From Pristiophorus japonicus (taxonomy: Eukaryota), in NCBI RefSeq assembly GCF_044704955.1, contig NW_027254394.1, positions 186,001 through 250,000 of the forward strand: DNA of 64,000 bases. Direction: 5' to 3'. The notes under the pieces are model-generated. The model was not told the DNA's origin, made no database searches, and saw only the letters and a list, made by a program, of their open reading frames with translations. Below, in pieces: positions 1 to 64,000 of the stretch (position 1 is the stretch's first letter; each line of letters starts with the position of its first letter). A program made the position numbers and the translations under genes.

Positions 1-3000
1 TCCACCAGACTAGATACAGCAAGCTAAAAGTAAGGTGTGACCATAGTCCTTTATTACAGGTCTCAGAGTGCCTCTCCAGCCTGTGAGGCCCCCTTATATA
101 CAGCTGCTCCCAAGGGATTGTGGGATCCCTTGGGACTCCAGGGGATAAGCCCTCTGGTGGTTAGACATAGTATTTACAGGTTTACATACATAACAACACT
201 ACCCCCACCCCCGCCCACCAAAAGTTAATAGTGCAACTATTTACAATCTGAGTCGATCTGGGGCCTTCCTTTCCCTGGTTGATCGTCTTGGTGCAAATGC
301 TGGTTTTGGTGAGTCCTTTGTTGGGCCCTCGCTGGCCTTGCTGGGCTGCTGGAGGTGGTGAGTCCTGCTGGGCTGCTGCTGGTGATGGGTTCTGCATCGT
401 GGTCACCCGCTGTGTCGGTTGCTACTTGTGTGTGTGTTGGAGGGTCGAAAAAGGTAGAGTCTATTGTAGGTTGTTCTGGATAGTCCGTGAATCTGAGTTT
501 GGTTTGGTCCAAGTGTTTCCTGCAGGTGAGTCCATTTGAGAGTTTGACCACAAACACCCTACTCCCCTCTTTGGCCAAAACAATGCCAGGGAGCCACTTG
601 GGACCTTGTCCATAGTTCAACACAAATACAGGATCATTTATCTCAATTTCACAGGAGACATTTGCGCGATCATGATATGTATTCTGTTGAAGCTGCCTGC
701 TCTCTACCTGTTCATATAGATCAGGGTGTACTAACGAGAGCCTTGTCTTAAGTGCCCTTTTCATGAGCAGTTCAGCGGGAGGGAACCCAGTGAGTGAGTG
801 GGGTCTTGTGCGGTAACTAAGCAGGACTCGGTCTGCAATGAGCCTCCAGTTACCCTTTTCAAGCTCAGCTTGATTGTTTGAACTGCTCGTTCTGCCTGAC
901 CGTTGGGCGCTGGTTTAAACGGGGCAGATGTGACATGTTTGATCCCATTGCGGGTCATGAACTTCTTGAACTTGGCACTGGGAAACATGGCCCATTGTCA
1001 CTTACAAGGACATCAGGCAGGCCATGTGTGGCAAACATGGCCCGTAGACTTTCAATGCTGGCAGCGGACGTGCTTGCCGACATTATCACACATTCAATCC
1101 ATTTGGAGTACGCATTGACAACCACTAAGAAAATTTTTCCCAAGAATGGGCCTGCATAGTCGACATGGACTCTGGACCACGGTTTGGAGGGCCAGGACCA
1201 TAAACTTAATGGCGCCTCCCTGGGTGCATTGCTGAACTGGGAACATGTATTACATTTGTGCATGCTGGACTCTAAGTCTGCATCGATCCTGGGCCACCAC
1301 ACGTGGGATCTGGCTATCGCTTTCATCATTACGATGCCTGGGTGGGTGCTGTGGAGATCACTAATGAAAGTGTCCCTGCCCTTTTTTGTCACCACTACCC
1401 GATTACCCCATCGGAGGCAGTCTGCCTGTATAGACATTTTATCTCTGCGCCGCTGGTACGGCTTTATTTCTTCCTGCATCTCTAACAGGACACTAGAACA
1501 ACTCTCGTGGAGCACACAGTTTTTTTACTAAGGACAGTAAGGGGTCCTGGCTCATCGAGATTCTAACCTGTCGGGCGGTAACAAGTGATTGCTCACTCTC
1601 GAATGCTTCCATTACCATGACTAAATCTGCGGGCTGTGCCATCTCCACCCTCGTGGTGGGCAATGGCAGCCTACTGAAAGCATCGGCACAGTTTTCTGTG
1701 CCTGGCCTGTGGCGGATGGTGTAGTTGTATGCGGACAACGTGAGCGCCCATCTCTGGATGCGGGCCGATGCATTCGTGTTTATCCCCTTGCTTTTAGAAA
1801 AGAGGGGCATAAGCAGCTTATGGTCGGTGTCAGATTCAAGTTTGAGCCCGAACAGATATTGATGCATTTTCTTTACCCCTTAAACACATTCTAACGTTTC
1901 TTTTTCGATCATATTGTCGGCCCTCTCGGGCTTAGACAGACTCCTGGATGCATAAGCAACCGGTTGCAATTTCCCAAATTCATTAGCTTGTTGCAATACA
2001 CACCCTACCCCGTACGACGACGCATCACATGCTAGTACCAAACGCTAACATGGATCATACAACACAAGCAATTTGTTTGAACATAACAGCTTCCTAGCTT
2101 TCTCAAAAGGTATTTTCTTGGCTTTTACCCCATGCCCATTCATCTCCTTTACGCAGTAAAGAGTGCAGGGGTTCTAACAATGTGCAAAGACCCAGTAAGA
2201 AGTTACCAAAATAGTTCAGGAGTCCCAGAAATGACCGCAGCTCCGTCATGTTCTGTGGTCTTGGTGTGTTCTCGATTGCCTCCGTCTTCGAATCGGTGGG
2301 CCTGATGCCATCCGCCGTGATTCTTCTCCTCAGGATCTCTACTTCAGGCACCAGGAAAACGCACTTCGAGCGTTTTAGCCTGAGCCCCACACGATTAAGC
2401 CGACTAAGAACCTCCTCCAGGTTCTGCAGGTGCTCGACAGTGTCCCGACCTGTAACCAAGATGTCGTCCTGGAAGACCACGGTGCGCAGGACTGACTTCA
2501 GCAAGCTTTCCATGTTCCTCTGGAATATCGCCACAGCCGATCGAATCCCAAATGAGCATCTGTTGTAACTAAGGAGACCTTTGTGCGTGTTGATGCAGGT
2601 GAGGTCTTTCGATGCAGGAGGCCTCCAGCTCCTGCATCATGTAGGCCGAGGTCAAGTCCAGCTTCGTGAACGTTTTTCCTCCCGCCAGCATCGCAAATAG
2701 ATCGTCTGCCTTCAGTAGTGAGTATTGATCCTGCAGTGAGAAACGATTGATAGTTACTTTGTAATCACCACAGATTCTGACGGTGCCGTCTCCCTTGAGG
2801 ACAGGAACATTCGGACTGGCCCACTCATTGAATTCGATCGGCGAGATGATGCCCTCTCGTTGCAGCCTGTCCAGTTCGATCTCCACCCTCTCTCTTATCA
2901 CGTAAGGTACCGCTCTCACCTTGTGATGGATGGGTCGTGCCCCGGAATCAAATGGATCTGCACTTTTGTTCCTTGGAACTTCCCTATGCCTGGTTCGAAC

Positions 3001-4497
3001 AGCGAGGGGAACTTGTTTAGGACCTGGGCACATGAGATGTCATCGACGGATGAAAGCGCTCGGACGTCGTCCCAGTTCCAGCGTATCTTCCCCAGCCAGC
3101 TCCTGCCGAACAGTGTGGGACCATCGCCCGGTACCACCCAGAATGATAACTCGTGCAGCGCTCCATTGTAGGAAACCTTTCCGGTAGCACTGCCGATTAC
3201 AGGAATCAGTGCCTCGAGGCCTTGCTGCACCACAACTTATCGAAAGTCTTTTTGCTCATTATGGACTGGCTTGCACCAGTGTCCAGTTCCATGGACACCG
3301 GGAGTCCATTTAATTCAACCTTCAGCATTATCAGGGGACACTTTGTGGTAAATGTGTGCACCCCATATACCTCTGCCTCCTCGTTCTGAGGCTCTGGTTC
3401 ATCGTGGTCCACCGTGAATCTGTCATCCTCTGCAACATGGTGGCTTGCAGGATTAGCAGGGTTTGCAGCTTGCCTGCACATGCGTTGGAGGTACCCATTG
3501 TTCCACAGCCCTTGGAAACGTACCCTTACAAGCGGCATGAATGGAAATGATGATCACCCTCGCAGCGCCAACAAGGTGTTAATGGCCTTGCATTCATCAC
3601 CCTTGATGGTGGACTCAGTCATCTGCGGTCATGCAGTTGCAGGCGTGTAAGTCCAGCCCTGTACATTTCGATTCAAAAACAATGTTACCTTGTTCACAGT
3701 ACTTGCAGCAGCACTCGTGTGCTGAGAAATGTGTTTGGTATTGTCACTGGTGGCGATAAATGCCTGGGCTATCACGATGGCTTTACTCAAGGTTGGGGTC
3801 TCTACAGTTAAAAGTTTGCGAAGTATTACTTCATGGCCAATGCCAAGTACAAAGAAGTCCCGGAACATGTGCTCCAAGTGTCCTTCAAATTTGGAATGTC
3901 CTGCAAGGCGCCTTAGCTCGGCGACTTAGCTCGCCACTTCCTGGCCTTCAGACCTCTTGTACGTGTAGAACCGATACCTCGCCATCAGAACGCTTTCCTA
4001 CCGGTTTAGAAGCTCCTGGACCAGTGTGCACAATTCATCGTACGACTTCTCTGTGGGTTTCGCTGGAGCGAGCAGATTTTTCATGAGGCCGTACGTTGGT
4101 GCCCCGCAAACGGTGAGGAGGATCGCCCTTCGTTTGGTAGTGTTCGCTTCTCCTTCCAGCTCGTTGGCCACGAAGTATTGGTCGAGTCACTCCACGGAGG
4201 TTTCCCAATCATCTCCCTCCGAAAATTTCTCCAGGATGCCCACGGTTCTCTGCATTGTTGCGATGGGGTTCGCCGTTTGTATCTCGTCGCCAGTTGTTAC
4301 GTCTTGAATAAAGAGTCAGACTCGATACTGCAAGCTCAAAGTAAGGTGTGACCATAGTCCTTTGTTACAGATCTCAGAGTGCCTCTCCAATCTGTGAGGC
4401 CTCCTTCTATACAGGTGCTCCCAAGAGATTGTGGGATCCCTTAGGACTCCAGGGGATAAGCCCTCTGGTGGTTAGACATGGTATTTACAGGTTTATA
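1..4497 (-). mobile_element. Degenerate Gypsy (Mag-like) LTR retrotransposon with both LTRs (about 1-195 and 4295-4497)
   Basis: Two similar LTRs; PBS TGGCGACGAG (4283-4292, minus); PPT next to the left LTR. Frameshifted gag, protease (LDTGAS), RT (FQDDILV), RNase H and integrase (HPG..WWP..C..C, HVDYAGP, SDNGP) ORF fragments. Confidence 0.93.
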
Positions 4498-6502
4498 CCT
4501 CCTACATGCGCAACTGTGCAAGGGAGACGACTGGGTATGGGGGAATTCACAAGAGGCTGCCTTTAAGAAAGCCAGAAACTTATTGTGTTCTAACAAACTG
4601 CTTGTCCTGTATAACCCATGTAAATGATTGGTGTTAGCTTGCGATGTGTCATCATACAGGGTCAGGTGTGTGTTACAACAAGCTAATGAATCGGGAATTT
4701 TGTAACCATTTGCGTATGCATCGAGGAGTTTGTCCAAGGCCGAAAGGGCTGACAGCATGGTTGAAAAAGAGGCTCTGGTGTGCATTGAAGGGGTAAAATA
4801 AAATGCACCAGTACTTATTGGCCTCAAGTTCGAGCTTGAAACTGACCACAAGCTGCTCATATCGCTATTCTCGGACAGCAAAGGGATTAATATCAATGCC
4901 TCTGCCCGCATCCAAAGATGGGCGCTCACGCTGTCGGCATACAACTATGTAATCTGCCACAGACCGGGCACAGAGAACTGCGCGGGTGCTCTCAGTCGGC
5001 TACCATTGCCCACCACCGGGGTGGAAATGGCACAGCCAGCGGATTTGCTCATGGTCATGGTCATGACGAGAAGTCCCCCGTTATGGCGTCCCAGATCAGG
5101 ACCTGGAACATCCAGGATCCTTTACTGTCCTTGGTAAAAAACTGTGTCCTCCATGGGAGCTGGTCCAGTGTCCCAGTGGAGCTGTCCCTGTAGGCGGACT
5201 GCCTTTTGAGGGGCAATTGTGTAGTCTTGCCCAAGAAAGGCAGAGACACATTTATTTGCAAACTGCGAAACACCCACCCAGGCATCGTAATGATGAAAGC
5301 CATAGACAGATCCCACGTGTGGTGGCCCGGTATCGACTCAGATTTAGAGTATGTGTGCGCCAGTGCAACACTTGCTCTCAGCTGAGCAATGCACCCAGAG
5401 AGGCACCGCTAAGTTTGTGGTCATGGCCCTCCAAACCGTGGTCGAGGATCCATGTAGACTATGCGGGCCCATTCCTAGGCAAAATGTTTTTGGTTGTCGT
5501 AGACGCTTACTCAAAATGGATTGTGCAATAATGTCTGTAAGCACATCCACGGCCACCATTGAAAGCCTACGAGCTATGTTTGCCACGCACGGCCTGCCTG
5601 ATGTCCTAGTCAGCGACAATGGGCCGTGCTTCACCAGTGCTGAATTCAAGGAATTCATGACCCGTAATGGGATCAAACATGTCACACCTGCCCCGTTCTC
5701 GCCCGCATCCAATGGCCAGGCAGAACGGGCAGTTCAGACCATCAAGCAAAGCTTGAAACACGTGTCGGAAGGCTCCCTGCAGATTGGTTATCCCGAGTAC
5801 TGCTCAGCTATGGCACCAGACCCCACTCACTCACCGGAATTCCCCCAGCTGAGCTGCTCATGAAAAGGGTGCTTAAAATAAGCCTCTCTCTTGTCCACCC
5901 TGATCATCCAAATGGCTCACTGGCATGGTCACAGCCAAAGAGGGGAGTAGGGTGTTTCAGGTCAAACTGACCAATGGACAAACACACAGAAAACACTTGG
6001 ACCAAATCAAATTGCGGTTCACCAACAGCTACGTACAACCTGAAGAGGACACCACCAACTGTGACCCTCCAACACACACACACAAGTGGCAACTGACATC
6101 ACAGTTGACCACAAAACCGAACTCATCATCCCCAGCCGCCCGGCAAGGCCGGCTGCCCAACAGCCCAGTGATGAACTGACCAACCCACCCACACCAGCAT
6201 TGGTACCGAGACGATCGACAAGGGAGCGTAAAGCCCCAGATAACCTCACCTTGTAAATAAGTGTAGTGTTGACTTCATGGGGGAGTGATGTTATGTATTT
6301 AACCCTTTGTAATCTGCATCACACCTGACCACCAGAGGCCCACCTGTTGGAGTCCCAAGGGATCCCAGCATCCCTTGGGAGCACAGTATATAAGCAGGCC
6401 TCCCACGAGGTACCTGTACTCTGGAATCTTAATAAAGGAGCGAAGGTCACACTTGCTCATTACACTCAGTACTCAGTCTGACCATTTATTATGAGTGTAA
6501 CA
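4498..6502 (+). mobile_element. 5'-truncated Gypsy element (RNase H-integrase, PPT, 3' LTR 6289-6502)
   Basis: Integrase fragments (SRIHVDYAGPFLGK, SDNGPCFTS); PPT ggggagtga followed by an LTR bounded by TGTTAT...TGTAACA. Confidence 0.88.
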
Positions 6503-7058
6503 CTGGCCATTTTTCCACAGTGAGGATTTGGAAAAGTTACATTAAAATATTAGAATTTTACAAAAATGAAGTGTGTTGACAGACGGTTAATGATGGACTG
6601 AGATGGAAAGTGACTAACATGCTAATTGGGCTGGATGTTGAAATCGTTTCCCCAAAGCCTGATCAATAAGACATTGCTTGTCCTGTCTCAGTATCTACTC
6701 CCTGCTGCTGCTGGGCTTCACTGACAGCCCTTCCCTGCCACTTGTTTTTCTGAAGCTGTTCCTGGGGTTGCTGATGTCATTGGTCAGGCCACATCGATTT
6801 TATTGCATTTACAGAAATCACTTACAGCATGTTCAGGTGTTTTGCTAAAATAATTCGACAGTGCTCTTTATGTGGTGCAGAGATTCACAGCCAATCAGTA
6901 TTTTGCATTTTTAACACAAAATACAAACAATGAGGAAAGCAGAATACAAACAGCGACGAGCACAATTGTCAGGGTGCAGACTGTGGCACTGCTTCACAGT
7001 GAGTGATGTGAGGGGGTCTCACCCATTGTGGTGTGGACCACACTATCTACAACACTAA

Positions 7059-7600
7059 GGGGCTGAAATTGGCCCTTTCTATAAGGCTTCTGGCCATGTG
7101 AAAGTGTCGGCCACGGGTCGGTGCGGAATGGCACCGAGTCTCTGCAGAGGGGCCACCATTTTAAAAATTGTTCTTCCTCGAGTTTGGAGCGGTGTAGGGG
7201 ACGGTTCCGCCTGTTTTCCTGCCGCGGCGTGCACCCGCTGACCCCTTACCGACCGGCAGTGAACCCTTCCCGGAATTACCCCTCGGGAGCAGCCCCACCG
7301 CCGATCGGTGCCCCAACAGCTTTTGCTGTCGGTACATTCTCTGTGACTTGGCCACACAGCTGCCCTTAAAGGGGAGGTGGCACTGCCCGCGATGCAATCT
7401 TATTTTTTTGTCAGCCCGACCCGGCAATTGGGTGTCAAGCCGCTGGCCCGGCCGAAACCCTCCCTGGTGGCCCAGAGTTTGCACTAAAGTGGTTGCAGAG
7501 TTCGCGGGCCCTCCCCTTTAACTGATGGGGGAGGGACATTGTGACACGCCAGCGCGATGACATCATCAGCACGGCACTGAAGGCTTGCAGCGTCGGTCAC
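7059..7600 (+). mobile_element. GC-rich non-autonomous DNA-transposon-like element (possible PIF/Harbinger TIR GGGGCTGAAATT)
   Basis: Starts taa|GGGGCTGAAATTGGCCC; a related inverted end (GGGGCGAATTTCAGCCCC) closes 33820-34465. Confidence 0.45.
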
Positions 7601-8082
7601 TCTGCCCCGCCCCCATTCCACCCCCTCCAGTGATGGTCACTTCGCTCCGCCCCCACTCCACCCCACCAGTGATGGTCACTCCTCCCCACCAGTGATGGTC
7701 ACTCCGCCCCGCCAGTGATGGTCACTCCTCCCCGCCAGTGATGGTCACTCCTCCCCGCCAGTGATGGTCACTCCGCCCTGCCCCCACTCCGCCCCGCCAG
7801 TGATGGTCACTCCTCCCCGCCAGTGATGGTCACTCCTCCCCGCCAGTGATGGTCACTCCTCCCCGCCAGTGATGGTCACTCCGCCCTGCCCCCACTCCGC
7901 CCCGCCAGTGATGGTCACTCCTCCCCACCAGTGATGGTCACTCCTCCCCGCCAGTGATGGTCACTCCTCCCCGCCAGTGATGGTCACTCCGCCCTGCCAG
8001 TGATGGTCACTCCTCCCCGCCAGTGATGGTCACTCCTCCCCGCCAGTGATGGTCACTCCTCCCCACCAGTGATGGTCACTCC
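7600..8082. repeat. Minisatellite, mostly 23-bp CCAGTGATGGTCACTCCTCCCCG units mixed with ~39-bp units
   Basis: Tandem copies read directly from the sequence. Confidence 0.92.
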
Positions 8083-9114
8083 TACCTTGGGGGTAATATA
8101 TTAGTATGGATAGAGGATTGGCTAATGAACAGAAAACAGAGAGTTGGGATAAATGGTTCAGTCTCGGGTTGGCAATCAGTAATTAATGGGGTGCTGTCGG
8201 GTTCAGTGCTGGGACCCCAACTATTTACAATCTAGTTTAACGACTTGGAAGAAGGGACTGAGTGTAACGGAGCCAAGTTTGCTGATGATACAAAGATGGG
8301 AGGAAAAGCAATGTGTGAGGAGGACACAAAAAATCTGCAAAAGGACATAGACAGGCTAAGTGAGTGGGCAAACATTTGGCAGATGGATTATAATGTTGGA
8401 AAGTGTGAGGTCATGCACTTTGGCAGAAAAAAAATCAAAGAGCAAGTTCTTATTTAAATGGAGTAAGATTGCGAAGTGCTGCAGTACAGCGGGACCTGGG
8501 GGAACTTGTGCATGAAATACAAAAGGATAGTATGTAGGTACAGCAAGTGATCAGCAACTCCAATGTAATCTTGGCCTTTATTGCAAAAGGGATGGAGCAT
8601 AAAAGCAGGGAAGTCTTGCAACAGTTATACAGAGTATTGGTGAGGCCACACCTGGAATACTGCGTGCAGTTTTGGTTTCCATATTTACGAACGGTTATAC
8701 TTGCTTTGGAGGAAATTTAGAGAAGGTTCACTCGGTTGATTCCGGAGGTGAGGGGGTTGACTTATGAGCAAAGGTTGAGTAGGTTGGGCCTCTACTCATT
8801 GGAATTCAGAGGCGATCTTATCGAAACGTATAAGATTATGAGGGGGCTTGACAAAGTGAGGATGTTTCTACTGATAGGGGAGACTAGAACTAGAGGGCAT
8901 GATAGTAGAATAAGGGGCCGCGCATTTAAAACTGAGATGAGAAATTTCTTCTCTGAGGGTTGTGAATCTGTGGAATTCGCTGCCTCAGAGAGCTGTGGAA
9001 TCTGGGACATTGAATAAATTTAAGACCATGATCTGATCAGCCATGATCGTATTAAATGGCAGAGCAGGCTCGAGGGGCCGTATGGCCAACTCCTGCTCCT
9101 ATTTCTTATGTTCC
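8083..9114 (+). mobile_element. CR1 LINE 3' fragment inserted in the minisatellite
   Basis: RT C-terminus (KFADDTKMGG, LGLYSLEF) and CR1 3' tail ...cctatttcttatgttc. Confidence 0.9.
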
Positions 9115-11047
9115 CTGACCCCACTCCGCCCCGCTCGTGATGGTCACTCCTCCCTGCCCCCACTCCGCCCCTCCAGTGATGGTCACTCCTCCCTGCCCCC
9201 ACTCCGCCCCTCCAGTGATGGTCACTCCTCCCCGCCCCTCCAGTGATGGTCACTCCTCCATGCCCCCACTCAGCCCCTCCAGTGATGGTCACTCCTCTCT
9301 GCCCCCACTCCACCCCTCCAATGACGGTCACTCCTCCCTGCCCCCACTCCATCCCTCTAGTGATGGTCACTCCTCCCTGCCCCCACTCCGCCCCGCTAGT
9401 GATGGTCACTCCTCCCTGCCCCCATTCCGCCCCTTCAGTGATGGTCACTCCTCCCTGCCCCCACTCCACCCCGCTAGTGATGGTCACTCCTCCCTGCCCC
9501 CACTCCGCCCCTCCAGTGATGGTCACTCCTCCCTGCCCCCACTCCGCCCCGCTAGTGATGGTCACTCCTCCCTGCCCCCACTCCGCCCCTCCAGTGATGG
9601 TCACTCTTCCCTGCCCCCACTCCGCCCCGCTAGTGATGGTCACTCCTCCCCGCCCCCACTCCCACCCTCCAGTGATGGTCACTCCTCCCCGCCCCTCCAG
9701 TGATGGTCACTCCTCCCCGTCCCCACTCCACCCCTCCAGTGATGGTCACTCCTCCCTGCCCCCACTCCACCCCTCCAGTGATGGTCACTCCTCCCTGCCC
9801 CCACTCCGCCCCTCCAGTGATGGTCACTCTTCCCTGCCCCCACTCCGCCCCGCTAGTGATGGTCACTCCTCCCCGCCCCTCCAGTGATGGTCACTCTCCC
9901 CTGCCCCCACTCCGCCCCTCCAGTGATGGTCACTCTTCCCTGCCCCCACTCCGCCCCGCTAGTGATGGTCACTCCTCCCTGCCCCCACTCCGCCCCTCCA
10001 GTGATGGTCACTCTTCCCTGCCCCCACTCCGCCCCGCTAGTGATGGTCCCTCCTCCCCGCCCCCACTCCCAACCTCCAGTGATGGTCACTCCTCCCCGCC
10101 CTTCCAGTGATGGTCACTCCTCCCCGTCCCCACTCCACCCCTCCAATGATGGTCACTCCTCCCTGCCCCCACTCCACCCCTCCAGTGATGGTCACTCCCC
10201 CCTGCCCCCACTCTGCCCCTCCAGTGATGGTCACTCCTCCCTGCCCCCACTCCGCCCCGCTAGTGATGGTCACTCCCCCCTGCCCCCACTCCGCTCCGCT
10301 AGTGATGGTCACTCCTCCCTGCCCCCACTCCGCCCCGCTAGTGATGGTCACTCACCCCTGCCCCCACTCCGCCCCGCTAGTGATGGTCACTCCTCCCTGC
10401 CCCCACTCTGCCCCTCCAGTGATGGTCACTCCCCCCTGCCCCCACTCCGCCCCGCTAGTGATGGTCACTCCTCCCTGCCCCCACTCCACCCCTCCAGTGA
10501 TGGTCACTCCCCCCTGCCCCCACTCTGCCCCTCCAGTGATGGTCACTCCTCCCTGCCCCCACTCCGCCCTGCTAGTGATGGTCACTCCTCCCTGCCCCCA
10601 CTCCACCCCTCCAGTGATGGTCACTCCTCCCTGCCCCCACTCCGCCCCGCTAGTGATGGTCACTCCTCCCTGCCCCCACTCTGCCCCTCCAGTGATGGTC
10701 ACTCCTCCCTGCCCCCACTCCACCCCTCCAGTGATGGTCACTCCTCCCTGCCCCCACTCCGCCCCGCTAGTGATGGTCACTCCTCCCTGCCCCCACTCCA
10801 CCCCTCCAGTGATGGTCACTCCCCCCTGCCCCCACTCTGCCCCTCCAGTGATGGTCACTCCTCCCTGCCCCCACTCCGCCCCGCTAGTGATGGTCACTCC
10901 TCCCTGCCCCCACTCCACCCCTCCAGTGATGGTCACTCCCCCCTGCCCCCACTCTGCCCCTCCAGTGATGGTCACTCCTCCCTGCCCCCACTCCGCCCCG
11001 CTAGTGATGGTCACTCCACCCTGCCCCCACTCCGCCCCGCTAGTGAT
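9115..11047. repeat. 39-bp minisatellite AGTGATGGTCACTCCTCCCTGCCCCCACTCCGCCCCTCC
   Basis: Tandem copies; the 13-aa periodicity in the ORF track matches a 39-bp unit. Confidence 0.95.
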
Positions 11048-11297
11048 GCCCACTGTGCCCCGATGATGAGGCCACTTGAGCCCCACTCCAAAAGACGGCA
11101 CCAAGTGCTGAATTTCTCCGGTTTACCCGCCCCGTCCATTGGGGCAGCCAGAACACATTGAAAACAGGACAAGAAAGAAAAGAAAGGCTTATTGGGTTTG
11201 GATGAAGACAACTCTTTGGCCCACTTGGACTCATCCCTCCAGAACACCAGCCCTCATGCCCCATCCAGCTGTGGCCTGGGAAAACATTCCAGCTGTT

Positions 11298-12400
11298 ACA
11301 TAAGAACATTAGAAATAGGAACAGGAGTCGGCCATTCGGCCCCTCGAGCCTGCTCCGCCATTTAATGTCATGGCTGATCTGATCATGGGCTCAGCTCCAC
11401 TTCCCCGCCCGTTCCCCATAACCCTTTATATTCCTTTATCGCTCAAAAATCTGTCTATCTTCACCTTAAATATATTCAATAACCCAGCCTCCACAGCTCT
11501 CTGGGGCAGAGAATTCCACAGATTTATAACCCTCTGAGAGAAGATCACCTTCTGTGTGAAGAAGCAGATCCCAATGTCTGTCCTAAGGTTACCCTCTTTT
11601 CCTGGTGTATCTGAAAGTATTGTTCCGATGTTTATGCAGCTCCTCTAATGGCCTCAGGAAGTTCCAAACTGCTTTGCAGCCAATGAAGTAGTTTTGAAGT
11701 GTAGTCACTGTTGTAATGTAGGAAACATAGCAGCCAATTTACACACAGGAAGCTCCCACACACAACAATATGATAATGACCAGATAATCTTTTTCGTGAT
11801 GTTGGTTGAGGGATAAATATTGGCCAGGACACCGTGGATAACTCTCCTGCTCTTCGAAATAGTGCCATGGGACTGTTTACATACAACGGCCTTATGGTGA
11901 GAGATTGTGTAGAATGGGCCGATACTCTCTGGTGTTTAGAACAATGAGAAATGATCTCATTGAAACATAAAAGACTTGGAAGGGGATTAACAGGGCAGAT
12001 GCTGAGAGGTTGTTTCCCGTGGCTGGAGAGTGTGGAAGTTGGGTCATTGAATATATTTAAGACAGAGATCGACAGTTTCTTCACCGATAAGGGAAGAAGG
12101 GGTTATGGGAAGCGGGCGGGGAAGTGGAGCCGAGTCCATGATCAGATCAGCCATGATCTTATTCAATGGCGGAGCAGGCTCGAGGGGCCTACTCCTGCTC
12201 CTATTTCTTATGTTCTTAAGAGGACAGACTCTGTTTAACATCTCATCCAAAAGACAGCACCTCTGACAGTGCAGCACTCCCACAGTACTGGGAGTGCCAG
12301 CCTCCATTATGTGCTCAAGTCTCTGGAGTGGGGCTTGAACCCACAACCTGCTGACACAGAGGCGAGAGAGCTGCCCATTGATCCACGGCTGACACTGGAA
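11298..12400. mobile_element. Cluster of CR1 3' ends and a tRNA-derived SINE split by a CR1 fragment
   Basis: CR1 tails at 11298-11545 (-) and 11935-12217 (+); SINE body ~11630-11880 and head ~12225-12400 (-). Confidence 0.7.
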
Positions 12401-12902
12401 ATGTGTCTGATTTGAGGTCGCTCGTTGGAAGCCGATGAGCTGAGCTATCCTTACACTCATTATTTTAACTTTTATTTGCCATTTGATAAATGCATCGCTT
12501 TAAGCTTTTTATTGTAAATTTAAATAACCTTTCTCCCAGATGCTTTAAACCAGTCTCTGATTGGCTCAAATCCTGCATCAAATTAATGTTTTATTTATTT
12601 CGGACACTAAACATCAGCCCATTGAAGTGACCAGATATCGCTATTTGGCAAAACTCAGGTCATTTCTCTCTCCGTTAACACAAGACCTGGGCGATGTGGA
12701 TATAGCAATTCATTACCGTAAAGCCAATTGAATCACAATCAGACTCGTGCTCCAAGATTCTAGTCAAGAAGCATGTTATTGCTCACTGGCACAGTTAGAG
12801 AACATTCAATTTTATTTATTCAATTTTAGTAACAGAGAATCACCCCTGATGGTTTGGTGGGAAAGTGCACTGTGTGGTACTGAGGCAAACAGACCAGGGA
12901 GA

Positions 12903-14960
12903 TCCCAGTGGTGTATGTGGGTCTCACTATCTATCCTGAGACAGGGTCCCAGTGGTGTGTGTGGGTCTCTCTATCCTGAGACAGGGTCCCAGTGGTGTGT
13001 GTGGGTCTCACTATCTATCCTGAGACAGGGTCCCAGTGGTGTGTGTGGGTCTCTCTATCCTGAGACAGGGTCCCAGTGGTGTATGTGGGTCTCACTATCT
13101 ATCCTGAGACAGGGTCCCAGTGGTGTGTGTGGGTCTCACTATCTATCCTGAGACAGGGTCCCAGTGGTGTGTGTGGGTCTCTCTATCCTGAGACAGGGTC
13201 CCAGTGGTGTGTGTGGGTCTCACTATCTATCCTGAGACAGGGTCCCAGTGGTGTGTGTGGGTCTCACTATCTATCCTGAGACAGGGTCCCAGTGGTGTGT
13301 GTGGGTCTCACTATCTATCCTGAAACAGGGTCCCAGTGGTGTGTGTGGGTCCCACTATCTATCCTGAGACAGGGTCCCAGTGGTGTGTGTGGGTCTCACT
13401 ATCTATCCTGAGACAGGGTCCCAGTGGTGTATGTGGGTCTCACTATCTATCCTGAGACAGGGTCCCAGTGGTGTGTGTGGGTCTCACTATCTATCCTGAG
13501 ACAGGGTCCCAGTGAGTGTGTGTGGGTCCCACTATCTATCCTGAGACAGGGTCCCAGTGGTGTGTGTGGGTCTCACTATCTATCCTGAGACAGGGTCCCA
13601 GTGGTGTGTGTGGGTCTCTCTATCCTGAGACAGGGTCCCAGTGGTGTATGTGGGTCTCACTATCTATCCTGAGACAGGGTCCCAGTGGTGTATGTGGGTC
13701 TCACTATCTATCCTGAGACAGGGTCCCAGTGGTGTGTTTGGGTCTCACTGTCCTGAGACAGGGTCCCAGTGGTGTGTGTGGGTCTCACTATCTATCCTGA
13801 GACAGGGTCCCAGTGGTGTGTGTGGGTCCCACTATCTATCCTGAGACAGGGTCCCAGTGGTGTGTGTGGGTCTTACTATCTATCCTGAGACAGGGTCCCA
13901 GTGGTGTGTGTGGGTCTCACTATCTATCCTGAGACAGGGTCCCAGTGGTGTGTGTGGGTCTCACTATCTATCCTGAGACAGGGTCCCAGTGGTGTGTGTG
14001 GGTCCCACTATCTATCCTGAGACAGGGTCCCAGTGGTGTGTGTGGTTCCCACTATCTATCCTGAGACAGGGTCCCAGTGGTGTATGTGGGTCTCACTATC
14101 TATCCTGAGACAGGGTCCCAGTGGTGTATGTGGGTCTCACTATCTATCCTGAGATAGGGTCCCAGTGGTGTGTGTGGGTCCCACTATCTATCCTGAGACA
14201 GGGTCCCAGTGGTGTGTGTGGGTCCCACTATCTATCCTGAGACAGGGTCCCAGTGGTGTATGTGGGTCTCACTATCTATCCTGAGACAGGGTCCCAGTGG
14301 TGTATGTGGGTCCCACTATCTATCATGAGACAGGGTCCCAGTGGTGTGTGTGGGTCTCTCTATCTATCCTGAGACAGGGTCCCAGTGGTGTGTGTGGGTC
14401 TCACTATCTATCCTGAGACAGGGTCCCAGTGGTGTGTGTGGGTCTCACTATCTATCCTGAGACAGGGTCCCAGTGGTGTGTGTGGGTCTCACTATCTATC
14501 CTGAGACAGGGTCCCAGTGGTGTGTGTGGGTCTCACTATCTATCCTGAGACAGGGTCACAGTGGTGTGTGTGGGTCTCACTATCTATCCTGAGACAGGGT
14601 CCCAGTGGTGTGTGTGGGTCCCACTATCTATCCTGAGACAGGGTCCCAGTGGTGTGTGTGGGTCTCACTATCTATCCTGAGACAGGGTCCCAGTGGTGTG
14701 TGTGGGTCCCACTATCTATCCTGAGACAGGGTCCCAGTGGTGTGTGTGGGTCTCACTATCTATCCTGAGACAGGGTCCCAGTGGTGTGTGTGGGTCTCAC
14801 TATCTATCCTGAGACAGGGTCCCAGTGGTGTGTGTGGGTCTCACTATCTATCCTGAGACAGGGTCCCTGTGGTGTATGAGGGTCTCACTATCTCTCCTGA
14901 GACAGGGTCCCAGTGGTGTATGTGGGTCTCACTATCTATCCTGAGACAGGGTCCCAGTGG
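12903..14960. repeat. 44-bp minisatellite CCCAGTGGTGTGTGTGGGTCTCACTATCTATCCTGAGACAGGGT (about 47 copies, some 37-bp variants)
   Basis: Tandem copies without unique spacers. Confidence 0.96.
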
Positions 14961-15229
14961 AAACACATACATTTACCTCAGTGTAGCTGAGTCAGGGAGC
15001 GGGTGAGGATTCCTGTTTCTAACCACAACCTAGTGACCCCTGACAGAAAGTGTGGGCAGTGAGTGAGGATAGAATGATGCCCCAAAGGCTCACGTGTGAA
15101 GAATGGTCACTTGGGGCGAGGGAGGGATGGGCTCCGGGACCTATGGGACTTCAGTCCGACAGGGCTCTGCACCTTTGGGTGAGGAAATTCGACAATAATT
15201 ATTGAGCAGAAATACCAATAAACCCCAGT

Positions 15230-15435
15230 GAACACCTCTCTACCTCTCTTTCCTCCTTTAAGACGCTCCTTAAAACCTACCTCTTTAACCAAGCTTTTGG
15301 TCATCTGCCGCAATTTCTTCTAATGAGGCTCAATGTCAAATTTATCTGTTTTGTCTTATCACGCGCTGGGAAGTACCTGGGACGTTTTACTACGTTAAAG
15401 GTGCTATATAAATAAAAGCTGTTGTTGTTGTTGAG
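15230..15435 (+). mobile_element. L2/SINE 3' end with (GTT)n tail
   Basis: ctacgttaaaggtgctatataaataaaagctgttgttgttg; the reverse complement resembles 45880-46080. Confidence 0.7.
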
Positions 15436-15515
15436 GTCCTGTGGGATCGGAGGTACCGGCCACAAACACTGTCCTTCACCAAACCACTTGTAGGTGCTAA
15501 AGAATGTATTCCCAG

Positions 15516-15635
15516 TCACTCTGGGCGTTTGATGGCAGCATATTCGGTTGTCTCCTCACTGATTATTAATGTCGGGCCCACGGTTTTCTGTCGCAGGAAC
15601 TGAATATCGGCGTAATACAGCTCTCCTTCCTCCGA
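15516..15635 (-). CDS. Receptor terminal exon with ITIM and ITSM (phase 0, stop TGA)
   Basis: Acceptor gtcactgtgtttcag|. Encodes SEEGELYYADIQFLRQKTVGPTLIISEETTEYAAIKRPE*. LYYADI fits the ITIM (S/I/V/L)xYxx(I/V/L) and TEYAAI fits the ITSM TxYxx(V/I). Confidence 0.88.
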   Translation of the reverse strand, partial: SEEGELYYADIQFLRQKTVGPTLIISEETTEYAAIKRPE

Positions 15636-16039
15636 CTGAAACACAGTGACATACATAAATACACTGATTACCACACGGAAACAGGCCTCTCCCCCAACCC
15701 ACGCGCTTACTTAAAGCACAAACCCATCAACCCACATCAGAGGCAGAGCCGGGATCCCCTCTCATTTATACATAAGCTGAGGTTCCGTCAGTGTCCTGCT
15801 AAAGGTACTGGCCCTCAGTAACGTTCCTGGGGCCTCTGGTACCTGGTCTCAGTGGCCTTTGCTCACGTCTGACCCTCGACATTAACTCGAGGCGGGAGTA
15901 GTGAGAGCTGGGGACTGGGCCGTACGGCAGACCATCAGGCCCTTCACACCGTGAGGCCCGGGAGATTCTAACTCTCAGGCCTGCTCTGCACAGGCCCCAT
16001 CGCTGTCCTGCCCAAACACGGCGGGAGGGTGAGCTGGCA

Positions 16040-19000
16040 GGCGGGAGGGGGGGAGGGGATTACTGGTGGGAGGGAGGGGAGGGGGGGGGAATTACTGGCG
16101 GGAGGTGGGGGGGGGAGGGGGATTACTGGCGGGAGGGAGGGGGGGGGGGAATTACTGGCGGGAGGTGGGGGGGGGGAGGGGGATTACTGGCGGGAGGGGG
16201 ATTACTGGCGGGAGGGGGATTACTGGCGGAGGGTGGGGGGGGGAAAGGGGGGGAGGGGGATTACTGGCGGAGGAAGGGAGGGAAGTGGATTACTGGCGGG
16301 AGTGGAGGGAGGGAGCGGGATTACTGGCGGGAGGGAGGGAGGGAGGGGGATTATTGGCGGAGGGAGGGAGGGAGAGGGATTACTGGTGGAGGGATGGAGG
16401 AAGGGGGATTACTGGCGGAGGGAGGGAGGGGGGAGGGGGATTATTGGCGGAGGGAGGGAGGGAGGTAGATTATTGGCGGAGGGAGGGAGGGAGGGAGATT
16501 ACTGGCGGAAGGAGGGAGAGGAATTACTGGCGGAGGGAGGGGGAGGGGGATTACTGGTGGAGGGAGGTAGGCATGGGGATTACTGGCGGAGGGAGGGGGG
16601 AGGGGGATTATTGGTGGAGGGAGGGAGGGGAATCACTGGCGGAGGGAGGGAGGGAGATTACTGGCGGAAGGAGGGAGAGGGATTACTGGCGGAGGGAGGG
16701 GGAGGGGGATTACTGGTGGAGGGAGGTAGGCAGGGGGATTACTGGCGGAGGGAGGGAGGGGGAGGGAGATTATTGGCGGAGGGAGGGGGAGGGGGATTAC
16801 TGGCGGAGGGAGGGAGGGGGGAGGGGGATTACTGGCGGAGGGAGGGAGGGGGGAGCGGGATTACTGGCGGAGGGATGGAGGGAGGGTGATTACTGACAGG
16901 AGGGAGGGAGGGAGGGAGTGGGATTACTGGCGGAGGGAGGGAGGGAGTGAGATTACTGGCGGTGCAAGGGAGGGAGCGGGATTAGTGGCGGAGGGAGGGA
17001 GGGGGGGAGGGGGATTACTGGCAGAGGGAGGGAGGGGGAATACTGGCAGAGGGAGGGAGGGGAATTACTGGCGGAGGGAGAGAGGGAGGGAGCGGGATTA
17101 CTGGTGGAGGGAGGGAGGGGGATTATTGGTGGAGGGAAGGAGAGGGATTATTGGCAGAGGGAGGGAGGGGGGGGATTATTGGCGGAGAGAGGGAGGGAGG
17201 GAGGGAGATTACTGGCGGAGGGAGGGGGATTACTGGCGGAGGGAGGGGGAGGGGGATTATTGGCGGAGGGAGGGGGAGGGTGATTACTGGTGGAGGGAGG
17301 GAGGGGGAGGGGGATTACTGGCGGAGGGATGGAGGGAGGGTGATTACTGGCAGGAGGGAGTGAGGGAGAGGGCGGGATTACTGGCGGAGGGAGGAAGGGG
17401 GGAGGGGGATTACTGGCAGAGGGAGGGAGGGAAATTACTGACAGAGGGAGGGAGGGAGAGAGGGGGATTACTGGCAGGAGGGAGGAAGGGAGTGGGATTA
17501 CTGGCGGAGGGAGGGAGGGGGGGAGGGGGATTACTGGCGGAGGGAGGGAGAGGGAATACTGACAGAGGGAGGGGAGGGAGGGGGATTACTGGAAGAGGGA
17601 AGGAGGGAGGGAGCGGGATTACTGGCGGAGGGAGGGAGGGAGGGGGATTACTGGCAGAGGGAGGGAGGGAGGGTGATTACTGGCGGAGGGAGGGAGAATA
17701 CTGGCAGGAGGAAGGGAGGGAGTCGGATTACTGGCGGAGAGAGGGAGGGAGGGGGTTTACGGAGGGAGGGAGGGAGGGGGTTTACGGAGGGAGGGAGGGA
17801 GGGGAATACGGAGGGAGGGAGGGAGGGAGGGAGGGGGGATTACTGGCGGAGGGAGGGAGGTAGGGAGATTACTGGCGGAGGGAGGGAGCGGGGAGGGAGA
17901 TTACTGGTGGAGGGAGGGAGGGAGGTGGATTATTGGCGGAGGGAGGGAGGGAGAGGGATTACTGGTGGAGGGAAGGAGGGAGGGAGGGGGATGACTGGCG
18001 GAGGGAGGGAGGGGGATTACTGGTGGAGGGAGGAGGGGAGGGGGATTACTGCCGGAGCAGGGGAGGGGGATTACTGGCAGAGGGAGGGAGGGGGATTACT
18101 GGCGGAGGGAGGGAGATTACTGGCAGAGGGAGGGAGATTACTGGCAGAGGGAGGGAGGGAGTGGGTTTACTGGCAGAGGAAGGGAGGGGGATTACTGGCG
18201 GAGGGAGGGAGGGGGATTACTGGCAGAGGGAGGGAGGGAGATTACTGGCGGAGGGAGGGAGATTACTGGCAGAGGGAGGGAGGGAGTGGGTTTACTGGCA
18301 GAGGAAGGGAGGGGGATTACTGGCGGAGGGAGGAGGGGAGGGGGATTACTGGCAGAGGGAGGGAGGGAGATTACTGGCGGAGGGATGGAGGGAGCGGGTT
18401 TACTGGCAGAGGGAGGGAGGGGGATTACTGGCGGAGGGAGGAGGGGAGGGGGATTACTGGCAGAGGGAGAGAGGGAGGGGATTTACTGGCAGAGGGAGGG
18501 AGGGGGATTACTGCCGGAGGTAGGGGGGGAGGGGGATTACTGGCAGAGGGAGGGAGAATACTGGCAGGTGGAAGGGAGGGAGGGGGATTACTGGCGGAGA
18601 GAGGGAGGGAGGGGGTTTACGGAGGGAGGGAGGGAGGGGGTTTATGGAGGGAGGGAGGGAGGGGGTATACGGAGGGAGGGAGGGAGGGAGGGGGGATTAC
18701 TGGCGGAGGGAGGGAGGTAGGGAGATTACTGGCGGAGGGAGGGAGCGGGGAGGGAGATTACTGGTGGAGGGAGGGAGGGAGGGGGATTACTGGCGGAGGG
18801 AGGGAGGGAGGGGGATTACTGGCGGAAGGAGGGGGAGGGGTATTACTGGCGGAGGGAGGGAGGGGGATTACTGGCGGAGGGAGGAGGATTATTGGCGGAG
18901 GGAGGGAGAGAGGGGGATTACTGGCGGAAGGAGGGGGAGGGGGATTACTGGCGGAGGGAGGGTGGGAGGGGGATTACTGGCGGAGGGAGGGAGAGAGGGG

Positions 19001-19815
19001 GATTACTGGCGGAGGGAGGGAGAGAGGGGGATTACTGGCGGAGGGAGGGAGGGAGGGGGATTACTGGCGGAGGGAGGGAGAGAGGGGGATTACTGGCGGA
19101 AGGAGGGAGGGAGGGGGATTACTGGCGGAGGGAGGGAGAGAGGGGGATTACTGGCGGAGGGAGGGAGGGAGGGGGATTACTGGCGGAAGGAGGGGGAGGG
19201 GGATTACTGGCGGAGGGAGGGAGGGGGATTACTGGCGGAGGGAGGGGGATTATTGGCGGAGGGAGGGAGAGAGGGGGATTACTGGCGGAAGGAGGGGGAG
19301 GGGGATTACTGGCGGAGGGAGGGAGGGAGGGGGTTACTGGCGGAGGGAGGGAGAGAGGGGGATTACTGGCGGAGGGAGGGAGAGAGGGGGATTACTGGCG
19401 GAGGGAGGGAGGGAGGGGGATTACTGGCGGAGGGAGGGAGAGAGGGGGATTACTGGCGGAAGGAGGGAGGGAGGGGGATTACTGGCGGAGGGAGGGAGAG
19501 AGGGGGATTACTGGCGGAAGGAGGGGGAGGGGGATTACTGGCGGAGGGAGGGAGGGAGGGAGATTACTGGCGGAGGGAGGGAGGGAGGGAGATTACTGGC
19601 GGAGGGAGGGGGATTATTGGCGGAGGGAGGGAGAGAGGGGGATTACTGGTGGAGGGAAGGAGGGAGGGAGGGGGATGACTCGCGGAGGGAGGGAGGGGGA
19701 TTACTGGCGGAGGGACGAGGGGAGGGGGATTACTGGCGGAGAGAGGGTGGGAAGGGGATTACTGGCGGAGGGGGATTACTGGCGGAGGGAGGGAGGGAGG
19801 GAGCGGGATTACTGG
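16040..19815. repeat. Purine/G-rich degenerate tandem repeat (GGGATTACTGGCGG + (GGGA)n)
   Basis: About 3.8 kb of variable-length units sharing the core GATTACTGGCGGAGGG. Confidence 0.95.
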
Positions 19816-20069
19816 TGAGGGAACTTCCTGTTCCTCCGGCCCCACAAGACAAATTTCCAGCAAGTCCCTTTCTCACTTTAAACCCTTGATTAAATCATCC
19901 CCCAACCTTCGAAACCCCAGACAATACAAGCCAAGTTCATGCAACATATCCTCATAATTGCACTGTGACAAAGCACTCAGACCGGTTCCTGCTCTTTTAA
20001 AGCTTCCTGTCCGAGGCCTCACTGCAACATGCACAGACTCTGGCTGCTGTCTGTCACTGGCACTGAGCC

Positions 20070-20597
20070 ACACACAAACACTCTCCACAAACACATACAC
20101 ATACACTCCCCACCCACCCACACACACACTCCCCACCCTCACACACACACACACACTCCCCACCCACACACTCCCCACCCACATACACACACACACTCCC
20201 CACCCACACACACACTCCCCACCCACACNNNNNNNNNNNNNNNNNNNNNNNNNNNNNNNNNNNNNNNNNNNNNNNNNNNNNNNNNNNNNNNNNNNNNNNN
20301 NNNNNNNNNNNNNNNNNNNNNNNNNNNNNNNNNNNNNNNNNNNNNNNNNNNNNNNNNNNNNNNNNNNNNNNNNNNNNNNNNNNNNNNNNNNNNNNNNNNN
20401 NNNACTCCCCACCCACACACACACAAACACCCTCCCCACCCACACACACACACACACACTCCCCACACACACACACACTCACCTTCCCCACCCACACACA
20501 CACTCCCCACCCACACACACACGCACACTCCCCCCCCCACACATACACACACACACTCCCCCCACACACACACATTCCCCACACACACGCACACACA
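20070..20597. repeat. (CA)n/CTCCCC compound microsatellite spanning an assembly gap (20229-20403)
   Basis: Read directly, including the N run. Confidence 0.9.
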
Positions 20598-21600
20598 TAA
20601 GAACATAAGAACATAAGAATTAGGAACAGGAGTAGGCCATCTAGCCCCTCGAGCCTGCTCCGCCATTCAACAAGATCATGGCTGAGCCAGATCGAGCCAG
20701 TTCTATCTCCATGCTAATACATTTCCTCTGACTCCGCGTACCTTTATCTTCTGCAGTCACCTTTTGTGTGGCACCTTATCGAATGCCTTTTGGAAATCTA
20801 AATATACCACAACCATCGGTACACCTTTATCCACCATGCTCGTTATATCCTCAAAGAATTCCAGTAAATTAGTTAAACATGATTTCCCCTTCATGAATCC
20901 ATGCTGCGCCTGCTTGATTGCACTATTCCTATCTAGATGTCCCGCTATTTCTTCCTTAATGATAGTTTCAAGCATTTTTCCCACTACAGATGTTAAACTA
21001 ATCGGCCTATAGTTTCCTGCCTTTTGTCTGCCCCCTTTTTTAAACAGAGGCGTTACATTAGCTGTTTTCCAATCCGCTGGTACCTCCCCAGAGTCCAGAG
21101 AATTTTGGTAGATTATAACGAATGCATCTGCTATAACTTCCAACATCTCTTTTAATACCCTGGGATGCATTTCATCAGGGCCAGGGGACTTGTCTACCTT
21201 GAGTCCCATTAGCCTGTCCAGCACTACCCCCCTAGTGTTAGTGATTGTCTCAAGGTCCTCCCTTCCCACATTCCCGTGACCAGCAATTTTTGGCATAGTT
21301 TTTGTGTCTTCCACTGTGAAGACCGAAACAAAATAATTGTTTAAGGTCTCAGCCATTTCCACATTTCCCATTATTAAATCCCCCTTCTCATCTTCGAAGG
21401 GACCAACATTTACTTTAGTCACTCTTTTCCGTTTTATATATCGGTAAAAGCTTTTACTATCTGTTTTTATGTTTTGCGCAAGTTTACCTTCGTAATCTAT
21501 CTTTCCTTTCTTTATTGCTTTCTTCGTTATTCTTTGCTGTCGTTTAATATTTTCCCAATCTTCTAGTTTCCCACTAACCTTGGCCACCTTATACGCATTG
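20598..21600 (-). mobile_element. CR1 LINE fragments (ORF2 RT N-terminal region plus 3' tail)
   Basis: ORF 20757-21644 (KSPGPDEMHPRVLKE, NYRPISLTS, QHGFMKGKSCLTNL, LDFQKAFDKV) is nearly identical to 54950-55800. Confidence 0.92.
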
Positions 21601-22198
21601 GTGGCCAAGGTTAGTGGGAAACTAGTAGATTGGGAAACACACAAAGGGTTTCACAGAGACAATCCCTTTGAACAAAACCCAGCCTCGTGTCGGGTGCCCA
21701 CACACACCGATAATCTGCGGCACCTGCTCCTGACCCTTCCAGCAGCTCACCGTCCCTCTGCCTGCACAATAAGGTGCGACTTAACAGGAGAGAGGAGGCC
21801 GGGACAGGAGGGCCCACAGACAAAACCCCGAGAGCCTTTGGAGGGGAGCCGCTTGGAAATGATTGTGCCTGGGAGCAGAGGGATTGGGACAGGCTGAAGC
21901 CGGAGGCTTCGCCCTCACTCAGGGACAGGAGCACCTTACGTTATCCCTTCTCTCCCTACTGACATCCTGACCCACCATCACCCAGGGTCCAGTCACACCC
22001 AGCGGGCTCAGAGTATTCCCACCGCAGTAATAGTCACAATGTCATTGGGACCCCGATTGCCATTTCGGGTGGGAGCGGGCAGGAGCCTGGGCTGTGCTCA
22101 CACCGACCCGACCCGACCCACGGGCCATGGAACGACAGATTTAAATGAGGCCGGTGGCTCACAATCGCAGGGAGGAGGGGGAGCTCGGCACCACTGGA

Positions 22199-23137
22199 AC
22201 GGTCACCTGACCATCGCTCCCCCAGTCAGTCACCTGACCATCACTCCCCCAGTCAGTCACCTGACCATCACTCCCCCAGTCAGTCACCTGACCATCACTC
22301 CCTTAGTCGGTCACCTGACCATCACTCCCCCAGTCAGTCACCTGACCATCGCTCTCCCAGTCAGTCACCTGACCATCACTCCCTTAGTCGGTCACCTGAC
22401 CATCACTCCCCCAGTCAGTCACGTGACCATCGCTCCCCCAGTCAGTCACCTGACCATCACTCCCCCAGTCAGTCACCTGACCATCGCTCCCCCAGTCAGT
22501 CACCTGACCATCACTCCCCCAGTCAGTCACCTGACCATCACTCCCCCAGTCAGTCACCTGACCATCACTCCCCCAGTCAGTCACCTGACCATCACTCCCC
22601 CAGTCAGTCACCTGACCATCGCTCCCCCAGTCAGTCACCTGACCATCACTCCCCCAGTCAGTCACCTGACCATCGCTCCCCCAGTCAGTCACCTGACCAT
22701 CACTCCCCCAGTCAGTCACCTGATCATCGCTCCCCCAGTCAGTCACCTGACCATCACTCCCTCAGTCAGTCACCTGACCATCACTCCCCCAGTCAGTCAC
22801 CTGACCATCGCTCCCCCAGTCAGTCACCTGACCATCACTCCCCCAGTCAGTCACCTGACCATCGCTCCCCCAGTCAGTCACCTGACCATCACTCCCCCAG
22901 TCAGTCACCTGACCATCCCCACCCCCAGTCAGTCACCTGACCATCGCTCCCCCAGTCAGTCACCTGACCATCACTCCCCCAGTCAGTCACCTGACCATCG
23001 CTCCCCCAGTCAGTCACCTGACCATTCCCCCCCCCCCCAGTCAGTCACCTGACCATCGCTCCCCCAGTCAGTCACCTGACCATCACTCCCTCAGTCAGTC
23101 ACCTGACCATCACTCCCTCAGTCGGTCATCTGACCAT
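22199..23137. repeat. 27-bp minisatellite GTCACCTGACCATCACTCCCCCAGTCA
   Basis: About 34 tandem copies. Confidence 0.95.
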
Positions 23138-23199
23138 TAGTCCCCGGCCCGGGAGTCAAACTAGACCCCAACCTGTGAAAGTCACGTGAGTTCAGGATC

Positions 23200-24390
23200 A
23201 GGCTGGGCCTATTATTAGGGAGGGTCGCTGAGCACTTGGACAATATGAGCTGGTCAGAGAGAGCCAGCATGGATTTGTAAAGCAGAACTCATGTCTAACG
23301 AACTTAGTTGAATTTTTTGAGGTGGTAGCTAAGGTGCTCGATAAGGGAGAGTCTGTAGATGTTGTTTATATGGACCCAGGCATTGAAAAAGCTTCCACTT
23401 TCGAACGGCTGGAGCTGGTCAGTGACATTATCAGAGTCGCCTAGTGACCCAGATGACAGGCTTTGCTACAGCAGGAAATTCAATATTAGTTTTTGTAAAT
23501 GACAACGAATTCAATGCTTGTTCAGAGTCACACGATCACACTGATGAATTTCTGTTTCCGTGAACAAGGTATGGCAATTCGACCTTATGGCTTTAAAGGG
23601 ATGCACCACGTGTTACTCAACTCCACCCGAGCTCCACCTGAGATAGATCAGAATATCTTTAAATGGCGAGAAGCTAGGAACTGTGGAGGAGCGAGAGATT
23701 TAAGGGTCCATGCACAGAAATCATAAAACCCAGGGGACTGGTACAAACAATAATTACAAAGGCTGATGGAATGTTGGCCTTTATCTCAGGGGAGCTGGAA
23801 TACAAAGGGCGGAAGTTATTCTACACTTGGATAAAACTCTGGTTACAACACATCAGGGGCACTGCGTTCAGTTCTAGGCACCACACCCCAGGAAGGATAT
23901 TGGCCTCGGAGGGGGTGCAGTGGAGATTCACCAGAATGATTCGGGGACTAAAAGGGTTAGATTATGAGGACAGGTTGCACTGACCAGGCTTGTATACCCG
24001 AGTATAGAAGATTAAGGGGTGATGGAATTCAGGTGTTTAAAATGATCCGAGGAATTGATAGGGAAGGTACTGTGGGAAACTATTTCCTCTGGATGGTGGA
24101 GTCCGGACATGACCTTAACATTAGAGCTCGGCCGTTCAGGGTGAAATCAGGAAACACTTCTTCACACAGAGGGCAGTGGGAATCTGGAACTTACCCAAAA
24201 AAGCTGAGGCTGGGGGGGTCAATTAAACATTTCAAAACTGAGATTGATAGATTTTCGTTAGGCAAGGGTATTAAGGGTTACGGAACCAAGGTGGGTAGCT
24301 GGAGTTGAGATACAGATCAGCCCTGGTCTAATTGAATGGCGGAACAGTTCGAGGGGCTGAATGGCCTGCTCCTGTTCCTATGTTCCCTCA
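23200..24390 (+). mobile_element. Old CR1 LINE fragments
   Basis: Degenerate RT segments and CR1 3' tail gaatggcctgctcctgttcctatgttcc. Confidence 0.75.
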
Positions 24391-24625
24391 CTCACTGCCA
24401 TGGTTACTGGTACTGTCCAAGCTACACATGATAAACAGTTGCTTGGTGTGATATCAGGAGGGGCTGTTGCCATTTGTAAACTGTTTCCCAGCAAGAGTTA
24501 GCTCCTTCAGAAGAACACTGGTCATAAGTAAAAGAAATACACTATAACGTCCAGGGCTGGAGAGGAAGTGATGAGGTGTATTTAACAGCAGGATATCGGT
24601 ATAAAAGCTGTTGCTCAGTACTCAC

Positions 24626-24669
24626 CACAGTCGAGGTTGCGGCTGCCTGTTTATTAGTCTGGGTTGCAG
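24626..24669 (-). CDS. Receptor exon: cytoplasmic exon 3 (phase 1-0)
   Basis: Acceptor gttcttatatttcag|, donor GTG|gtgagt, 44 nt. Encodes (A)ATQTNKQAAATSTV and supplies the phase 0 needed by the last exon. Confidence 0.68.
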
Positions 24670-39177: not shown

Positions 39178-39889
39178 ACTTGGACGTGGGTGCACAGGGC
39201 ACAATTTCAAAATGTACAGATGACACAATATCTGGAAGTACAGTAAACAGTGAGGAGGATAGTGACAGACCAGGAAGACATAGACAGGCTGGTGAAATGG
39301 GCGGACAGGTCGCTGATTAACACAGAAAAGTGTGAAGTGATACGGGAGAGAGGGACTCACTGAAGTGCTCTGACAGAGAGCCAGCACAGGCTCGACGGGC
39401 CGAATGGCCTCCCTCTGTGCTGTAACCATTCCAGGATTCTATTCTATGGTTCTAATTAAATAAATCTGGAATAAAAATCTAGTATCAGTAATGGTGACCA
39501 TGAAACTACCAGATTCTGGTTCCCCAATGTCCTTTAGGGAATGAAATCTGGCCGATATGTGACTCCAGACCACAGCAATGTGGTTGAGTTCTAACTGCCC
39601 TCTGACATGACCGAGCAAGACACACAGTTGTAACAAACTGCGGCCAAGAAATATACTCACTGTGGGAGTAGCATCACCTCACGGGCTGCACCTTCCCAAG
39701 GGCAATAAATGCTCTTTGTGAACGATTAAAAAATCATCGGCCATCTCTGGCCACCTGCTGCAGACACTCTCACCCTGACTTTATCACTTCAAGACTCGAC
39801 TATTGCAGTGCTCTCCTGGTTGGCCTCACATCCTCCGTCCAACATAAACTTTAGCTCATCCATAACTCTGCTTGCCTATCCTACACTGC

Positions 39890-40410
39890 AGCACTCCCCA
39901 CACACACTGCGTCACTCCCCACATACACTGCGTCACTCCCCACATACACACACACACTGCGTCACTCCCCACACACACTGCGTCACTCCCCACACACATA
40001 CACACACAATCCCCACACACATACACCCAATACACATACACACACTCCCCACACACATACACCCCATACACATACACACACTCCCCACACACACACACTC
40101 CCCACGCGCGTGCACTCCCCAAACATACATTCCCCCCCCACGCACACACACACACTCCCCGCACACACACACACTCCCCGCACACACACACACTCCCCGC
40201 ACACACACACACTCCCCGCACACACACACCCCATACACACACACACACACTCTCCACACACACACACTCCCCACTCGCGTGCACACTCCCCAAACATACA
40301 CTCCCCCCCCGACACACACCCAAACACCCACACACACTGTGTCGCTCCCCATACACACTGTGTCACCCCCCACACACACACTCCCCACACACACTGCGTC
40401 ACTCCCCACG
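39890..40410. repeat. CA-rich compound microsatellite
   Basis: Read directly from the sequence. Confidence 0.9.
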
Positions 40411-40588
40411 TGTACTACATCATGAGTCCGGTTTGTGTGGTATAAATGCAGCATTAAATGTTCACATATGAAGTAGGTTGACCCTGTGTCCGTTGCTTCA
40501 CCTGGGAGCAGTGAGCTGCAACACATCTACACAGCACCAACTCCAAGGTTAACGTTCCAATGGGGGTAACTGAACTCTGTCTGCTCAC

Positions 40589-40618
40589 CAGTGGGAGTGG
40601 GTTTGAAATCGGCCGCGG
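40589..40618 (-). CDS. Receptor exon: cytoplasmic exon 2 (phase 1-1)
   Basis: Acceptor caatctccatccctccag|, donor CTG|gtgagc, 30 nt. Encodes (A)AADFKPTPT. Confidence 0.6.
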
Positions 40619-41010
40619 CTGGAGGGATGGAGATTGTGTCTGTGTGTCCGTCTCCACGTGGCTCTTACAGATCTCAGTACAACACGTCCCTCACTGGACA
40701 CTAAACATCAACATTGCTGAGAGAGGCGGCAAGAATTGAAGTAGAAATTGTTCCAGTGGTGAGCTCTGTTCCAAGTCTGAGGGTGAGGCACATTAGTGAT
40801 GCCCGACAGAGGGAGCTTTACTCCACAGCTGACTCTCCTATATCTTAGCCAGCTTGATGCAGCTATTGAGTGCTTGAAATGGGAAAGTGTTCCATTTTTC
40901 AGAGATAACAACAAGTAGAAGATTCATCCGATTGATTTTTAGAAACATCACAAAACAATAAATATTATTCGGACTGATCAGCGGAATGAGTAATGAATTG
41001 GGTTTCTTAC

Positions 41011-41054
41011 CACTGACTGTTGCATACACCGGGTTAAGCTCTCCAGCGGGGGGC
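41011..41054 (-). CDS. Receptor exon: cytoplasmic exon 1 with tyrosine motif (phase 2-1)
   Basis: Strong acceptor ctttctgtttctgcaccatctccctag|, donor GTG|gtaaga, 44 nt. Encodes (G)PPAGELNPVYATVS in the frame set by the TM exon. Confidence 0.78.
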
Positions 41055-41096
41055 CTAGGGAGATGGTGCAGAAACAGAAAGTCAATGATTCATTTA

Positions 41097-44000
41097 CAGC
41101 ATAAATATCAGTGAATGTTTCTGTACAACAACTTCACACTGGCACTGCTGTGAGCATAAATATCAGTGAATGTTTCTGTACAACTTTACACTGGCACTGC
41201 TGTGAGCATAAATATCAGTGAATGTTTCTGTACAACAACTTCACACTGGCACTGCTGTGAGTATAAATATCAGTGAATGTTTCTGTACAACTTCACACTG
41301 GCACTGCTGTGAGCAAAATATCAGTGAATGTTTCTGTACAACAACTTCACACTGGCACTGCTGTGAGCATAAATATCAGTGAATGTTTTTGTCCAACAAC
41401 TTCACACTGGCACTGCTGTGAGCATAAATATCAGTGAATGTTTCTGTCCAACAACTTCACACTGGCACTGCTGTGAGCATAAATATCAGTGAATGTTTCT
41501 GTCCAACAACTTCACACTGGCACTGCTGTGAGTATAAATATCAGTGAATGTTTCTGTACAACAACTTCACACTGGCACTGCTGTGAGCATAAATATCAGT
41601 GAATGTTTCTGTAGATCAACTTCACACTGGCACTGCTGTGAGCATAAATATCAGTGAATGTTTCTGTACAATTTCATACTGGCACTGCTGTGAGCATAAA
41701 TATCAGTGAATGTTTCTGTAGATCAACTTCACACTGGCACTGCTGTGAGCATAAATATCAGTGAATGTTTCTGTACAACTTCACACTGGCACTGCTGTGA
41801 GCATAAATATCAGTGAATGTTTCTGTACAACTTCACACTGGCACTGCTGTGAGTATAAATATCAGTGAATGTTTCTGTACAACTTCACACTGGCACTGCT
41901 GTGAGCATAAATATCAGTGAATGTTTCTGTACAACAACTTCACACTGGCACTGCTGTGAGCATAAATATCAGTGAATGTCTCTGTACAACTTCACACTGG
42001 CACTGCTATGAGCATAAATATCAGTGAATGTTTCTGTACAACTTCACACTGGCACTGCTGTGAGCATAAATATCAGTGAATGTTTCTGTACAACAACTTC
42101 ACACTGGCACTGCTGTGAGCATAAATATCAGTGAATGTTTCTGTACAACTTCACACTGGCACTGCTGTGAGCATAAATATCAGTGAATGTTTCTGTACAA
42201 CTTCACACTGGCACTGCTGTGAGCATAAATATCAGTGAATGTTTCTGTACAACTTCACACTGGCACTGCTGTGAGCATAAATATCAGTGAATGTTTCTGT
42301 ACAACAACTTCACACTGGCACTGCTGTGAGCATAAATATCAGTGAATGTTTCTGTACAACTTCACACTGGCACTGCTGTGAGCATAAATATCAGTGAATG
42401 TTTCTGTACAACTTCACACTGGCACTGCTGTGAGCATAAATATCAGTGAATGTTTCTGTACAACTTCACACTGGCACTGCTGTGAGCATAAATATCAGTG
42501 AATGTTTCTGTACAACTTCACACTGGCACTGCTGTGAGCATAAATATCAGTGAATGTTTCTGTACAACAACTTCACACTGGCACTGCTGTGAGCATAAAT
42601 ATCAGTGAATGTTTCTGTACAACTTCACACTGGCACTGCTGTGAGCATAAATATCAGTGAATGTTTCTGTACAACAACTTCACACTGGCACTGCTTTGAG
42701 CATAAATATCAGTGAATGTTTCTGTACAACTTCACACTGGCACTGCTGTGAGTATAAATATCAGTGAATGTTTCTGTACAACTTCACACTGGCACTGCTG
42801 TGAGCATAAATATCAGTGAATGTTTCTGTACAACTTCACACTGGCACTGCTGTGAGCATAAATATCAGTGAATGTTTCTGTACAACTTCACACTGGCACT
42901 GCTGTGAGCATAAATATCAGTGAATGTCTCTGTACAACTTCACACTGGCACTGCTGTGAGCATAAATATCAGTGAATGTTTCTGTACAACTTCACACTGG
43001 CACTGCTGTGAGCATAAATATCAGTGAATGTTTCTGTACAACTTCACACTGGCACTGCTGTGAGCATAAATATCAGTGAATGTTTCTGTACAACAACTTC
43101 ACACTGGCACTGCTGTGAGCATAAATATCAGTGAATGTTTCTGTACAACTTCACACTGGCACTGCTGTGAGCATAAATATCAATGAATGTCTCTGTACAA
43201 CTTCACACTGGCACTGCTGTGAGCATAAATATCAGTGAATGTTTCTGTACAACTTCACACTGGCACTGCTGTGAGCATAAATATCAGTGAATGTTTCTGT
43301 ACAACTTCACACTGGCACTGCTGTGAGCATAAATATCAGTGAATGTTTCTGTACAACTTCACACTGGGACTGCTGTGAGCATAAATATCAGTGAATGTTT
43401 CTGTACAACTTCACACTGGGACTGCTGTGAGCATAAATATCAGTGAATGTTTCTGTACAACTTCACACTGGCACTGCTGTGAGTATAAATATCAGTGAAT
43501 GTCTCTGTACAACTTCACACTGGCACTGCTGTGAGCATAAATATCAGTGAATGTCTCTGTACAACTTCACACTGGCACTGCTGTGAGCATAAATATCAGT
43601 GAATGTTTCTGTACAACAACTTCACACTGGCACTGCTGTGAGCATAAATATCAGTGAATGTTTCTGTACAACAACTTCACACTGGCACTGCTGTGAGCAT
43701 AAATATCAGTGAATGTTTCTGTACAACAACTTCACACTGGCACTGCTGTGAGCATAAATATCAGTGAATGTCTCTGTACAACTTCACACTGGCACTGCTG
43801 TGAGCATAAATATCAGTGAATATTTCTGTACAACAACTTCACACTGGCACTGCTGTGAGCATAAATATCAGTGAATGTTTCTGTACAACAACTTCACACT
43901 GGCACTGCTGTGAGCATAAATATCAGTGAATGTCTCTGTACAACTTCACACTGGCACTGCTGTGAGCATAAATATCAGTGAATGTTTCTGTACAACAACT

Positions 44001-45756
44001 TCACACTGGCACTGCTGTGAGCATAAATATCAGTGAATGTCTCTGTACAACTTCACACTGGCACTGCTGTGAGCATAAATATCAGTGAATGTCTCTGTAC
44101 AACTTCACACTGGCACTGCTGTGAGCATAAATATCAGTGAATGTTTCTGTACAACTTCACACTGGCACTGCTGTGAGCATAAATATCAGTGAATGTTTCT
44201 GTACAACAACTTCACACTGGCACTGCTGTGAGCATAAATATCAGTGAATGTCTCTGTACAACTTCACACTGGCACTGCTGTGAGCATAAATATCAGTGAA
44301 TGTTTCTGTACAACTTCACACTGGCACTGCTGTGAGCATAAATATCAGTGAATGTTTCTGTACAACTTCACACTGGGACTGCTGTGAGCATAAATATCAG
44401 TGAATGTTTCTGTACAACTTCACACTGGGACTGCTGTGAGCATAAATATCAGTGAATGTCTCTGTACAACTTCACACTGGCACTGCTGTGAGCATAAATA
44501 TCAGTGAATGTCTCTGTACAACTTCACACTGGCACTGCTGTGAGCATAAATATCAGTGAATGTTTCTGTACAACTTCACACTGGCACTGCTGTGAGCATA
44601 AATATCAGTGAATGTTTCTGTACAACAACTTCACACTGGCACTGCTGTGAGCATAAATATCAGTGAATGTCTCTGTACAACTTCACACTGGCACTGCTGT
44701 GAGCATAAATATCAGTGAATGTCTCTGTACAACTTCACACTGGCACTGCTGTGAGCATAAATATCAGTGAATGTCTCTGTACAACTTCACACTGGCACTG
44801 CTGTGAGCATAAATATCAGTGAATGTCTCTGTACAACAACTTCACACTGACACTGCTGTGAGCATAAATATCAGTGAATGTCTCTGTACAACTTCACACT
44901 GGCACTGCTGTGAGCATAAATATCAGTGAATGTTTCTGTACAACTTCACACTGGCACTGCTGTGAGCATAAATATCAGTGAATGTTTCTGTACAACTTCA
45001 CACTGGCACTGCTGTGAGCATAAATATCAGTGAATGTTTCTGTACAACAACTTCACACTGGCACTGCTGTGAGCATAAATATCAGTGAATGTCTCTGTAC
45101 AACTTCACACTGGCACTGCTGTGAGCATAAATATCAGTGAATGTTCCTGTACAACTTCACACTGGCACTGCTGTGAGCATAAATATCAGTGAATGTCTCT
45201 GTACAACAACTTCACACTGGCACTGCTGTGAGCATAAATATCAGTGAATGTTCCTGTACAACTTCACACTGGCACTGCTGTGAGCATAAATATCAGTGAA
45301 TGTTTCTGTACAACAACTTCACACTGGCACTGCTGTGAGCATAAATATCAGTGAATGTTTCTGTACAACTTCACACTGGCACTGCTGTGAGCATAAATAT
45401 CAGTGAATGTTTCTGTACAACTTCACACTGGCACTGCTGTGAGCATAAATATCAGTGAATGTCTCTGTACAACTTCACACTGGGACTGCTGTGAGCATAA
45501 ATATCAGTGAATGTTTCTGTACAACTTCACACTGGCACTGCTGTGAGCATAAATATCAGTGAATGTCTCTGTACAACTTCACACTGGCACTGCTGTGAGC
45601 ATAAATATCAGTGAATGTTTCTGTACAACTTCACACTGGCACTGCTGTGAGCATAAATATCAGTGAATGTTTCTGTACAACTTCACACTGGCACTGCTGT
45701 GAGCATAAATATCAGTGAATGTCTCTGTACAACTTCACACTGGGACTGCTGTGAGC
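41097..45756. repeat. 52/55-bp minisatellite GCATAAATATCAGTGAATGTTTCTGTACAA(CAA)CTTCACACTGGCACTGCTGTGA (roughly 85-90 copies)
   Basis: Highly homogeneous tandem array with no spacers. Confidence 0.97.
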
Positions 45757-45879
45757 AGGAAAGAGCACAGAAGCTTCAAAGAACGTCTCTCTCTTAAAAT
45801 GAAATTCTGCACAAGTCATGACCGTTTGGTTGATGTTCGATCGACTCCTGATTGAAGTGGGTTATGTTTGTCTCCTATA

Positions 45880-46510
45880 CATAACAACAACAACTTGTAT
45901 TTATATAGTGCCTTTAACGTAGTGAATGTCCCAAGGTGCTTCACAGGAGTATTATTTGAGATAAAGAATTTGACACTGAGCCACATAAGTAGAAATTGGT
46001 GCAGGTGACCAAAAGCTTGTTCAAAGAGTTAGGTTTTAAGGAGCGTCTTGAAGGAGGAAGGAGAGGTAGAGAGGCGGAGAGGTCTAGGCAGGGAGTTCCA
46101 GAGCTTGGGGCCCAGGCAACAGAAGGTCAGCGAGCACAGGGGTGATGAGTGAGCAGGACTTGGTGCGAGTTCGGACACGGGCTGCCGAGTTTTGGATTAC
46201 CTCTAGTTTACGTAGGGTATAATATGGGAGATCAGCCAGGAGTGCTTTGGAATAGTCAAGTCTCGAGGTAACAAAGGCATGGATGAGGGTTTCAGCAGCG
46301 GATGAGCTGAGGCAAGGGCGGAGATGGGTGATGTTACGGAGGTGGAAATAGGCGGTTGTAGTTATGCTGTGGCTATGTGGTTGAAAGCTCATTTCAGGGT
46401 CAAATATGACACCAAGGTTGTGAACAGTCTGGTTCAACCTCAGGCAGAAGTTGGAGAGAGGGATGGAGTCAGTGGCTAGGGAACAGAGTTTGTGGCAGGG
46501 ACCGAAAACA
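45880..46510 (-). mobile_element. L2 LINE 3' fragment
   Basis: LRLNQTVHNLGVIFDPEMSF...IHAFVTSRLDYS with an (AAC)n tail. Confidence 0.85.
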
Positions 46511-46514
46511 ATGA

Positions 46515-47200
46515 ACACAAGAACATAAGAAATAGGAGCAGGAGTAGGCCATACAACCCCTCGAGCCTGCTCCGCCATTTAATATGATCATGGCTGATCC
46601 GATCATGGACTCAGGTCCACTTCCCTGTCCGTTCCCCATAACCCCTTATGCCCTTATCAGTTAAGAAACTGTCTATCTCTGTCTTAAATATATTCAATGC
46701 CCCAGCTTCCACAGCTCTCTGAGGCAGCGAATTCCACAGATTTACAACCCTCTGAGGGAAGAAATTCCTCCTCATCTCAGTTTTAAATGGGCCGTCCCTT
46801 ATACTAAGATTATGCCTCCTAGTTCTCGTCTCCTGTATCAGTGGAAACATCCTCTCTGCATCCACCTTGTCATAGAAAAACATAGAAACATAGAAAATAG
46901 GTGCAAGAGTAGGCCATTCGGCCCTTCGAGCCTGCACCACCATTCAATGAGTTCATGGCTGAACATGCAACTTCATAACCCCATTCCTGCTTTCTTGCCA
47001 TACCCCTTGATCCCCCTAGTAGTAAGGACTACATCTAACTCCTTTTTGAATATATTTAGTGAATTGGCCTCAACAACTTTCTGTGGTAGAGAATTCCACA
47101 GGTTCACCACTCTCTGGGTGAAGAAACTTCTCCTCATCTCGGTCCTAAATGGCTTACCCCTTATCCTTAGACTGTGGCTTACCCCTTATCCTTAGACTAT
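46515..47200 (-). mobile_element. Two stacked CR1 3' fragments
   Basis: RNFFPQRVVNLWNSLP, and CR1 tails (aagaacat / catagaaa repeats). Confidence 0.88.
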
Positions 47201-47540
47201 GCCTAAGAAAGGCAGAGAGAAATTTGTACATGATCTACATAGCACTCATCCCGGTATTGTCATGATGAAAGCCATTGCCAGGTCTCATGTATGATGACCT
47301 GGAATTGACTCTGATCTGGAATCATGTGTGCATCAGTGCAACACTTGTATGCAGCTAATTAAAGCATCAGCGAAATCGCCGCTGAGTCTGTGGTTGTGGC
47401 CATCTAAACCATGGTCCAGGATCCACATTGACTTTGCAGGTCTCTTCCTGGGAAAGATGTTTTTAGTTGTGGTGGATGCATATTCCAAGTGGATATGGTG
47501 TATAATCATGTCATCCAGTACATCCACAGCTACCATTGAA
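47200..47540 (+). mobile_element. Gypsy integrase fragment
   Basis: HQCNTCMQL...PSKPWSRIHIDFAGLFLGKMFLVVVDAYSKW. Confidence 0.88.
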
Positions 47541-48415
47541 ACATAGAAACATAGAAAATAGGTGCAGGAGAAGGCCATTCGGCCCCTCGAGCCCGTACTG
47601 CCATTCAACGAGTTCATGGCCGAAAATGCAACTCCAGCACCCCACTCCCGCTCCCCCGCCACACCCCCCAATCCTCCCAGTAGCGAGGACCACATCTAAC
47701 TCCTTCCCGAACACATTTAGTGAATTGGCCTCAAAAACTTTCCGTGGTAGAGAATTCCACAGGTCCACCACCCCCCGGGCGAAGAAGTTTCCCCCCCATC
47801 TCGGCCCCAAATGGCCCACCCCCATCCCTAGACCGTGACCCCCGGTCCCGGACCCCACTAACACCAGGAACATCCCTCCCGCATCCAACCTGTCCAAACC
47901 CGCCAGAACCCGAAACATTTCCATGAGATCCCCTCTCACTCCTCCGAACTCCAGCGAATACAAGCCCAGTCGATCCAGCTCCCCCCCCTCACCCAGACAC
48001 GTCAGTCCCACCATCCCGGGAATCAATCCGGTGAACCCTCGCTGTACCCTCTCAACAGCAAGAGTGTCCCCCCTCAAGTCAGGAGACCAAAACTGCACAC
48101 AACACTCCAGGCACAGCCTCACCAGGGCCCTGCACAACCGCAGCAACACCTCCCCAACCCTGCACTCAAATCCCCCCGCCATAAAGGCCAACACGCCACC
48201 CGCCCTCCCAACCGCCTGCCGTACCTGCATGCCAACCCCCAGTGACCGATGTCCCATGACACCCAGGTCTCGTTGCACCTCCCCTTTTCCTAATCTGTCA
48301 CCATTCAGATAATAGTCTGTCTCTCTGTTTTTACCACCAAAGTGGATAACCTCACATTTATCCACATTATACTTCATCTGCCATGCATTTGCCCACTTAC
48401 CTAACCTATCCAAGT
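47540..48415 (-). mobile_element. CR1 3' fragment with A>G hypermutation
   Basis: RT C-terminus in which K/N/Y/E/I codons are replaced by G/D/C/V codons; dense T>C on the + strand relative to sister copies. Confidence 0.9.
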
Positions 48416-48419
48416 TCAC

Positions 48420-49560
48420 AGCAGCCCACCAAACTGTGCTCCAGCAAATTGTTGGGGATGTTGAGGTGCTGCCCCGGGGGAGTGGCACTGGGTCAGTGGA
48501 GCAGGAACCTGCTGTCCTTTCTCAGTATGACAGCTATCCTGATCCCACCACTGCCACTCCGCCATTGCACTTGTCGCTGGCCGTCATCCAGCCAGCCCAG
48601 ACTGCTGCTGCCCAGCCTGAGGTGGTGGAGTCTACAGCCGAGCCTTCCAGGCCCAGAGCTGGTCGAGGGTGTCCTGCAAGGCCTTCTGTAGTATCTGGCC
48701 CTGACACGCAGCAGTCTTCCACCAGCCGTGCCTCAGCGGAGGAACGCTAGACTAGTTAAAGCAAAAAGGGGATAGAAGGAAATGCACAAGGGTGATTAGT
48801 AAATATATTATGTTATTCTGATATAAATTTGGATTGGAATTTTTAATCTTTGCTGTTGTCTCTCATTTCAGTTTTGGGGCTTTGGAATGGAAGGGAAAAT
48901 GGATGTGGTCATGGGGACGTCCAAAGGAACCGGGAAGTGGGATGGAACTCTGATGAGACGGTCACGGATCTTAGAATCTTATACGTATCGAAACGATCAC
49001 CTCTCATTCTTCTGAATGCCAATGAGTAGAGGCCCAACCTGTGATGCAGACAGTTTCCATCTGACAGTGCAGAATTAGGTATTAGCAGGCAATAGGCTGG
49101 GCCGCTGTGGTAGTTGAGTTAGTGCAGAGGTCTATGTTGGTAAGGGTGTATTGGGCCAGTGTATTTTGTAGATGGGGTCAGGACTAGAAAAGCATTGGTG
49201 CATCTTGGAGATGAATGATCCCGGTGACTGCGTGCATCATGTTGTGTCTTTGATCCCGCTTGTCACAATGATGTCAGGAACCAGAGCTCAGAGGATAGCC
49301 TTTGTCTCTCAGGAGCCATGATCCCAGTCTGCCTTCTCCTTGAAAGAGTTTAGGCACAGTGGACGGTCTTAAAATGGAGGGATCAGAACATTCACCGCAT
49401 GATGAGCTGGTCACTGAACTGCACATTGAGGGGGTTAGAAACCCCTGGAGTTCAGGAAGACTGTGGTGTAATGTGTAGGGTCCAAAGTGGGCACGGATAC
49501 CAACAACAATGCCTTGGACTTTGGCGAATCCTGTGATATGGAATAATTCCAATGCAGTGC
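48420..49560. mobile_element. PIF/Harbinger transposon remnant
   Basis: Minus ORF 49274-49552 GFAKVQG...DPSILRPSTVPKLF...WLLRDKGYPL resembles HARBI1-type DDE motifs (GFPxVQG, HDAFIL, LLGDKGYPL). The convergent P/S/T-rich ORF end at 48436-48750 may be the second Harbinger gene. Confidence 0.65.
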
Positions 49561-50449
49561 ATCACAACAAATAAAACAAAACTGCACTTTAAAAAATACA
49601 ATCACCAGCCGCAGCTCTCAAATCCCACGTTCATCATCAAAAACGCTGCTGTGGAAAAGCCAGAAGCCCTTTGCGTACCGACCTGCTGAAAGCACTGGCT
49701 CACTTTATGTGGGTGAGCAGAGCACAATGGACATTGCTCCTGGGAAAACTGGGGAATGCTGCTAGCCATCATTAGCATTCATTTCCACAGATTACAAGAT
49801 GTAAAATGGGCTCCTGCACATTTTCCACACGTGCATTAGAGCGGTCTAACAGGATTCCCCGCACTATTTCCTGGCCCAGGTGCCTTTCCGTTATGACCCA
49901 CTGACTGGGAAGTATGGCACCAGATATTCCCAGAGTTACCAAGGATGAGGGGGTCTGTGTTACAAGGATAGGCTCGAGCGACTGAGATGGAATTTTCTTC
50001 AAACAGGAAGATTGAGGGAGGATTTGATCGAGATGTTCAAAGTGATAAAAGGAGTAGATGAGTTACAGACAGATAGACGCTTTACATTGGCAGTTATATG
50101 GAAGACACAAGGCCGTGAGCACATGGACCCCCGGCTGAGCGCACAGCCTGAAGCAGCGCTCCCACCTGGAAAATTCCAGCCGTAAAATTTCAAAGGTGCA
50201 GAAGGAGGGAAGGGCAGAGAGAGAAAACACAACAACAAGAGCACGGGACAGAGATACAGAAGGACAATAAGAGAAAGGGAGGGAAAGGTTGAGATACAGT
50301 CACATGGAGAAAACAGGTGGGACAATGAGAGTGTGTGGCAGCGAGAGAGAGAGAGAGAGAGCGGGCGATACAGATGGACAGAGAGAGGCAGAGGAGAAGG
50401 AGAGAAACACTGAAAGAGAGGGTGTAAAACACAAAACTCCTTTAATTAC

Positions 50450-50514
50450 CTGAGAAGTTGCAGTGTATTTTATAACTGGGTGATTTAATGCTGTTTATGT
50501 TTGTATTTATTGAC
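50450..50514 (-). CDS. Candidate alternative cytoplasmic exon (phase 2-1)
   Basis: Acceptor gttttctcttgctgtacag|, donor CAG|gtaatt, 65 nt, open frame (G)SINTNINSIKSPSYKIHCNFS. Same phase shift as 41011-41054, so only one of the two can be used in frame. Confidence 0.35.
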
Positions 50515-50634
50515 CTGTACAGCAAGAGAAAACCCTCAGTCCCCAGCTAGTCTGCCCCCATTCTTGGGCTGATTCCATCCCCTGCACCAATCAATATCAG
50601 ACTGAAATGAGACAGGAAATGAAACTGTATTTAC

Positions 50635-50779
50635 CCTTCCGCTTTTAATCTGCTTTGAAAACATGCCCATTTTTTCACGTAGAATACTGCGGCTATGAAG
50701 ATGCAGAGTAAGGCGGCTAATACCAGGGCACAGACTGCAATGCTGATGATGATATTCAGAGACCGCTTTTCAGATAACT
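50635..50779 (-). CDS. Receptor exon: transmembrane exon (phase 1-2)
   Basis: Acceptor ttttgatattttacag|, donor GG|gtaaat, 145 nt. Encodes (E)LSEKRSLNIIISIAVCALVLAALLCIFIAAVFYVKKWACFQSRLKAE(G): ~25 hydrophobic residues followed by KK. Phase matches the V2 donor. Confidence 0.88.
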
Positions 50780-50957
50780 CTGTAAAATATCAAAAGGTGA
50801 CGTATAGTTCAATAGCAGTAAGGTGAATCGAGTAAAGACTCGGATTCCTGTCCTTCAGAAAACCAGGTTTAATATAAGCACAACCGAGACAGAGAGCTCC
50901 CCCTCGGTATAACATTAAAACCAGGTTTAATATAAGCACAACCGTTAAGTTCCCTCA

Positions 50958-51493
50958 GTAACCTTTTCCTGCTTTCTCTCCATACCCCTTGATCTCTTTA
51001 GCCGTAAAGGCCATATCTAACTCCCTCTTGAATATATCCAATGAACTGGCATCAACAACTCTCTTTGGCAGGGAATTCCACAGGTTAACTACTCTCTGAG
51101 TGAAGAAGTTTCTCTTCATCTCAGTCCTAAATGGCCTACCCCTTATCCTAAGATTATGTCCCCTGGTTCTGGACTTCCCCAACATCGAGAACATTCTTCC
51201 CACATCTAACCTGTCCAGTCCCGTCAGAATCTTATAAGTCTCTATGAGATCCCCTCTCATCCTTCTAAACTCCAGTGAATTAAGGTCCAGTTGATCCAGT
51301 CTCTCCTCAAATGTCAGTCCAGCCATCCCTGGAATCAGTCTGGTGAACCTTCGCTGCACTCCCTCAATAGCAAGAATGTCCTTCCTCAGATTAGGAGACC
51401 AAAACTGAACACAATATTCCAGGTGATGCCTCACCAAGGCCCTGTACAACTGCAGTAAGACCTCCCTGCTCCGATAATCAAATCCTCTAGCTA
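50958..51493 (-). mobile_element. CR1 3' fragment (unedited)
   Basis: YRALVRHHLEYCVQFWSPNLRKDILAIEGVQRRFTRLIPG. Confidence 0.9.
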
Positions 51494-51496
51494 TGC

Positions 51497-51800
51497 ACTT
51501 GGACTGGGGTAAGGTACTTTGGCTGGGGGAGGGATGTACTTGGTCTGGGGTAAGGTACTTTGACTGGGGGAGGGATATACTTGGACTGGGGTAAGGTACT
51601 TTGGCTGGGGGAGGGATATACCTGGACTGGGGTAAGGTACTTTGGCTGGGGGAGGGATATACTTGGTCTGGGGTAAGGTACTTTGACTGGGGGAGGGATA
51701 TACTTGGTCTGGGGTAAGGTACTTTGACTGGGGGAGGGATATACTTGGACTGGGGTAAGGTACTTTGGCTGGGGGAGGGATGTACCTGGACTGGGGTAAG
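51497..51800. repeat. 41-bp minisatellite ACTTGGACTGGGGTAAGGTACTTTGGCTGGGGGAGGGATAT (about 7 copies)
   Basis: Read directly from the sequence. Confidence 0.9.
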
Positions 51801-52363
51801 GCCCTTGCTGTCTTCTGGGGAGCTCTGTACTCTGTCGCTTCAGGAAGTCAAAGTGGATCGAAGTACAATTTGCAAAGTCAGTGAGACCTTGGGATGGGCG
51901 GTTCCAGTTACACATTCCAGTGAAACTTCAGGGTGTGGCTTATCCTCCACAAGGACCAATCATTGACAAAGGGTGGAGCATGGCGGCCATTTTTGCAGTA
52001 CAAATAAGTGTGCCCATTTCTTTTCCCATGTCTGTTTTCCCCTCTCCCTTCCCTTTTGTTCTGATTGGCCCACACCCAAAATGTCAACTCCTCCGTTTTC
52101 TCCACAAAAAACAGACTGGCCGAGACATTCCGTATGTTTTGTTGTTGTTCCAGAGTTTTGATCCATTCTTACATCGCCACTATTCAACTCTGGCATTTCG
52201 CACATCACTAACAACATTCCCACTCTCTGTTCCACAGCACGACAGTAACCACTGTGTCTGACGGTATATTTCCACTGGTCCACCCCACTGTGTGAAGGTT
52301 ATACATGTTCCCAGTAAGGAGCTGTTACTGTGACCCTGCCAGTGTGAGTTAACATTGACTTAC

Positions 52364-52711
52364 CGGTTACATTGAGCTGGGTCCCTGCTCCATAGATGTA
52401 GCTCCACACACTGCAGCTGTAGGCAGCAGTATCACTGAGGGACACATTCACGATGGTCAGAATGTAACTGTTACTGATGATGTTCCTGGAAGGCAGAAAA
52501 CGGTCGTGGAAACCCCAGGACTTGGTAATGGTGCCATTCACAAACTGGCTCATCACCCACTCGCTGTTGTTCCCGGGTCGCTGGCAGTGCCAGTGGACAT
52601 CAGCGTCACTCACACTGGCATTGTACATGGCACATTGTAACTGCACGGTTTCACCCTCTGGGACCTTGCTGACTGTTGGATGCTGAACAAGGACCGGATC
52701 AGCCAATGGAT
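52364..52711 (-). CDS. Receptor exon: Ig V domain 2 with germline-joined J-like strand (phase 1-1)
   Basis: Acceptor atttcccatgtacag|, donor |gtaagt, 348 nt. Encodes PLADPVLVQHPTVSKVPEGETVQLQCAMYNASVSDADVHWHCQRPGNNSEWVMSQFVNGTITKSWGFHDRFLPSRNIISNSYILTIVNVSLSDTAAYSCSVWSYIYGAGTQLNVT, clearly paralogous to V1. Confidence 0.93.
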
Positions 52712-52789
52712 CTGTACATGGGAAATATATGGAGTCTGACACAAAGAAATATATTTCTCCAGCGTTCAAAGCTTAACAATTTATAACAT

Positions 52790-53590
52790 TTGGAGTTAGA
52801 AGGTTATGGGTTCATGTCCCACTCCAGAGACTTCAGCACATATCTAGACATTCCAGTGCAGTATGGAGTGCAGTAGGCTGACACTCCCAGTGCAGTGCTG
52901 AGGGAGCGCTGCACTGTCCGAGGTGCCAGCTTTTGAATGAGTTGTTAAACCGAGGCCCCGTCTGCTCTCTCAAGTGGATGTAAAAGATCCCACGGCACTA
53001 TTTTGAAGAAGAGCAGGGAAGTTATCCCCAGTGCCCTGGCCATTATCACATTGCTGTTTATGGGAGCTTGCTGTGTGCAAAGTAGCTGCCGTGTTTCCTA
53101 CATTACAACAGTGTCTACATTTGAACAAGTACTTCATTGGCTGTAAAGTGCTTTGGGACATCATGAGGTCATGAAAAGCACTGTAGAAATTCAAATCTTT
53201 CTTTCTCAGAGTCAAAATTCGTGGGTTCAAGTCCCACTCCAGAGATCCCAGCACATATCTAGACACTCCAGTGCAGTATGGAGGGTGTGCTGCACTGTTG
53301 GAGGTGCTGTTATTGAAATGAGATGTCAAACCAAGATTGGCATCTCAGTTGGATGTAAAAGATCTCACGGCATTATTCGAAGATTAGCAGGGGAGTTCTC
53401 CCAGTGTCCAGGCCAACATTTATACCTAAAACACATGATCTGGCTATTTATTTAATCGCTGTTTGTGGGACCTTGTGTGTTTCCTAAATTACAACAGAGA
53501 CTACACTTCACATGTACTTCATTGGCTTATGTAAAGTGCTTTGGGACATCCCGAGACTGAAAGGCGCTATAGAAGTGCAGGTTCTTTCTC
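52790..53590 (+). mobile_element. Two tandem tRNA-derived SINEs
   Basis: B-box-like gggttcaagtcccactccagaga heads and a shared body (ggatgtaaaagatc...cattacaacag...aaagtgctttgggacatc). Confidence 0.75.
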
Positions 53591-53719
53591 TTAGTGTCTA
53601 TCCCTGGTGCCTCCAAAAGGCCAATGGAAGGCTGGGACCAGGCATATCCGGGTCCAGGAATAATTTGCAGCCCTCCCATGCACTCCAGGCAGAGTTATAG
53701 CAGCAGAGTGGGCGAGAGC

Positions 53720-56700
53720 TGTGGATAAGAACATAAGAAGTTACGGACATTGGAACAGGTTCTGGGGGAGGTGGGACCAGTACAAACCGGACGGTCTGCA
53801 CCTAGGCAGGACCGGAACCAATGTCCTGGGGGGAGTGTTTGCTCGTGCTGTTGGGGAGGAGTTAAACTAATATGGCGGGGGATGGGAACCAATGCAGGGA
53901 GACAGAGGGAAACAAAAAGGAGACAAAAGCAAAAGACAGAAAGGAGATGAGTAAAAGTGGAGGGCAGAGAAATCCAAGGCAAAAAACAAAAAGGGCCACT
54001 GAATATAAAGGGGCTGGAGGAAGGGTCAAAACTAAAAATCATGCTTTAAAAACTAGTCTTAAAACAGTCTACCTAAAAGCACGCGGCATTCGAAATAAAG
54101 TAAATGAGTTGACGGCACAAATCATTACAAATGGGTATGATTTGGTGGCCAATACAGAAATGTGGTTGCAAGACCAAGACTGGGAATTAAACATACAGGG
54201 GTATCTGGCGATTCGGAAAGATAGACAAGAAGGGAAAGGAGGTGGGGTAGCTCTGTTAATAAAGGATGATATCAGGGCAGTTGTGAGAGACGATATTGGC
54301 TCTAATGAACAAAATGTTGAATCATTGTGGGTGGAGATTAGAGATAGTAAGGGGAAAAAGTCACTTATAGGCCCCCAAATAATAACTTCACGGTGGGGCG
54401 GGCAATAATCAAGGGAATAATGGAGGCATGTGAAAAAGGAATAGCAGTAATCATGGGGGGGATTTTAACCTACTGATCGATTGGTCAAATCAAATCGCAC
54501 GGGGTAGCCTGGAGGAGGAATTCATAGAATGCATATGGGATTGTTTCTGAGAACAGTATGATACAGAACCTACAAGGGAGCAAGCTATCTTAGATCTGGT
54601 CCTGTGTAATGAGACAGGAATAATAAATGATCTCCTCATAAAAGATCCTCGCGGAACGAGTGATCACAGTATGGTTGAATTTGTAATACAGATTGAGGGT
54701 GAGGAAGTAGTGTCTCAAACGAGCGTACTATGCTTAAACAAAGGGGACTACAGTGGGATGAGGGCAGAGTTGGCTAAAGTAGACTGGAAACACAGACTAA
54801 ATGGTGGCACAATTGAGGAACAGTGGAGGACTTTTAAGGAGCTCTTTCATAGTGCTCAACAAAAATATATTCCAGTGAAAAAGAAGGGCGGTAAGAGAAG
54901 GGATAACCAGCCGTGGATAACCAAGGAAATAAAGGAGAGTATCAAATTAAAAACCAATGCGTATAAGGTGGCCAAGGTTAGTGGGAAACTAGAAGATTGG
55001 GAAAATTTTAAACGACAGCAAAGAATGACTAAGAAAGCAATAAAGAAAGGAAAGATAGATTACGAAGGTAAACTTGCGCAAAACATAAAAACGGATAGTA
55101 AAAGCTTTTACAGATATATAAAATGGAAAAGAGTGACAAAAGTAAATGCTGGTCCCTTAGAAGATGAGAAGGGGGATTTAATAATGGGAAATGTGGAAAT
55201 GGCTGAGACTTTAAATAATTATTTTGCTTCGGTCTTCACAGTGGAAGACACAAAAACCATGCCAAAAATTGCTGGTCACGGGAATGTGGGAAGGGAGGCC
55301 TTGAGACAATCACTATCACTAGGGGGGTAGTGCTGGACAGGCGAATGGGACTCAAGGTAGACAAGTCCCCTGGTCCTGATGAAATGCATCCCAGGGTATT
55401 AAAAGAGATGGCGGAAGTTATAGCAGATACATTCGTTATAATCTACCAAAATTCTCTGGACTCTGGGGAGGTACCAGCGGATTGGAAAGCAGCTAATGTA
55501 ACGCCTCTGTTTAAAAAAGGGGGCAGACAAAAGGCAGGTAACTATAGGCTGGTTAGTTTAACATTTGTAGTGGGAAAATGCTTGAAACTATCATTCAGGA
55601 AGAAATAGCGGGACATCTAGATAGGAATAGTGCAATCAAGCAGACGCAGCATGGATTCATGAAGGGGAAATCATGTTTAACTAATTTACTGGAATTCTTT
55701 GAGGATATAACGAGCATGGTGGATAGAGGTGTACCGATGGATGTGGTGTATTTAGATTTTCAAAAGGCATTCGATAAGGTGCAACACAAAAGGTTACTGT
55801 AGAAGATAAAAGTACGCGGAGTGAGATGAAATGTATGAGCATGGATCGAGAATTGGCTGGCTAACAGAAAGCAGAGAGTCGAGATAAATGGGTCCTTTTC
55901 AGGTTGGAAATCGGTGTTAGTGGTGTGCCACAGGGATCGGTGCTGGGACCACAACTGTTTACAATATACACAGATGACCTGGAAGAGAGGACAGAGTGCA
56001 GTGTAACAAAATTTGCAGATGACACAAAGATTAGTGGGAAAGCGGTTGTGTCGAGAACACAGAGAGGCTGCAAAGAAATTTAGATAGGTTAAGCAAATGG
56101 GCTAAGCTTTGGCAGATGGAATACAATGTCGGAAAGTGTGAGGTCATCCACCTTGGGAACAAAAACAGTAAAAGGGAATATTATTTGAATGGGGAGAAAT
56201 TACAACATGCTGTTAGGCAGAGGGACTTGGGGGTCCTTGTGCATGGATCCCAAAAAGTTAGTTTGCAGGTGCAGCAGGTAATCAGGAAGGCGAATGGAAT
56301 GTTGGCCTTCATTGCGAGAGGGATGGAGTACAAAAGCAGGGAGGTCCTTTTGCAACTGTATAGGGTATTGGTGAGGCCGCACCTGGAGTACTGCGTGCAG
56401 TTTTGGTCACCTTACTAAAGGAAGGATTTACTAGCTTGAAGCGGGTACAGAGGCTGATTCCGGAGATGAGGGGGTTACCTGATGATGATAGATTGAGTAG
56501 AGTGGGTCTTTACTCGTTGGAGTTCAGAAGGATGAGGGGTGATCTTATTAGAAACATTTAAAATAATGAAAGGGATAGACAAGATAGAGGCAGAGAGGTT
56601 CGGGGAGACTTGTACTAGGGGGCACAGCCTCAAAATATGGGGGAGCAAATTTAAAACCGAGTTGAGAAGGAATTTCTTCTCCCAGAGGGTTGTGAATCTG

Positions 56701-56930
56701 TGGAATTCTCTGCCCAAGGAAGCAGTTGAGGCTAGCTCATTGAATGTATTCAAGTCACAGATGGATAGATTTTTAACCAATAAGGGAATTAAGGGTTATG
56801 GGGAGCGGGCGGGTAAGTGGAGCTGAGTCCACGGCCAGATCAGCCATGATCTTGTTGAATGGCGGAGCAGGCTCGAGGGGCTAGATGGCCTACTCCTGTT
56901 CCTAATTCTTATGTTCTTCTGTTCTTATGT
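53720..56930 (+). mobile_element. Long CR1 LINE copy (ORF2 endonuclease + RT, frameshifted) with 3' tail
   Basis: APE motifs (ARGIRNK, TEMWL, GKGGGVALLIK), RT motifs (KSPGPDEMHPRVLKE, LDFQKAFDKV, FADDTK) and tail ttcttatgttctt. Confidence 0.94.
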
Positions 56931-57289
56931 AGGAGGAGGAGTAGGCCATTTGGCTCCTCGAGCCTGCTCCGCCATTCAATAAGATCATGGCTAATCCGAT
57001 CATGGACTCAGCTCAACTTTTCTGCCCATCTCCGGAATCAACCTGGTGAACCTTCTCTGAACAGCCTCCAATGCAAGTCTATCCTTCCGTAAATACGGAG
57101 ACTAAAACTGCACGCAGTACTCCAGGTGTGGCCTCACCATACCCTGTGTAGAAGTGTGACGATAGAATTAGATTAGTTCTCACTGGAGCAGGGATATTTC
57201 ATTGAGAGAGGACATGAAGCAGGTTTTTAAATGCTGAAAATAGACTGGGGTATAGAGGGCATAATTTCAAAGTTTGCAGATGAGGAGGA

Positions 57290-58140
57290 AAGCAGCAGCC
57301 TCCAGGAGGACTGGTGAAATGGGCAGATACATGGCAGATGCAATTTAATGCAGAGAAGTGTGAAGTGATGCATTTTGGAAGGAAAAATGAGGAATGGTAA
57401 TATGAACTAAATGGTGCAATTATAAAGTGGGTGCAGGAACAGGGAGCCCTGGGGGTTCACATACACAAATCTTCATAGTGGCAGGACAAGTTGATGAGGC
57501 TTTAAAAGAGCTAAAAAACCCTGGGTTTATAAATCGAGGTGTAGAGTACAAAAGCAAGGAAGTGATGCTAAACCTCCATACATCACTGGTTAGGCCTCAG
57601 CTGGACTATTGTGTCCAATTCTGGGCACCACACTTTAGGAACGATGTCAAGGCCTTGGCGAGGGTGCAGAGGAGATTTACTAGAATGTGACCAGAGATGA
57701 GGGACTTCAGTTATGTGGAGAGACTGAAGAAGTTAGGATTGTTCTCCTTAGAGCAGTGAAGTCACAGGGGAATTTAATCGAGGCGTTCAAAATTCTGAGG
57801 GGTTTTGCTGGAGTAAATGAGGATGAAATGTTTCCAGTGTGGGGAGGATCAGTAACCAGAGCACACAGATTGACGATAATTAACAAAAGTACCAGGGGGG
57901 AGGGGGGAAAGAGATGAGAATTCCTTTTTACGCAGCGAGTTGCTGTGATCTGGAATGCGCTGCCTGAAAGGGCGGTGGAAGATTCAATAGTAACTTTCAA
58001 AATGGAATTGGATAAATATTTGAAAAGGAATAAAATTGCAGGGCTGTGGGGAAAGAGCAGGGGCAGTGGGAATAATTGGATCGTTCTTTCAAAGAGCCAG
58101 CACGGGCACGATGGGCCGAATGGCCTCTTTCTGTGCTGTA
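57290..58140 (+). mobile_element. Old CR1 3' fragment
   Basis: LVRPQLDYCVQFWAPHFRNDVKALARVQRRFTRM, IWNALPERAVE. Confidence 0.85.
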
Positions 58141-58534
58141 AGATTATATAAAAGCTTGGATAATACAAGTGTAAACTTTATCAAAGTTTGATTCAAACAG
58201 AAGGAAGTCGGAGCATAAAACTGGTCAATGGGACTGTGGAGCGAGAACAGCTTGTATTGTGAGACAGCAAGTACCTAAAATATACAGCGCATGGTGTTTG
58301 TCTCAATGTTATACCAGTGATGGTCATCCCTGCCCTACTTCAATAACTGCACTTGGTGCGAGGGGGAACACATCCTCTGCCCAGAACATCGCAAATCCCA
58401 GCCAAACAATTTTTATAGAATTAACCACAAATCATTATTTCAGGTGAATTTACAAAAAATGAACAAATCCTGTCGGGAGCGGAAAGGAGCAGCATAAAAA
58501 TCAACTTAGGAATTAAATCGAGGGTAAGGGAGGG

Positions 58535-59122
58535 ATATGTGGGTGGGGGAGGGGAGGGGATGTGCGGAGACATGGGGATGTGGGTGGGGGAGGGGGGATG
58601 TGGGTGGGGGAGGAGACGTGGGGGAGGAGACGTGGGGGAGGGGGGATGTGGGTGGGGGAGGGGGGAAGTGGGTTGGGGAGGGGACGTGGGGGAGCAGGAT
58701 GTGGGTGGCGGAGAGGGGGCGTTGGTGGGGGAGGGGACGTGAGGGAGGGGGAGGGGACGTGGGGGAGGGGGAGGGGACGTGGGGGAGGGGACGTGGGGGA
58801 GGGAGAAGGGACGTGGGGAGGGGGAGGGGTGATGTGGTTGGGGGGGACGTGGGGGAGGGGTGATGTGGGTGGGGGACGACGTGGGGGAGGGGTGATGTGG
58901 GTGGGGGAGAGGACGTGGGGGAGGGGGAGGGGTGATGTGTGTGGGGGAGGGGACGTGGGGGAGGGGGAGGGGTGATTGGATGGGGGAGGGGACGTGGGGG
59001 AGGGGGAGGGGTGATGTGGGTGGGGGAGAGGACGTGGGGGAGGGGGAGGGGTGATTGGATGGGGGAGGGGACGTGGGGGAGGGGGAGGGGTGATGTGGTG
59101 GGGGGGATGTGGGGGAGGGGGA
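58535..59122. repeat. G-rich degenerate repeat (GGGGAGGGGACGTG / GGTGATGTG)
   Basis: Read directly from the sequence. Confidence 0.9.
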
Positions 59123-59740
59123 GATCAGCACAGCCCGGGTTCAGCTTTCCCGATGTGAAACTTTGAATGGGCCGCGCCGCCCGTTAAAGGGACCATGCAT
59201 CAAAAAGCAAATGCAGGGTAACACTGACGGGGATATGTGTGGGTGTGAATGGTAACTTGGGCAAGGAGTCAGGGCCTGTGGACTGGACCATCACGAGGAG
59301 AAAATAGGTGCAGATAAATGTGAGAAATGATTGCAAAACTATCTGCTGCTGAGTTGCACTGTGACGGATTACTGGCACTTTAACGTTTAGTAATGTTGAA
59401 TTTTAAAAGAATCGAATCGCCTTAGAATTCCTAATCCCTGTCAGTGTAAGTGAAATCACACTTTAGGCGAAACAATATATTTCCATCAAGTTTGGGAAGC
59501 TTCTGTGTTCTATTGAGAAGTGAAGTGTGTATAAGAGGGATCCCACAATGCCGTGCTCCCAGTGAGAAGCCACAGTCCCATGGAATGTGGGTCAGATATA
59601 GGGCCACAACATCACAGCCCCAATTCTCCAGTCCATGCTCCCAGTGTGTGTGTGCCTCTCGACTGGGAGTGTATTGTTGTAAAATTACCCTCTCTGTAGT
59701 AATGCTATTATGAATAAAACCAAATGTAACTTATACTTAC

Positions 59741-60085
59741 TGGTTACATTGAGCTGGGTTCCGCTCCCGCTGATATCGCCCCACACTTTACAGTAATAGG
59801 CGGCAGTGTCACTGGGCTGCACGTCTGTGACTGTCAGAATGAAGCTGTTATTGGAGGTGTCTCTGGAAGGCTGGAGACGGTCAGTGGAACCTGGGCTCCC
59901 TCGTGTGCTGCCACTTGCCTCATGTGTTAAAACCCACTCCGTATCTTGCCCCGGTAGTTGCCGGTACCAGTGGACATCGGTGTCACTCACTCTGGCGTTC
60001 CGCATGGTGCACTGTAACCTCGCCGTGTGACCCTCTGTGACACGTTCCAGGCTCGGAGACTGGGTCAGGACAGGGACAACTGCAC
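59741..60085 (-). CDS. Receptor exon: Ig V domain 1 with germline-joined J-like strand (phase 1-1)
   Basis: Acceptor ttttcccattaaag|, donor |gtaagt, 345 nt. Encodes AVVPVLTQSPSLERVTEGHTARLQCTMRNARVSDTDVHWYRQLPGQDTEWVLTHEASGSTRGSPGSTDRLQPSRDTSNNSFILTVTDVQPSDTAAYYCKVWGDISGSGTQLNVT, with B-strand Cys, WYRQ, DTAAYYC and GxGTxLxV. Confidence 0.93.
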
Positions 60086-60434
60086 CTTTAATGGGAAAAT
60101 ATCAATCACTTAAAAACCGGTCTGAAGGTTGATAAATGTCTGAAATGTTTCAATGAAAACTGCAGGCAGCTCACCTGAGCTTCAGTAAATTCTAAACAAC
60201 TGATCATTATATGGCCTGATATGAAAAGCTCCAGGATTTCTTTGCTTCATGCATACAGCTGCCTCTGCCACTTCCTCCCCAACCTCCCCGAGTCTTCCTC
60301 CCTGATCCCCATCACTGCAGATTCTCCCCAATCTCCCTCCCATGCCTTCTCTTCACTTATTTCCCAAATGATGCTCACACCCTGGCCAAGTGATTTCTTC
60401 TCCATACACCTCCTGACTCCTCTTTATCCCTTAC

Positions 60435-63160
60435 TGTCATGTGTCTGACATGTTACTGCTTACACTATTACAAGGTATGCCACCAGAGGGAACCGCAGTG
60501 GGAGACTTGCAAGTTACCTGTACAGGTGTGCCTGACCTAGTATAAAAGGCAGACCACCAGGTGTGATCCTCACTCTGGAGTTACCAATAAAGGACTAAGG
60601 TCACTACAGTTCAAGTACAACACATTGCCTCATGCAATCATTGTCAGCGTATCTAAAGATAACAATTGGCGACGAGATTAGGAACCTTCACGTGAAAATG
60701 GCTACCCTTGGTACATTGCAGCAGTTTGCCGATGCTGATGATTGGGATGTCTTTGTGGAGAGGCTCGATCATTTCTTCACAGCAAAGACCTGGCAGGAGA
60801 AAACCCGGCCACACTGGCTGATAAGTGCAGAGCTATCCTGCTAACCAGTTGTGGGCCCATCATCTATGACCTTGTCAGGGACTTGCTGGCACCAGCGAAG
60901 ACAACGACCAAGACGTACAAGGAGCTTGTAACGCTGATCCAAGAGCAACTGAAGCCCAAGGAGAGCATCCTCACAGCCAGACACTGGTTCAGCACCCACC
61001 GACGGCCAAGAAATTGCAAAATATGCTGCAGACCTCAGGAGGCTGGTGGCACCGTGTGATTTTGGCGACCACATCACTGAAGCGCTGCGAGACATTTTTG
61101 TCATTGGAATCGGCCATGAGAGCCTTCTTCATTAGCTACTGTCTGCGGATACCACAGTCACACTGCAGAAGGCCATCTCTGTGAGCCAGACATTCATGAC
61201 CTCGACCTGCGTTTCTAGGCAGATGGCCCATCCTCAGGACTCAAACCCTGCAAGTACTATGCACAGAGTGGCGTCTTTTAGAGGCTGGACTGTAGAACGT
61301 GAACCTTCTCAGGGAAGAGAGAACAGACCCCTGAGGCCCTTAACTCAGAGTTCGCCGAGGGGCACTAACCGAGTAGCTCCATTCTGGCATTGCGGAGGGA
61401 ATCACAGGGCTCACCAGTGCCGTTTTAAAGACTGTGTGTAAAGGCTGCAGCACAAAGGGCCACCTCAAGCGAATGTGTAAGAGAAATATGACTCACTGTG
61501 TCGATGAAGAGTCTGCAGATGGCCATGAATCCAGCGTAGATTATGAAACGATAGGCAGAGAGGCAGCTTAGCCCCATGATGAGCTGTATAGCACGTTTAC
61601 CTACATCACCGAAGGTTCCCCATTGAGGATGGAAGTTGAGATAGATGGTGTTCCAGTCTTCATGGAAGTGGACACAGGGGCGAGCCAGTCAGTAATGAAT
61701 CAAGAAACCTTTGAGAGGTTATGGGACAATCAGGCTGAATGAACCAAGTTGGTCCTGGTTCAGGCAAAGCTGCGCACCTGCACCGATGAACTTATCCCAG
61801 TTGTTGGTACTGCGAATGTAAAGGTACTCCATGATGGCGTGGTGCACAAGTTACCTCTGTGGATTGTTGCAGGTGATGCACCAATGCTACTCGGAAGAAG
61901 GTGGATGGAGAAGATCCATTGCAAGTGGGAGGACTTCATCCCTCCAGCAATCGACATCCTCCGCGCTCGGAGGCACAGCAAGCCCTCACTTGAGGGTGGA
62001 CCCGGCATCAGCAAGCAGACCAGCACAGCACCCGAGGCACAGACCGCTCAGCACGTGGAGATGATCCAGCTGAGACAACCCGAACACACCTTCCAGGCTC
62101 CAGTGGCAGGACTCCGGAGGAAGAAAATTGGATCCGAAGGCGACTTCCCAGCTTCGGTGGCAGATCCCGGGGAGAAGAGGATCACCGCAGTCGACATCGT
62201 GGATGGAGGGAAGATGGCGCCCAAACCACGAGGTGATGCGCCGAAGAAAAAGATGGCGACGGCCAGACCACGAGGTGCTGCGCTGATGGAGCAACACGTG
62301 GCACCAGAGAAGAGGATTGGGGTAAAGATGGCAAAGCTCTCTTAAAGGAGGCCTGCAACCCACCACACTTAAAGGGACTGTTCCACATTTTCAAACAATG
62401 TAATGTCAACGGTGAGCCAGATGTAAGATGTGAAATTGATGATCAGCGTTGTGTACATGCAATAAACAAAGAAAAGGTGCGTGATCACGATCGGAGCTAC
62501 AAGTTATTTATAATGAGTAATGAAACGTTGTGCGATGTAGGATTTCAACTGCACTCAACCAATGCAGTGGGCAGACACCAATCGGGAGCACACAGGTCCA
62601 GTGAGCTACCCAATGTAGTAGCCTGCGTCCCTGGGGCCAGAGTTGTGCACCATGGCGTGTCACCTCAAATGTAATGCAAACTTGTTTTTCTGGTCTTGAA
62701 TGTATATGAATGCAATGAACCTCCGGCATAATCTATATGTGGGGGGAGAGAATGGAGTGGTCATGGACACACACACAAACAGTAACCACCAGCACTCTAC
62801 TGCCAACGAAACACCAACCACTCACCCAAAATAGAAACGACCCGCCAAGGGTCAACCAGATAGAGCTAAGCCCAGAGCACAGTCAATGCAGAGGCGATTT
62901 GCACTAAAGGCTTGGGGGAGAGCGATGTCATGTACCCGACATGGTTACTGCTTGCACTATTACAAGGTGTGCCACCAGAGGGCACTGCAGTGGGAGACTT
63001 GTAGGTTACCTGTACAGGTGTGCCTGGCCCAGTATAAAAGGCAGGCCACCAGGTGTAATCCTCACGCTGGAGTTATCAATAAAGGACTAAGGTCACTACA
63101 GTTCAAGTACAACACACTGCCTCGTGGAGTCATTATCAGAGCATCGAAAAAGACATAACA
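60435..63160 (+). mobile_element. Non-autonomous Gypsy-derived LTR element (gag + protease only)
   Basis: LTRs 60435-60664 and 62926-63160; PBS TGGCGACGAG (60667-60676); PPT gggggagagcga; flanks CTTAC/TTTAC. Degenerate gag and MEVDTGASQS protease; no RT or integrase motifs seen. Confidence 0.88.
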
Positions 63161-63746
63161 TTTACTGTGTAGCTCACACTACTAGTGACTTTCCTCAAAC
63201 ATTCAAAACCAGTCATCAATCCCCTCCTCAAACAAGCCACCCACCCGCCTGTCCTCTCTGCCTGCTGACCCATCTTCACCTAAACTCCAAGCCCAACCCT
63301 CTCAATGCTGCCTGTTCCAATCTGTCCAGTCCAATTCCAGCTCACAGCATTGAAGTGGCCCTGCCCAAGGTCACACCTGATACCCTACAACACTGACATC
63401 CTTATCCATGCTCCTGTCACCTCTGGCCTTGATGGCTCCAATGCTCTCATTGCTGGCCTCACATCCTCAGTCGCTCATATCCTGTCCCACAGGAAATCCT
63501 CCTCACTGTCATCGTACAGAGGCTCCCTGTCCCTCAATGCACTAAATATAAACTCTTGTCCTCAGCTTCAAATCTCTGACTGGCCTTGTCCCACCTCCAA
63601 CCTTCTGTAACCTCCTCCAGGCCGATAACCCCGGCACTCTTTGCTTCTTTAACTGTGCATTCACTCCCCCTTCCCCTCCCCCCATTGGTGGAAAAGCCTT
63701 TCATTGCCTCAGCCCGACTCCCTCGAGCTCCCTCGCTAAACCCCTC

Positions 63747-63960
63747 TGTAATGCATTTACTTCTTGGGTTCTTTGCTATCAAGAACTAGTTGGTTTATTA
63801 ACAAAGGTTTAACAATCCCACTACACATTACCAGTTCATCCACGAGGCTCACAACTGCATACCTCATCGTGGATGACCTGGGCCCAACTGATTGGGGTTT
63901 TATTGAGTCTTGTCAACATCACATGACTGGCTAAGCCACTCACAATGCAACAGTTCTACA
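63747..63960. mobile_element. Possible solo LTR
   Basis: About 214 bp bounded by TGTAA...CTACA with AATAAA motifs on the minus strand; no TSD found. Confidence 0.3.
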
Positions 63961-64000
63961 CTATTTTAAGTAGAAACTTTAAATCAAGTTCCTGGAACAG

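Follow-up and report, generated by a model that had tools for sequence, protein, structure and literature searches.

Editing by ADAR is seen as altering RNA without being passed on to offspring. Among the closest described systems are retroviral ones: A>G change at approximately 50% has been described in avian retroviruses (Rous-associated virus as well as avian leukosis virus; PMC12925331), and A>G clusters occur in integrated proviruses of BLV (PMC8025556), according to the available parts of both reports. At the level of RNA, 3′ fragments of chicken CR1 are heavily hyper-edited, and 200,171 hyper-edited sites have been listed for the elephant shark, in the accessible text of PMC5625713. Two observations, each from the available portion of its source, point in the opposite direction, namely that L1 RNA was not edited by ADAR1 in HeLa cells (PMC5224506), and that 52,039 bp of new Alu inserts in cell culture contained no editing (PMC3415434).

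For genomic DNA, the accessible part of PMC4866542 describes an APOBEC screen that covered LTR elements and DNA transposons and was filtered for G-to-A over A-to-G changes, and the corresponding part of PMC7186786 considers G alleles that occur at edited sites to be mutations that were selected, rather than retrocopied edits. No published case of an A>G-hyperedited LINE copy fixed in a genome was found among the titles and abstract openings listed from the open-access literature. Here, we describe a LINE copy of this kind in a very repeat-dense window (the whole stretch of 64,000 nucleotides that was analysed), which contains four N gaps. We consider it very probable that an ADAR-hyperedited LINE RNA was reverse-transcribed into germline DNA and then modestly amplified, ADAR and a dsRNA partner being the presumed agents.

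An A>G tract on the sense strand of a LINE copy

The element that carries the tract (Table 1) reads as a 5′-truncated LINE copy with an intact 3′ microsatellite tail, and we take it to be CR1 from its C-terminal motifs and tail. Its protein homologs come from cartilaginous fish (skate, rays and bamboo shark), with 60-69% identity in the top matches; 23 homologs of the fragment were found among 957 candidates, and RVT_1 lay upstream in all three that were scanned. Pfam gave no match in the edited fragment, in a sister fragment or in three ORF pieces of the long copy in the window. CR1 family contigs extend as LINE sequence behind position 48415, where the window departs from the LINE. BLAST of the window identified sister copies at 46878-47176, 50956-51494, 56077-56923 and 8345-8999, as well as shorter ones; the 50956-51494 sister is 71% identical to the edited copy, and 88% identical once T and C are merged.

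Table 1. Features of the edited LINE copy, its reference sisters and its flanks, in window coordinates
Feature	Position	Strand	Basis or detail
Hyper-edited tract	47594..48247	-	Sense A to G at 92/182; closest-sister polarity
5′-truncated CR1-type LINE copy: ORF2 C-terminal end, 3′ UTR, microsatellite tail	47540..48415	-	Sequence, homologs
Unedited 3′ end: two AACATAGA tandem units (+ strand), GGCC-GAAU-GGCC hairpin	47540..47593	-	
Unedited 5′ part, same as main family	48248..48415	-	
+1 base in C-run 47791-47797, -1 base in C-run 47819-47823	47791..47823	-	Sister alignments
9-base insertion relative to sisters, within C-rich run	47977..47998	-	Alignments to 50956 and 56923 copies
Closest unedited sister, polarity reference	46878..47176	-	15 non-T>C differences in 300 columns
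Second unedited sister, polarity reference	50956..51494	-	80 T>C vs 14 C>T
Left flank: decayed integrase fragment of Gypsy type, insertion target	47200..47539	+	Weak rve match
Right flank: different multicopy repeat	48416..48750	.	Many contigs align from 48419 on

Closest-sister polarity was taken per column and called 626 of the 654 tract columns, the remainder being gaps or disagreement. On the + strand, T>C was found at 92/182 sites, against A>G at 13/161, C>T at 10/187, G>A at 11/96 and 10 transversions of T. The bias is pronounced both between strands (92/182 vs 13/161, P=8e-19) and in direction (92 vs 10, P=9e-18), and the edited strand is the sense strand of the LINE. Majority polarity from eight sisters gave T>C at 75/154 over 47587-48258, and all eight sister alignments of the edited copy showed the same T>C lean in or near the tract. 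The columns of the closest sister contain 37 T>C, compared with one T>A and one T>G, and include uninterrupted T>C runs of 9, 6, 6 and 8. An earlier note on this DNA had counted roughly 35 T>C differences against about a dozen of all other types, and the recount over 47582-47837 agrees with it (37 of 78 T, plus 12 others, in 255 columns).

Comparisons of unedited sisters with each other behaved differently from those with the edited copy: six pairs were symmetric, for example with 30 T>C vs 30 C>T (15 pairs run). When 94 repeat pairs from the window, with tandem repeats masked, were ranked by asymmetry, the top five all included the edited copy (P=2e-12 to 3e-5), the next reaching P=5e-4, and the nine 300-base segments with the lowest T/(T+C) all lie within it. 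Neither the 94-pair test nor the listed matches of a noisy three-letter BLAST contained a second edited copy in the window. Sense A/(A+G) is 0.24, whereas the lowest value in the 80 distant relatives is 0.35 and their mean is 0.55; these relatives are metagenome loci with 29-58% amino-acid identity, too distant to polarise bases and used for comparison of composition only. An exact 30-base pattern from the tract had no matches in metagenome contigs.

The first robust T>C lies at 47594 and the last at about 48246-48247. A change-point fit, made with noisy polarity, placed the dense part between 47621/47634 and 48246, so that the 3′ edge of the tract tapers. The earlier note had let the bias stop near 48270, approximately 20 bases too far; the portion beyond, normal in its reading, is unedited, the T content being 0.33 in 48248-48415 vs 0.145 in the tract. 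At the other end, comparison with the closest sister over 47536-47581 showed none of seven T changed, and the T>C at 47587 is also present in the 56923 copy. The hairpin in the 3′ end was identified by reading of the letters; folding of the 3′ 101 bases, 47540-47640, gave weak z-scores (-1.8 and -1.6), and a structural reason for the spared tail is accordingly not claimed.

The two single-base indels constitute a compensating frameshift inside runs that the edits themselves had made. No stop interrupts the reading frame of the edited copy, which is what would be predicted for A>G changes, as these are unable to generate stop codons. The peptides that the earlier note had singled out are present in the minus-strand frame of the edited copy (VGRAGGVLAF, ECCVQFW and GGCGGGAG), and so are their unedited counterparts in sisters, with IRKANGMLAF in the copy at 56050, and EYCVQFW and KGYGEKAG in the copy at 50940.

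The bases next to the changed sites bear on the enzyme. ADAR prefers 5′ neighbours in the order U>A>C>G. The changed fraction of sense A in the tract was 22/27 after U, 21/35 after C, 20/39 after A and 24/61 after G; it was 42/63 before G and 45/99 before the other bases. A>G on the sense strand dominates and a 5′ G is disfavoured (24/62 vs 65/105, P=0.004; P=0.005 with majority polarity), the latter in line with the ADAR bias given in the earlier note; a 3′ G is enriched (42/64 vs 47/106, P=0.008; P=0.016-0.039 under three other polarities). Unedited control pairs, which are not mutually independent, lacked this bias, the changed fraction being 0.18 for a 5′ U, 0.18 for a 5′ G and 0.17 for a 3′ G. 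Three details count against ADAR: the 5′ G test on the short closest sister alone gave 8/21 vs 27/52 (P=0.31), sites with a 5′ G are nonetheless 39% changed, and 5′ A does not rank above 5′ C, unlike in the order given above. The bias found is that of the published ADAR motif, in which G is depleted upstream and enriched downstream of the edited A, in the available text of PMC3197674 and PMC5625713.

Changes in the tract are spread over the three codon positions (26/42, 17/36 and 14/22, P=0.33), whereas differences between sisters sit mostly at position 3 (55/104 vs 28/105 and 16/106). At conserved residues, defined from the nine best outside homologs, A>G alone accounts for 29 of 45 changes in the tract vs one of five outside it, and an unedited sister has two to five such changes per homolog. 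The derived residues of the tract occur in none of these nine homologs, and at most two occur in the other 14. The tract is accordingly a single burst of change, limited to one strand, that selection has not filtered.

The bias does not extend into the left flank, where comparison with four window paralogs gave 5-9 T>C and 19-24 C>T, with no T>C excess. The rve match in this flank (E=0.0018, 18.9 bits) is under the curated cut-off of 32.6. The right flank, 48416-48750, had no paralog in the window and no Pfam match. Target-site duplications are often short or missing in the CR1 clade, and none was found here; the flanks are different repeats, and the longest word common to the surroundings of the two junctions, of 6 bases, was not accepted as a duplication, as it does not adjoin the left junction and is at chance level. 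The missing duplication and the discontinuous flanks mean that the insertion event is not cleanly preserved, a point against our preferred reading.

The neighbourhood contains several further repeats. Within 5 kb, four CR1 3′ ends share one orientation (46514-46871, 46878-47176, 47540-48415 and 50956-51494); the first two abut, with the tail of the 46878 copy at the truncated end of the 46514 copy, and the 46878 copy terminates in a 25-base tandem duplication (47150-47198). A long, near-complete, frameshifted LINE copy on the + strand occupies 53866-56923 (ORF pieces of 180, 259, 129 and 127 aa); it is inverted relative to the edited copy and just 63% identical to it. Segments of a decayed Gypsy-type LTR family, 64-81% identical, are found at 472-4384, 4510-5905, 28161-31108, 35142-39088 and 47200-47539. 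A 110-codon, low-complexity open frame without Pfam match lies on the + strand of the right flank (48418-48750). Minisatellites occupy 41098-45757 (52 bp x 88), 12903-14960 (44 bp x 47), 9112-11048 (39 bp x 51), 16246-19772 (29 bp x 126) and 22202-23137 (27 bp x 35).

Presence in genomic DNA and copy number

Words from the tract were found in seven runs, four of which (X1-X4, from one sample) hold 49-63% of them. X1-X4 are probably DNA, their kind being guessed, and may represent the assembly's own sample; the data are contigs, not reads. X1, X3, X5 and X6 were compared at 98% likeness, and X2 and X4 at 80% only, with X1 sampled 72 in 100. At 80% likeness in X1-X4, the family pool has T nearly everywhere that the window has C, for example in 241,121 of 241,543 at 47874. 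At 98% likeness, X1 contigs with zero to two differences cover 47587-47741, 47806-47930, 47949-48081, 48083-48155 and 48164-48282, and X3 contigs cover 47858-47976, 47949-48110 and 48082-48193. Contigs of 73-162 bases thus match the tract with zero to two differences in two runs, and the contigs listed at 98% or more cover at least 590 of the 654 tract bases and 83 of the 92 edited sites. Differences among the listed tract contigs are A>C at three sites and G>A at one, with no C>T. The edited tract is therefore present in genomic DNA and is not an assembly error; the C alleles, for which the earlier note had looked to raw DNA, are carried by contigs of the probable DNA runs X1 and X3.

The small indels are also found in these contigs. 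The 9-base insertion is contained in those at 47949-48081 (X1) and 47949-48110 (X3), with no differences and no gaps, and the X1 contig at 47806-47930 is gap-free across the lost base of the C-run 47819-47823, which indicates that this loss is common to the amplified copies. None of the listed contigs bridged a junction or crossed the whole stretch, the window's A at 47625 was in no contig at 98%, and two intervals, 47610-47714 and 48205-48239, were uncovered in X3. Three positions, 47625, 47857 and 48157, separate the window from the deep edited contigs. Relative to the family, the window copy has C>A at 47625, 47735, 47857 and 48157, oddly all of one type, and these differences are either later mutations or errors.

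Two runs from other samples, X5 and X6, had cover at 98% in 26/30 and 16/30 bins, respectively, with no long tract piece among those listed. CR1 cover was deep in both, and the Gypsy flank reached 5.5 and 0, compared with 27,133 in X1; with the flank nearly absent, they are probably not plain genomic runs. X5 had low cover at 98% in every bin of 47715-48239, which may represent transcribed edited copies or freshly edited RNA.

Depth of the tract contigs was 89-205 in X1 and 93-96 in X3. As a single-locus baseline, we used the eight long contigs of the right-flank repeat listed per run, which are probably single loci (median depth 13.4 in X1 and 11.5 in X3). The ratio of tract to baseline is 6.6-15.3 in X1 and 8.1-8.4 in X3, so that, by depth, the edited copy exists as approximately 7-15 (roughly ten) near-identical copies, or about half that number if the baseline is heterozygous depth. 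The uniqueness of the edited copy that the earlier note had implied is thus contradicted. X3 splits at 47850/47857 into sub-haplotypes, one with a depth of 29 and one of 40. The copies share the indels at 47821 and 47990, and form a small near-identical family from one edited molecule. Total depth in X1 over 47811-47861 was 1,713, vs about 13 per locus, which rules out a thousand copies with this pattern.

A pattern shared by many genomic copies was, in the earlier note, the mark of an independent GC-rich subfamily. Roughly ten copies do share it; however, the window allele, with a depth of 322-440 at three sites, makes up 0.2-0.6% of the family pool there, the 5′ 168 bases are those of the main family (summed contig depth in X1 at 98% likeness was 2-5 million over 48275-48379), and conserved residues have been lost. 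The shared pattern reflects amplification after editing, and not an independent GC-rich subfamily. Renewed retrotransposition and duplication of a segment are about equally plausible as the route of this amplification.

Loose ends of contigs hint at a second, independently edited CR1 copy in the DNA of the same sample, over a few dozen bases. One X1 contig joins the window from 47794, its earlier letters being different: compared by eye with the two closest sisters, these 30 letters have T>C at 5 of 10 sites and no other change, agreeing with the window at 1 of 10 T sites, and X3 has the last 11 of them. Another X1 loose end, at 47823, is without the one-base loss and has one additional T>C. 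It is quite possible, though we would stop short of calling it probable, that ADAR-edited LINE RNAs were repeatedly written into the germline of this lineage and that several independent founders spread by retrotransposition, the present copy belonging to a young family of about ten copies within approximately 1% and the contigs containing another edited molecule.

A mechanism and its rivals

The earlier note had proposed that a hyperedited LINE RNA was retrotransposed, and this proposal is supported by the strand, the purity of the changes, their level of approximately 50%, the neighbour bias and the indifference to codon position. Our data are compatible with the following sequence of events. 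A transcript with the CR1 3′ end in sense would form a duplex of approximately 650 bases with a second copy, either inverted or antisense; most CR1 copies being 3′ fragments, inverted neighbours pair readily (PMC5625713). ADAR would then deaminate about half of the A's in the duplex, with A's that follow G spared and A's that precede G preferred, as the signature suggests, while the unpaired 5′ 168 bases and last 54 bases would escape. The intact 3′ tail would let the ORF2 protein prime reverse transcription, during which I would pair with C and the genome would gain G, with small indels in the new G-runs perhaps arising by slippage of the reverse transcriptase. Lastly, the edited insertion would have multiplied about tenfold.

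A>G in sense orientation places the change on the RNA, ahead of its copying; had the cDNA been deaminated, the mirror change would be expected. In the accessible part of PMC6007223, recognition of the element's own 3′ end is presumed for LINEs other than L1, and this end is intact in the edited copy. The window also contains an inverted pair of LINE ORF2 segments (20695-21602 and 54953-55858, separated by 33 kb and with 95% identity across 908 bases), a young duplicate that could be a source of dsRNA if co-transcribed.

Taken together, the rival explanations retain a modest share of the probability. An adenine deaminase, whether ADAR or another, might have edited the DNA strand of an RNA:DNA hybrid, at insertion or in a later R-loop. 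ADARs can edit the DNA strand of hybrids (via PMC12925331, in its available part), and a similar neighbour bias would be expected. However, the DNA of a target-primed hybrid is antisense cDNA, and its editing would appear as sense T>C, seen at only 13/161; an R-loop in place would depend on antisense transcription and on unrepaired conversion at 50%, and leaves the sparing of both flanks and both ends of the element unexplained. We regard editing of DNA as improbable, and an error of the polymerase as marginally more so. In this reading, a reverse transcriptase starved of dTTP would have placed C opposite A, or an enzyme of the Pol eta type, a version that was tested and rejected, would have resynthesised the stretch. 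Nucleotide imbalance would also yield A>G on the sense strand only, and the indels in runs point to a slipping enzyme, yet clean ends of 54 and 168 bases flank a tract changed at 50%, the 5′ G deficit and 3′ G excess are significant, 45 of 89 changes do not fall in the WA motif, and transversions do not exceed background.

The explanations in terms of base composition are largely refuted already, and we give them very little credence. A pattern shared by about ten copies, and the 22 of 92 changes that make CpG, would be explained by a GC-rich CR1 subfamily of independent origin, by gene conversion biased towards GC, or by CpG retained where the sisters decayed. These processes are strand-symmetric, yet + strand A>G is found at only 13/161, and the other 70 of the 92 changes make no CpG; nor do they fit the lack of third-position bias with loss of conserved residues, the rarity of the C allele in the family depth (0.2-0.6% at three sites) or a sense A/(A+G) below that of all 80 distant relatives. 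APOBEC editing was rejected, sense G>A (C>T on the + strand) amounting to only 10/187. Least probable of all is a sequencing or assembly artefact: the window is rich in repeats and has gaps, neither the whole stretch nor a junction is crossed by any listed contig, and a few sites set the window copy apart from the deep contigs, but contigs of 73-162 bases with zero to two differences and depths of 89-205 recur in two runs with no C>T listed, and four runs hold 49-63% of the tract words.

Significance and comparison with known systems

The presence of 92 A>G changes in the DNA of a LINE copy would mean that heavily edited RNA can complete retrotransposition in the germline. Edited LINE fossils could then serve for dating and mapping the activity of ADAR, and dsRNA, in the germ cells of species beyond laboratory study, and whether editing restricts or diversifies LINEs would become countable from assemblies alone. 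Such fossils lose their coding capacity without stop codons, and can seed G-rich repeats. If repeated founders prove true, A-to-I editing would repeatedly give rise to new non-autonomous retroposon families and would leave, in heritable form, a record of dsRNA in the germline.

Judged against the available parts of the literature cited here, retroviral DNA tracts and APOBEC scars in LTR elements were known before; what appears new is an ADAR-type tract in a genomic LINE copy, apparently amplified. As with ADAR hyper-editing of inverted repeats in RNA (PMC5625713, PMC3197674 and PMC4365171, in their accessible text), the class of substrate, the density and the neighbour motif agree, whereas in those cases the edits are in RNA and the DNA is unedited, and in the LINE copy the edits are in the DNA. 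The APOBEC-edited LTR retrotransposons of PMC4866542, as far as its available part describes them, likewise carry fixed deaminase scars in the genome that are strand-biased, clustered and marked by a neighbour motif; APOBEC leaves sense G>A, made on cDNA, whereas the sense A>G of the LINE copy points to RNA.

The resemblance to ADAR-type hypermutation of retroviruses, in the accessible parts of the reports cited at the outset, extends to a cluster of A>G on one strand, a level near 50% of A's, confinement to a segment and fixation by reverse transcription. Unlike the retroviral cases, the edited copy is a non-LTR element of the animal's own genome, present in assembled genomic DNA and apparently amplified, and its tract extends over 654 bases, compared with approximately 70 in the BLV proviruses described in the available text of PMC8025556.
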